Source: Takakia lepidozioides (taxonomy: Eukaryota > Plantae > Bryophyta). Taken from it: 64,000 nucleotides of DNA. The position numbers were made by a program, and so were the translations under genes. Location: NCBI GenBank assembly GCA_030704615.1, contig CM060733.1, forward strand, positions 44,330,001-44,394,000. Direction: 5' to 3'. Below, piece after piece: positions 1 through 64,000 of this stretch. The notes beneath the pieces were generated by a model. That model saw only the letters and a list, made by a program, of their open reading frames with translations, was not told where the DNA came from and ran no database searches. Within the stretch, counting starts at the first letter, position 1. The number at the start of each line of letters is the position of its first letter.

Positions 1-1594
1 GCTGTGCATATCCTGCAAGCATGGCGTTCCATGACACCAAATCTCGTTCAGCCATATTGTTGAACACTCCTTTCGCATCCTCAATGCTCCCACATTTTGC
101 ATACATGTTCACCAGGGCAGTGTTCAGAATGACATCGGGTACAATTCCAGATTTGACGATGTCACCATGGACCTCTTTGCCCTTTTCCAGGGCGGCCAGG
201 CTTGCACACGCATTGCAAATGCAAACAAATGTTATGTGGTTGGGCTTCACCCCTTCACACATCATTTGCTCGTAGGTCTCCAAAGCCTCCATCCCGTGCC
301 CTTGCTGTGCATATCCTGCAATCATCACACTCCACGACGCCACATCTCGTTCAGCCATACTGTCGAACACTCCCTTCGCATCCTCAATGCACCCACATTT
401 CGCATACATGTCCACCAGGGCAGTGTTCAGAATGACATTGGGTACAATTCCAGATTTGACGAGGTCACCATGGACCACTTTGCCCTTTTCCAGGGCTGCC
501 AGGCTTGCACACGCATTGCAAACACACACAAACGTTATGTGGTTGGGCTTCACCCCTTCCCCCATCATTTGATCATAGGTCTCCAAAGCCTCCATACCAC
601 ATCCCTGCTGTGCAAACCCTGCAAGCATCGCGTTCCATGACGCCACATCTCGTTCAGCCATACTGTCGAACACTCCCTTTGCATCCTCAATGCACCCACA
701 TTTCGCATACATGTCCACCAGGGCAGTGTTCAGAATGACATCGGGTACAATTCCAGATTTGAAGAGGTCACCATGGACCACTTTGCCCTTTTCCAGGGCT
801 GCCAGGCTCGCACACGCATTGCAAACGCACACAAACGTTATGTGGTTGGGCTTCACCCCTTCCCCCATCATTTGATCATAGGTCTCCAAAGCCTCCATAC
901 CACATCCCTGCTGTGCAAACCCTGCAAGCATTGCGTTCCATGACACCACATCTCGTTCAGCTATAGTGTTGAAAACTCCCTTCGCATCCTTAATGCACCC
1001 ACATTTGGCATACATGTCCACCAGGGCAGTGTTCAGAACGACATCTGGTACAATTCCAGCTTTGACGATGTCACCATGGACCTCTTTCCCCTTTTCCAGA
1101 GCTCCCAGGCTTGCACACGCATTGCAAACACAAACAAATGTGATGTGGTTGGGCTTCACCCCTTCGCGCAGCATTTGCTCATAGGTCTCCAAAGCATTCC
1201 CACCACACCCATGCTTGGTAAATCCTGCCAACATTATATTCCACGTGATCAAAGATCGTTGAGGCATTCTGTTGAACACTTGGTGAGCGTCCATGATGCT
1301 CCCGCACTTAACATACATGTTGACAAGGGTGTTGAGTAGAAAAACATCTGGCGGGAATCCACTTTGGATAATATGAGTGTGCACCTGCTTTCCAGCTTCC
1401 AGACCCTTCATCTTGATGCACTTACGCAAGAGACAGACATACGTATCTGAATCTGCTGAAGTGCCTCCTTGGTTTAAAGTCTGTAGAGCCTCTGTCAGTC
1501 TGCCTGCCTCACAAAGCATCTTCACATCCCCAGAAGTGCCAGAAGAGGCATTGTGGACTCCCTCTCTTGATCCTCTTTCAGAAGCTGTGGTCAT
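1..1594 (-). CDS. PLS-class PPR protein (organellar RNA-editing factor paralogue); 3' part runs off the window start
   Basis: Reverse-strand frame from ATG 1594 (MTTASERGSREG...) is in frame to position 2. It encodes L-S-P PPR triplets (TFVCVCNACASLAALEKGK / NTALVDMYAKCG / VSWNAMLAG) with a 303-nt period and is closely similar to 24566-27199. The true start is uncertain. Confidence 0.85.
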   Translation of the reverse strand, partial: MTTASERGSREGVHNASSGTSGDVKMLCEAGRLTEALQTLNQGGTSADSDTYVCLLRKCIKMKGLEAGKQVHTHIIQSGFPPDVFLLNTLVNMYVKCGSIMDAHQVFNRMPQRSLITWNIMLAGFTKHGCGGNALETYEQMLREGVKPNHITFVCVCNACASLGALEKGKEVHGDIVKAGIVPDVVLNTALVDMYAKCGCIKDAKGVFNTIAERDVVSWNAMLAGFAQQGCGMEALETYDQMMGEGVKPNHITFVCVCNACASLAALEKGKVVHGDLFKSGIVPDVILNTALVDMYAKCGCIEDAKGVFDSMAERDVASWNAMLAGFAQQGCGMEALETYDQMMGEGVKPNHITFVCVCNACASLAALEKGKVVHGDLVKSGIVPNVILNTALVDMYAKCGCIEDAKGVFDSMAERDVASWSVMIAGYAQQGHGMEALETYEQMMCEGVKPNHITFVCICNACASLAALEKGKEVHGDIVKSGIVPDVILNTALVNMYAKCGSIEDAKGVFNNMAERDLVSWNAMLAGYAQ

Positions 1595-1749
1595 GGTTGA
1601 GGTGCCTGATTTTATCAACTGTGCCGCTGAAGCTGCTGCCTTTAGTTGACCATCTACCCATGCAGGTTTCTTGTAGCTATCGATCCACAGGGAAGCATAG
1701 GTAATCTTGTGCTTGAAATCTGGCCCTCTTGGATGAACCTGCACCCACA

Positions 1750-3790
1750 CTCTATCCCTGCTCCTTCAGCTGTCCATGCCTCTGCAAAAATCATGCATTC
1801 ATCCTTGCCTTGCTGCTAGCAGCTGACATGACAGCCTAGATTTGTTCTAGGAAACACCCAACTCCGCTTATCACACTAGTTCCTATTCTCAATTGCCTAT
1901 GCTACTCTCTGTATTCCAACAGGCATTCACCTTTTTGCCCCGATTGTCCCACCATTGACTGGGGTCAGAAAAGTATTCTTTCCACAGCTTCTCCGTCTCT
2001 GTTACCTGTTTCTGGATACTTTCCTGTTGTCACATTGGCAGTATCATATCAAAGTCACTCCAAACTATCAAAGATTTACTCAACCAGCTAACTTGGAATT
2101 CAACATGAAAATTTAGGGCTGATTCTGATAAGAGGGAAAAACAGGGTGAAATGTGTTGAAGAAGGTGCCTTGATTAGCGGTGCCTGAATTTATCAATTGT
2201 CTCTTGTAGCTATCCTTCCACAGGGAATCATAGGTAATCTGGAGCTTGAAATCCGGCCCTCTTGGATGAATCTGGACCCACATTCTATCCCTGCTCCTTC
2301 ACCTATCCATGCCTCTGCACAAATCATGCATACATCCTTGCCTTGCTGCTAGCAGCTGACGATGACAGCCTAGAATTGTTTGAGCAAACACCCCAGCCCT
2401 ACTTATCACACTAGTTCCTATGCTGACTTGCGTCTGCTTTCAACAGGCATTCACCTTTTTGCCTCGATTGTTCCACCATTGACTGGGGTCGGAAATGTCT
2501 TCGTTCCAGAGCTTCTCCTGGTCTCTGTTATCTGCTTTTCGATACTTTCCTGTTGCCACATTGGTAGTAACATGTCAAAATCACTCCAAAACCACCATAG
2601 ATCCACCAACTACCTAACTTGCAGAATTCAACATGAAAATTTAGGGACGACCCTGATAAGAGGGAAAAACAGGCTGAAATGTGTTGAAGAAGGTGCCTTC
2701 ATTAGCAGTGCCTTGTTCTATCAATTGTGCTGCTGCCACTGCTGTTTCCAGTTGACCATCTACGCGCGCAGATTTCTTGTAGCTATTAATCCACAGGGAA
2801 TCAGAAGTAATCTTGTGTTTGAAATCCGGCCCTCTTGGATGAATCTGGACCTCTGTCCCTGGTCCTTCAGCTAGCCCTGCCTGTGTACAAATCATGAATA
2901 CATCCTCAGCCTTGCTGCTAGCAGCTGACACTGATGACGTGAAGTTCTTCCAGCAAACACCCCAACCCTACTTCTTACAGTAGTTCCAATTCTGAATCGC
3001 TTCTGCTTCTCTCTGTAGTCCAACAGGCATTCACCTTTTTGTCTCCATTGTCCCACCATTGACTGGGGTCGGAAAAGTGTTCATTCCAACGCTTCTCCTC
3101 ATCTCTGGTATCCGTTTTTGGATACTTTCCTGCTACCACATCGGCAGTAACTTGTCAAAGTCACTCCAAACCACCACAGATCCACTCAACGAGCTAATTG
3201 AATTTGGTCAGAATTCAATATGCATCTCAGGGCCGAGTCTGATGAGAGGGCAAAACAGGCTGAAATAGGTAGAAGAAGAAGGTGCCCTCACCACATTGTC
3301 CTGGACCTTGTGTCATGACCCATGGAGGATTTAACCGACCATCAACCCAAAAGGACCTCTTGTGTGTGCTGCTTGTGTCTGTAGTCACGTACTGTCGGAT
3401 TGGTCTGTGAGAACCACCACGGTGCAGCTGAGCAGGCAGAGGTTGAAACACGGCCTGCTAAGACCAAGCTGACTCTCCCAAGAACCTTGTAAACAGCATG
3501 AAGAATACCAAATCATGGTACTAACAGGAGCCAAGAGCCCACATTTGCATGATGGAGAAACTTCTTCACATCGTACATTAAGAAAAAGCCACACCTTGCG
3601 ATTTCGGTTGTCCCACCATCGTGAAGGATCTTTAAAAAACTCATGCCAGCTCTGCTCCGTGCTCCAAGGTAGACGTTTGTGCTCGAAAATCCGACAGCAT
3701 CAACATTTTGACAAGGTCCTTTACTGAGAGGTGCTAGTGAGCTTTCAACAACATTCATGCAAGTCACGTTGGGCTCCATTGGGCCCTACA
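1750..3790 (-). repeat. Tandemly reiterated PPR 5'-leader/upstream modules (about 3 imperfect copies of ~540 bp plus a distal block)
   Basis: The motif ccttgctgctagcagctgac recurs at ~1809, ~2341 and ~2910. The block is homologous to 27200-28150 upstream of the intact PPR gene, with inverted copies at 4370-5620 and 7390-8140. Confidence 0.8.
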
Positions 3791-4369
3791 CGATGAGGAC
3801 AACGAACATGTCCAGACGTACACAGATGCTAACCCAGCTTACGTTTGCAGTCTGGAGATTGTAGAGTGGTCTCTGAAAACGACCAGGGAGGAAGGCCACC
3901 CCCCAAAAACGCTTGAAACGTCGGGTACCCTGAAACCGTTGTAAACTCATCTGGATGACCCGTGAAGACTTAGGGAAATTGGTGACGTGACCCCACAGGG
4001 GTCGCCGGTTTTCTCTACCGGATCGGGGATTGCCGGCACAGGAAGTACAAAATTTATGTTTTTTCGACAGCCCATTTTCTGATTTAATTAACGTCGGACA
4101 GCGTACGCAGGTACGGTAATTGTAGCGACGACCGAAGGTCGGAAGCTAGTTTAGCGTAGAGCAGGAATAGGGTGCCAAAGTGCCACGTCATCATTGCCAG
4201 GTCATCGTCGCCACGTTTCGCCGTCAATTTTTTTCAATCTGCCCAGACTGCCCGCCCAAAAAACACCACTGGATTCATCGCGCCAAGTTTTTCAAAACTG
4301 CCCAAAGTGCCCGTTTCTCTATCTTCTTGAGCACATGAGGGGTTTCACAGGCCGATCGCGATTCACAGA

Positions 4370-5620
4370 TGGAGACATTCACAGATTATGAGTACACAGC
4401 AGGAGCTCTCACGATGGTAAATCGCAAGGTGTGGCTTTTCTTAATGTACTATGTGAAGAAAATGTGGGCTTTTAGTACCATGATTTGGTATTCTTCATGA
4501 TGTTTACAAGCTTCTTTGGAGATTCAGCTTGGTCTTAGCAGGGCGTGTTTCAATCTCTGCCTGCTCAACTGCACCGTGGTGGTTCTCACATACCAATCCA
4601 ACATTATCTGACTACAGACACAAACAGCACACACAAAGGTCTTTTTGGGTTGATGGTCGGCCAAATCCTCCTTGGGTCATGACACAAGGTCAAGGACAAT
4701 GTGGTGAGGGCACCTTCTTCTTCGACCTATTTCAGCATGTTTTGCCCTCTCATTAGACTCGGCCCTGACAAGTTACTGTCGTTGTGGCAACATGAAAGTA
4801 TCCAAAAACAGATAACAGAGATGAGGAGAAACTTTGGAATGAATACTTTTCCGACCCTAGTCAATGGTGGAACAATGGAGACAAAAAGATGAATGCCTGT
4901 TGGACTACAGAGAGAAGCAGATGCAATTCAGAATTGGATTGGTCAATGTCAGCTGCTAGCAGGTCTCCATGGGTCAATGAAACAAGGTCAAGGACAATGT
5001 GGTGAAGACACCTTCTTCTTCGACCTATTTCAGCTTGTCTTCGACCCTGAGATGTGGGTTCAGATTCATCCAAGAGGGCTGGATTTCAAGCTCCAGATCA
5101 CCTATGATTCCGTGTGGAAGGATAGCTACAAGAAACCTACATGGGTAGATGGTCAAGTGGAAGCCGCATACAATTGATAAATTCAGGCACTGCTAATGAA
5201 GACACCTTCTTCAACACATTTCACCCTGTTTTTCCCTCTTATCACAATCGGCCCTAAAATTTTCATGTTGAATTCTGCAAGTTAGCTGGTTGAGTGAACC
5301 TTTGATAGTTTGGAGGTTGACTTATACATGATACTGCCAATATGACAACAAAGAAGTATCCAGAAACAGGTAACAGAGACGAGAAGAGGTTGTGGAATGA
5401 ATACTTTTCTGACCCCAGTCAATGGTGGGACAATGGAGGCAAAAGGTGAATGCATGTTGGATTACAGAGAGTAGCATATGCAATTGAGCATAGGAACTAG
5501 TGTGATAAGTTGAGTTGGGTGTTTCCTAGAACAAATCTAGCCTGTCATTGTCAACTGATAGCAGCAAGGCAAAGATGTATTTATGATTTGTGCAGAGGCA
5601 TGGATAGCTAAAAGAGCCCT
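4370..5620 (+). pseudogene. Inverted, rearranged fragment of the PPR gene leader and N-terminal region
   Basis: Encodes WVQIHPRGLDFKLQITYDSVWKDSYKKPTWVDGQ, matching the start of ORF 24566-27199, within the same leader modules. No PPR repeats follow. Confidence 0.7.
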
Positions 5621-6020
5621 GACGAAGTCTAGCACATAGAACGCACCACTGCTGGGTCTCAAGTGAATTGCACGACAATCAGAGCGAATGTGTATGTTGT
5701 GGTTGTGATGTTGCTGTTTCTATGGATGGCATGTTTTGGGTAGCCAAAGAATTACCGACTTACACACAGTAGACAAGCAAGAAAAGATAGCCATAATGTT
5801 TAACAATAACACCTTGTTGGAAGTGCAAGTGAAGCAGAGGAATATAACATACTGTTACATTGCACTTTGCACCTAACTTCCCAACAAAGCGGTGTAGCAT
5901 CAACCTCGGTCTGAGAGAGAAAGCCACAGTTCTATAGATTAGCGTGATTAATTTTAAAGTCACACTCTTAGGGTTTAATTCTCCTCAAAAATCCACCGAT
6001 ATATACTTTCAGCTGCCCCC

Positions 6021-6055
<35 letters not shown>

Positions 6056-6074
6056 ACCATACATACAAATAACC

Positions 6075-6599
6075 ATGTCAACATCGGAAATAGTCGACAC
6101 AATAGACACTGTAACGTACCAAGAAATAACCCACCAAGACATGACAAACGTGATATACGACAGTTTCACGTCCAATGACCATCATGCCCTCAAGGTGGGG
6201 AACACATGGAAACGCCTGCCCAACATTACAAACTTCCACATCGCCTTGTGGAACGTCCCTTCAGACCGTGAAGAAATTGCAATCTTCGTAGGTATTGCAA
6301 AATTCCCCTACCTTGGCAAAATCGGGAATTACAGATTCGTGACTTTCGCCGAAGAACTAAAAGACGCAAAATTCACAATATTAATAGAAGACAACCATTT
6401 CCTGTTCGACTACGCAAATACAATAACGGAATGGTCCGATCATTGGAGGAGGAGAGGCGAGGACATGAGGTGGATGGGTGGAAACAACATGAGTTTCACG
6501 AAAAAGCTCCTAAAAAATAACGCAAACAACTCTGGCTCGACGTCCGGTAATAACAAACGTCAAAAAATAAACAATGACGAGATGTACAATACAATATAA
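6075..6599 (+). CDS. Hypothetical 174-aa protein, no recognised family
   Basis: Uninterrupted ATG-TAA ORF in AT-rich DNA, downstream of a TATA-like gatatata and a (TC)n tract. Basic C-terminal motif NKRQK. Confidence 0.35.
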   Translation: MSTSEIVDTIDTVTYQEITHQDMTNVIYDSFTSNDHHALKVGNTWKRLPNITNFHIALWNVPSDREEIAIFVGIAKFPYLGKIGNYRFVTFAEELKDAKFTILIEDNHFLFDYANTITEWSDHWRRRGEDMRWMGGNNMSFTKKLLKNNANNSGSTSGNNKRQKINNDEMYNTI

Positions 6600-7097
6600 G
6601 TCCTTGATGAAAATGGCCAAAAAATGGATGGAGAATCCAACGTTCAGGGGATCTCGTTGCAGTCAAGTGTAACATCCGATATTGGATGAATTTTCGTCAC
6701 AAGAAACACGGGCTTTCATTCCAACTGAAAGGGGTCAAACTGCTGGCCAAAGCACAAGAGGAGACATAGTCAAACGACGACAACTGGAGCAAAAGCATAG
6801 CTTGGTAGAGCTTAAATTAGACACATCTAAACGTTCCATGTAAGGGCCACCATATTTAATAAAGACCGTCCTCCTTCTCCTCTTCAAAAAGTCTACATTT
6901 TGTCCCAATGCATACTCACAACGGATAATAAAAAAATACTGATTTATCATAGTCCAAATCTACTTGTTGTACCAAGATGACCCATTGAAGACCCCTCCAA
7001 CTCCCCTCCCCCGCCCCCCCCCCCACCAATCGGAATTGCGTGACCGACATTTTGGCAAGCTGCATGATCCGTACTCTCTCTCATGATCCTCGAGTAT

Positions 7098-7194
7098 GGC
7101 CCGTCTGTCCGGACGTCCTTCTCAGAAGTCGTCGCTAGTAGTGCGGAGCAACGCGAAGCCCTAGTTCTAGCGACAACCGAAGGTCGAGAGCTAG
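7098..7194 (+). mobile_element. Two adjacent Helitron-like 3' termini
   Basis: gcggagcaacgcgaagccCTAG|T ends at 7164 and is repeated at 10684. accgaaggtcgagagCTAG|T ends at 7194 and is repeated at 4149, where cgacc-gaa-ggtcg forms a hairpin. GC-rich subterminal sequence followed by CTAG and a T is the Helitron 3' signature. Confidence 0.4.
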
Positions 7195-8139
7195 TTTAGC
7201 GTAGAGCAAGAATAGGGTGCCATAGTGCCACGTCATCGTCGCCACGTGTCGTAGCCACCTGTTGTCGCCACGTTTCGTAGTTGTCAAGTTTTTTCTATCT
7301 ACCCGGACTGCCCAAAAATAACCGAAAAAAAAAAGAAAAAGAAACCGGGAGAAATGTGCGCGGGGAAGGGAGGATGATGCCCCCGCGTCCGATCGCAGAT
7401 GGAGACATTTCCATTTGCAGATTATGAGAACATCGTAGGAGCTCACCGCATGAGCTCTTACAGGAATTTGCACACTGGTGGGACAACCGCAATCGCAAGA
7501 TGTGGCTTTTGTTTAATGTACGATGTGAAGAAGTTTGTCCATCCTACAAATGTGGGCTCTCGGTTCCTGTTAGTACCATGATTTGGTATTCTTCCTGATG
7601 TTTACAAGGTTCTTGGGAGAGTCAACTTGGTTTTAGCAGGCCGTGTTTCAATCACTGCCTGCTCAGCTGCACCGTGGTGGTTCTCACATAACAATCTGAC
7701 ATTACCGGACTACAGACACAAACAACACACACAAGAGGTCCTTTTGGGTTGATGGTCAGCCTATTTTGCCCTCTCATCAGACTCGGCCCTGAGATGTATA
7801 TCGAATTCTGCAAGTAATAAGTAGGGTTGGGGTGTTTGCTGGAAGAATTTCATGCCGTCAGTGTCAGCTGCTAGCAGCAAGGCTGAGTATATATTCATGA
7901 TCAGCCCTAAATTTCCATGTTGAATTTTGACCCCAGTCAATGGTGCCCGACAACCGAGACAAAAAGTTGAATGCCTGTTAGATGACAGAGAGTAGCAGAC
8001 GCAATTCAGCATAAGAACTCGTGTGATTAGGTGTTTCCTAGAACAAATCTAGGCTGTCATTGTCCGCTGCTAGCAACAAGGGCAAAGATTAATGCATGAT
8101 TTTGTGCAGAGGCATGGATAGCTGAGGAGAAGGGATAGA

Positions 8140-9945
8140 GTGTGGGGCCAGATTCATCCAAGAGGGCCAGATTTCAAGCACAAGATTACGTATGATTCCC
8201 TGTGGATCAATAGCTACAAGAAACCTGCATGCGTAGATGGTCAACTAAAGGCAGCAGCTGCAGCGGCACAGTTCATAAAATCAGGCACCTCAACCATGAC
8301 CATAGCTTCCGGAAGAGGATCAAGAGAGGGAGTCCACAATGCCTCTTCTGGCACTTCTGGGCATGTGAAGATGCAGGAAGACTGAAAGAGGCTCTACGGA
8401 CTTTAAACCAAGGAGGCATTTCAGCAGATTCAGAAAAGTATGTCTGTCTCTTGCATAAGTGCACCAAGATGAAAGGCCTTGAAGCTGGAAAGCAAATGCA
8501 CACTCACATTATCTAGAGTGGATTTAGCCAAATATTTTTTTACTCAACACCCTTGTCAACATGTATGTTAAGTGCGGGAGCATCATGGATGCTCACCAAG
8601 TGTTCAACAGAATGCCTCAACCATCTTTGATCACGTGGAATATAATGTTGGCAGGATTTACCAAGCATGGGTGTGGTACGAATGCTTTGGAGACCCATGA
8701 GCAAATGATGCACGAAGGGGTGAAGCCCAACCACATCACATTCGTTTGCGTTTGCAATGCGTGTGCAAGCCTGGGAGCCCTGGAAACAGGGAAATAGGTC
8801 CATGATGACATCGTCAAGGCTGGAATTGTACCAGATGTCATTCTAAACTCTGCCCTGGTGGACATGTATGCCAACTGTGGGTGCATTAAGGATGCAAAGG
8901 CAGTTTTCAACAATACGTAGGCTGAACAAGATGTGGTGTCGTGGAGCGCGATGCTTGCAGGGTATGCACAACAGGGACGTGGGGTGGAGGCTTTGGAGAC
9001 CTATGAGCCAATGATGGGGAAGGGGTGAAGCCCAACCACATCACGTTCGTTTGCCTTTGCAATGCGTCTGCAAGCCTGGGAGCCCTGGAAAAGGGCAAAG
9101 AGGTCCATGATGACATCGTCAAAGCTGGAATTGTACCAGATGTCATTCTGAACACTGCCTTGGTGGACATGTATGCCAAATGTGGGTGCATTAAGGATGC
9201 AAAGGCAGTTTTGAACAACAATATGCAGGCTGAATGAGATGTGGTGTCGTGGAGCGCGATGCTTGCAGGGTATGCACAACAGGGACGTGGGGTGGAGGCT
9301 TTGGAGACCTATGAGCAAATGATGGAGGAAGGGATGAAGCCCAACCACATCACTTTTGTGTGCGTTGCATGTGCAAGCCTGGCAGCTCTGGAAAATGGCA
9401 AAGGGGCCCATGGCTCAGGGCTGGAATTGTACCCGATGTCATTCTAAACAATGCCCTCGTGGACATGTATGCCAAATGTGGGAGCATCGAGGATGCAAAG
9501 GTAATGTTCAACAATATGGCTGCATGAAATGTGGTGTCATGGAACGCGATGCTTGCAGGGTATGCACAACACAAGTGCGGGATGGAGGCTTTGGAGACCT
9601 ATGAACAAATGATGGTGGAAGGGGTGAAGCCCGACCACATCATATCTGTGCGTTTGCAAGCCTGGGAGGCATTTCAGCAGATTTAGATACGTTTGTATGT
9701 CTCTTGCTTGAGTTCATCAAGATTAAAGGTCTGGAAGCTGGAAAACAGATGCACATTCACATTATCCAAAGTGGATTCACGCCAAGGATGCGAAGGGAGT
9801 TTTCAATACTATGGCTGAACAAGATGTTGTGTCCTGGCATGCGATGCTTGCAGGGTATGCACAGCAGGGACGTGGGTTGGTGGCTTTGGAGACCTATGAT
9901 CAAATGATGGGGGAAGGGGTGAAGCCCAACCACATCACGTTTCAT
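8140..9945 (+). pseudogene. PLS-PPR pseudogene (truncated, no E/DYW)
   Basis: PPR triplets are split across frames (8561-8797, 9025-9237, 9241-9447, 9811-9945) with stops, deletions and an internal rearrangement at ~9665-9785. Ends abruptly at KPNHITF. Confidence 0.85.
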
Positions 9946-10617
9946 GGAACTGTGACATTAAATGAAAATCGAAACGATTTGAAATCTAAACCAATTGAAA
10001 ATAAAGATGAAAAAGATATCATATAAACAACATTCATAATCCAAATGCATTATGTAAGGGTTTAAAATTTTCCCTTTTAATAAATTTTCAAGGCCATCGT
10101 CCCTTTTTCCAAATAAATAAATAAAATAAAAATCCAAATCTACTCGCTTGTTGTATCAAAATGAGCCACAGTCATTATTACACCGGTCGAATTGAGATCA
10201 AATGAAATAAATTTTGGGCTTTCAGCTGAAGTACTTGAGAAATCATTCTTTGCCACTTTCAATTTGCTGGCAAGGTTTTTCTTTTGTTAGCAACCTAACA
10301 CCATTGTGAACCTAGATGAGTGCAATACTCTTCATCAAAAACTCAAGCACATGCTCGGTACGATGGTAGAGATAAGCACAACATCGGATGATTTTGCAAA
10401 CATCAAACATCAAACATAAAATGAACATATCATCAATCGATTAACAAGTAACGATTAACAATATGAAGGAACCTCAAATTGCAATGGGCTCTCTTGCTTC
10501 GGCAAAACATAAGAAGAAAGGATCAGCACAACACACCAATCCGAGGCTTGACATGTAAGGTCGTCTCTCTTTACAAGAGAGCCAATAAATGTTCATCTGT
10601 TCATAAAACTTGAATAT

Positions 10618-10684
10618 AGCCCATCTATGCGGACGTTGCTCTCATAAGTTGTCGCTAGTACTGCGGAGCAACGCGAAGCCCTAG
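10618..10684 (+). mobile_element. Helitron-like 3' terminus
   Basis: Near copy of 7098-7164 ending in gcggagcaacgcgaagccCTAG followed by a T tract. An additional shared block occurs at ~6954 and ~10134. Confidence 0.4.
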
Positions 10685-10728
10685 TTTTTTTTGTTTTTGT
10701 TTTTTTCTATGTTTTGCAAATTGGCTGG

Positions 10729-10954
10729 TAGCGCTGGAGCTGGTAAGTGCACAGTGTGTCACCCTGGCGGTTCGGGGTTCAAACCCGCTGCCCTGCTCTG
10801 TGTGTGGGATTGCTCATGACCGTATGTCTGGGATCGTCCTGTAGGTCTCATGGCCCATAAATGAAAGGGGGTTAATTTTTCCCCCTCCTCAAAGGCCCAG
10901 TGAATTGTGGGCTGTCACTCTCTCCCAGGTTTGTTTTTACACCAAAAAAAAAAA
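10729..10954 (+). mobile_element. tRNA-derived SINE-like element
   Basis: A-box-like tggagctgg, an anticodon-like GTC loop, B-box ggttcaaacc (10776-10785), an unrelated body of ~150 bp and an A11 tail (10944-10954). No clear TSD. Confidence 0.55.
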
Positions 10955-11493
10955 CATTACCTCTTATTACCTAGTTACTAGAAATTTACCTGAAAGACGA
11001 TACCATTAATCCGACAGTCGTTTCCACCTGGGGAACGATGCCCTAGTTTAGTGTATTGGTCCTGGCTCTTGTTTATGTTGGCCTCGGTCTCGGTTTCTCT
11101 CGTACCTTATGAGAGCAGGGCAAGTTTTGGTAGCTTCAATGGCACCTCTGAAAGACTCTTCACCGTGCTAATAACCAAATACTATCAATTGTCTTGGAGG
11201 AGAAATTAGAGTTTTCTGATGGAGATAGACAGGTTAAACTAGGGTTTTAGATGATGGCAGGAACGAAGTCGTATCGGTAGATCTGTCAGAAGTTCTGAAT
11301 GCGTTTCTTTATTGGTTTCCATGTCAGATAGTGAGCAACAAGGAGGGTGTAAAGATTTGGTAGTGGAACACTGATTCCCTTGTCTGTCTGAGAGCTTTCT
11401 CTGTTTAAGGCTCTTAATTCTTCTGCTGGTTACCTGCCCCCCTGTCTTCAAGACCTTTTTTCGTCAACTCGTTTCCCCTTTGTCTCTTCCCTG

Positions 11494-14400
11494 ATGACAA
11501 TGGCAGGGTTTTTGTATGAGACTTTGGAGGCACTGGGGGGAGAATCTTTGGACGCTTCAGCTACGGCGTCACCTTTCCTTTCATTTGAGAACCGGAAACA
11601 CCTGCGGAGCCCAAGAGCAGAAAATTCGTCGGAAGAATTTTTAACCTCCACATTGACAGAGGAACGTCGTCCATCTAAGCGATCAAGGATTGAAGATGCG
11701 AGGGCAGAGGAAACCACAAGTAAGGTGTCGAATATGGAACCCCAAATTGGGGCAGGTTCACCAGAGGGATTATTGCAGATTAACATGTTGGGACCAAGAG
11801 GTCAGGATTTGGCGACGACAGGATTTAGTTTGCCTGAAACACTTGCCAGGGTTTCAAAGACTATCGTTCTGGGCCTCGAGGACGCAGAAATGTTGACCAA
11901 AGTTTTAAGGCAAGGAGAAGAAATTGGTGGATATGAAATGGCATACTTGTCTCTGGATATGGCTGAAAACAATACTGAGAAAGTTGAGGAGGAACGAGTG
12001 CAGAGCAAGGGGAAGGAGGTGGAGCAGGTAGTGAGGGTGGAAGCCCTTAATATAAGAAGCAAAGGAGTAGCTCCATGGGCTCGAAGTGCGGGGCCACACA
12101 ACATATCTTTTCAAAGTCCTCTCTTGCAACTTCATCAAGGTTTGGTTTCCATTTCTGACCAGGGCTCAGTACGACCTTTCCATGAAGAGGTCGCTTGCCA
12201 TGCCAATCATAGTTAGGCTCATTATGCTACGCATATTGTTAGGCGAAAGGGTTTCATGTTATTCATCCTTCACAATATCAATGTCTGCAGAGATTATAGA
12301 CTTTTGTGAGTTTATTACTCCAACTGAGGAGGATCAACAAGAACGGGCAGCAGCAGTCCAGCGAGTGAGTGCGGTTGTCAAAACAATATGGCCCTCTTGT
12401 CAGGTAATGAAGCATATGTATTTGTCATGCTTGCTGGCATCATTCAGTGTGTAAATGTGGATTTGTAGTCGGGGCATCTTGTTGTTTCTCCCATCATTAA
12501 CCTTCTTACCAGCAGCGATGGACATCTGCTTGGTGGAGTTGCATCAGAGAAGAACTCTGATTGTGGGACCGTTTGTGCAAGAAAGCTTCATCACCTTGTT
12601 CCATGTTGGTTTTGCCATGGCACAGAAGTATTGCTAACCCTTGTGCTGGCAGAGCTATGGTATGAAATTATCATGGGATTCTGAACAAATAAAAGATCCA
12701 TGAGATCTTCTTGGAGAAGTTATTAAAGATAGATACCTATCTAATAAGTTGCAGTATGCACGGACATCTAGGAACTTCTACGTTTTCATTTGACGAATAT
12801 GGTTTGGTTTGTCCTGTTGGGTTGTAATAGGCTACATATCCCGATTGGGAAAGGCATTGACAGTTATTAACAAGGTAGGGGTGTGTAATTTGAGTGACCA
12901 TGGCACTTCTTCATCTAATACAGAGTATTGGTGGGCGAACTTTCTTATTCTCCCCTTGTGGAAGTTTCATGCGTTTCTTTGTGTGTCACAGGTCAGGGTG
13001 TTTGGATCCTTTGCTACTGGGCTTTATTTACCAACCAGTGATGTGGACGTAAGCCCTTCTGACTATCATGTGTTTGAGATGGCCATGAAAACTCTAATTC
13101 TGATGGCAGGGTCGATGGTTAGTTTGGAACTGAGTCTTACCCCTTAGGGGCTAGACCCCAGCTGAGTTTCTTACCGTGATCTCTACTCTGATGAGTGTGT
13201 ATGAGTGTGGGCAGTGGACAACTTTGTGTTCCCAAGGCCTGTGTCCAAAACTCTTTCGTTGCACACCAAGAGAGTGTAGTACAAGCCTAAAAGTCTCCTT
13301 TCAGCTCATCGATACCTGTGTATGATGGTATCAACACCAGCCTCATGTAATCCAGCTTTGTATTCTCCGCAGTGCAGCCCACGTTTAAAAGGTTGTCCTC
13401 GTGGTAGTCGGCAGCGTCAAGTTCCCACTCCCTCGAGACCATCTCAGTGTGAAAAAGCTTTAAGAGCTTTGGGCCTTTCCCATGTGAAATTGTTCGCTGT
13501 GATTAAGTTTCCCTCTTCCTCCTCCTGTGAGCGATCAGCTCCATACAGCAGTAGAAAAGTTGCTGATATTGCCCGTAACTGCACCTAAGATTCGTCGGTA
13601 TGCTGAGATATGCTTCATCGGAGGTTTTGTCTTCATGGGACCCACCTCCTCCGACAGAAAAATTGCAATTGGACACAATCGGCATCTCCCTAAAGTATAC
13701 TATGAGAGAAGCATTAGATACTCAATAACAAATGGACAGATAAAAAGCCAACCTTGCTGATGTCCTCAGTGGGACGTCCAGATTGCGGTGGTTCACACTT
13801 TGACAACTTTTCGATTGGTCAGTCTTCCTGTGTAGACGCTGTTCGGATGGTGCACAAAGAAAGACAGAGGGAGAGAGAGAGAATGTACTCATAAGACTTT
13901 GTTTGCTGTAGCCTTGTGGCCCATAGACCCGGCACCCAGTTTGGATAGAAAACACAGAGAGATGCATGCACTGACCATTTCAAAACATTGCACAGCCTTA
14001 TGGGGCATCCCCACAGGATATGAATCCTCTCAGAGTCAGCTGTGTGGTTTCTGTCCACCAAGTCTATGACACTGAGCTTGAAATGACATAGTGCTGGTGT
14101 ACATCCATCGTCACTGCAGTTACAAGTGGTGAGTGTTGTTATACAGTCTCACTTTGGCATTATACTAGCTTCTGACATGTCAGCTGTGGGTGTTATTGCA
14201 CTGCCAGTCACACTGTAGAGGACAAAATGCAGATAAAGAGATGTACCCCTTAGACTTTGCTTGGCATAGCCTTGTAATGATATACCCCACCCCCAGTTTG
14301 CATTGAGCAAGAGACATGATTTTGGAGTTGAGTCATGTTTTTGGAGAAAATCAAAGTGATGGTGAGTGGAGGGAGATGGGAAGGAAAAGCGAGAGAAGCT

Positions 14401-17400
14401 GTCATGCACCTTGCCATCCGCATGTGGCTATGACATTCTCTCTGTGGGAAACTCAATGTGAGGAGTCAGCTCCAGTGTAAGGGGAATTTTTTTTAGAGGT
14501 TGACCAAGCTAATGACAAGCCGTCCTGTAACCATTCAGCAAAGGTATCTTGGCTAGCATTGCCATACTGAATTAAGAGGTTGATTCCATCTCTGCACATG
14601 TAGCCCTGTAGGTTACTGGAAACCTGACACATGTGGCTGTAGTTGCACTGCCAGTCACTGCACTACCAAATACAGCTTCCCTTCTGAGGGGAAGACGGAG
14701 AGGCAGTTGAGGTAGAATTCTGGCCCACTAGGTTAGGTTTACTCATGGGTCATGAAGTCTGTCAAGAAAAATTATCAGAGACACATGTCACTTTGCATGG
14801 CAGGTGGTAGTTCTGGACTCCAGATGCCAAGTCCGGCAAGAAGGCTTGAAAGCCCTTTCCAAAGCATTGACAAGGCATTCAGTGGCAAAGAATTTACAGG
14901 TAATTTGTAGGTTTATTAAACCTGGAGGGATTCTGTTGAGGATTATTTTGTTTACAAAAAACAATACCATTCTGGAATAGCTAGAAGTCAGATTTTCTTG
15001 CATGCAACATGTATGTGAGGGATCATGGAATGTATTTCTGCAGTAGGTTGCTCCTCTTGGGAAGCCACTGTTGCTTCTCAGTTTGGACCTGTGACGTCAT
15101 TTGAAGTTGGGGCTATCGGTAAAATTCAGTCTTTGCTGAATTTGGATGTAAGATGTGACTTGCAACTTGTGGCAGGTCATTGCAAAAGCAAGAGTACCTC
15201 TTGTAAAGTTTGTGGAGACTCAGAGTAACATTTCCTTTGACATAAGGTACTTCAGTTAGTGTTTTTATTCGTACATTCAGGGAGGGAACTGGTAGTTTAA
15301 TATGCCTAATGACCTGCCAGAAGGAAAAAGGTCTCATAGTCTCATGGTCTCATGGTCTTTGAATAGGAGATGAAACATTGACTTGCATATACTCACAAGC
15401 ATGCACATGGGCACCAAAAAGGTCCAGACCTTTTTGTCCCAGAAAACTGACCTTTTTTGGTAGGCTGTTAATGTGAGTTCATGCAGATTTGTGCAAGATA
15501 TCACCAAATCCTTGGGTGTAGTTGACTCTAAACCTCTGTGTGTGGCACAGCTTTGATGTATCCAACGGGCCTGAGGCTGCCGATTTCATAATGGTCTGTT
15601 TCACTGTCGTCGTATATCTCTACTTCTGCACCTTGTCCAGAAATTTCCAGTCAAGAACCAGCAGTTGGAGCCCAGGCTCTTGTGTGTTCAGTCAAATTGA
15701 GCTATTGAATTCAGTTTGCCTTTGGTTTTTGCAAGAATCATCACAGATATTGAGTACTTTCTATGATATTCATGATGTATGATGTTTGTCAAGGTCTTGT
15801 GTTACAGGGTGCAATGAGGGCTCTTCCTCCTTTGAAGCCTTTGTGTCTTGTGCTGAAGATATTCCTACAGCAGCGAGAGCTAAACGAGGTGGGCTTTCTT
15901 ACCTCTGCAAGACCAGAAGGAGCAGAAGTACCAGAAGTATGTCTAGCTATTAGTTTTGCATATGATATTCATGTAAGAGAACTGCAGGAAACCCTTTATA
16001 ACAGCAAAGACGCACCCAATGAAGACAATTACGTAACATCATGAAACAGATTTCGTGAACATCGACTTTGCGAGAAACTTTAAGCAGCCTGTATGCACTG
16101 GGGAGTGGGCAATGTGGAAAAACCCTAAAATTTCTCAGTCAGATGGCATGGGAATGTCGATCCTTCCATACCTCATTGTGTGTAGCGTATGCTGGAGTTT
16201 TCAATTGAAGTTGGAGGACCTCTTGAAATATGTATACCTGCCATTTTGGATGTGTTGTGTCCTGTCCCTGTGGATCTTAGTTCCTAGTGTTGGCTGGTCA
16301 TCTGACTTGTTAATGAACCTATTTGTATTCTTCAGGTCTATCACGGTGGAATTGGCTCCTATGCTCTACTCGTGATGCTGTTAGCACATCTGCAGGTCTG
16401 GACGCTTTCACAAGTTGCTCTTGCTAAGTCTTTCTTATAGAATGTTTACTGGAGTGGAGAGCGCTTCCATTTTCCCTAAGAAAGCTTAGGCTGTTTACTT
16501 CTTATGGAGGGGTAGCCATCGCACACCAGTGTCCACCATGTGCAGATGTCAACTGTGTCTAGGGTTTGTCAGCAAGACAATCTGTGTTTCTACTGGTATC
16601 TCACTTGCCAGGCATGTGTGCAGCAATACCCTTTTAGCTCTGTTGCCAAGGAACCTTGGCTGGCTCTATTTGGCCTACCCCAGGTTATTGGGGACCCACA
16701 GCAGTTGGCCCAGCAACCATCTAGTAGGCCAGCAACCATCCAGTTTCAGGGGCCTCTCTGCTCCATCATAAAACAGAAAACACGATCCCACTGTGGAGTC
16801 AATCAGCCCATCTTTGACAAATACACCAAAATGCAGTGGATGTGTAAACACAATAAACTGTAATTTGACAATTGTTGAGTTGGGTATGAGATTTAGATTG
16901 ATGATTTTGCATCTGCTACCACTGACCTAGTGGAAGTTGCTGCAGATGCATCCTAGCAAACAGCGTGGGAGTAGCAGAGATCAACCTAGTCCACTTGAAG
17001 GCAATCTTGGCATTCTACTGGTATGGAGAATGACTTCAGTTATGCCAGCAATGGTTGTCTCAATATGCTTAACGTAGGCTTGTTACGCTAATGTTTCTGA
17101 CAATGTGGTGCAATTGCTGTTTGGCATTGCAGGTGGACTTTTTCCACCTGTATGGCCGAAGTCTTAACATGAACGATGTAGGTGTCTCCTGTCGAAGTGG
17201 AGGGAGCTTCTTTTCTAAGAGAGCACGGGGGTGAGGCTTTGCTCTCATAGCTCCACTTTCCGCTATGATTTAAGTGCTGGCTTAGCTGCAAACCAGCTCG
17301 TAGTCTATTTCCACTGTTTAGTGAACAAGAGCATCATCAAACCCATCCTCATATAATGGCTTTGCTTGCCTCTTATGTCTTCACATGAACAAGGTTTTAG

Positions 17401-19511
17401 CTTATTGATTTAGTCAGAAATCTCACTGAAAAGTCAGCCAGTTAAGCCTGATTTGGATGCAGTGAAAACAGATTTCAAGCTGGGGTAGGCCCATCCTCTA
17501 ACTGTGTGAAGTTTGCTCCTACTGACTGGGATAGCTGGAAGGCAAACTTACATTTTTAGTCGATTACATCTGACTAGTGCGTAGTGACAATAAAGGTGCA
17601 ACAAGACAAGACTTCCCGATAATGGAGAGAATTTGACAATTTTATTGGATGCAGGTTCAATGACTTTAAACGCCCATTTCTTTTGTCCGTGGAGGATCCT
17701 CAGGTATTAGTTACGCTTTGGCATGTGGCTTTTAGAACTGTGCCTCTAGTGCAAAAATTGACATAATATGAAAGTTCATGGTTGTACAGCTGTCCCCATG
17801 ACCCATGAGGGCTGCCTTACAACACTTGCTCCAAATTCTCCCAGCGTGTCCCTTTGGGTTTGGGGTTTCCTCATGAGAATTCTCTGTTCTTAATTTTGAA
17901 TTGTTTCCAGAGTGATCTGGATTGTAGCTAGAGTGCCTTCATAAGATGGAAGAGGAAGAGAGGCCATGAAAGCACAAAACAAACCCAGGTTGTTTTCACA
18001 GACAGGGTACCTTTATGTTATCAACAAATTGTGGGTTTGCAAATTAAGTCATGTTTTCAATTGAAATTGCTCCATCTGCTGCATAGACCAGTAGACTGGA
18101 TGACAGGCCTTGTTAGGGTGCAAGGTGTTATTAATTTTGAATGACCAGAGGCTTTTTGTGCAGTTTGGAAAGACTTGACCTAATTTTGTGTGCTTTTTCA
18201 CCACAGACTCCTGACAATGACATTGGAAAGAACTCGTATGCTATCCCAAAGGTTGGTTCATGCACCCACTCAGTTGATTTGCAGTTGATTGATGGCTGCA
18301 GCTATTTTTTTGGATTTCCAGTCACAATTATCCTGCTATGCTGAAAAGCATCTGATTTCGTGTGGGTGGCCTTCTACCATTCTCACCACCAAGTTAGGTG
18401 ATTCTGTTTATTGCCCTAAAGGGAAGCTTTTGGACCACTTTACCAGATATTTTTCCAAACTGAGAATCTCATTCTACTCTTGAGAGCAGATTGTATTCAA
18501 ATCAGAACTGCTGGGCTAGTTGTGGTCTTAGTCAAAGACATCTAATTGGACCTTCTTGATTGGATGCAGGTGCGCTCGGCATTCATGCTTGCCCACCGAT
18601 TGCTGACAAAGAGTGGGGACAATGGTCCAGAACACATTGGTGTATTGAGCCGTATTATCCGGATGGATGATAAGCTGATGGGGCGGAAAGTTCCATCATC
18701 AGTTGTGGTCACCGCAATGGAGGGGACCTCAAGGAGACCTGCTGAAGCAACATACCCAGCATCTCACAACTCTACATTGTTGGAACCATACATTGTTGGA
18801 AATGGAACCTTCTCACCAACTGACTCTGACAGTGAGCTTACTCTGTTCACTCGACAGATAGGTCGACGGAGCCGGTGGCTTGACTATGAGGAGGATGATT
18901 TTCCAAGGGGCAGATCAGCCGGTGCATCGACAAAAACTGAGAAATCCGGCAGACTAAAAGAAGTGGGTAGAAGCAAGGAAAAAAATGATACCCGTCAATT
19001 TAGGGACAGTAGTAGGTTTAAGGATAGTCCAATTAGGGCATGGGAAGCACAGGGTGAAGCTGCTGATTATGGCAAAAATGGCAAGAAATATCGCCACAGA
19101 AAAATAGAGAGACCTGTTGATACTTCTCATGGCGGTTACTCACATAACCAAGGCCACACAGCCAAGCGAGGGGACTGGCATCAACAAAATGGAGACACTC
19201 CATGGGGAGGGAAAAGGGACAGCCAGAGTCGTCGGAAGCGCAAACGTGAACAAGATGGAGTAGATGGGCGTCCAACTTTTGTGCTGTCAGATGGCAGGGG
19301 TACTGACCATCCCCCCAAGATGCATTGGGGCAAACAACAAATTCCCGTGGACACTGGTAGAAATAGCAGTGGGAGAAAGTTTTGGTTTCATGAGAGCCCC
19401 AAAAGGAGTAAAGACAATAGTAGCCAGGATGTCTCAAAGCAGGAGGGAAGTGAGAAACCACGGAGAGTTGTCATCACAAAGCCCTCACACAAGAAAATCA
19501 AGTATGTGTAG
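11494..19511 (+). CDS. TRL: TRF4/PAPD5-like non-canonical poly(A) polymerase (nucleotidyltransferase plus PAP-associated domain), 13 exons
   Basis: GT-AG exons: 11494-12139, 12291-12403, 12992-13048 (FGSFATGLYLPTSDVD), 14804-14899, 15176-15246 (IAKARVPLVKF...FDIS), 15551-15593, 15808-15888 (LKIFLQQRELNE), 16336-16395 (GGIGSYAL), 16946-17020, 17133-17230, 17655-17703 (LSVEDPQ), 18207-18251 (DNDIGKNS), 18570-19511. Confidence 0.9.
13860..14310 (-). mobile_element. LINE 3'-end remnants in intron 3 of the TRF4-like gene
   Basis: 13880-13960 (gaatgtactcataagac...gtagccttgtggcc...cccagtttg) matches the 3' end of the LINE at 30456-30520 and is followed on its own strand by a TC-rich tail. A more decayed copy lies at ~14250-14300. 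Confidence 0.6.
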
Positions 19512-22500
19512 GTCTTTTGTGAAATTTTATGGTGCTGCAGAGGTGAAAGTATCTTACTTGTAGGGGCCAGCTCGACCTTGGTGGATGTTGTTCTTACTCA
19601 AAAGCACGCAGCTAACAATGGTCTGAGCAAATTTGCTCCCCTCTCTGCTATATGCTGCGTGAAGGAAGTTCTTTCTGTGTTGGCCAAGCTTATAGCATAA
19701 GGTTCAACGGTTGAACTGTCGAAACCTCATCCAAAGGGTGAAATGAGATATTCCAAGTGTTGGAGAATGCTACTGTTATTAGTACTACTGTCCATAGTGA
19801 CTGTCACTCATCCATCTACTCTCCTGCAGATACTTAAAAGTAAACCTCACGGACAGTAGCATCTTGCAAGAGCCATACAAAGATATTGAAGTTCTGTGAT
19901 TTTGATCATAGGGAGTTCTGGTAGCAAGCTTCCTTTCTTTATGCAGCTTGGAAGTCTTACAGAAATGATTCAAAATCCGGATTTACCAATGCGGCCTGCA
20001 ATGTTTCCCTGACAGAAGCTCTATTTCAAACTGGGTGGGTACCATATCATTATGAGATCTGCGGCTGGTTCAGTGTTCAGTGCAGAGTTTTTCTTTTCCT
20101 TTAAACGAGAGAAGGGATGGTGCCCTGTTACTCAAATTGATCAAGGAAAAAGAAACTTTGTAAGTGCCATAAGGCGTCCAGAGCAAAGGTAGACCTCTTA
20201 GGTGCCATGCAGGGCCTATTAACATACAAAACAAGCAAATGATAAACTGCAGACTAGCATGTAAGACAAGGCCAGAGACAATCAAATTCAGAGGCCCAGA
20301 TGCACAAAATTATGATTATGAGACTACTGCTTGTGCTTCAATGCTTCACAGTTAACATCTTGGAGTTATGATTCTTGTGATGGTGCCAATTGATATCCTC
20401 GTCAAGCTTGAGGGCTGAGGGCCATGGATTGGGTGACCAGCATTGCGGGAGGCTAGAGTCCGCCAGCTGCAAGGAGTCTTTCAGGAATCTTTGAGGAGCT
20501 TGGTTCTCAAACTTCTGCAAGTTGTAGTTGTAGACATGACTCTGCTTCGGAATTATCTCGCAGTAATCAAATCCGCTGGTCCTCCATAGTTCTCCATAGT
20601 GGTTTGTTAATATCAAATAGCAGGTCATTGTACTTGGTACATATACATGTATATTACACGGTTTGCAATCATGTCATAAGAACATGTTTATTGTTTAGTG
20701 GTAAGGCTTGCCGCACATAAGGAAGATGGTGACTTTGGAATCATATGGCATGGCAAGGCTTTCTTTTTGGTGCATCAATGCTTCATAGAAGATGAGAAGG
20801 GTAGTTGTGGAGGGGGATGAAAGAGTGGCAACACATGAGGACAATTGTGTCGGACTCAACCAGCACCTGCCTCCAGTCTGTACCCCTCCAGCATCTTCAG
20901 TTAAGAACCACCCCCATTTTGTGAGAACCTTTCTGTTGAGGATGAGGATAAACTGGACAAACAGAGGGAATAAGATAGCAGACAGACCAATGAACAAAGA
21001 CATTAATACAACATAGAAAGAAGGGAGAAGTTGGGGGCTAGATTGGCAGGAGTATGTCTCTGAACACCAGCTGGTCGCTGGCTCCGGTTAATGAAAATGA
21101 CACTGAAGTAATCTTCTGCCTGATGTCAGATTCTTGGATGTACCCAGAACTAGAGGAGATTTGCAGAATTCATTGCACCCACGATGAGTTGGAAGAGTGG
21201 AAGAGTCTAAGCTCTTTACGTAATCATCATTAAGGTTTCTCTTTCTGTTGCCAAGCTTGTCCTGTGTCACCTTCAGATCGACCAATACTTTCCCCACCTC
21301 AACATTTCCATGTACCCTACTCGTCCAAACGTGCTGGACTCGCTCACTCACGGTGGCACCTTCTCCGCGGTTGTGTTGGGCGAAGGCTCCTGCTTGGATT
21401 TCAGGGGTGAAGGGTTCGCCAACTCTGCATGAACCAGTGCAGCACATTGGTAAAAACGCATTTCCAGGAGCGTGTGGTCCATGGTGAACAAAACTGCAGA
21501 TAAAATCAGAAAGTCACCCTGCTCAAGTCTACCCTCTTGCTTGACCTAAAAGGTGGCTTAGGCACATGGATTTCTAACTTACATTTTGTATCAGGTTTCG
21601 CATTCAAAAGAAAAGAAAAACCACAAAAGACAAATAAATGTAGCATACATGGTGATATAGATATACATATATAGATATATAAACTACACTGAAAGGGATG
21701 GACGCCTGTAAGTGTTAGAAGCTTGTGAGTGTTACAAAGCTTGTACAAGGCAATGTCGGGGAACCTTCAAGGGCCATAGTAAGGACCAAATAGGCGGCTC
21801 GTCACATAATGGCTCCTGTTAGTGGATGAGATATATTAATAACAAAGAACATATTAGGTGATTACAATGTTTATGGTCCATCCAATATGCTTTTGTAATA
21901 CAAAAAATGCAATGTTGGTGCGGTGCATTTGTCCAAATTTGATCTAATTAAGAGCTATAGTGTCATTAGCAAAAGTCAGTTATGGGCTTAAGCAAGCCAT
22001 AATTGGTAACAGTATAAGGTTTTAAGCAAAGTCATATACAGTAAAAGTATATGTATAGACTTAAGCAAAGTCAGAATTGGCAAAAGTCTAAAGGAAGGCT
22101 AAATCCAAGGAAACCACCGAGAACAAGAAAGATATCAAGAATAGCTAAGCCTGGATATCTCAGAGGAGAGCTGGTGCTGATTCTAGGGAGAGGCCTCACA
22201 AAAGAGATCAGTCATGGGAAGATAGTACTTCAAAAAACTCTCCTTGCTGTGAATCGTTTAAAACAGTGATGGATAATGGAAACCCCAGCATATCACAGGG
22301 CAGTTGTGGAACCTAGCAGATCTGGCTATATTGATTAGAAAATTAATGAAATCCGCTCTGCAAGGATTCATTCTATAATTCACACAGAACAACGAATAAG
22401 GTGGTGAGTGTACCGGTAAGCCAGACAACATGACAGGATGGCACCAATAGCTTCGCAGATGAGTTGTGGGGTAGAGTACGCAGAGTCCTTCCTGACAAAA

Positions 22501-24565
22501 TAGTGCGTGCACCCCGGATCCATGAGAAAGATGAATGCCACTATTTTCCAAGCTAGTTCATCTCCAAAAATCCTTCAACCTTTGGTATCACCAGCCACGT
22601 CTCTGAAGTCCTACATCCATTAACAAGATTAGTTTAGTAGTTTTTGTTGTCCATGCTTTAAGTGATTATCACTTGATAGTCAAAGCAGGTTAAAAAGGGG
22701 CTGTTGCAGGAAACACAGACCTGACTCCAATGGTGGTTTCTTGGGCGGCTCGTGCCAGTCTCCCCAGAGGACTATCCCCTGCCACATCAATGTCCAGTGC
22801 AGCACTCCTATCTGACACAAGCACAAGATACAACCCAGGTTGTTACTATCACCGCCACTGAAACAGCTTAAGAATGCATTACCAGATGACTCAAAAGCAA
22901 CTCTCTTGAGGCAACATGAAGCCTCAAAATCTCTAGCACAGTGAGACTCATCAAATGGAGAAAATTCCAAGTTGAGAACTATACACTAGGCACTCCGATT
23001 GAAAGGTGCCACTACGCCTAGACTTGTACTAGGTTGAGGAAACAATAAATTGGCTTTATAATCTAGTTAGTGTAACAGCTTAACCATTGTAAACTGAACT
23101 GGCTTCACTACCTAGGATTATCATTTACCTCCGCTTCATTGAGACAAAGGATCTCCCTACATGCTAGTAAGAAGTAAATTGAAGAAGTATATAAAGAGAT
23201 TCGCATCTATCCTGCAAATAACATCTATATGAACAGAATTCTTACATGCCAGCCTACAAAGCTGAACAGGAAGTTGATCAAGATGTAGCGTCCGAGACAA
23301 CCTTCCCAAGAAAGTAAGCCCGACGGTGGGGCGCCAGGGATTGTCGATCATGTCGTCCGGTACACCAATGTACTGATTGCCGAGATTGAAGATGTAGACG
23401 CACAGCCATGAGTACAGAACTTCCTTACCAACCGTTTCTGCAGCATGAATCCAAAATTGTTGATTTAATCTGTAGACAAACGGAGCATTATGTGAGAGGA
23501 TGATGTTACTACTTAAGGGCGCAGTCAAAAGCCTTGGAGTGATCTCACTAGCCTTTTAGTGTTCCCTACTCCATAAATATCACCAAGTACCACGGGATTT
23601 TGTCCGAATGGTCCAGTGATTCCAGGTATGCTTGCAAGGCGCGATGAGCTCCAGCTGCAGATATTGTTTCCAAGGTACATATATATCAAGATATCTGATA
23701 AAAACTAAGATGTATCCGGAAGTTGTATCAGGTGTGTACATTAGACAGAAGTAACATTAAGGACACCTCTCTGTAATTTTAGATCACGTACACTAAGTCT
23801 CTTAAGCACACACAATGTGCTTCCAAAACCTAATTGAGGACCAAAAGTCTTGTCCTTGAGATTGTGGACTTACCCCTGCATGTGGGGTTGCATTGCTAGA
23901 ATGTTGATGCCAACACACCAATAGGGAAGCATCACATAAGGAAAGTCGTTGCATGATATCAAGTAGAGTATCTTCATCTCCTTTAGTACAAGCTTGGCCA
24001 TAGCTGCTATGGGGTGGTCCTCTTCCAGTTTCGGCCCAACAGCGCCTCCTGTGCTTACCTCGCTGAGTAATGTTTTCCGTGCAAATCTTAAGGGGATCAC
24101 CTCGCTCGACACGAAGCAGCAAAGGATTCATAGAGCGCATCTCAAAAGATGAATTAAGCTCTTCATTCAGACTTGCTCGGATCGTCATTTGACGAGTCTA
24201 CTTCTACAATACACACATGTCACACATGCATTCCATCATCTCACTTGCTCTGAATCCCTTAGAGCTGTCCCTTGTTTTCAATGGGAAAATTTCAGACCCT
24301 TTCAAGGTTCGACAAATTAATGACCTTTTTCGTTCAATCTCAATACTCTTCTCCCTTTGTCTATCACCACTTCTTCATGAGGATGCTGAAAGGTCCAGTT
24401 ACCTGCAAGCTACACAACCTTTCAGAATTATGGTAGCCAATTTTATCACATGGATCCCTCAACAGTCTCTTGACTCTTCTTCTCAGGAAATGGTGGATGA
24501 ACTGAGGAGTTCCACAGAGCAGTGAATGAAGCAAAACACTCGCACCTTTCCAGAAAGACATTGTT

Positions 24566-27199
24566 TCACCAGTAATCCCCACAAGAACAAACCCCATCTT
24601 CAAAGTGGTGAAAGCGGTTAGCGTCCCGTACAACAATTGCTCGGCCAGCAATCTTTGAGATGAACTTGGTGGAGGTGTGGCAGTCACCACACACTCGAAG
24701 ATTCTTAATGAGACGGAGGGGCGTCCTAGGGACCGTGCTGATCAGCCCAAAACCAATGGCCAGCTTCTCACTGTGGTGGCACAGAGAAAATTCCTTTTGC
24801 TCCTCCCCCACATCATGCAATACACAGCGTGTGTCAGGCACATACCCTGCCTCCTTCATCTGTCCAGACAATCTTCTCAGCTCAGCATGGATTTCCTTGA
24901 TTTTGGGATGCAACTTGTCATCTACCAAAAAGGTGTGCACCCTGTTGCCAACCTCAATGCAGCAGCGACCTGGCTCCTTCCTAGCCCCTCTGACCTCCAT
25001 CATTTTTCTCACCTTTGCACTATCGTCCCACCTGCCAGCCGCAGCATAGATGTTTGATAGCAACACATAAGTCGCGGCATCCTGTTCATCCCACTTGAGA
25101 AGAGATGTTGCCGCACGTTCAGCCATCTCCACATTGCCATGGATTCTGCAGGCACCAAGCAAGGCCTTCCACACCACAGCATCTGGCTTGATTGGCATTC
25201 TGTTAATGAGGTCCTCTGCCTCATCCAATCGCCCTGCACGTCCAAGAAGGTCTACCATGCAGCCAAAGTGTTTTACTGTTGGTGGGACACCATGATCTTG
25301 TATCAGGGAATCAAAGTAGCGTCTTCCTTCATCCAGTAGGCCAACGTGGCTGCACGTAGAGAGAATGCATATTAAGGTGATACTGTCCGCCTTCAGCCCT
25401 TCCTTTTGCATTCCTTCAAATAGTTGCAGGGCCTCCCAATGACAACCATGCTGGGCATATCCTGCAATCATCACGTTCCAGGACACCACATTACGTTTTG
25501 CCATTTTGTCAAACACACCCTTTGCATCCTCAATGCTTCCACATTTGGCATACATGTCCACCAGGGCAGTGTTCAGAATGACATCTGGTACAATTCCAGC
25601 TTTGATGATGTCACCATGGACCTCTTTGCCCTTTTGCAGGGCTGCCAGGCTCGCACACGCATTGCAAACGCAAACAAATGTGATGTGGTCGGGCTTCATC
25701 CCTTCCTGCATCATCTGCTCATAGGTCTCCAAAGCCTCCATCCCACGCCCCTGCTGTGCATATCCTGCGATCAACGTGCTCCACGACACCACATCTTGTT
25801 CAGCCATATTGTCGAACACTCTCTTTGCATCTTCAATGCTCCCACATTTGGCATACATGTCCACCAGGGTATTGTTCAGAATGACATCTGGTACAATTCC
25901 AGCTTTGAGAATGTCACCATGCACCTCTTTGCCCTTTTCCAGGGCTGCCAGGCTCGCACACGCATTGCAAACGCAAACAAATGTGATGTGGTTGGGCTTC
26001 ACCCCTTCCTGCAGCATTTGCTCATAGATCTCCAAAGCCTCCATCCCGCGCCCCTTCTGTGCATATCCCGCAATCATCGCGCTCCACGACACCACATCTC
26101 GTTCAGCAATATTGTCGAACACTCCCTTTGCATCTCCAATGCTCCCACATTTGGCATACATGTCAACCAGGGCAGTGTTCAGAACTACGTCTGGTACAAT
26201 TCCAGCTTGAATGATGTCACCATGGACCTCTCTGCCCTTTTCCAGGGCTGCCAGGCTCGCACACGCATTGCAAATGCAAACAAATGTGACGTGGTTGGGT
26301 TTCACCGCTTCCCGCATCATTTGCTCATAGGTCTCCAAAGCCTCCATACCGCGCCCCTGCCGTACATATCCTGTGATCATTGTGTTCCACGACACCACAT
26401 CTCGTTCAGCCATATTGTTGAACACTCCCGTTGCATCCTGGATGCACCCACATTTGGCATACATGTCCACGAGGGTATTGTTCAGAATGACATCTGGTAC
26501 AATTCCCGCTTTGATGATGTCACTGTGGATCTCTTTGCCCTTTTCCAGGGCTGCCAGGCTCGCACATGCATTGCAAATGCAAACAAATGTGACGTGGTCA
26601 GGCTTCACCCCTTCCCGCATCATTCGCTCATATGTCTCCAAAGCACTCCTACGATACCCATGCTTGATAAATCCTGCAATCATTATATTCCACGTGATTG
26701 AAAATCGTTGAGGCATTCTGTTGAACACTTGGTGAGCATCCACAATACTCCCACACTTAACATACATGTTGACAAGGGTGTTGTGTAGAAAAACGTTTGG
26801 CTTGAATCCACTTTGGATAATGTGAGCGTGCACCTGCTTTCCAGCTTCCAGGCCTTTCATCTTGATGCACTTATGCAAGAGACAGACATAAGTATCTGAA
26901 TCTGCTGAAATGCCTCCTTTGTTTAATGTCTTTAGAGCCTCTTTCAGTCGCCCTGCCTCACATAGCATCCTCACATGCCCAGAAGTGCCAGAAGAGGCAT
27001 TGAGGACTCCCTCTCTTGGTCCTCTTTTGGAAGCTGTGGTCATGGTCGAGATGCCCGATTTTATCACCTGTGCTGCTGCTGCTGCTGCTTCAAGTTGACC
27101 ATCTACCCATGCAGGTTTCTTATGGCTATCAATCCACAGGGAATCATAGGTAATCTTGTGCTTGAAATCCGGCCCTTTTGGATGAATCTGGACCCACAC
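24566..27199 (-). CDS. PLS-DYW pentatricopeptide repeat protein, C-to-U RNA editing factor
   Basis: Intronless 877-codon ORF with repeated L-S-P triplets, then P2-L2-S2-E1-E2, a PG box (KEPGRCCIEV), HSEKLA, CGDCH and C-terminal DYW. The track start is GTG; the first ATG is at 27043. Confidence 0.95.
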   Translation of the reverse strand: MWVQIHPKGPDFKHKITYDSLWIDSHKKPAWVDGQLEAAAAAAQVIKSGISTMTTASKRGPREGVLNASSGTSGHVRMLCEAGRLKEALKTLNKGGISADSDTYVCLLHKCIKMKGLEAGKQVHAHIIQSGFKPNVFLHNTLVNMYVKCGSIVDAHQVFNRMPQRFSITWNIMIAGFIKHGYRRSALETYERMMREGVKPDHVTFVCICNACASLAALEKGKEIHSDIIKAGIVPDVILNNTLVDMYAKCGCIQDATGVFNNMAERDVVSWNTMITGYVRQGRGMEALETYEQMMREAVKPNHVTFVCICNACASLAALEKGREVHGDIIQAGIVPDVVLNTALVDMYAKCGSIGDAKGVFDNIAERDVVSWSAMIAGYAQKGRGMEALEIYEQMLQEGVKPNHITFVCVCNACASLAALEKGKEVHGDILKAGIVPDVILNNTLVDMYAKCGSIEDAKRVFDNMAEQDVVSWSTLIAGYAQQGRGMEALETYEQMMQEGMKPDHITFVCVCNACASLAALQKGKEVHGDIIKAGIVPDVILNTALVDMYAKCGSIEDAKGVFDKMAKRNVVSWNVMIAGYAQHGCHWEALQLFEGMQKEGLKADSITLICILSTCSHVGLLDEGRRYFDSLIQDHGVPPTVKHFGCMVDLLGRAGRLDEAEDLINRMPIKPDAVVWKALLGACRIHGNVEMAERAATSLLKWDEQDAATYVLLSNIYAAAGRWDDSAKVRKMMEVRGARKEPGRCCIEVGNRVHTFLVDDKLHPKIKEIHAELRRLSGQMKEAGYVPDTRCVLHDVGEEQKEFSLCHHSEKLAIGFGLISTVPRTPLRLIKNLRVCGDCHTSTKFISKIAGRAIVVRDANRFHHFEDGVCSCGDYW

Positions 27200-29285
27200 T
27201 CTATCCTACTACATCAGCTATCAGGTATAGATCTGGCCTTCCTGCTAGCAGCTGACAATGACAGCCTAGATTTGTTCTAGCAAACACCATACCAGTAGGA
27301 CACCACACCCTAGTTCCGATGCTGAATTGCTTCCGAGACTTTGAAAATGTGCTTGGGAGAGAGAGAGATGACAATTTCCAACAAAGATTTGTAGTGCATC
27401 TCGTTGTCTGCTTCTCTAACAGGCATTCACCTTTTTCCCTCGATTGGCCCACCATTGACTGCGGTCGGAAAAATATTCATTCCAAAGCCTCTCCTCGTCT
27501 CCGTTATTTGTTTTTGGATACATTCCTGCTGCCACATGGGGAGTAACATGTGAAAATCACCCCAAACCATTATTGATCCACCCAACAAGCTTACCTACAG
27601 AATCCAACAGGAAAAAATTAGGGACGACTCTGTTATGAGGGCAACAGGCTGAAATGTGTTCAAGAAGAAGGTGCCCTCACCACATTGTCCTTGACCTCGT
27701 GTCATGAAAGCAGCTAGCTTTTCTTTCACCCATGGAGGATTCAACCGGCGGTCAACCCAAAAGGACCTCTTCTGTGTGCTTCGTGTGTCTGTAGTGAGGA
27801 GAACCACCACGGTGCAGCCAAATGGCTTTAAACTCGGCCTCCTAAGACCCAGGTGACCCGCCCAAGTACCTCGTAAACACCAGGAAAAATGCCAAATCAT
27901 CGCACTACCGGGGAGAGCAGGACGGACAAACTTCTTGACATCAGAAGAAGTCACACCTTGCGATTGTGGTTGTCCCACCATTTCGAAGGATCTGTAAAAA
28001 ACTCGGGTCAGCTATGCTCCATGCTCCGAAACAGACCTTTGTGCCCGACAATCCGGCATCATCAACATTTTGACAAGTTCCTTTATGGAGAAGTGCTAGT
28101 GAGCTTTCAAAAATTCATGCAGGCCCCATTGGACTGTACACAATGAGGAACATTCGAAAGCTCTGATTGCGACCCTCCCATTTGCGAGTCTCATAGCACC
28201 CCCTGGTAGTTTGCAATCGAGCGGTGATGAGGTGGGGGCAGCTGTTCTCGTGCACACCATCGCCTTCCAAATTTACTACATCTTTGATGCTATGGGGCTC
28301 TGAAACATTTTCAGCATGTGTCTGCCACAGCTGTATTGAAGTTCTCCTTCTGCCGGGTACCTAGAGAGTCCACGGTCCAGAAACCAATTTGGTTTTGCAT
28401 AGAAGACATTCACCGATCTGTGAAGGGTATTGTTCTGCTGGTCCAACCATCGTCACCACCGAACATTTGGCCAGTGAAGGTGGGAACCAACCTTATACTG
28501 CAAGAAATGGCAAGCCTGGAAGGAGGATTTTGCCTGGCCAAATGTGCGTGGGATCTTTAGAGAGAATTTCAGTTGGCACATGAGAGCTTCATCAACAAAA
28601 CAAACAAGAAACATACACCTAGCATTTTGTCCTGCAAGGCGGCCTTGTGAAGGCTTTGAATGCCTGATGTGAATTTAAAGTTCAAAAGGCTTTCATACAG
28701 GATATACATCACGACAGCAACTTGGATTAAGTGAAGTCATATGCTAGCATAATAGGTCAGTCGATGCATCATTCCATGTAGATAAAAAAGATCACAACTA
28801 AAACTCCAAAGAAAAAATGAAGGATGGGGTGTACTAGAAGAATGGTTCACAACATGTACAAAACAAAAAGTAAGCATGCACAAGAGAAGATTGCAAGTCT
28901 TCATGGATCTATCCATTGAGAGTTTGCATCATACATAGATTGAAGGGGTTTTTACCCACCAAAGTATACAAGACTCATCCCAAAAATTGTCCAAGTACTT
29001 GTGCAGCCATCAACAATCCAATTACACAAAATTGAGTTGATGCACGCTACAAAACTGTTTGTTACAGGCCTCAAGTTTCCACGGGAGTAAGATGACTTGA
29101 AAGAATCAAGTATATGCACAGCTTCATCTTATTTGTATGAGAGCTTAGTAGGTGGAATAATTCAATGTACACATATGACTTTCACTTACGAGACCATGCC
29201 ACCAGGGGGACTCTTTGGTCCAGCCCACAATGGAGTCAATGTACAAAATATAGGAACATGAAATGTCATGTTCTGTGGAGAAGTA

Positions 29286-32200
29286 TCAAGAAGCCAACTG
29301 CCGTTTGGCACTGGAGAGGCGACGCCCACGCTCCTTTTTCCGCAGTAGGCATTCCCCACACCAACTTGAAAAGTCACGCTGGTACTTCTTCAACTCCCGA
29401 AACTCAGAGCTGCCACACACAATGTAAATTACCAAACGTGAGATGCAGATATGCTATCCAGAAAACAAACTGCAACGCAGCTTGAATTTTGCACTAAGGG
29501 CCTCTTTACACCATGCCCAAGAGATATGCCTGATTACACGTGGAAGGCTGGATTGGCTTTACACTACTGCAAATTGTGTGGAGTTTCATTCTGAGTTGGC
29601 ATCTACATGGCGCACTATAGTCCATGTGGCATGGGCACTTCCCCAATATGTAGGAAGCACACCAGAGCACTTCCTATGTCTTCCTAAGTTTCGGGAACTG
29701 CCCGATTTGCTACCATCCAAGCAGCGCGCTGGAAGTTAATGCACCTGCTAAGTACACTTTTTAACGTGATTAATGCACAAGGAATAATGAGGAGAGGAAG
29801 AAATATTGGGGTGTATATAACATTTTAACAAAAACAGGTAAAACCTACTGTATGTTGCAAACTTAGAGAAAAGGTTAGCCCAATACGGCAATGTGTAAAG
29901 AGGCCCAAGGCATTGTTTGTTTATTTGTCTTCTAAGCTGGACTCCAATCAATTCAGACAACACAGATGGCTCACCTACGACACCAAAGGATCAAGTTGGT
30001 ACGTTGACCCGCAGTAATGGCCTTGGCACCATGACGATGGCGCCCTGCGTGCAATATAGCATGCCCTGGTACATGTGAATACTCCAATACCTCCTGCCAT
30101 CGGACATGTGTCAAGGATGGACATACTCTTCATACATAGATGTACCGCTTGTCATAATACAGAGTGATAGATGATCAACTTCAAAATGCCACCATGAACT
30201 TCCGGCTATGATCAACATTGTCAAAGACTCCCAGGAAGACTCTCACCTCTGGGCGTGCCTCTCCATTTACGTGCTTGTCGCAGCGAACACCACGGAAAAA
30301 GAGCTCCCCGCCCTCAAATTCCTTCCCCAGGCACACATTTAGTGTAACCTCCGCATCATCAACATGGAAGCCTGTCAAACCCAAGCAACATCAACCTTCA
30401 AGAACTAGCGGGACACAGCGCGAGCAGCAAAATACTGTTACTCATATGGATATTTAGAATGTACTCATAAGACGTTGTTTGCCGTAGCCTTGTGGCCATT
30501 GACCCGCGCCCAGTTTGAGCGGAAACCAAAGGGACAGAATCTACCTCCGTCAGGGGCTGACATTGGTAGTAAGACTTACCTTTATAAATAGAATTAATTC
30601 GGGTTTTCCAGATATCCTCTAGAAATCCCTTCACACTAGCATCAATCTGCTGTGTGTGATTTGCCCAAAAACTAGGCCTCAGGAGGGCCTGGGCTTTTGG
30701 CTCAGCCTCGAGACTTTCAAAGTTGGTAAACAGAGGTACAGGCACAATTCTCTTGATAGATTCGAGGAGAGCTTCTCTCTGGTGAGAGTACCCCGGACAG
30801 TGAATCAGAAAACGAATATTGTCTTCGGGTTGCCCACACAACGGGCAATTGCACTCTCCCTTTCCACTCTGCTTCGGTTTACTGTTCAAAGGTAGGCTTC
30901 CTGCCCTGAGTTTAGATTTCAGTCTGGTGCCGAGAGTGGGTAGACCCTTGAGGTCATCCATGATATCCTCCCCCATGTCACAGACTGGAAACAGGTTCAG
31001 GGAAGTTTTCTGCCTAACTTCATTTGCATCAGACAATTTGCTGGTAACATACATGGCTTTGGACACTACAGTCTCTAAGTCAGATTTATCCAGCAAGGTC
31101 AAGACTTGCGGGTCCAGATTCAGATCCTTGAGAATCTCTTCTACTCTCTTCTGCCAGGACTTAGCCTGTTTGACAGGGCGGTCCTGTTTCCAAGATATAG
31201 AGTCGATTAACTTAGGGTATCTGGTGTTGGACATGTGTTGCAACTGACCCCACCATCTGACCTTAATTCATCTCATCGGGAGCTTAAGGAAGGGATGCCA
31301 AACTCACCCCAAACAGCAACATTGGCTGTTTTGGAGCATGCTGACATGCACTCCTTAAGCACCCCCACTTGAATGGATTTTAGAGACTTAGCCTGGTTGG
31401 AGTTATCAACCCATATAGCAGATCCGTACTCCAAGGCAGGTCTAATAACAAGTCTTGACCTCAAAGTCAATCCCTCTGCAGTGAAAAAATTTAGTGAGAC
31501 TCAGCGCAGTTTGAACAACTTTCTGGATGTGTGCATCTGAGTTACAGTTGGAGGAAAACTCAACGCCCAGGTATGTGTAGGAAGGGAGGACTGGGATCTC
31601 TTGGCTACCCCACTGCCACTTAAGATCACTTCCTCCCTCTCCTCTGTCGTTGAATGCCACCACTGCACATTTACTGACATTAGCCTCTAGCCCCCAAAGA
31701 TCAAAGTATCTCTTTGCGCAATCAATTCCTGGAGGTTGGAAGGAGTCTCCCCTATGCCTGCGAAGTCGTCCGCAAACATCAGGGCTGGAATGGTGGCATC
31801 ACCCACCCTTAACCCAAATCCCTCACGTTCCACATCCTCGAGGAGTTGATTGATGAAAACATTGAAGAGCAGAGGGGAGAGGGTACATCCTTGAGCTACA
31901 CATTGGTCTATGTCAAAGAAGTTAGACTTCTGTTCATTAACAGTGACACAGCTTTTGGTGTGGGCATACAAGTTATGGACAACTCTACACATTTTTCCCT
32001 TGATTCCGCAAGACCAGAGGCGGAGCCATAGACCATCTCTCCACACTGTGTCATAAGCCTTTTTGACATCCAAGAAAAAAACATAAGTGGGTTTCCCTTC
32101 TTTTTTCCTTCCCTGGATAATCTGGCTTAGAGTGAAGATATGGTCCACACAGCCCCTGTTTCGCCGAAAGCCAGCTTGGCCTTCGTGAAAACAACCTCTA

Positions 32201-35200
32201 GATTCCAGATCAACCTCGAGACGAGTACTTATAACTCTGCAAAATATCTTGCCAACAGCATTGAGGAGCGTGATGCCACGATAGTTCCCCGGGTCTTCTC
32301 TGTCACCCTTCTTATACAGATTGACAATGACCCCCTGTCGCCAGCGAAAGGGGATCATTTCAGTCTTCCAGATAAGGTTAAAGAGGAGAACTAGGGCCTC
32401 TATCATGGGATCGCCACCGTGCTTGATAAGCTCGTTGACTATGCCATCAGGACCACCTGCTTTATATCCATTTAGATGTTCAATTGCTTCCACAATCTCA
32501 GAAGAACTAATGGGAGCGTTGTAGGCTTTTGAAATATACTCCAGTTCATCAGGGCTGTTTTGAATCATAGGAACAGTTTTACCAACTGTGTCCTTCCATT
32601 CATCAGAGGACCCCTCACTGGTAGACCTAGAAGTTCTGCCAAGGATATTGTAGTGGGTTTCAAAGGTTTTGACAATGTCAACCGATGAAGTTACCACTGC
32701 ACCCTTAGTAGTCTTCAGCGCTTGTGGATATTTAGAAACAGCACACATGAAAACCGACTTCCACACCATACATAATCTCCACACCAACAAGCTTAAAAAA
32801 GGGTTTCAAATTGTTGCTGTAGAAAAGACTGACTGAAGGAGCATGGGTAGAAGGAAAACAGAAGTGAAACATGATGATCACTCACCGAGATCAAGATCGC
32901 GGTCCATGGCGTATTCTACCACAAAACCATGGTGTGTATCCAGAGACGACCCACCAACGTTCAGAAACAAAACTGCAATGTGTCAAGACAAGGCAGCCCT
33001 CAGTGAAAAGGGCGCAGAGACACAATGACTACTGACAAATAGATAATACAGCCACAAGACCAGGGCAACAGATGCAAGAATCCAAACTGCTACAGAAAAG
33101 GTTAAGTGGGGAGGTGAAGCACCAGCTGCTATAGGGTTAAGGTAGCCGATCATGAGATCTTGCAACATGGTCTCCATGCCAATGTCATCAAGCACTGCAC
33201 CATAGTTGTTCATCGTGTTGGGATGCATCACCTTCACTTTTGCCTCCTGGGCCCACCTCTCAAAGTGCTCCACCTGCGTACGGTACAACCAACCCATGTT
33301 ACCATTATTATGTCTCTGAGTGTGTCCTCCAAGGTCTGCATACTGACTCTGATATTACAGCCACATATAATATTCTTTTTCATGTCCTGGAGTCTATGTG
33401 CTAGCCATAACATACTGATCAGGACCATACCTCCTCCAACATCATGGAGCAAAACGAGGGTTTCAGCATATCGAAAGTGAAAACTCCTGGTGAATGCTCT
33501 GTCAATATCTCCCGCAGTGCAGCCTCTGATCCATCCTTCACAGCATCCAAGAACGAATTCACAAAGAAGTGCTCCGGATCCAGGGAGTAGAGCTCATCAT
33601 GCAGGGGCTGCAGAGTCAAACCTTTTCTTCAATTGTTGTGTCACAGAAGTCAAGAAAGCAAGTTACATCTATCTTTGTTTAACTGTGTCTGTTACTCTGA
33701 CCAATGCGAGCATTTTGGAAATGATAGTTCCCTTGCAACCATGCATAACACTCTCTGACTCTACATCCATCCTACACATACGCAAGTAACTTATGAACCA
33801 GAAATAAGGGGACCCACCAACCTGATAATTGTGTCGTATTCTCTCTCTGTACTCCCGGTGTTTCTGCAGGCACATATAACACCCGCCACCGCCTATTTCA
33901 CATTGTTCATCGATCCCCTTAAAACCAGACAGATTTGTGAGGTAAAATAAAACATACCTTACACTCTCCCTTTCTCAAAAGCAAAGCTAGCAGCAGGATT
34001 AGGAAAGCTCAATTATTATGGACCAACAGATGCTCTGACAAGGTACATAGCGATCTACTTGATCTTTGCAGATTTTCCTGTAAGTTTCGCATCAACATTT
34101 TCAATATGTAAACTCCACAACTTTAGGAGCTCTCTGGCACTTGCAAAGGAATTCTGGAGCTCCCACATCGCCACTCATAAGGCCCTCAGAAAAGAAACCT
34201 TTATATGGTCTCAAGATTGTTCAAAGTAGATTACTATTCTTGCAAAAGTCCACTTGGATTAATCTTTCACCAATTACTTCAAATACTGTATAAAGCACCA
34301 ATTGGAGGACCAACAGGCAATCATTCATAAACACAAGAAAGTCAATGCATGTTCATACACTCAAGCTGTTAGACCTCACACCTCACAGTCAAATAGCTAA
34401 AGACAGTAAGCATTAGAATCAGACACAAAAGTTTAGTGATTCCCTTGGCTCTCGAGCTGCATATACTAGGGTTAGGTCATTGCCAGCTTTTGGTGCAATG
34501 AAATAGACCCCAACAATAACCAAGCTCTTGGTTAAACCTCTTGATATGTACAAGGAGGCCCTTCAGATAAGACCTTGTGTTAAGGCAGAAAATTGAGCAA
34601 AAACCAAGTTGTTAAGTCTATGCAGAAAACTGCTCAGCCCACATTGCACTACCGATGTACACGTAGGTGTGTGCAACAAGGCTCGTGGAAAATTCTTTTG
34701 TGAAATAGAAATCCCGTAAAGCACTGAGCAAAAACGAAGAGGCCATGTCTTCAAAGGCTTCTCAGTAACAATATATCCTGACAAAAATGCCTCTGTTTTG
34801 TGAAAGAACCTATACCCTTCTCTTGTCCATGCTTGGAGTATACCTTCTCTCTGTTTCTGTTTCGCGCTTATTTCTTATGTTCAGACAGTATATACAACCA
34901 TTCAGTGGAAAGTAACTTAATTTTCAGCAATTAGGGCTTACCTTTGCACGCTCGCCATTGGGCCGATACTTTGCTAAAATGCGCTCAAGCAAAGCTAGCT
35001 TCTTCTCGCGTGAGGCACTCAGGTGATCTGAGGGTAGGTGCTGCTCCATCACGCTGTATAAGGTAGCTGGATATTCCAAATCCTCCATATCTTCGTAGCT
35101 CTCTGAAAGATGCCCTGTATTTGGGGACCTTTGCAGTCTAGGCACGCATTCCCCATCTCTTGCTGAGACATCTTCACGGGACGGTCTGCGGGCAAGGGAG

Positions 35201-35280
35201 GGTTGTCCATTACTGCTGGGAGGCTTCAACCTCTTCCTGCTACTGAAAGATTCCGTCGCTGTGGATGCTGATTCTTTCAT
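29286..35280 (-). CDS. 2OG-Fe(II) dioxygenase of the ICU11/CP2 (CUPULIFORMIS, PKHD-type hydroxylase) family, about 8 exons
   Basis: Exons: 35280-34942, ~33863-33822, 33607-33431, 33273-33123 (HPNTMNNYGAVLDD), 32972-32886 (LDTHHGFVVEY), 30371-30247 (FHVDDAEVTLNVCLG, HxD motif), 30093-29975 (HAGRHRHGA...RTNLILWCR), 29409-29286. The last exon end is uncertain. Confidence 0.88.
30456..32790 (-). mobile_element. 5'-truncated non-LTR retrotransposon (RTE/RTEX-like LINE) inside an intron of the dioxygenase gene
   Basis: RT motifs GNYRGITLL, QAGFRRNRGC, FLDVKKAYD, QGCTLSPLLF and FADD (31687-32790), YLGV and RPALEYGS (31273-31663), and C-terminal CPLC...HCP (30398-31243). Frameshifted, with no endonuclease domain seen. 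Confidence 0.9.
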
Positions 35281-36525
35281 CCTCCCATGCACCACTTCAC
35301 AGACTGCGAGAGGACAGATTACAAACAATGTCGATCACCGGAGGCGAGGAGGCGGCGGCAAGACAGAAGGGATTGAAAAAGAATCGGGGAAAAAAGGGAA
35401 GCCCACACCTTGGCAATGCACCAGAAACATAATACTTGCTTTAAAAAAGGAGTAGTTTTGCCCACACATGCAGAAGGGACAATTTACGCCATACCTGCCA
35501 AGCTGGGATCGCACAAATGCAGAGAGAGATGAGAGGCAGCGTCAACACAAGTGCAGCCTCGCTACATTTTTACAAATCAACAAAGCGCTCTACGAGACCC
35601 TGTCCCTGAGTGATCAGCGATCACCTCCTCTGAAAAACCCTCTCTTTGATGCACGATCGCTCGCACAATCTGAGAAGACCCGAACGATTCTGCACTGCAC
35701 AGCATCTGTGCAGGTGCCATAGCATCATCTGCTGACCACACGCGTGATCTGCTCTCGTGGGCCATCCCCTGACCTAACACACGCCTATAGGTCCCACCTT
35801 TGGTCTACCGAGCGCCTATAGGACCTCCTTCCACGGAAATACAGCTCACTGATCGCCTATAGGGGGTGATTGCCTGTAGGCCCCCTTTCCATGGCATTTC
35901 TCGAGAATTGTAGAGCTTACAATTAGTTCGCTGGTGAAATTCAACAGAATGTTGTTTGAGTGTAGAATGTAGAGCTGAGGTGAAATATTTTACACGCGTG
36001 CGTAGTTATGCTCTTGCTGATTTGATATGCGGAATGAGCCGCGTTTTGCTTGCGAAATTTATGCATCCATACCTTGATGATGATTTTCAATTTGATTCAA
36101 CAAATCTGGCTTTTCAATTCAATCAGTGGACATTTAGCCTAGTTCAATAGGTGGTCAAGCATTACTCACTAGTCAGGGAGTCATTGGCCAGCAATTTGGA
36201 GGATTTTGATCCTGCACCTCATCTTCACCACTCAGTCAAGCTTACGTATTCACCTCAACTTGCTACAGTCTAGCTTTAGAATCATCTAATAGTAGTGATA
36301 TTATGTACAGCAAATGAGGTCTGCCGAAGCTGCATTCATTCATTCACTCAGTCACTGGCTCAACCAGGCTATTGGCTAGCTCTTCAGAGTTAACAACAAA
36401 AGCACTGCATAAGTGGGGAATCATCTGTGGTGGAAACAGGGAGGCATTAGTGTGAGGCAGACCCAATTGAGGTCTCCCTTTCCATGTTTTGCCATAGCAA
36501 GAGTCTGATGAGGCGCAACAATGAT

Positions 36526-38668
36526 CTACCCTCTGGTTCTTGTGATGGTGATGGTGCCATTGCCTTCAGTGTGGATCTTGGTACAAGCAACGACAGATTT
36601 TCCAGAAAGGCCTGACCATGACTGAGGTGGAGGCCTCTCTTCATCCGGAGCAAATAGTCTATGCACAGCCCTTGGGGAAGGGCTCAGTAGTCGCTGGTTG
36701 ATATCATTCAATGTAACATCCCCTTGAGCACCGCATGGTTTCAAAAGTGCGAAAGGATATGCCACAGGTGTTGATGATTTCTCTTTGAACCTACTTGGCC
36801 GACTGGAACTTGATTTCTTACCTGCAAGCATGTGACATGAAAAGGATGAGACCCACATCACTGTTATCTTTAGGACATGTACAGAAGTTCCCATACAGGA
36901 GCCAATCTAACCTTCTAACCAAACAATCGAATCAATGGCAATCCAGCTGGGTGGATGAGTACCATGAGTTGGAGGCTTGGGGAAAGGTGTCAAGGGACCC
37001 TTCAACATCTCAGCTTCATGAGTTTTCCATTGCTGTGAACAACATCCTGCAAGTTCCATGGAACTTTCCATTTCAGAGCTGCAGAAGGTTCACTGTGAGG
37101 ATTGTCTCACAAATTCACCGCACAAAAGCTCAGTTGGCAACAACCCCCAGGAATATTGGAACAAAAGATGCTGTTGAACGAGAAGCTATTTCATCATCAA
37201 AGTGGGTACGTACCTGTTATATCGTTGATGGTTGCCCCTGGCACCGTCCTGAGATGTAGATACCACAAACATCGTCAACCAATGGCATAGCATGTCCTCT
37301 GTACACTATTGCTTAAGAAAATACAGCTTAGTTCCACTTGGAGTGGGCATCTGCAGCAAGCTTAAAACAATTTGAGGGGTATAGCTTCATAAAGCGGTTC
37401 AATGATCTGTTGCATACATTGCTTCATGTAAGCTGTTGGCCCCATTCTCCTCAAAGCACCTTAGCATCCAATTGTCAACTGGCAGTTGAGCTGTAGATAC
37501 AAAGCGTGAGTATCTGATGTGAAAATGGAAATATATGAGGAGAGATCCCATTATGAGAACTGTAGATGAAGAGCATGAGCAGACAGGCCACTTGCAACCA
37601 AGCCGACCTAATGAGAAGCCATGTTCCATGATATTAGACTTTATGAAGAGGAGTGCAAACAACCACAGAGAAGCACTGCTGACGATGCAGAAGAGCTATA
37701 CCTTTCTTTAAGTCCACATTATTTGGTGACGTCGGAACTGGAATCAAAAGTTCCTCACATCCATGTACCACCGGGTTTATGCAGTTCTGTATCCACACTC
37801 ACTGACAGATTGTTCAATCAGTTTCCACCAACTTCCTCATATACTCTTCCCAAACAGAGAGCGCATGTGGAGACAAATCTCATCCATTCCATCTCAATTA
37901 AATGATGAACACCCTAGAAAGAAGAAAACAACCCACCTCAAAAGTAGAATGAAATGTAGGCCCAAATGATGGTGCCTCTGCTGCAAAACCATCCCTTCTT
38001 GGTCCAGCAAATTGCAACATGCGCCGCCTTTTATGACGCTCACCATTTTGGAAAGCATAGTCAGAAGATCCATGTTGTTCACTGCCTGAGGCATCACAAC
38101 CCACACACACTGGCCTGTTCAGAACAGCGGAACTTGGTGCATGCATTGACGTTAACAAACCATAAAGATACAGTGAAACTTTGACATGAATTGAATGGGC
38201 TAGATTTCTGTGGTTCTTGAGTTGCAAACCAGCACATGTACTGCTCGTTTTTCGGACAATCAGCTTTACCCGGTGTCAATTGCATAACTGACAGCAGGAG
38301 AACTGCCTGGAGAATGCCAGAAGGTTGATTGATGAATACCTTGGCTGGCAAGTGGGAAAAATGCCGGACTTGAGTCTCTTAAATCAGGTACTGGAGTTGA
38401 AGCAAACAAGGAATTGGAGTCCACTCCATTGTGTATCAATTCGTCCCAGAATGATCCAGAAGTGGCTGCAAAGCACCAAGACATTATTGTGTTGGCAATT
38501 AAAGGGGTACATCACTTCATCCATTTATACATGCCACTCCCAACCAAAAACTGGAGTTCACTTGGGCCAGATGACAAGCATTGTTAATTGCATACCTGGT
38601 GGAGATTCCAAATCAAGCTTGAATGCATCCTGCCAGTACCACAGCTCGTTTCCATCTCTTCCTGCCAT
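36526..38668 (-). CDS. XRI1: XRI1-like protein (X-ray induced 1 family), multi-exon
   Basis: Diagnostic C-terminus VAYPFALLKPCGAQGDVTLNDINQRL...SGLSGKSVVACTKIHTEGNGTITITRTRG*. Putative first exon MAGRDGNELWYWQDAF from ATG 38668, internal KRRRMLQF motif at ~38030. Internal exon limits were not fully resolved. Confidence 0.8.
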
Positions 38669-41600
38669 TTGCTCATTTGCTAAGCAGCATCGTCACAAGT
38701 ATCTATAACTCCACATCCATTGCTCTATTGTTCCTAGAATCGCACTGGCACCTTGCAGGGGTTTATGAGTTGGTGCCCTCCATTTTCCAATAGACCCATA
38801 GAGGAGCATCCGTCAATCGAGTAAAGAACGAGCAGAACATAGGGGAAGGTGTCTGCACAGGAAGAACGTTAAGCAGAAATATATGTCAGCTCTTTAAAAT
38901 GATCGACAAACATTACTTGCATTGTCCAAGCCTGCATAAACTGTAGCTGCAGCTGGACAGCACATTGGCGGACCTGAAACGTCAGGCATTCGTATGTATA
39001 TGAATATGTAGATGTTTGCAAAAGATACTACACATCTCAGAGGTAACCAACAGCAGCTTGCTTATGATAAAGCTCGTCAAGATTATGGAAAGCTGCAATT
39101 CTCGTCAGTAACTTCACATTGACCTGGGAAATTACTCAAAATTCTTAAATTAAACGAGAGAAGAGTCAGAAATGAAGAGTATCTATAGGAATGTTCAGGG
39201 TCAGCAAAACTTTCCAAACACTCTTAAGGTTTGCTATGAAGACTACAGGGTATGTGAGGAGTCAGGAATTTGATCTGAAAGAGAAATTCAGGAGATTTGA
39301 GCTCAGTTATTCTATCAAAACTGTAGCTGACATGCCAAAGAGTGTGAAATCCTTCACGAGTTTAATACCGAAGCTCACCGTCACAGACCACAGAATATCT
39401 CCATCCATTTGGATAGAATAATGACATTTCTAGAGAACAAAGAAGGACCCAAACCGAAAGCAAGGACGATCCTGCATCAATCCTGCATAACAGCCTCTTG
39501 CAAAGAAAAATCGGAGTCCAGAGGACTTGCAAAAGACGAAGAGAGTTACTCACAATATGCATTGAAGTGCAAGAAAGAGGCAGCCTGAATGCTCCGTGAG
39601 TGCAAGTGCAAGAAAGGAATGGCAAAGCTTGAAAGACGCTCTGCCCGCGCTGCGGTGCTCTCGCCTTCATATTCGAACCAAAGCTCCGTTTAACGTCTTA
39701 ACAACACGTGCCGGTCAATATTAAATCATTTGAATAATTTGAAATTTGAAGTTGGGGTTCATAACACTTTGGTGGCCCACACACGCACGCACTGTTGCTC
39801 ACGTTGTGGTCGACAGAGAGCGAGAGAGAGTGATTCCTTTATGAGCCTGCGGCCCACCATTCCTCACCTACCCTTCTCTGCAGCATCAAGTCCGGGCTAC
39901 TTTCCATGCGATTTTGCCCCGAATAAAAAGATCCACTTGAATGTAAGACTACCACTCAAACAGTTACTGAAGTTTGTTGGCCAATGCAGAACTGCCACCC
40001 CGGTTTCATTAATCTCTTGTTCCCGAAAAATCATTTGACTCACACCTGTCGCTTAGTTTCCGGATGGAGAAGGAGATTGATGTACAACAGCACCGGCAAA
40101 CTACGCAAAGATGTATACCAAGCCCAAGAAATATTAAAATCCAGTGCTCAATGGGACCCGATCGTCGTGGTTACGACCTGTTTGAAGGTTTCCTGAGCTC
40201 ACTTGCAGATCACAGGTTCCAGTCATTCAAAGAAGGTATCTTTGGCCAGCGCTCTAGTATATCTGATTCAACCCATCAAAGCCAACAATGAGTTGGCTAA
40301 TCGGTGAAGAAGTGAGACTTGTGGACTAATATATCTGTATAATTACCTTGTGCATGTTCCTCTCCCATTGCTATCGTATATCTTTACCTTGGAGCAAAAA
40401 GAATGGAAGAGAACACTGTATCGTTGAGACTTCCAGTCACGTGGGTAGTCAGACTGTTGGATGCCTTGCTAATCTAGTAGTTGTTCGCTCGAATACCGAA
40501 ATGCCATGTCCACTGCAGAGAGTTTTGGAGGCGCACTCGACAATGGCTTCATAACGCGCAAAGGCACGACTGAAGAACGAGCCTTGAGATGGGCCGACAC
40601 TCCGAGTTTGACCGAGCAGGTCCATGTCGTTCACTCACTCGACATTGCTGCTTAGAGAGACCGAGTCATCTGCTTCTGGCTCCAACAGTAGAATTTTGGA
40701 CGCTACAGATAAGCAACAGCTATATGTATGGAGTTGCATTCAAGAATGGAACTGAGTTTGACCGGGAAGTTTGCAGATTCCAGAATTTAATTCTTCTGTT
40801 TCTGGGCGCTAAATACGTGGGATCGAATGTTGTCTACACTGGAGTTCCTAGATTGGCCTTCAATCTCATTGTACTTTTAGGTATTTAGTTCTACATTATA
40901 GTCGGATGCTGGTCATACCACCATCGACCAGACTACCACGCTCTGCCTCATCACTTGTATGCACTTGTGGGGCCATGTTGCTATCCATTATCCAGCGTCG
41001 TAGTAATTCATGAGCTGACAAACACAAACTGCACCTTTCTGCTTCCGCTTTTAATTTCCCTGCCACTCAAGAGCGACAAGCTTTGAGAGACAGTGGCGTG
41101 TTTACAAGCTGGGCAAGCGGTCAGCTGTAAGCGGGTGGAGAGGGGCGGACATAGTTCGGCCGGGAGTGTTCATCAGAAACGAGGAACATATCTGTCAACT
41201 ATATGGAGATCAAGTCAGACAAGAAAAGTTTAAAGTCTAGTAACTGACAAGCTGCCCCCCTTGTCCTCGCGGGGGATTCACTGAAGTTAGTACCCTTAGC
41301 GATCGATGCTTTTTTTTTCTTTGCAATGAAGGGAGCAATGAATCTGAAAGGTTGCTCTTTACAATGCATCAAGATTATGCAGTTGTCAATAGCCAAGGCT
41401 ACATAGATTCTCGAGACTATACAATTCTTGGATTGGATATATATCTATTCAATATGCAATTAAAACCCCAGTTCCCACTTTGGGAGGACTGTTGTTGTAC
41501 ATACATATGTGTAAGTTACAAAACTTTATCTCGTATGTGAGCTGTCAGAGTCTAGAGGCAGGCCCCAACTTTGCCGTTTAGTGAGCACTAGGCAAACGCA

Positions 41601-42223
41601 TGCTCAGGCATGATAGGTCTTTGATTCGTGGTGGGTGGGAGTCCGAGGTTGAGGTGCAGGCTAGATGCAAAATTGGCACATGTCAGCGAAAAGCTCCTCA
41701 AAATCCAAAGATAGCATCGAAGTAAATGCAGCCCCATGGGAACTGATGCGCTTGATCGCTGGGTACCTCAATAGCAATAAAATCTCCAACGGAGTACGCA
41801 CAGCCCCCGATGCAAATGGGACGAAGCCCATGTGACGTTGGACACATTCTTTGTCCGACTCCATCGACTGCGATGAACACCAAATTAGACGAGTAAAAAC
41901 TTTCACCAATTTTATCGAAACTCCTAAATGGTTGGGCCAATTGATCAAAGGGGCATGCCTCGCAATGTACCTTCTCCTAATTTCTCAAAGTTTTCGGACA
42001 GGATTCGGTTATATTTTGTAGTGATCGGGGAGGGGATCCACGCACTACATTTCCAATAGCTTTCCACCTTTTTGGTTTGAATGGGAAAAACCTGGGTGTG
42101 TTTTCTGGAAAATTGAACGGTCCCAGGTATTTGTTGCTACGTCCAAGAATTGTAGACTGAATACTGCGGCCACAAATGTATTAGCGACGCATGAACGTGT
42201 TTGCAACGGCTTTGAGGCCTGGT

Positions 42224-43570
42224 CATGTGGGGATCATAGCGGTATTTCTTAGATGACGTGGTAGGCCAATGAAGTACTGTTGTGAATTAATTGCTCCTTG
42301 TCAAAGATGGCCCCTAATGAACACCTAGGTTGGGTGATGGCTGAGGCTGATCATAGTTCGGCTATGTAAGTAAAAATGGACAAAATGGAAGAATTCACGA
42401 CCACCTCTAGAGTAGAGAGAACATGAGTAGTGTATGAGTGGGTGGTATTTATATATATGCAGTGTAGTTACAAACACAGTCCGAGATTTTACTTACAATG
42501 TTGGAAGATGACACAAATGAGGATGAGGTTGTGGACGAGACTAAAACTAATTTTGAGTAGGAAGATAATGAAGTAAAATAGAATTGTAGATCTGGGATGA
42601 CTTGAAAAGCTGAGGTGTAGAATGTGGGTATTTGTGTTTCTTTGCTATGTGAGGAATTTGTAACAATGCTGGTCATTGGAAATATTATGGATGATGTATA
42701 TTTGTAGAAAAGATTGTTGGCATTAGGTACAAATTTTGAGTCTATAAGTTTTTGTTAAGGCCAAATCTTTGTACTAGTGACGAACCGTTGTACTTTTGAC
42801 GGCTTTGATGCCTTGTCACGACAATTGGCATGGTGACTCCCGAACGTCCGAAACCCTCTCTCCCCTTCCTTCCTCCCTCTTCCCTGCCTCCCTCTTCCTC
42901 ACGGTGCATTTTTCATAAAATGTGCATATAACTTATATCCATCACACAATCTAAGAAGAATACACTTTAAGTTAGCTGATGCATTACATTGTCCTATACT
43001 TGCGAGAAGTAAGTGTAACGCAATGGGCAGAGAGTAGATTAGACATACGGTGTGTAGAGAAAGAGATAAAGGCCGGATATAGACTTGCTAAAAGAACACA
43101 TTTGTATTGGGGAATATTAGTAACTATATCTTGACCTTAGATATGTGGTTTGGCTCACATAAGGAGTAACCACCTAAGGTCATCTCATCTACCTAATCAC
43201 TCTACGTCACTACTTCTAAGTTATCTCCATCGCGACAACTAATCACAAGTATGGCTTGCAGTGAAAATAGACGGTCCACATTTGTTGCAATGTCAACACA
43301 TACATTTTGTAGGGATATATTGGATGAGAGATCCATGTGGGCATCATAGCAGTATTTCTTAGATGACGTGGTAGGCCAATGAAGTACTGTTGTGAATTAA
43401 TTGCTCATTGTCAAAGATGACCCCCGATGGATTATCTCACCTAGGTTGGGTAATGGCTGAGGCTAATCATAGTTCGGCTATATAAGTAAAGATGGACAAA
43501 GATGCCCACCCCCGAGAGGGGGCAGTAGCCGTGAGGCGAAGTGGCTCTTAGTTACGCCGGCTTTGGCCGG

Positions 43571-43652
<82 letters not shown>

Positions 43653-44061
43653 ATGGACAAAATGGAAGAATTCAGGACCACCTATAGAGTAGAGAGAGTA
43701 GTGTATGAGTGGGTGGTATTTATGTATGATGCAGTGTAGTTACAAACGCAGTCCGAGATTTTTCCTTTTGCTAAGACTTACAATGTTGGAAGATGACACA
43801 AACCTAGATGAGGTTGTGGACGAGACTAAAACTAAATTTTGAGTAGGAAGGTAATGAAGTAAAATAGAATTGTAGAAAATTCAAAAACCTGGGCATTTAT
43901 CTGGCATGACTTGAAAAGCTGAGGTGTAGAGTGTGGGTATTTGTATTTCACTGCTATGTGAGGAATTTGTAACAACATGCTGGTCATTGGAAATAGTATG
44001 GATGATGTATATTTGTAGAAAATGTTGTTGGCATGTTAGGTACAAATTTTGAGTCTATAAG
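42224..44061 (+). repeat. Direct duplication of ~520 bp (42224-42747 and 43335-44061)
   Basis: Shared sequence from catgtggg..tatttcttagatgacgtggtaggcc to aaattttgagtctataag. The second copy carries an insertion. Confidence 0.85.
43501..43649 (+). mobile_element. Short retroposed element (structured ~74-nt head plus (TC)n tail) with a 12-bp TSD
   Basis: Absent from the first repeat copy. Flanked by aagatggacaaa at 43489-43500 and 43650-43661. Confidence 0.75.
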
Positions 44062-44299
44062 TAATCTCGGTGCTTCATGTTTAGGCCTAGATAGATTGCC
44101 TCCTTCTTTTATCCTTCTTGTTCTCCAGGCCCTTGTCATGTAGAAGTCCTTGTTGCTCACTCTAGTTCTCCAGGTTAGTTCTCCGGCTTGGGTATTCCAT
44201 TGATGTCATGATATGGCCAATGAACATGGCTTTCCTAGCTTGAGAATCCCTCAAAGCATCGTGCGTAGGTACTTACAGAAGGAAATCTTTGATAAAACT

Positions 44300-44860
44300 T
44301 TTCAGGCACTCGCGGATAATACGTCTTCAGTGCTGAGTCTACTTGTGGAGGTTTTCTTGTGTGAAGTCCTCCGCCATCTCAATTTCCTGAATCTCCTGCA
44401 TCTGCTGCAAGAGCTTTCCAAGATGATACATATCTGACGCCTTGGTATATAAACCACCCTCTTCTAAGGTAGTCTCATCCCAATTCTGATGCATGATTCT
44501 TGGAGCCTCCTGATCACGTCCAGCACTTTCCATATCAATAATGACCCACCTCGTCCCGCCTCAGGGCCATGCACTTTCACAATATTTTGCCACCGAAGAT
44601 CACGGTGTGTGAAGTTGTTCTTGTGCAGCTCTTTGAGACCACAAAGAACATCATGGACTGCCGGCCTCACCTCGTTTTGGTGTGGTTGTGCCTACTTCAT
44701 ATTGAAACTGTTGTCGCGTACAGAAATCTTGTAGATAGGAACAATGCAGCGCATCCTAAGACTAAGGAAGAATGGGTCACGCGTAGAAATTGAGTGGCTC
44801 TCAATAGGCTCAGCACTGCTGAACATTATTACTTCAAGATTCAAATTCAAGATTCACGTG
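44300..44860 (-). pseudogene. Crinkler (CRN)-type protein kinase remnant
   Basis: HDVLCGLKELHKNNFTHRDLRWQNIV, DMESAG and YTKASDMYHLGKLL across two frames, with an upstream in-frame stop. Confidence 0.6.
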
Positions 44861-44970
44861 AACAATAGCAAACCTCTAACATGTTCTCTTCATGAGCATC
44901 GATTTAATCCTTCGAATTTCTGTTCCAATGAGGTTACATTTTTCATGAGCTATTTTTTTGGGGGGGGGGG

Positions 44971-45667
44971 TGTCGTGCGCATACATATCGCTACACAACT
45001 ACATCGCTGTCCAAAACCACACAACACATGTGCACACCACAGACTAGTATACCACTAGTCCACCACTAGTCCAGCCACTAGTCAACCACTAGGCTACAAC
45101 TAGTCAGTCACTAGGCTGCACTATGCTGCCACTATGGCAGTCACTAGTCCACACAATGATAAAGAAGAAGAATACAAGCACAAGCTCATGCGAGCTCACA
45201 AAGCTGAAGCATAAACTCATGCATATATAACCTCATCACTCAAATACAAGTCAAGCCAAGTGCACCCCACGCCATGGGGAATCCACACTACGGCGCCATA
45301 GCTAGGCGCGGTGAGGCTCAACTCGAGAAAGATGAGCCTCCCGCGCTTGCCGTGAAGATAACCACTCCAGGGCCTAAATCTGCCTTGACCCCTGGATTGA
45401 CACTTGGGCCAATCCCAAATGTCAATATGTAAAAGCTAGCTATTTCCTAGCTAGTTTCACACTAGTGGTAAAATAACTTGACAGCTGTCGTGCGCATACA
45501 TATCGCTACACAACTACATCGCTGTCCAAAACCACACAAACATGTGCACACCAACACTAGTATACCACTAGTACCACTAGTCCAGCCACTAGTCCAACCA
45601 CTAGGCTACAACTAGTCAGTCACTAGGCCACTATGCTGCCCACTATGGCAGTCACTAGTCCACACAA
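44971..45667 (-). repeat. 3' terminal repeat block A-(GC)-B-A
   Basis: A at 45486-45667, GC spacer at 45484-45485, B at 45157-45483 (327 bp), A at 44971-45156. A is rich in ACTAGT motifs. A PPT-like AGGGGGCGA (plus strand 45668-45676) directly precedes the inner A. Confidence 0.9.
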
Positions 45668-45925
45668 TCGCCCCCTAGCTGGTGCTTAGGTCCCTCTAAG
45701 TCCAGGTAGCCACAAGATGTGATAGTGACCATAGCCTCACTAAGTCCTCCACCACTATCCCTACTACACTCAAACTCGATAGATCAAGAGGCCGGGTGCA
45801 AGAGTTGCCCCATCGTTAGTCGCCGTCTTGCAACCTGTGAACTTGAGCTTGGGATCTCATGTATTGACTCCTATGAGCTTGGCCTCCCATGTCTTGTTAG
45901 CTGCCTCCAGTCATGTCCACTGCCA

Positions 45926-46068
45926 CTATCCCAAGCAGTGTGGACACAACCAATCTCCGTCAGGAACCTTCTCAAGAGGTGGTGTCAAGCATCCCATATG
46001 CCAACCCTTGAGCATCGATCACACACCAGCATGGTGGCTGCCCCTTTGGCAGACCCACAGAGCATGCA
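45926..46068 (-). CDS. PHD finger at the integrase C-terminus (frameshifted)
   Basis: Manual translation across a 1-nt shift gives CMLC-GSAKGAATMLV-CDRC-SRGW-HMGC-LTPPLEKVPDGDWL-CPHC-LG*, the canonical C4HC3 pattern with the conserved W. Not shown in the ORF track. Confidence 0.85.
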
Positions 46069-47300
46069 CCTCAAAACCTGCAGGTACCACTGCCAAGTTT
46101 GGGTCAACTCTGCCATCGACATTGGGAAGGTGACATGGCGCACAATTACGCACATGGTCCTTCCAAGTCATGCCATCCCGACCCTCCAAGATCAGGACCC
46201 CTGAGGGCAACACCTCTCGAACCCTCAGAATAACACGCCCTGCAGTAACATCCAGAGTCGTAGGAGCAGTCTGCTGCAAATAAACATAGTCACCAGGGCT
46301 AAACCTCCGAACCCCAGGACGATATCCTCCACCACGTATAGTGGCATACCTCAACGTATCACGGTGCTGTGCAATGGCAAGGTTCTCAAAAGCCATGGGC
46401 ATGACTTTCTTGAACAACTCTGCACGCTGATCACATGCACGTACCCACACGTCCGGATCGTCAAGGTTAAGGACTTGAGCAGTGTCCCTACGAATGGCTG
46501 CAGGCAAATCCGGCTCTCGGCCAAAGAGAAGGAAATATGGTGAGAAGGAGGCAAGTGATGCTTGTTTGCTGAACCTGTAGCCCATGGCTAACCAAGGAAC
46601 CTGAAGATCCCAATCTCCTAGGTGTCCCTTCTGCAAGCCATACTTGCGCAAACCCCTCTTCACCGTCTGAACAACTCTCTCTGCTAAGCCATCGGCCTCA
46701 GGATGATCCGAGAAGTGGTGCGTGGTCTATCAAGGCTTTATCACACAAAGCCTGAAACTCCCCAAGAACTCTCTCCCTTGGTCCGTGAGTACCTCAGCTG
46801 GAGCACCAAATCGGCTAAGCACACGATCCAAGAATGCATACGCAGCCCCCTCACTAGCCTTGTCAGGCAATGGAACCAACTCAATCCACTTGGAGAAGTG
46901 CTCCACCATCACCAACACATATCTGTGGTGGCGCATAGTCAGTGGCAACGGTCCTGCGAAGTCAAGACTCCACCTGTAGCCCAATCCCATGATTGGTAAA
47001 GGATGCAACTGTGGTGTAGGGGCGTTGAATGAAGCACGCACCCTGTCACACACCATGCACCTAGCCACGAACTGTTGCACCTCTGTATGCATACCACGCC
47101 ACCAATACTGCCCCTGCAGTAAACTGTGAGTGCGTCGCACTCCAAAATGCCCCAACTCCTCATGGGCATGCCGCACTAACCGTGCACGCTGTGTGGGGTG
47201 AGGCACAATCCTCACCCGACCATCCTCCCACACTCGAAGTAGGTGTATCCCCTCCCACTTGAACCTCTTGGCTCGTTGCAGGATCCGATCCCTCTCCCTG
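46069..47300 (-). CDS. Retroviral-type DDE integrase
   Basis: HEELGHFG...CMVC zinc site, WSLDFAGPL, VLTDQGREF, HPEADGLAER and SPYFLLFGREP. Frameshifted. Confidence 0.92.
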
Positions 47301-47304
47301 GCAG

Positions 47305-48900
47305 TCACATGGCTGCCGTGTCTCCCGTGCGGAGGTAGTCCAACACAGCCGAATCCTCATGTATATCTCTGGCACCACCTGGCTCATCACTAGCCTCAGG
47401 GTCCTCAGACACTCCGTCTACAGTCATCCCTGTTGTAGGTCCAACCTGACCTCCGATGCCAAGATACAAAAATGCAGATGCGTGCCATCCCGGCACCATC
47501 TCCTCGTCCGTCTCACCATGCCACCGAGCTCCAGTGTCATCCTGCTGGCTCATGCATGGATTGCGACTCAATCCATCCGCATCCCGATTGACCAAACCCG
47601 GTCGATGCACAACCTGAAAGTCATACTCCTGGAGTATAAGTGCCCACCGTGCAAGCTTCCCCGTAAGCTTGTCTGACTCCATCAACCACTTGAGTGGCTG
47701 GTGATCCGTGACAAGGGTGAAAAGATTGCCGTATAGATAGCACCTGAAGTGTGCCACGGCCCACACTGCAGCTAAGCACTCTCCCTCATATGAGCTGTAC
47801 TTAGCCTGCAGCGTTGTTCGAGCGGCTAGCGTAAGCCACTACGAACTCTCTTCCCTCATCATCCACCTGTGTGAGCACCGCTCCAAGCCCAGCATGCTCC
47901 AATCCGTATGCAGCTGAAAGGGACGCCCCCTGATAGGTCGTCTCAAGATAGGCGCCGAGGTCAACCTCGCCTTGAGCTCTTGAAAAGCTCGTTCTGCTCA
48001 TCTTCCCACTGCCACTCCTGGTCCACCTTGGTCAGCTTGGTTAGAGCCTTTGCAATGGTACTAAATCCCTTGACAAACCGTCTATAATAGTTTGCCAACC
48101 CCATGAAAGCTCGAACTCGGCTCACATCCGTGGGGCGTGGAATTTGTGCAATGGCCTCTACCTTAGTCTGCTGTACCCCCAATCCTCCAGGATATATCAT
48201 GTGACCCAGATACTCAATCTGGTTGTGGAAAAACTTGCACTTCCCCGGATGCAACTTCAATCCGTGCGCTCTCAAGCGCTCCAATACCACCTGAAGGTGT
48301 CTCTCATGCTCCTCCATCGTAACACTAAAGATGATGATGTCATCTATGTAGCACCGAGCAAAGTCCCCCTGCTAGAATCCTATCCATGACTCTCTGAAAC
48401 TCTGCAGGAGCATTCTTAAGCCCAAATGGTAAGAACCGCCACTGATATAGGCAATCCTTGCCGTGCTCATTGATCCCCCAGAATGCCGTCTTCTGCTTGT
48501 CCGCCTCCTTGATTGGCAACTGGTGATATCCGGATCGTAAATCCAAAGTGCTAAAGGCCTTAGCATGCCCGATGGCATCAAAGATCTCCTCTGGTGTTGG
48601 CATGGCATACTTATCGGACTTGGTCTGACGATTTACAGGCCGGTAATCACCGCACATACGTCTCTCCGTCCAATTGCCATAGACATCCTTCTTGGCTGGC
48701 ATCACTGTGGCTGAAGCATACTCTCCACCAGAGAGCTCCACCAAACCTGCCTCCCAGAGATCTTGAGTCCTCATCTGAATCAAAGACCTCTCCATGTCAC
48801 TGTATATATAGGGTCTCCGAAAGATTGGCGTGTCAGTGGCCAACTCAATACGGATCTCTTGACCCTTCAGTGCTCCCAAGTCCTTCAAACTGAAGGCAAA
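47305..48900 (-). CDS. Gypsy reverse transcriptase and RNase H
   Basis: RMCGDYRPVN, LDLRSGYHQL, LPFGLKNAPAEFQR, CYIDDIII (~48331-48354), YLGH, FMGLANYYRRFV, VAYASRS and TDHQPLKWL...NRDADGLSR. Several frameshifts. Confidence 0.95.
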
Positions 48901-49351
48901 AGCAATTCCTGTAAGCCCTCAGGAACCGCCGTATACGTCGTCTCTCCTCCGGTGACAATGGGTCCAATGTCAGGCTCCCAATTGTCCTCCGTAACTGCAA
49001 CCTTAAGTCCAGTGGGCTTAGAGGTAGAGGACGCGTCCAGTGGTTGCTATGTTGCAACCTCTTGAGCAGTACTCCCTGCCTGCTCAGTCAATGACAAGGC
49101 CTCATCCTGCCCATCATCTCATCCTTGAGGACCTCCTCAACCCGAGAAGAATCCCCAACCTCATCCATCACAGCCGCCTTGGCTGCCAACTCCCTCTGAA
49201 CCTCGAGCACCTCCCACGTGTGCCATGGATGCATGCACCCCGTGGTCCTCACATGCTCGCCCCCACTCACTGCCTGTACCGTCTCGGTAGGCAGAGAGAC
49301 CATTGAGGGAAGTGTACTCCGCACTCTGCGTTGCTCAGCCAGAGCCAAGCT

Positions 49352-50283
49352 GATAATCCAGGTCAAGCAATTGAGATCCATTGCTTGCCCCAACACTTGA
49401 CGACGTGATGCCTCAGAAAGAGACGACACCGCGTGGTACCAGTGGTAAAACCATTGCCCGCTCACGCTCGTCAGCATTAGGCTCCACTAACTGCTGCAAC
49501 TGAGCATCCCACAGGAGGCCAGGTCCACTATCCGGAAAGCATGCGATCCTGGGAAGCTGAGCAGTGTAGGTAATGCTGCTCGTGGTTGACCCACCTTGTT
49601 GACCACTGCCAAAGGCGAACGGTCATCGTGTCTCACACGCTGAGACTGCCTCCCTGTGTCCAGAATTATCCACTGTGAGATGTGCTGGCCGCTGCACCCC
49701 ATCAAATGCACGCTTGAGCAGTGCGGGTGGCATCAAGTTAGTCCACCATAGCCGTGGACGATGAGCCCGTGACCCCACTGTAGCTGCATCTAGCAACACT
49801 GCTGACCCAAGCCACGACCGGACTTGATGCACACTGGCCATCACCCTGGCCCGAGAATCGCCCATCAGTGGCACATTCTCCAAGATGTATGCTGGAGATA
49901 CAGCTTGATGAAGCTGCAAGTGGCGCAAAACCCGCACCATCTCCCAAAACAGACCCGACCTCGAGTCTCGCAATCCATTGCCATGCCCGGCTGATGAATG
50001 CCCTTGGCAGGGCCAACCTGCCACTACCAGATCAATGGAGCCAACCCGCTCCAAATCTGCCCCCAGCAACGAAATGTCTGCTGGCAAGGCCTGCTGATAT
50101 CCACGAATTGCAGACACCGACAACAACTCAGGGTACCGCTGCACCAACTGAGCAACATGGCGAAGTGAAACGCGTCGTGCAGTCTCATCCCTCTCCACAT
50201 ACAGGTAACGCCGAACTCGTACACCTGCTGTAACACAGCAGCCAATCCGTGCTGATCCCGCCAAACAAGTCCAGAAGACAAAT
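49352..50283 (-). CDS. Cytosine-5 DNA methyltransferase domain embedded in the pol region
   Basis: Motif I LLDLFGGIS, motif II YVERD, motif IV AGWPCQGHS (catalytic PC), GLRDSRSGLF, motif VI ILENV, motif VIII AHRPRLWWTN, motif IX-like EPNADERERAM and motif X LGQAMD, all in canonical order. Confidence 0.92.
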
Positions 50284-50759
50284 GCCTTCATCCGGATACT
50301 GCCACACAATAGGTGTGGTGTCCAATGGAGACAATTGAGGTGGTCCTGGTGCAATCCCCACACTCTCCTCCTCTCCTGACGGTACAAAAGCCTCCACCCA
50401 GGCTTGTTGCACCCGTCGATCAGCATCCCGCTGCAAATCCTTGCTCGTGCCCCACAATGGAGTCTGAGCAACCATGGTAGGCAACTCCGCCATACCATAC
50501 ATGTCATGCTCTCCGGAGGTGGTACATCCTCTGAATGAGCATTGCCCTCAAGCAACTCTCTAGGCCAACTCACTGCCGCTGTGAATGCTGCTAGTGTCGG
50601 CATCTTGCCTCGCTGGGCAACCGCAACTCCTCCTATGAACGTCACAGGGAGCTGCACACGCCGGCCCTCCCCTGACTGCCATGCAGGCCTATAGGAAGCT
50701 GACTCCTCCCAAAAATCCAGGGTGAAGCCCATGGGGTACAACACTGCCCCACCAACCAG

Positions 50760-53195
50760 GACATCGTATGAGACGCGTCTGTCACAATGGCCTTGGCTCG
50801 CATCACTGAGCCATCTGTAGGGTGATCCGGCCGTAGTCTGATAGCCAACTCACGCCGTGTCATGCCCCGAGCCTGCTCCGATCCTCCCAGAGACGTCTGT
50901 ATCTGGAAAGGACAAGGCTCCATATCCGCCTCCGTGAGGCCCAAGCCTGCAATAGCAGCTCTGCCCAGCATCAATGGCTGAGCTCCCGAGTCCAACAAGA
51001 CCCGCAGTGGCCGGTACCTCTTGCCTGCCGGTCCACTCAAACAGAAAATGCCATCCTGGTTGTCTAACATGACAACTCCAGGTGTCACCATGGCGCGCTC
51101 AATGGCTGGCCTAGCTGGCAGCTCCATCAACCTGGCAGCTGCAGCTTGCCATGGCGCCGCCGTGGCAGTCTTGACCCTCAAATCCGAGGATCCCTCCGGC
51201 ACTACACCTCCCACTATCTCCGCAGAAGATGAAGTAACCTCCCCACTCTCACAGAGTGTAGCTGCCAGCCTGAACACCTCAGCTGGTCTTACCCCCGGCG
51301 TCGCAATCATGGTAGCCGAGAACAATGGAGCCTGGCACACAGATGTGGCCGCTCCTAGCAGCACACTAGCTGCCGTAGCCTTGGCAACACTAGGTAGTGG
51401 TGCTACCCGTGTAGCTCTCCCCAATGGCATAGTAACCTCCGCCTCGGTAACAGTCGGGCGAGAACTAGGTGCCATGGATGGCGTCGACACTGTCTCCGCC
51501 AATGTGAATGACTGAGGAAGCCTAGCCTGACGGCTTGCCTCCCCACGCTGTGGATCCAACTCCACCTCTGCACCTCGTGGCTCAGGAACTCGTGCTGCTC
51601 CTCGAGTCACGGCTGCAGCAGACTCCACCTGCACTAGTGGTAGTGCTGCTCCACACATGAATCCCATGCCTCCCATATCTCCTCCCTCAGGAGCAGGAGG
51701 TGGACCATCCGGCCTTAGAGCCGGTACCACCTGAGCTGTAGCCATGGCAGCGAGCCTCTGCTCTAGCTGCTGAAGCCGGTTGGCCATGCCTTGGTCAACA
51801 CCTGACCTCCGCGTCCTTGGCCATGTTGAGCTTGCCCTTGGCCTGCACCTCGTGGCTGGCCACCTCGTCCTCTCTGGGCTGCCACCTCGCCCCCGGCCAC
51901 CATTGTTCCCTTGGAACTGGCCTGGGCGCAACTCAGGATGCAAACCATAACACTGGGCCTCTCCATGCCCGTGCTTGCCACAATGCCCACACTGCAACTG
52001 TGCAGGCTGTGCATGTGCCGCCCTTTGCCTCCCTCTGGGCAATCCTTCTTGACATGGGGTCCTCCACATGTCCAGCACACCACATCCGCCCGTTGTTGGC
52101 CAGCAAATGAAGGGAGAGACCCCTGCATCTGAGGTCCTCTCTGCCCTTCCCTGAGCTTCACCTGAGCCCCCTTGTTGCCTTGAGCACGTTGAGGTAGTGG
52201 TTGGCTAGGAGCACCACTACCCCGTGGTGTCTCCTTAGCAAATCCCACCATGACCACTCGTTCCTCCACCATGTTGAGCTCTATCCGCTCTGCCAGCAAA
52301 AACACATTTGCTAAGGTGGGTTGGGCCGCTTGTAGGAGAGTTGCATCCCGCACCCTTCTCCTCAGCTCCTTGTCCAATATCCCATACCAGAATTGGACTG
52401 CCTGAGCTTCCGTAACCCCTTGGGTTACATTTATCAAGCGCCTCATGCGAGTGAAAGCCTCCCTCAAGCTCTCGGTCGGCTTCCGTTGGAACTCTTGCAA
52501 GCTCCGCAACTTCTCTGTCCTCACCCCTTGGTAGTTCCCTCTCAACTCTTCGAAGAACTCCACAACAGGGTTGAAGGCAGGCACGGGTGCTAGTGCTGGT
52601 GCGGTAGTGGCTTGGGTGGACGTCGTAGCTACTGTACCACAGTCCCACTGCTACTTGCTGAAGCTGCCGGTGCAGCGGCAGGTGTAGCCACTGCCCTCGT
52701 GGCTCTAGTGCCCCTAGTGATGGAGACATAGTCGGGTGACCAGTACATCCTCCACTCCTCGATCTCAACCTCATGCCCCGCCTGAACTCATGGTAATCAT
52801 CCATAGGCGGCCCCTCAAGGTGCTGAAACAGCCCTTCCATGCCATGAAAGGCGTAAATAGTTGTGGATTGCGCATTTGCTGCAAATCACACCAACTATCA
52901 AACTCTTGGATAAAATCATCCAACTCGATGGTGCCCACCGCCCCAGAGTACCTTCGTGGCCCCTTGGTAGCTCCATACATCTCCTCCATTGTGTCCCACA
53001 ACAATGGCAAAGAAACAACTTGCACCGCCGGTATGAGTCCTCCTGATTCACAATCCGAATCAGAACCTTCCGTAGAAGACACAGGAGGTGAAGGTGGCCT
53101 AAACCGCACACCTGTCTCGTGTACCCACTAGTATCGCTAGTGCTCGAACCGGCACTGTCCCCAGCAACTAGTGGCACCTCCGTGTTGACACTCAA
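50760..53195 (-). CDS. Gag (two zinc knuckles) and aspartic protease
   Basis: Gag-like VVEFFEELRGNYQGVRTEKLRSLQEFQRKPTESLREA, knuckles CWTCGGPHVKKDC and CGHCGKHGHGEAQC, and protease VLLDSGA (~50980-51000). Frameshifted. Confidence 0.88.
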
Positions 53196-53859
53196 CCGGT
53201 CATGAACATGTCCCTAACCCCCTCTCCACAAGGTAACCGGGTAGAGAACCTGTTGCGGCTTATGGTTTGGAATACTAAGTTTAACATAGCCTACACCTGT
53301 ACCTGCATCCACCGCAAGCACTCCTATGGTTGGCTGGTCATCACCTCCAACCTCACCACATGAGAAACAATGATGGTCTGGCTGGTCATCACCCCAGCCT
53401 CACCATCGACAGCATGCTCTAGGACTGGCCGGTGATCAAATCCGGACCAATCACCTATAAAAACAAGCGCCCACACAAAACTAGCATGGCGCACAGTCAA
53501 GCATGCAGGTATGGAGGGGATCCAAACACAAGAAATCAGAACGACAACTCCCCCACACCAAAAACAACTCCACGGTGTTGCTCCTGCAAGGACACCCCAG
53601 CCCAAACCCGGACTGACTCTTGCCTCCACCTACGGAAAGGTCTTGGCCTAATGAGAGGGTGGAAAACTACGAGGAAGAGAAGCTAAAGCAATGCCTAACC
53701 CCAGCATGCCCTCATCCCAACACTCTTCCTCTCCTCTCTTCCCTCACTTGCATGACCATGGGATATCATGAAGATACTCCTCAACCGCCCTCCACGAGCT
53801 TCAAAATTCGGCCTTCCAGACCACATGCCAGTCCTTAGGCAGTCCACCAGTGCCTCCAC

Positions 53860-54450
53860 GAGTCAGCACAGGTCCACAGGTCAACACGGGCCACCACAGA
53901 CCAGCACAGGCCCACACAGCTCACTGGTCACAGCCGTCACAGTCCCACAGGCCACTGGGCCACAGCCCCTCATAGCCCGTCACAGGCCACAGCCTGTGAC
54001 AGCCCGTCACAGCCCCACAGCACACACAAGCCCGTCACCACCTGTCCGTCACCACAGCTGTTCACAGCCCCACAGCCTCAGGCACGGGCCCACAGCCCGT
54101 CACAGCCCAAAGGCCTCAGGCACGGCCTGTCACAGCCCCTCACAGCCCCACAGGCCACGGCACCTGTCCCACAGGCCAACATGTCACAGGCCACAGCCTG
54201 TCACAGCCCGTCACAGCCCCACAGGCCACAGGCACATCACAGCCCCGCACAGCCGTCACAGCCCCACAGGCCACAGCCTGTCATAGCCCCTCACAGCCCA
54301 AGCCACGGGCACAGCCCAGCCCCTCACAGCCCGTTCAGGCACGGCCTGACACAGCCCGCCCGTCACAGCCCCAAAGGCCTCAGGCACGGCCTGTCACAGC
54401 CCCTCACAGCCCCTCACAGCCCCAAAGGCCTCCGTCACAGCCCTCACATG
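53860..54450 (+). repeat. Degenerate minisatellite (cacagccc / gtcacagccc units) in the retrotransposon 5' leader
   Basis: Dozens of cacagcc and cacaggcc units visible directly in the sequence. Confidence 0.9.
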
Positions 54451-55960
54451 GCCGCTCTGGCAGTTTAGCCATTTCTCCAAGGGGTTTAGCCACGCCAAGC
54501 TAGGGTTTGTGTCTCTTGGACTCTAGGCTTCTTTCCACCGAGCTATGGCGGCTGTGAAGAAATCAGCAAGGTATTCTTGCTCTTTCGGCTCCCACACACC
54601 ACCATAGTAGCCCTAAGCCATGAGGTGGTTGCCACAAACCAAGCCTTCTTTCTCACTTAGCCTCCCCAAACACGCCACTAAACTCAATGGCAAACAACCA
54701 AGCCCTGCTGGTTCCCAGCCCTTGTGAGCACTCATTCAAGCACTCTCCTTGGCCATAGCATCTGTTTTAGAGCCTATTCCAGCCCCCTACACCTGCTGCT
54801 TCAAGAGTTGCGCTCCCTTCAAGCTTGAAGTTGAAACCCCAACTCACATAGGCCCTACAAGTGCTTTTCTTTCACTCCAAGTGGAAACCAGCCCTAGACC
54901 TTCCGTTCTAGCTCTCTAAAGCTTGAAAACAAGAGCCTCAATGGGCTGAAGGCATGCTCCACACATGCCCCACACTCTCACCATAAGAGAATCAGCTCAT
55001 TTGCTTCATTTCTTGCACCCACAAACCTGAAAATACAAGCTTCAGCAGGCTGAAAGCATGCTCACATGCCCTATAGGGAAACCAGCCCCTTCCTTCCTTT
55101 CTTGCACTCCCACACCTGAAAGTGCAAGCCTTCACCAGGCTGATAGCATTCTCCACACATGCATTGCCCTCACATAATGGAAATCAGCCCTTCCCTCTTC
55201 CTTGCTTGCCCTCCAAGCTTGAAGATGGAAGCTTCAATGAGCTGAATACATGCTCCACACATGCAACCTCTTCACACAAGAGATATCAGCCCCCTATCTT
55301 GGCTCCTTGGCTCCTTGATGCTCTCTAAGACAAGACTAAGCACTCCACAGCCTTTGCCAACTCCTGAAACCCTAAGGCTTACATTTCCAGCCACAAGACA
55401 CTTCTTGTGGTGCAAGAGCTCTTCTTCCAAGCTCTGAAACCCTAGGTGCACATTCCATGGCCTTGCCGCACCTCTTAGCTCCTGTTCCAGCCCTGCTCTT
55501 GCCATGACAAGAGCCCTCTCAATGCTGAAGCTCGAGATTGAAACCCAATCTCACCATACTCCACAAAGTGCACTGATTTGCCCCAAGCCAAATCAGCCCT
55601 TTCGCTTGGTCTTGCAATCCTTCACACAATGAAAGCTCGCATTCCCAAGTCCAGTTCTCAGCTTTGCCACCAAAGCCACTATAACCTGCTCTTGACTGGT
55701 CCTCTTCCCAATCGTGCTTGCTCATGCATGTACACAATCTGAAACCATCAAGGTGCTCTGGAATTACCTGCAGCATGGTGCTTTCATCTCTGAAGCTGAA
55801 GATCGAATGCCAAGGTCTACCACCTCGTAACCCACATCGCCTCCGCTTCTAACAACCAAGAGCTCCACGGTGCTCCTTGCATAACAACTTGGTTTCTCTC
55901 ATTCTTAAGCAAAAACCACAAGTGCTACAACTAACTCGTATCTGGCACTCACAGATACGA

Positions 55961-55976
55961 GCTCATCTTTCTCGAG
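55961..55976 (-). promoter_or_regulatory. Primer-binding site complementary to the element's own LTR (self-priming type)
   Basis: Element-strand (A)CTCGAGAAAGATGAGC abuts the 5' repeat, lacks the TGG start expected for tRNA priming, and is the exact 17-nt reverse complement of an LTR segment (plus-strand 56141-56157). Confidence 0.8.
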
Positions 55977-56303
55977 TGATAAAGAAGAAGAATACAAGCA
56001 CAAGCTCATGCGAGCTCACAAAGCTGAAGCATAAACTCATGCATATATAACCTCATCACTCAAATACAAGTCAAGCCAAGTGCACCCCACGCCATGGGGA
56101 ATCCACACTACGGCGCCATAGCTAGGCGCGGTGAGGCTCAACTCGAGAAAGATGAGCCTCCCGCGCTCGCCGTGAAGATAACCACTCCAGGGCCTAAATC
56201 TGCCTTGACCCCTGGATTGACACTTGGGCCAATCCCAAATGTCAATATGTAAAAGCTAGCTATTTCCTAGCTAGTTTCACACTAGTGGTAAAATAACTTG
56301 ACA
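55977..56303 (-). repeat. 5' terminal repeat B (327 bp)
   Basis: Starts TGTCAAGTTA and ends TTTATCA. Matches 45157-45483 except for one substitution seen (ccgcgctCgc vs ccgcgctTgc). Confidence 0.95.
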
Positions 56304-57256
56304 GGGGATTTCTTCCTGTAATACCGATCCAATAGCTTAAAACTTCTCTTTCTTATACTACACTCTCCTCAATGAAGCGATAATGATTGTCAATATGTTT
56401 TGTGTGAGTACAATGAACTAGATCTTTTTTTGGTGTATATGGCTTTGATGTCAATGAACAATGGAGTGACCCATGGGTGTAACTTAGGGAAAGCCAATTT
56501 CGTAGCCAAATTACATGTTAACTCAATGTTGCCTGTAACAATGTCTCAGCCTCTACGATCGATTAAACAATTATCAACAACTGTCCGTTGCTTGCTACTA
56601 GTAATTATCGCACATTCTCGAGGTGGATCGTTGGTCATCCCGTTCGTCTGCCCAGTTTGCATCAATATGTATATCATTGTATTTAATTCACATAACACAC
56701 CGGAGCCTAGATGCCTTGAAAGTGCTGCAAAAGGAAGTCAACATGGAAACATACGTTGTGGAGGATTGTATTCCAAACATCCCTCTGGGCTGTCCGGTAA
56801 ATTGCAGTTGGTTTTTGGCAGTGCACAGAAGCAACTCTTTAAACTTCAACGAAAGTGTCATGACATCCTTGACATGCCCCTCTTTGAGCTAGAGGAGCTG
56901 GAGAAATGTGCTGGGCCGTAACACGCTTTAGCAAGTTAGAGGTGTCCTAAATTGGGGAGTGGTTTGCTCTTGCAGGTGGAATTGCACGTACAGTGCTTTA
57001 TGGGCAAGTTTTGGGCAACAATATAGAATGAAAGATGAACTTGCGTGATGCCATCAAAATCAAGTGTACTCTATAGATAGTTGTATACTTGATCACTATC
57101 TAAAGTCTGGGGTTGGTCACAAACTGACTCAATCAAGGTTGCATAAAATGACTCTCTAGGGACTAAACACATCGGCATCACGTCATGACTGCACGTCTTT
57201 GCATCATTTTACGTCATTATTCTTTGAATATTTTGGAATATTCATGTCATGTTACG

Positions 57257-60200
57257 TGTCAAGTTAAATAAACACAGTGTGAAACTAACTAGAATAAAGC
57301 TAGTTATTTGTATTTAACACTTGGATTTAGTTCAAGTGTTAAGTCAGGTGTCAAGTTTAGCTTGACACCTGAACCATCTTATCTTCACGAGAGCGTCAGT
57401 CGTGCGGCTCATCTCTCTCAAGTTGAGCCTGCACGACCGAGCTCCTTCACTGCTTAGAATCTTAGTGTGCTTATGAAGGGAGAATAGGATGTTGTGGGGT
57501 GGAGTCCCCATAGCTTGGGGTGCCCCTGGCTCGACTCTTAGTTTAACGAGTGATGGTGTTGTATTTCATGTCCTTGTGTCAACAGTGTGACTCTAGTTTC
57601 CAATCACTCGAGAGAGATGAGCTGTCTAGTTTTGGTAGTGCTAAGCTAGATAGATTTATTTTATGTTAGCACTATGTCGATGATATTTGAAGTAGGGAAA
57701 GCACAACTCGTAATGAGTGGTTAAGATAGAAGTCATTGTTGCTCGTTTCGTTTGTAGTCCGGTACGATGTTGTGCACGGGAGGCACGCAGGATGCCAAAT
57801 AAGAGGCGAGATGGAGGCTTGGACAGCCTCGTAGGCTCTGTATATACAAAGAAGGAGCTGCAGTTGTGCGGACAAATCAACTCGTAGTTGTTGACGGTAA
57901 ACTTCTTTTCTTGGGTAAGACTTGTTCTGTTTTGCCCGAGGCTTTGGACCTCGAGGTGGATTGTGGAGCATAATGATCGTGGAGTACACATGTTGAAGGC
58001 AGTCCCCATTATGAGAAGAGAGGGGGGGCTGTAGCGAAAACCGTGTGAAGTCTTTCTCTGATAACTACTTGCGAAGCATAGGGCGGGCATAGCTGGGAAC
58101 AGCGTCCAAATTGCACATATAAGTAAGCTGAGAGCTGGAGAACGGCGAGAGGTAGCTCGGAGGCTGGAGCCATGTTAAAAATGCTGAGCAGTTCGAGCAT
58201 TTGCACAATAATAAAGTACCGTGCAGAGAGGAAAGCATCAGGGCGTGACGCTTGGGGGACAGGCCCGTGATCAGACTTGTAGTTAGCTTGACATACACTT
58301 AGGGAGTGTGATGCCGTTGGCGCACTCGTGGACATCCTGTGTTTCGCAGACAATCAGCTACTGCATAAGGCAACTTCGACAAGCAGTAGGGCCTTGGTAG
58401 AGTCCAAATGGAAGCTTCTTCAGCGTTGGCGTGCCTACAAACAGTGGGCGATTTGTGCAAAACCTCGAGCTGGGGAACGTCAAGCAAATGCAGGATCCGT
58501 GAGTGGGGCAAAGGTGTCGGTGTGTGTGCCGTGTGATGAGCCATATTCGACCAGTTGAGCAGACGGGGGGCCACATGGCATGGAGCTGTGTGTTCTGGCT
58601 TATATTTCTCTCTACCATGTTCATACATGCGTTGCTGAGTTGAGACAGTGCCCTGTGAGAACTCCAGGGACGCAGCTTGAGCGTGCAAGCGGATGGGTAG
58701 CCGGCTGTGAATGATCATTGAAAGGTAAAGAAACAACAAGAGCAGACTATGGAAAGATAGCTTAAATGAAGCTTTGAAAGGAGGTTGAACTTGCTGAGCA
58801 GGTAGAGGAAAGAGGGGTACCATGGCAGCTGCACATCAGCGCGACGAGTAGGAGCTCGCGCCATGGCGCCTGCCTTAGCTAGCAAGTAAGCAAGGATCAG
58901 AGGGCAGATCTGCCACACCACCAGGCACCTTGCAGAGTGGTCGAGGCACTCATACTTCCGTGCACTGCAGCAGGGTTTCCACATAGTCGACGGGCTTGAA
59001 GAAAGGTTCCAGCTGGGGATCACTCAATTTGGACATTGATAAGTTGGTGTGCGGGGCAGGCTTTGCAGGAACTTGCTTGCCAGCTTTACTTCAATGAAAA
59101 TTGTGAGGGTGCCAAGGTGAGGTGTTGCTAAGGGGAAATGAGCTCCACGACCTCCATCGTCAAAACGGTTTGTGGTAGAAGACGGTTGGGATTCCAAAGC
59201 ATGGTGAGCTGTTGAACTCAAATGAAATGGAGGGGAACGGCAGGCACGTGGCCAGGGAACCTAGGAAACCATATAGAACTTAGGGAACCGGGGGACAGTT
59301 ACCAGATATTTTGGGTGTAACTTTGAATTTTAAATTTGAAAACCAAAAAAAAAAAAAAAAACCCTTTTGATCTAATTTAAATGATTTAGAGCCTAATTGG
59401 TCATATCTTTGTCAAATGGACTCCGTTTGACTCAGTTTTTGGGGGGATAGCTGTAGAAAGGGGAAATCTACCTATCTAAACTTTTTGGACTCTGCTAAAA
59501 ATCTATGGAATTTTTTGAGTGTGAGTGTGAGTGTGCTATGAAAGATCCACAATTCTGTTTCTAGAACCTGTTGTGGTCTATATGAGAGACAAATATGTGG
59601 ATGTCCTCCTTGTATGGCTGGGGGAAATGAGGACGTAATTGAAGGGCAGGTCTCTTCTCCTACCTGTGCACACAAGGGGACAAGATTTGTTTCTCAAGGA
59701 ACTCAGACTGATTTGAGTGGAGAGCAGTTGGACGAGTTTTGATTGCATACTGGGAGTCGACATTAGCAATAGACAACAAACTGTTGTAGTTGGCGTTGGG
59801 GCCTCAATATTACCTTGGGACAGGTCAAAACTCTGTTGGAGCAGCAGTTCTGCAGCTGTAGCTAAATCCAAAGTGGGTGAAAGCTAGGCTTGGAACACAG
59901 CCAAGACAGCCCCGGGACCAAGGTGTTCATCCACAAGGTCGTGGTGTACTGGAGCAAGGAGCATGAGCTGCACAAGTTTTGCAATCAACGTGGTTGCAGC
60001 CGAACACGTTCTACAACGAGGCACCACAACGGGGGGTTCTTAGACAAACACTTGTTCTGCTGAAGTAGATGCAGTCATATCGCAACGAGGACACCCGCAC
60101 CGCTCAAAGCTTCGAGTTGAGAACTGTCAGACCCTACATTTATTTTCTTTAGTATTCAGTGAGCGGGAGATAGGGGAGTATTGTTTTGTCTCTAACCTGG

Positions 60201-63200
60201 CAGAGAGAGGAGGATGGTTGGTTAGAGCGAGCTAACTATAGCTTGGATAAGGTTGTGGCAGTTTCTGAATAAGATTACCTCTAAACCTTACCATCATGCC
60301 AGATGAGGCACTTTAAGAGAGTCTGGCAGTTGTAGCATAGATCAAATTAAATCTTGCTTGGTCGACCTCTATTCTTTCCTTCCTCTCTTTACTATTTTCA
60401 TTACTTGTACTTGTAGTTGCCAAAGCCTCTTTTGGTGGAGGCCGTCAGTCCGGGTTTTTTGGGCTGGGATATTCTGCAGGAGCAGCACGGTGGAGGGATT
60501 TGGTGTGGGGGTGTTTGATGTTTTGGTTTCGGTGTTTGGATCCCCTTCCACACCTGCATGCTTGACTGTGCCCATGTTTGGTTTTGTGTTGGCACTTGCT
60601 TCATAGGGATTAGGCCGGATTTGCTCACCGGTCAATCCTAGCGTATGCTGTCGGGGTGAGGCTTGAGTGGTGACCAGTAGACCACCAGTGTTCCTTCTAT
60701 GGTGAGCTGGGTTTGATGACCAGCCAACCATAGGAGTTCTTGCGGTGGATGCGGTGCAGGTGCCCTTAGCCAGTGGGATATGACCCTTAATCGCAACAGG
60801 TGCTCACCCTGTCAACTATTAGAATTAGTACTAGAGCCTTATAGTGTCACATGCGGGAGGTGCGGGTTGTGAGTGTCATCACGGATTTCCCAAGGTTTTG
60901 AGGGGAGTACGGCTACAGGCATTAGCAGTGAGAGTGGGTTCACCAGACGGAGGTTGTCGTTTCAGACCACCTTCACCTCCATCCCTCATTAGTGCAGAGT
61001 CCAGACACAGACTCGGAGGCTTCATCAACAATTGTGGCAGTTTCATTCCCGCCATTGTTGTGGGACGACATGGAGGAGATGTATGGAGCTAACCAAGGGG
61101 CCTCGTAGGTATCTGGAGCTAGGGCACGATCGCTGGATGACTTTATCCAAGAGTTTGACAGCTGGTGTGATTTGCAGCAGATGCGCAATCCACAGCTGTT
61201 CACCACCCCATTCATGGCGTGGAAGGGACTGTTCCAGCATTTGGAAGGCCCGCCTATGGACGATTACCACGAGTTCAGGCGAGGACATGAAGCAGAGATT
61301 GAGGAGTGAAGGATGTATTGGTCCCTGACTACGTCTCCATTACTCGAGGCACACGCGACCAGTAGCTGCATCAGCACCAATATCTCCCACTGCAGCACTA
61401 GTAGTGGAACAAGTAGTGCCGTACTTTTGCAGGTGGTACCATCAAAAGGTGCCTACTACTTCTCCTGCCACGACTACAACACATGTGCCTAGATTCAACC
61501 CGGTGGTGGAGTTTCTTCCAGGAGTTGCGGACGAACTACCAAGGCGTACGGATAGAGAAGCTGCGAAGTTTGCAAGACTTCCAGCGCAAATCCAGTGAGA
61601 GCTTGCAAGAGGCCTACACTCGTATGAGGCGCTTGATAAGTGTGACCCAAGGGATTACTGAAGCTCAGACAATCCAGTTCTGGTATGGAATTTTGGACAA
61701 GGAGCTCAGGAGAAGGGTGCGGGATGCAACCCTGTTACAAGCAGCCCAACCCACATTAGCAGATATGTTATGCTGGCTGAGCGATTGACCTCAACATGGT
61801 GGAGGAGCGAGTTGTTACCATTGGATTTGGCAAGGACATGCCTGCACGGGCACAGTTGCCAGCCAACAGGCACAAGGGACTGCCCTCATACGTGGTCAGG
61901 GGGGCAAGGTTCCCAACCCAAATTCCATAGAGCTTGCAGGGGAACCTCAGGTGCATGAGGCCAGTAGCATCTTTTTGCAAGCCAACAACAACCAGGGGTG
62001 ATATGTTTTGGACATGTGGAGGACCCCATGTCAAGAAAGATTGCCCAGAGAGTGGCAAAAGGGCCGGCACAAGCACAGCCTGCACAGTTGCAGTGTGGGC
62101 ATTGTGGCAAGTATGGGCATGGAGATGCCCAGTGTTATGACTTGCACCCTGAGTTGCGGCAAGGCCAGTTCCAAGGGAACAATGGTGGCCGAGGGCAAGC
62201 TGGAGCACCTCAGAGAGGACGAGATGGTCAGGCACGAGGTGTAAGATGAGGGCAAGCATGGTATGGCTAAGGATGTGGAGGTCAAGGCGTTGACCAAGGC
62301 ATGGCCAACCGGCTTCAGCAACTAGAGCAAAGGCTTGCTGCCATGGCCACAGCTCAGGTGGTACCAGCTCCAGACCTGAGGGTCCACCTCATGTTCCTCC
62401 TCATCAGCGTCATCCCTGACGGAGGAGACATGGGAGGCATGGGATTTATGTGTGGGGCAGCACTACCACTAGTGCAGGTGGAGTCTGCTGCCGTCACTCA
62501 AGGAGCAGCACGATTTCCTGAGCCACGAGGTGCAGAGGTGGAGTTAGATCCATAGCGTGGGGAGGCAAGCCGTCAGGCTAGGTTGCCTTAATCATTCATC
62601 TTGGGGGAGACAGTGTCGACGACATCCATGGCACCTAGTTCTCGTCCGACCGATACAGAGGCCATTATTGTGCCATTTGGAAGAGCTACACCGTGCAGCA
62701 CTGACACCTGCTGCCAAGGCTAGTGCAGCCATGTGTTGTTGGGGGCAAGCCACCCTCTGTGTGTCAAGCCGCACTGTTCTCTGCAACCATGATTGCGACG
62801 CCGGGGGTAAGACCAGCTGTAGTTTTCAGACTAGCAGCAACACTCTACGAGGGTGGGGATGTCACCTCATCTTCTGCGGAGTTAGTGGAGGGTGTAGTGG
62901 CAGATGGATCCTCCGATTTGAGGGTCAACACTGCCACGGCTGTGCCATGGCAAGCTACACTACAGCTGCCAGGGTGACGGAGCTTGCCAGCTAGGCCAGC
63001 CTTTGAGCGCGCCATGGTGACACCTGGAGTTTCTTGTTAGACAACCAGGAGGGCATTTTCTCTTTGAGTGGAACCGGCAGGCAAAGGTACCGGCCACTGC
63101 GGGTCTTGTTGGACTCGGGAGCTCAGCCACTGATGTTTGGGCAGAGCTGCTATTGCAGGTTTGGGCCTCATGGAGGCGGATATGGAGCCTTGTCATTTCC

Positions 63201-64000
63201 AGATATAGACATCTCTGGGAGGATCAGAGCAGGCTCCGGGCATGACACGACGTGAGTTGGTCATTAGACTACAGCCGGATTATCCTATCGATGGCTCAGT
63301 AATGCGAGCCAAGGCCATTGTGACAGATGCAGTCTCTTATGATGTCATCGTTGGTGGGGCAATGTGTATATCCCATGGGCTTCACCCTGGATTTTTGGGA
63401 GGAGTCAACATCCTACAGGCCTGGATGGTAGTCAGGGAATGGTTGTCGTGTACAACTCCCTGTGACATTCATTGGGGGTGTTGCTGCTGCCACGAGGCGA
63501 TGCCCCCTAGCAGCCTTTACAGCTGCAGTTAGTTGGCCTCGAGAGTTGCTGGAGGGCAATGCCCATCAGAGGATGTGCCACCTCCAGCAAAGCAAGATGA
63601 CATGCATGGTACGCGGAGTTGCCTGACATGGTTGCTCACACTCCATTGTGGGGTACGAACAAGGATTTGCAGCAGGCTGCTGATAGACGGGTGCAACAAG
63701 CCTGGGTAGAGGCCTTTGTACCGTCAGGAGAGGAGGAGAGTGCGGTGATTGCACCAGGACCACCTCAGTTGTCGCCATTGGACACCACACCTCTTGTGTG
63801 GCAGTGCCCGGATGAAGACATATGTCTTTTGGACTTGTTTGGCGGGATTAGCATTGGATTGGCTGCAGTGCTGCAGGCAGGTGTACGAGTTCGACGTTAC
63901 CTATATGTGGAGAGGGATGAGACTGCACGATGCGTCTCACTGCGCCATGTTGCTCAGTTGGTGCAGCAGTACTACTCTGTTTGTTGTCAGTGTCTGCAGT
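57257..64000 (+). mobile_element. Second, diverged member of the DNMT-Gypsy family (5' part; runs off the window end)
   Basis: B-type repeat at 57257-57606 (TGTCAAGTTA...CAATCA), PBS at 57607-57622, leader homology from ~60425, gag from ~60900 (NYQGVRIEKLRSLQDFQRK, two knuckles), protease VLLDSGA at ~63105, and DNMT motifs I-II (ICLLDLFGGISIG, YLYVERD) at ~63820-63920. Has stops and frameshifts. Confidence 0.9.

Follow-up and report, generated by a model that had tools for sequence, protein, structure and literature searches.

A PHD finger at the integrase end of a Gypsy-DNMT3 retrotransposon in Takakia lepidozioides, a candidate tether to histone H3

The window analysed here, 64,000 nucleotides of the Takakia lepidozioides genome (contig CM060733.1, positions 44,330,001 to 44,394,000), holds a Gypsy-DNMT3 retrotransposon whose integrase ends in a complete PHD finger. 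I propose that the finger probably ties the integrase to nucleosomes by gripping residues A1-R2 at the free N-terminus of H3, and I predict that it prefers H3 unmethylated at K4; to this reading I would give a probability of about 0.55. According to this proposal, a product that runs from reverse transcriptase (RT) through RNase H (RH) and integrase (INT) to the PHD finger would arise by occasional readthrough of a stop behind the methylase. The protease would release its parts, leaving the finger attached to the integrase, much as chromoviruses keep their chromodomain, and binding by the finger would steer new copies away from promoters marked by H3K4me3. The methylase would be a separate product, one that acts on the cDNA or on the new copy and has no need of the finger.

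The element and its finger in the window

The element runs from 56303 to 44971 on the minus strand, in the order A1, long leader, gag, protease (PR), DNMT, RT, RNase H, integrase, PHD, B1, A2, B2. The Ty3/Gypsy order PR-RT-RH-INT, with a DDE integrase, is confirmed. Its parts are these, with the evidence for each in brackets:

55977..56303, minus strand: repeat A1, the left element end, beginning TGTC (repeat alignment)
55961..55976, minus strand: candidate self-priming site, 16 nt directly behind A1, complementary to 56142-56157 inside A1 (complementarity, fold)
50837..53127, minus strand: gag (zinc knuckle) and aspartic protease (Pfam matches below cut-off)
49300..50160, minus strand: DNMT3-like cytosine methyltransferase carrying the motifs PC, ENV and RxR, limits approximate (Pfam, motifs, solved-structure matches)
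49041..49049, minus strand: in-frame stop and then CAA CCA (fitting CAR-YYA), between methylase and RT, likely leaky (locus comparison, TMV signal)
47620..48918, minus strand: reverse transcriptase and RNase H, their coding sequence spread here over several frames (Pfam, contigs)
46069..47200, minus strand: DDE integrase, with H2C2 zinc domain, catalytic core, long helix and an SH3-like C-terminal beta domain before the PHD (Pfam, model of the relative P0001, fold search)
45926..46068, minus strand: C4HC3 PHD finger and stop codon, the last integrase domain, broken near 46073 and 46005 (ORF frames, Pfam, contigs, solved-structure matches)
45486..45667, minus strand: repeat B1, with a purine-rich tract before it (repeat alignment)
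45157..45483, minus strand: repeat A2, identical to A1 but for 1 of 328 aligned nt (repeat alignment)
44971..45156, minus strand: repeat B2, the right element end, ending GACA (repeat alignment)

The single difference between A1 and A2 marks the copy as young. The element, which belongs to the Gypsy-DNMT3 kind, is young and high-copy and is flanked by a 4-nt target duplication (44967-44970 and 56304-56307). Its DNMT3-like domain lies intronless within pol, has the catalytic motifs, and matches Pfam PF00145 (E 1e-12), its best solved matches being DNMT3A and then DNMT3B. Observed/expected CpG in the element (0.53) is not below that of the rest of the window (0.44) and gives no sign of self-methylation. 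Elements of this kind have been described as KnitGypsy-Dnmt3 of Klebsormidium nitens, a Gypsy with Dnmt3 in pol and a DIRS repeat structure (de Mendoza 2018, PMC5890265), and as "Gypsy-DNMT3" of streptophytes (bioRxiv 10.64898/2026.05.21.726589). The window element shares with them the Ty3/Gypsy pol, the DNMT3-like domain and a DIRS-like arrangement (A-coding-B-A-B), and Klebsormidium proteins are among its homologues. The layout of the kind is gag-PR-DNMT3-RT-RH-INT, with split repeats A..B-A-B. Compared with KnitGypsy-Dnmt3, the window element has an in-frame stop between DNMT and RT, and its chlorophyte relatives have the DNMT between RNase H and integrase.

The finger is broken in this copy. 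All eight ligands of a C4HC3 PHD finger are present at 46068-45929 (minus strand), within limits set by the start of the Cys1 codon (46068) and the end of the stop codon (45926), and they are spread over two frames. Cys1 to Cys4 lie in the frame of ORF 45988-46167, and His5 to Cys8 in that of the integrase C-terminal ORF (46022-46726 plus 45929-46018). The frame breaks at about 46073 and about 46005, and the net shift cancels. The Pfam PHD profile matches the two halves separately, the first (profile 1-21) with E 0.026, below the cut-off, and the second (profile 22-47) with E 9e-6 and 26.1 bits, above it; intact relatives score 30-47 bits against a cut-off of 24. The canonical spacing of its ligands and its core Trp make the window finger a PHD (PF00628).

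Public contigs indicate how the breaks may be understood. In Logan contigs from 4 runs in 3 studies, one-base indels of opposite sign occur at 46073 and at 46004/46006, each in 4/4 runs among the best-supported matches listed, as a part of the depth and not all of it. One contig of 136 nt is 46018-46154 with a single gap as its sole difference, and among the matches listed more indels are found at the element's other frame switches. With one-base indels in public contigs that cancel each of the two breaks, the frame of the family is open across the finger, and the breaks in the window copy would be assembly errors or private decay; no contig spans the element. So many indels in so young a copy suggest assembly errors in a high-copy repeat. 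The initial annotation had described a complete C4HC3 finger directly after the integrase, masked by frameshifts, and this description is borne out to the exact nucleotide, the contigs adding their cancelling indels.

The leader of the element contains a tract of short-unit repeats (53750-54500) and a roughly 100-nt unit present three times (54880-55290). About 950 nt away from the element, and in the opposite direction, lies a second related one (57257-64000, plus strand), about 80% identical over gag-PR-DNMT and truncated by the end of the window.

The integrase tail among relatives

The integrase C-terminal ORF, which has no PHD in frame, was used as a query and found 216 proteins, the best 120 of which were examined. 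PF00628 is present in 114 of these 120. A chromodomain (PF00385) behind the integrase is present in 0 of the best 120, as against 67 of 68 in the chromovirus search. Three of the six proteins that have no PHD stop before the slot, and the other three (P0021, P0037, P0038) fill it with other sequence. Where integrase core and PHD could both be placed, the finger begins 210-225 residues behind the core in 111 of 112 proteins. Named homologues come from Marchantia (81% identical), Calypogeia, Klebsormidium, Haematococcus, Pleodorina and Chromochloris, and the window element is closest to liverwort proteins. An alignment of 49 proteins (P0001 and relatives) has six of the eight ligands invariant (C561, C564, H569, C572, C587 and C590) along with G567. 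The model of P0001 runs from integrase core through a long helix, an SH3-like beta domain and a linker of 20 residues to a confident PHD finger (pLDDT 82-91); a fold search with this model returned integrases alone, none informative on the PHD. Judged by sequence, the finger is the normal integrase tail of the family, conserved across its green-lineage relatives. The earlier claim that it occupies the chromodomain site of chromoviruses thus stands, in the sense that it is an in-frame C-terminal integrase domain of the family.

It might be argued that the finger is an accident of frameshifts, or that it is out of frame in the family at large. The broken finger of the window copy invites the thought, as does the count of metagenome loci: in only 33 of 64 testable ones is the finger both complete and continuous in frame with the end of the integrase (78 loci in all, redundant and mostly from one decayed family). 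Those loci are, however, decayed throughout, with stops in other domains too, and PHD fingers in 114 of the best 120 homologues, together with the cancelling indels of the contigs, refute the idea, in which I place almost no belief. The annotation had itself allowed that the finger might prove out of frame with the integrase; intact natural relatives have it complete and in frame after the integrase.

There are some irregularities in the clade. P0268, a basal member, has its PHD between RNase H and integrase and not at the C-terminus. Weak matches to D12 adenine methylase follow the PHD in P0055 and P0080 (E 0.003, below cut-off), and G-patch matches precede the integrase in some algal-type members (P0059, P0073, P0115).

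An RT-RH tree was built from 20 chromodomain-bearing elements (of 68 found), 20 members of the clade and 30 other Gypsy units as outgroups. A 50%-cluster search had returned many proteins with several RTs of other Gypsy groups, which were used as outgroups alone. It is a quick tree, made without a mixture model or seed-plant chromoviruses and with the window represented by relatives. In it the PHD clade has an SH-aLRT of 91, which rises to 98 when P0268 is left out, and falls outside the chromoviruses, themselves a clade with 94; P0112, from K. nitens, stands among the closest relatives of the window element. Placing the PHD clade with the alga-containing subgroup of chromoviruses, a group chosen after the tree was viewed, is rejected (p 2.4e-7); making it the sister of all chromoviruses, as it would be had the chromodomain been replaced at the base, is not (AU p 0.46). 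On this sampling the element is not a chromovirus with a swapped domain: the PHD clade is not nested in the 20 sampled chromoviruses, and the chromodomain is absent from all 120 homologues examined. As far as sampled, the clade is separate from chromoviruses.

Chromodomains are the textbook example of chromatin reading by retrotransposons. A second reader fixed to the integrase, in a clade that extends across chlorophytes, charophytes and liverworts and has kept DNMT3, would offer a clean test of steering by PHD fingers and of cooperation between reader and writer. The material for such a test includes intact natural fingers, members without DNMT (P0089, P0117) and a very high-copy young family. 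The likeness to chromoviruses consists of a chromatin-reader domain at the integrase C-terminus and a candidate self-priming site such as Tcn1 and Tf1/Sushi have (PMC6317226, PMC6673714). Unlike chromoviruses, the window element has a PHD in place of the chromodomain, no SH3_Tf2-1 match, a separate RT-RH clade, split repeats and a DNMT.

Neither of the main ingredients is new. PHD fingers are reported in the retroelements REM1, CR1-like and Chlamys and in cnidarian PYGO-type fusions, and as a retroelement accessory domain they are termed widespread and common in Chlamydomonas (PMC6673714, PMC8557442, bioRxiv 2021.11.30.470311). A 2026 preprint describes elements that combine a chromodomain with methylases. 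DNMT3 in Gypsy and PHD in retrotransposons are thus already published, which limits the surprise. What sets the present clade apart from other PHD-bearing transposons is that its PHD is fixed at the end of a Gypsy integrase and is of a type without a methyl-K4 cage. A literature search turned up no description of Gypsy-DNMT3 integrases that end in a PHD, though figures, supplements and subscription works or theses may show it. In PMC5890265 the term "PHD" is found neither in the main text nor in three supplementary files; Figure 4c may show the domain.

What the finger may read, and how it stands to the methylase

The best solved matches of the finger are CHD4, PHF21A/BHC80, KDM5A/B PHD1, WSTF, ATXR5, BAZ2A/B, DPF, MOZ, UHRF1, AIRE and KMT2C/D. 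Those of ATXR5, BAZ2A/B, KDM5 PHD1, UHRF1, AIRE and BHC80 are reported to be readers of unmodified H3. Residues were counted in 103 of the 114 fingers, with 11 outside the pattern left out.

The Trp of a methyl-K4 cage stands two places before the His of a PHD finger. Not one of the 103 fingers has Trp there (98 have Gly), and none of the 103 has an aromatic residue before Cys1. The Trp that immediately precedes the His corresponds in alignment to the core Tyr/Phe found in CHD4 and PHF21A. The fingers therefore do not possess the aromatic cage with conserved Trp by which a reader of H3K4me3 is known. They do possess the two features of a reader of unmodified H3, an Asp after Cys3 for R2 and a pocket for A1. 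The Asp is found in 99 of 103, at the position that binds R2 in UHRF1 (PMC3214078), and the pocket, P-x-G-x-W, has its P in 94, its G in 88 and its W in 92. With the methyl-K4 cage absent and the A1/R2 contacts kept, the integrase is likely tethered to H3 tails unmethylated at K4.

Binding of K4me0 is reported to be strengthened by acidic residues in front of strand beta-1 and of Cys1 (PMC5415848). At least one is present in the five places before beta-1 in 76 of 103 fingers and none in 27; the window finger and its closest relatives have no acids there or before Cys1. Its predicted binding to H3 may for this reason be weak or K4-blind. My prediction is that it binds A1-R2 of H3 and modestly prefers K4 unmethylated.

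If K4 counted for nothing, the finger would be a plain nucleosome anchor, one that holds A1-R2 at any state of K4 and prolongs residence on chromatin with no choice of chromatin type. The R2 aspartate and A1 pocket are kept and the K4-reading acids are not fixed, as an anchor would have it, and the UHRF1 PHD is reported to work in this manner (PMC3214078). Yet three quarters or so of the fingers do have an acid in place (the 76 just mentioned), and methylation of K4 weakens binding in several such fingers (PMC5415848). I consider the anchor unlikely, though worth keeping in mind. A role away from histones is improbable: the finger might bind another protein of host or element, or nucleic acid, or might steady the integrase multimer. 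Its binding face is of low charge in the land-plant branch, and in P0268 it stands before the integrase, as would suit such roles, but, the zinc ligands aside, it is the H3 A1/R2 site whose residues are best kept.

The preferred reading, a tether to H3 tails, has still to be set against a closer partnership with the methylase. In DNMT3 enzymes the ADD domain, a GATA-like finger and a PHD-like finger beside the catalytic domain, prefers H3K4me0. The initial annotation had held that the element encodes both a chromatin reader and a DNA methylase. The pairing is real, in that a likely histone reader accompanies the DNMT3-like domain, and having such a reader and a DNMT3-like catalytic domain in one genetic unit recalls DNMT3A/B. 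The annotation went further and likened the pair to the ADD-plus-catalytic arrangement; the PHD would then sense H3K4me0 and recruit or activate the element's DNMT3-like enzyme, tying target choice to methylation of the new copy.

Several observations agree with this idea. The best solved matches of the methylase are DNMT3A/B, the predicted preference for K4me0 equals that of ADD, and finger and methylase occur together through the clade. The PHD is present in 54 of the 57 proteins that span RT to integrase, the remaining 3 stopping short of it, and the DNMT in 36; the DNMT lies between RNase H and integrase in 32, where DNMT, INT and PHD are adjacent, and before RT in 4. In 19 the slot is out of view, for the proteins begin shortly before RT. 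The arrangement in the window speaks against it. In the window's branch the DNMT precedes RT and terminates at a conserved stop, so that finger and methylase are about 1,100 codons apart, with RT, RNase H, integrase and the stop between them. The finger is, moreover, a canonical C4HC3 finger on the integrase and not an ADD, of which Pfam found no match in 23 relatives. The methylase has moved between branches, its position (before RT or between RNase H and integrase) following the RT-RH tree, and in P0089 and P0117, which span protease to PHD, it is absent and the PHD kept. The DNMT of KnitGypsy had no de novo activity in yeast, a result its authors call inconclusive (PMC5890265). The ADD-plus-catalytic mechanism is thus not borne out, and such coupling is a weak and rather improbable proposition in this element; in the chlorophyte branch, with DNMT, INT and PHD adjacent, it is conceivable.

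Chlorophyte-type relatives (P0042, P0056, P0057, P0221 and others) are the ones with the DNMT between RNase H and integrase. Their catalytic loop is mostly GWEC in place of PC, with EC in 40 of 61 domains.

In 29 of 33 loci of the window's branch (24 TAG, 5 TAA), and in the window itself (49049), RT is preceded at a distance of 38-45 codons by an in-frame stop followed by CA(A/G). CAR YYA is the readthrough signal of TMV (PMC2754532); the window and locus L020 fit it, and most loci, with stop-CAA-CCC, fit it in part. The literature search found nothing on CARYYA with a retrotransposon, and nothing, within the limits given above, on the chlorophyte DNMT between RNase H and integrase or on a stop before RT. 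With the stop conserved, most of the DNMT would be produced unattached to RT-INT-PHD, and the finger keeps to the integrase wherever the methylase goes. Taken together, these favour a role of the finger in targeting over one like that of ADD. The stop, and the repeat junctions considered below, open to test both the dosage of the methylase and the way in which these elements insert.

Repeats, priming and insertion

The A..B-A-B layout is found in the window and in metagenome loci L014, L042 and L053, the three that hold both ends. Outside A1 and B2 all four full copies have 4-nt target duplications (CCCC, TCTC, AAGG, CATA), the first of them weak because it lies inside a run of C. The B1|A2 junction is a conserved palindrome, GACA-GC-TGTC, and the A2|B2 joint varies among copies. 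Since a purine tract precedes B, B-A repeats at both ends are what ordinary reverse transcription would yield. The inserted form, I infer, is such a product with its two ends joined, opened again at the palindromic B|A junction. Split repeats, a DDE integrase and 4-nt duplications fit the insertion of a two-LTR circle opened inside one LTR.

The 16-nt complementarity between the flank of A1 and the interior of A compares with 11 nt as the best of 1000 shuffles (fold z -8.9). A second copy in the window (57407 with 57610) has matching changes in both arms, and L042 has a different 17-mer, likewise complementary; no complementary priming stretch is found in L014 or L053. This suggests possible self-priming as described in Tf1/Sushi and Tcn1 (PMC6317226).

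One may imagine the whole as an old green-lineage Gypsy clade with a chromatin programme of its own. A PHD-tipped integrase would open a two-LTR circle inside one LTR, dock on H3K4-unmethylated nucleosomes and deliver a copy methylated by the element's own DNMT3, made in excess by way of the leaky stop; in chlorophytes, DNMT, integrase and PHD on one chain would form a reader-writer machine of the ADD sort. That all of this holds together is doubtful.

In L053 one full copy is apparently nested in another Gypsy element (416-2525 and 13176-13773), and in L040 (4589-5383) a chromodomain-bearing element lies beside another copy; with no control, these neighbourhoods are no evidence on targeting. 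Elsewhere in the window, ORF 34927-35283 (minus strand) looks like the first exon of a plant host gene of the 2OG-Fe(II) oxygenase family; an Atlas search gave only scores <0.9, which leaves the likeness to an oxygenase unsupported. Arrays of a 303-nt unit, with shared flanking repeats, occur in three places, at 1-1415, at 25353-26864 and, inverted, at 8515-9653.

Follow-up and report, generated by a model that had tools for sequence, protein, structure and literature searches.

The 64-kb window (the whole stretch of Takakia lepidozioides DNA that was analysed) contains two Ty3/gypsy elements of a bryophyte-like type whose coding region includes a cytosine methyltransferase as well as a PHD finger. 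These elements probably prime reverse transcription with the first 12 to 13 bases of their own RNA, join the ends of their cDNA, and integrate after cleavage of an internal palindrome. In both elements the PBS is complementary to a segment of the element's own repeat (the anti-PBS), and the repeats of element 1, which lies on the minus strand, follow the split order A-PBS-ORFs-PPT-B-A-B (Table 1).

Table 1. Features of elements 1 and 2, in positions of the window
Feature	Positions	Strand	Remarks
Element 1
Target-site duplication, 5' copy	56304..56307	-	CCCC on element strand
Repeat A1	55977..56303	-	327 bp, TG...CA, element 5' end
TTATCTT core-promoter-like motif	56175..56181	-	28 nt above predicted start; putative function
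Hairpin around anti-PBS	56126..56166	-	z -4.75
Anti-PBS, predicted self-primer	56141..56157	-	core 56153-56141
Downstream partner of hairpin 3' arm, for RNA starting at anti-PBS	56072..56077	-	predicted
PBS	55961..55977	-	core 55977-55965; exact pairing
10-bp stem after PBS	55935..55961	-	z -5.16; overlaps PBS by one base
gag region	51763..52885	-	frame-broken; Pfam Retrotrans_gag E 0.0022, below curated cut-off
C5 cytosine methyltransferase domain in pol	49370..50255	-	PF00145 E 1e-12; tblastn
Reverse transcriptase + RNase H	47329..48903	-	frame breaks
Integrase (H2C2 + rve)	45929..47320	-	PHD finger at C-terminal 46135-45929
Polypurine tract (PPT)	45668..45676	-	directly precedes B1, not A2
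Repeat B1	45486..45667	-	182 bp, GACA end
Palindromic B/A junction GACA-GC-TGTC	45480..45489	.	predicted integrase cut site
Repeat A2	45157..45483	-	one mismatch to A1
Repeat B2	44971..45156	-	element 3' end, fused straight to A2 end
Target-site duplication, 3' copy	44967..44970	-	within longer C run
Element 2
Repeat A1	57257..57606	+	350 bp, TG...CA, no preceding B
TTATCTT motif	57379..57385	+	32 nt above predicted start
Hairpin around anti-PBS	57399..57437	+	z -5.16
Anti-PBS	57407..57423	+	core 57411-57423
PBS	57606..57622	+	pairs to own repeat
Stem after PBS	57622..57653	+	z -3.16, 1/200 shuffles as stable
gag-protease region + methyltransferase start	60434..63998	+	80% identical to element 1; leaves window

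The coding regions follow the Gypsy order PR-RT-RH-INT with a DDE integrase, the best solved relative being Ty3; the protease was recognised by eye and by alignment only, as Pfam gave no protease match in the window. The PHD finger was called by Pfam on homologs, and the end of the element 1 integrase is PHD-like; a Chromo domain was found in none of five homologs. The methyltransferase was matched by tblastn in 57 of 84 sequences. No relatives were detected among viral contigs. In a quick RT-RH tree that contains no Tf1, sushi, or Tcn1 sequences, element 1, filling 38% of the columns, falls into a 37-row clade (SH-aLRT 98) together with three Klebsormidium nitens proteins, which need not be KnitGypsy-Dnmt3 itself. 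The latter element, in the relevant passages of de Mendoza et al. 2018 (PMC5890265), has Gypsy domains and, within pol, a cytosine methyltransferase, and a figure legend of that paper describes its repeats as DIRS-like, A-coding-B-A-B. The elements described here share the methyltransferase in pol (assigned as C5, PF00145), the repeat order, and the Gypsy domain order; for KnitGypsy-Dnmt3, neither those passages nor three text supplements describe a PBS, the way priming occurs, a target duplication, or a mechanism behind the repeats.

In element 1, PBS and anti-PBS are perfectly complementary (17 of 17 positions); in element 2 they pair at 16 of 17, one pair being changed on both sides relative to element 1 (A-T to G-C) and another being a C.A mismatch, both as claimed in the first-pass annotation. 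The longest exact pairings, 17 nt in element 1 and 13 nt in element 2, compare with at most 10 nt in shuffled repeats (300 base shuffles per repeat). The pairing had been assigned to the element's own LTR; it does lie in the element's own repeat, but this 327-bp repeat is only part A of the split A...B-A-B arrangement and not a complete LTR. Three further families among the relatives have different PBS sequences, each still complementary to its own A. Of 27 rows put through a blind duplex scan, 9 scored above every one of the 40 resampled controls; these represent seven distinct elements from four families with different PBS sequences, in a set of loci that is redundant and comes from few hosts. 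The 18 unsuccessful rows all belong to one old moss-type family, where the expected site is still the best match in 7, the anti-PBS carries deletions in 5, and the PBS is missing in 1. Covariation, proposed earlier as a check over more copies, is weak within that family (19 of 500 shuffles score as high, and 70 of 500 do so for pairs changed on both sides). In three DNA runs, neither 13-nt core has a variant at 2% or above among the variants listed, and PBS base 14 is variable (17 to 42%) and uncompensated; judging from the sequences, the functional duplex looks like one of 12 to 13 bp rather than 17.

Priming by a host tRNA or tRNA half, with the internal match a coincidence, is hardly credible, and the same applies to an origin of the layout by nested insertion or assembly artefact. 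Neither PBS begins with TGG, and four different PBS sequences are each complementary to their own A. Copies B1 and B2 of element 1 do differ at 9 gap positions, compared with a single mismatch between A1 and A2, which hints at assembly errors; however, the repeat layout and target duplications recur across independent assemblies and families, and both joints are found in contigs of public runs. A reading in which element 1 is nested in a small, independent element B was discarded, since the target duplication is found beyond A1 and B2 and since B diverges together with A across families.

The TTATCTT motif is common to elements 1 and 2, and a TATA-like motif is found 28 to 32 nt upstream of the pairing core in six of seven folded elements. 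This spacing would place the RNA start at the anti-PBS; the predicted start base was picked after the pattern was seen, and since pairing continues for 3 to 7 nt above it, the true start may be a few bases higher. Tf1-type elements are primed by the 5' terminus of their own transcript, and Tf1-like self-priming by a 12- to 13-nt primer appears likely here as well. The earlier claim of tRNA-independent self-priming is thereby supported, because the PBS varies among the four families and yet keeps its complementarity to the element's own repeat. When folded from the predicted start, the PBS duplex has a probability of 0.55 to 0.87 in all seven elements. The predicted folds consist of the central duplex and a U5-end stem, with the leader folding on itself rather than pairing with R. 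The Tf1 "pretzel" has three duplexes, since the sequences on either side of the PBS each pair with the LTR; its third duplex was not found in these folding predictions. ARAGORN detected no tRNA in the 64-kb window, and an Rfam search over 44800-58000 gave one match, at chance level (E 0.98).

The anti-PBS hairpins were found in both elements where the first-pass annotation had drawn them, none of 200 shuffles being equally stable in either case, and the 10-bp stem 3' of the element 1 PBS is likewise present. The hairpin is kept in three of the four families; it is missing in the L077/L068 family (z 0.11 in L077), which retains the PBS duplex. Two variants in the hairpin 5' arm occur at matching depths, and a shifted bulge could preserve the pairing. 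Hairpin and duplex are mutually exclusive: the duplex probability falls to 0.00-0.16 in the five hairpin-bearing elements when the whole A is folded, and with at least 20 extra upstream bases in element 1 the hairpin wins outright (duplex probability 0.00). These observations would fit an RNA that starts upstream of the hairpin and is licensed for priming by a change from hairpin to PBS duplex, or a softer version, with gating via start-site choice, for which Tf2 offers a precedent. Such a switch nevertheless seems unlikely, given the TATA-like spacing, the hairpin-free family, and the identity of the primer with the RNA 5' end in Tf1-type elements. An RNA that begins at the anti-PBS would lack the 5' arm of the hairpin at its 5' end and would have no alternative fold to switch from. 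The switch proposed earlier is supported in part; the 5' arm probably lies upstream of the start. In the folding models, it is more likely that the hairpin masks the 3' copy and any transcript started upstream.

The ends of the insertions differ from those defined by reverse transcription. Four-base target duplications flank the start of A and the end of the last B, perfectly in five of seven readable insertions and with one C/T change in the other two; those seen are CCCC, TCTC, CATA, TACA, and ATTA. Together with the lack of TGG after CA, they led to the rejection of Phygy, a tRNA-primed plant gypsy (PBS to tRNA-Trp, 81%; NCGN target), as a match; Troyka, whose members live in animals and have CG ends and LTRs of the ordinary kind, was judged unrelated. 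The end of A1 coincides with the PBS, the start of B directly follows the PPT, and the A2/B2 joint consists of the A end plus the bases that follow the PPT. The palindrome at which B and A meet is conserved. Of 44 rows, 28 (2 of them doubtful) carry the junction motif behind the PPT, compared with 0 of 49 in-pol controls; its two-base spacer was seen in 26 of 42 rows and reads GC in 16.

A symmetric two-LTR circle, formed when host repair ligates the ends after self-priming and then opened at either B/A junction, is an alternative from which A...B-A-B could be derived by circular permutation. Small irregularities at some A/B joints (L016, L022, L065, L082), most joints being precise, and A...B forms with target duplications (L021, L034), which fit one-LTR circles, are in line with it; the A...B forms are equally explained by recombination between B1 and B2. 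A two-LTR circle predicts, however, that A-B-A...B should be as frequent as A...B-A-B, whereas B precedes the 5' A in 0 of 18 distinct 5' flanks and B1 is followed by an A in 26 of 42 rows. Two loci with B-A-PBS after pol and a length of about one unit (L003 and L081) were taken as collapsed circular assemblies, not as A-B-A; they were counted for PBS pairing and the junction and left out of the flank count. Host ligation thus appears rather improbable, and the preferred, inferred route for joining the ends of the cDNA is a directional jump of the plus strand.

The repeat order is that of Ngaro, PAT, VIPER, and TATE (A1...B1-A2-B2), which use a tyrosine recombinase, and the precision of most joints could mean that the A/B joint is inherited through RNA and copied as in such split-repeat elements, the PBS pairing being a leftover or an aid to strand transfer. 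In contrast to those elements, the ones described here have a DDE integrase, TG...CA ends, 4-bp duplications, a PBS, and a PPT, and no tyrosine recombinase was found in the eight ORFs scanned. The ends at the PBS and after the PPT are those defined by a reverse transcriptase, and strong-stop DNA from the PBS would reach A2 and bypass B2, which makes inheritance of the joint through RNA very unlikely.

In the preferred scheme, transcription would begin some 30 nt downstream of the TATA-like motif, at the anti-PBS of A1, and the 5' 12 to 13 nt of the RNA would pair with the PBS, stacked on two more stems, to be released as a primer by RNase H, as in Tf1. The 3' copy, A2, has the upstream arm and is predicted to conceal the duplicate primer in the hairpin. 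Because of the positions of the PBS and PPT, ordinary reverse transcription would yield cDNA with B-GC-A at each end. The 3' end of the plus strand (the A end) would then jump to the start of B, creating the A/B joint and a third B/A junction. Within GACA-GC-TGTC, integrase may cleave each strand behind its CA, which would give retroviral-type ends at the positions observed and insert A...B-A-B with a 4-bp target duplication.

The comparison with the Tf1/sushi group (Tf1/Tf2/Tj1 and others, including the Tcn1 clade of mosses) made in the first-pass annotation holds for the mode of priming and fails for membership. Both have a PBS directly after CA that is complementary to the element's own R, and a predicted multi-stem structure at the primer. 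Tf1/sushi elements, however, carry a chromodomain at the integrase C terminus, where the elements described here have a PHD finger, and are bounded by two complete LTRs, whereas here the duplication is placed beyond A1 and B2, and the insertion ends differ from those set by the PBS and PPT; the hairpin arm upstream of the primer, able to mask it, is a further addition. The proposed cleavage resembles that by foamy virus integrase, which cuts palindromic 2-LTR circle junctions (PMC1180852) at an internal CA-nn-TG to give processed ends. The foamy virus palindrome is the joint of natural cDNA ends, whereas here each copy carries it as a fixed internal sequence, and the insertion ends are distinct from the natural ends of the cDNA. 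Work on HIV-1 (PMC1905944, PMC4372172) addresses the same subject.

Self-priming and the split-repeat layout have each been published separately, and their link was not found in the literature searched. Programs that look for LTR pairs would misplace the ends of such elements, calling A1-A2, where there is neither a PPT nor a target duplication. The elements extend self-priming to a chromodomain-less lineage that the consulted part of a plant survey does not list as self-priming, which points to convergence or an older origin, and they suggest how the split repeats of Gypsy-DNMT3 could come about, an arrangement so far just a figure drawing in the passages cited. The chances appear about even that they represent a green-lineage Ty3/gypsy clade with insertion ends uncoupled from the ends of reverse transcription, that is, self-primed, with a directional plus-strand jump and a DDE integrase that obligately cuts a built-in palindrome. 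If so, this clade would have converged on the layout of tyrosine-recombinase elements, and joined, circle-like DNA would be a genuine integration precursor of a natural retroelement; if integrase must cut the internal palindrome of the joined cDNA, the role of circle junctions as true integration substrates would become testable in a natural, high-copy element.

The coding region of element 1 comprises a weakly matching gag, a C5 methyltransferase, RT, and RNase H, together with an integrase that carries H2C2 and rve domains and terminates in a PHD finger. Its closest named RT relatives are found in the liverworts Calypogeia and Marchantia and in Sphagnum, which makes a bryophyte host likely. 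In a quick tree, built without a Tf1 or Tcn1 reference, it belongs to a clade of 37 rows (SH-aLRT 98) that also contains proteins of Klebsormidium, of Closterium, and of chlorophytes (P0114, P0119, P0125, and P0127; Haematococcus by source name and Tetstr1 gene models). Two loci of this eukaryotic retrotransposon clade, L081 and L082, come from an assembly titled uncultured Synechococcales cyanobacterium, likely owing to plant contamination of the bin. The ORFs of element 1 carry frame breaks, which may be assembly errors, although its two copies of repeat part A, A1 and A2, differ by a single base.

The 327-bp repeat A1 is only a part of the terminal structure of element 1, which reads A1, primer binding site (PBS), ORFs, polypurine tract (PPT), B1, GC, A2, B2, with the PPT directly before B1 and not before A2. 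Among 82 related loci, which are redundant and come from few hosts, the full A...B-A-B layout is repeated in L016, L017, L019, and L077, and B...B pairs are found in about ten more. The layout is already known at the family level, since a figure legend in de Mendoza et al. (2018, PMC5890265) describes KnitGypsy-Dnmt3 as combining Gypsy domains with repeats of the DIRS type. Between B1 and B2 there are 9 gap positions and 1 mismatch, reflecting either an assembly error or separate origins of the two copies. Related loci also contain an inverted part-copy of A after A2 (L037, 3699-3878) and an A with no PBS behind it (L008, after 2013). A lone 551-nt B-A-B contig in the public sequencing run X7, about one B+A unit plus the word overlap, represents either a small A-B circle or a repeat that has collapsed.

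Window positions of the elements' terminal and priming features and of other repeats
Feature	Positions	Strand	Remark
Tandem arrays	1-1415; 25353-26864		303-bp unit; inside a larger duplicated block
Tandem array	8405-9937		period ~300 bp
No match to gypsy proteins gathered in the analysis	1-44900
B2, element 1	44971-45156	-
B1, element 1	45486-45667	-
Leader repeats, element 1	53867-54448; 54883-55292		short, degenerate, tandem
Post-PBS stem, element 1	55935-55961	-
Stem variants	55944; 55952
PBS base 14 variant, element 1	55964	-
PBS, element 1	55977-55961	-
Anti-PBS, element 1	56157-56141	-
X7 contig	55975-56304
Anti-PBS, element 2	57407-57423	+
PBS, element 2	57606-57622	+

The PBS of element 1 begins at the last A of the 5' repeat, extends into the leader, and is the exact reverse complement, over 17 bases, of a site in the element's own A (anti-PBS). 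In element 2, arranged head to head with element 1, 16 of 17 bases are paired, with one two-sided change and one mismatch; chance pairing in shuffled repeats reached at most 10 nt (300 trials per repeat). The self-pairing proposed in the first-pass annotation is therefore borne out, and the hairpins around the anti-PBS and the stem after the element 1 PBS are equally real, as the two hairpins and the two post-PBS stems are each far more stable than their shuffled counterparts. Neither 13-nt core of element 1 has a listed variant of at least 2% in any of three DNA runs (6 rows lie outside this list). PBS base 14 varies at 17%, 22%, and 42% of depth, rough values from summed contig depths, and no matching change is listed in the anti-PBS. 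On the element strand, the change is a transversion from G to C, the sole such change listed; C is likewise the base after the core in L081 and in several copies of the moss type. One source could be an unremoved self-primer whose cap is copied by reverse transcriptase, in which case the variant would mark the start site; mutation in a subfamily accounts for it equally well. Two further variants would, only if linked, replace G-C by A-T in the pair that closes the post-PBS stem.

The end region of A was searched blindly for its best duplex with the interior of A, in 27 rows and against 40 resampled controls; all controls were beaten in 9 rows, representing 7 distinct elements of four families. 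The PBS sequences of these families diverge beyond the first bases, yet a duplex with the own A is found, making the tRNA-independent self-priming signal in this Gypsy-DNMT3-like lineage real and well supported. The controls were not beaten in 18 rows, every one from a single old moss-type family; the best match is nonetheless the expected site in 7 of these, and the failing rows include 5 with anti-PBS deletions and one lacking the PBS. Pairing in that family amounts to 85% in the 12-bp core and 53% in the 3-bp extension; the covariation signal is weak (19 of 500 shuffles on score). The pairing and variant data make a working duplex of 12-13 bp probable. In about half of Tf1 cDNAs, the PBS end carries a copy of the primer (PMC11042837), so matched changes may arise through templating as well as selection; either way, they imply pairing. 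In an alignment of related copies, columns 31-62 contain 12- to 29-nt deletions in the hairpin/anti-PBS in 5 of 16 copies (L007, L016, L017, L021, and L038), and the next 152 columns contain one 1-nt gap only, which suggests a hairpin forming in single-stranded DNA or strand transfer erring at the hairpin/anti-PBS.

Plant TATA boxes lie ∼30 nt from the start site. In six of seven elements, a TATA or TTATCTT motif lies 28-32 nt upstream of the core's first A, this reference base having been picked after the pattern was seen. Folding from the predicted start base gives duplex probabilities of 0.55-0.87; with the whole of A folded, they are 0.00-0.16 where the hairpin is present (five elements) and 0.44 and 0.81 in the two elements that lack it. 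In both window elements and the related locus L003, the fold from the predicted start pairs the hairpin's 3' arm anew, with a segment lying downstream, and closes a second stem at the end of A, creating a predicted three-way junction at the primer's 3' end. In the 3' copy of A, the hairpin forms. Since the duplex is favored from the predicted start and the hairpin in the 3' copy, these models place the two structures most likely at different ends of the RNA. The hairpin of the RNA switch proposed earlier is probably a mask rather than a switch. A gate through start-site choice, as reported for Tf2 (PMC5341516), is possible.

The insertion-end survey comprised 14 rows in which both the start of A1 and the end of pol are present. 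Of these, 6 were unreadable (no PPT, cut, or interrupted); the remaining 8 represent 7 distinct insertions, two in the shorter A...B form. A 4-bp duplication, located where A1 starts and where the last B ends, is perfect in five insertions and has one C/T change in two. B1 and A2 meet at the palindrome GACA-GC-TGTC. A fuzzy junction palindrome follows pol in 28 of 44 rows (2 doubtful) versus 0 of 49 control stretches, and A follows B1 in 26 of 42 rows, always after a two-base spacer (GC in 16; GT, AC, or AT in 9; TC in 1). The duplication and the palindrome together argue that the integrase ends are the two halves of this internal palindrome, with the PBS- and PPT-defined ends fused inside the element. 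The A2|B2 joint combines the A end with the bases behind the PPT, usually with one A in common and with small irregularities in a few copies. In public runs, contigs for the element 1 and element 2 families alike show both joints as loose ends.

Directional joining and junction cutting may be the source of these permuted termini. Standard reverse transcription from the PBS and PPT would give B-GC-A at both ends; if the A end were then joined to the B start and a B|A palindrome cut, A...B-A-B would result. A symmetric circle would yield A-B-A...B as often as A...B-A-B, but among 18 distinct 5' flanks, taken from 22 rows of which one has an uncertain start, B never precedes A. Directional joining, in which the plus strand jumps from the end of A onto the start of B and the first and third junctions are cut, would produce the observed form only. 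If both strands were cut behind CA in a staggered manner, the ends would be ordinary processed ones; such a cut on LTR-LTR palindromes has been reported for the foamy integrase (PMC1180852).

Self-priming has been predicted for 12% of plant elements, with Tcn1 and TAR named (Neumann et al. 2019, PMC6317226), and there are published accounts of the Tf1 "pretzel" (10.1101/2022.12.06.519325) and of Tj1 (PMC4600332). The Tf1/sushi likeness initially suggested extends to the mode of priming, which probably works as in Tf1, but not to membership, as two tested features place the window elements outside that group. A 2026 preprint mentions streptophyte Gypsy-DNMT3, its text on these elements being silent on termini, and a literature search, with subscription papers, Repbase reports, and figures outside its scope, found no paper that brings self-priming together with split repeats and junction cleavage for a gypsy element. 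The larger point of this analysis is the permuted termini together with the putative internal attachment palindrome.
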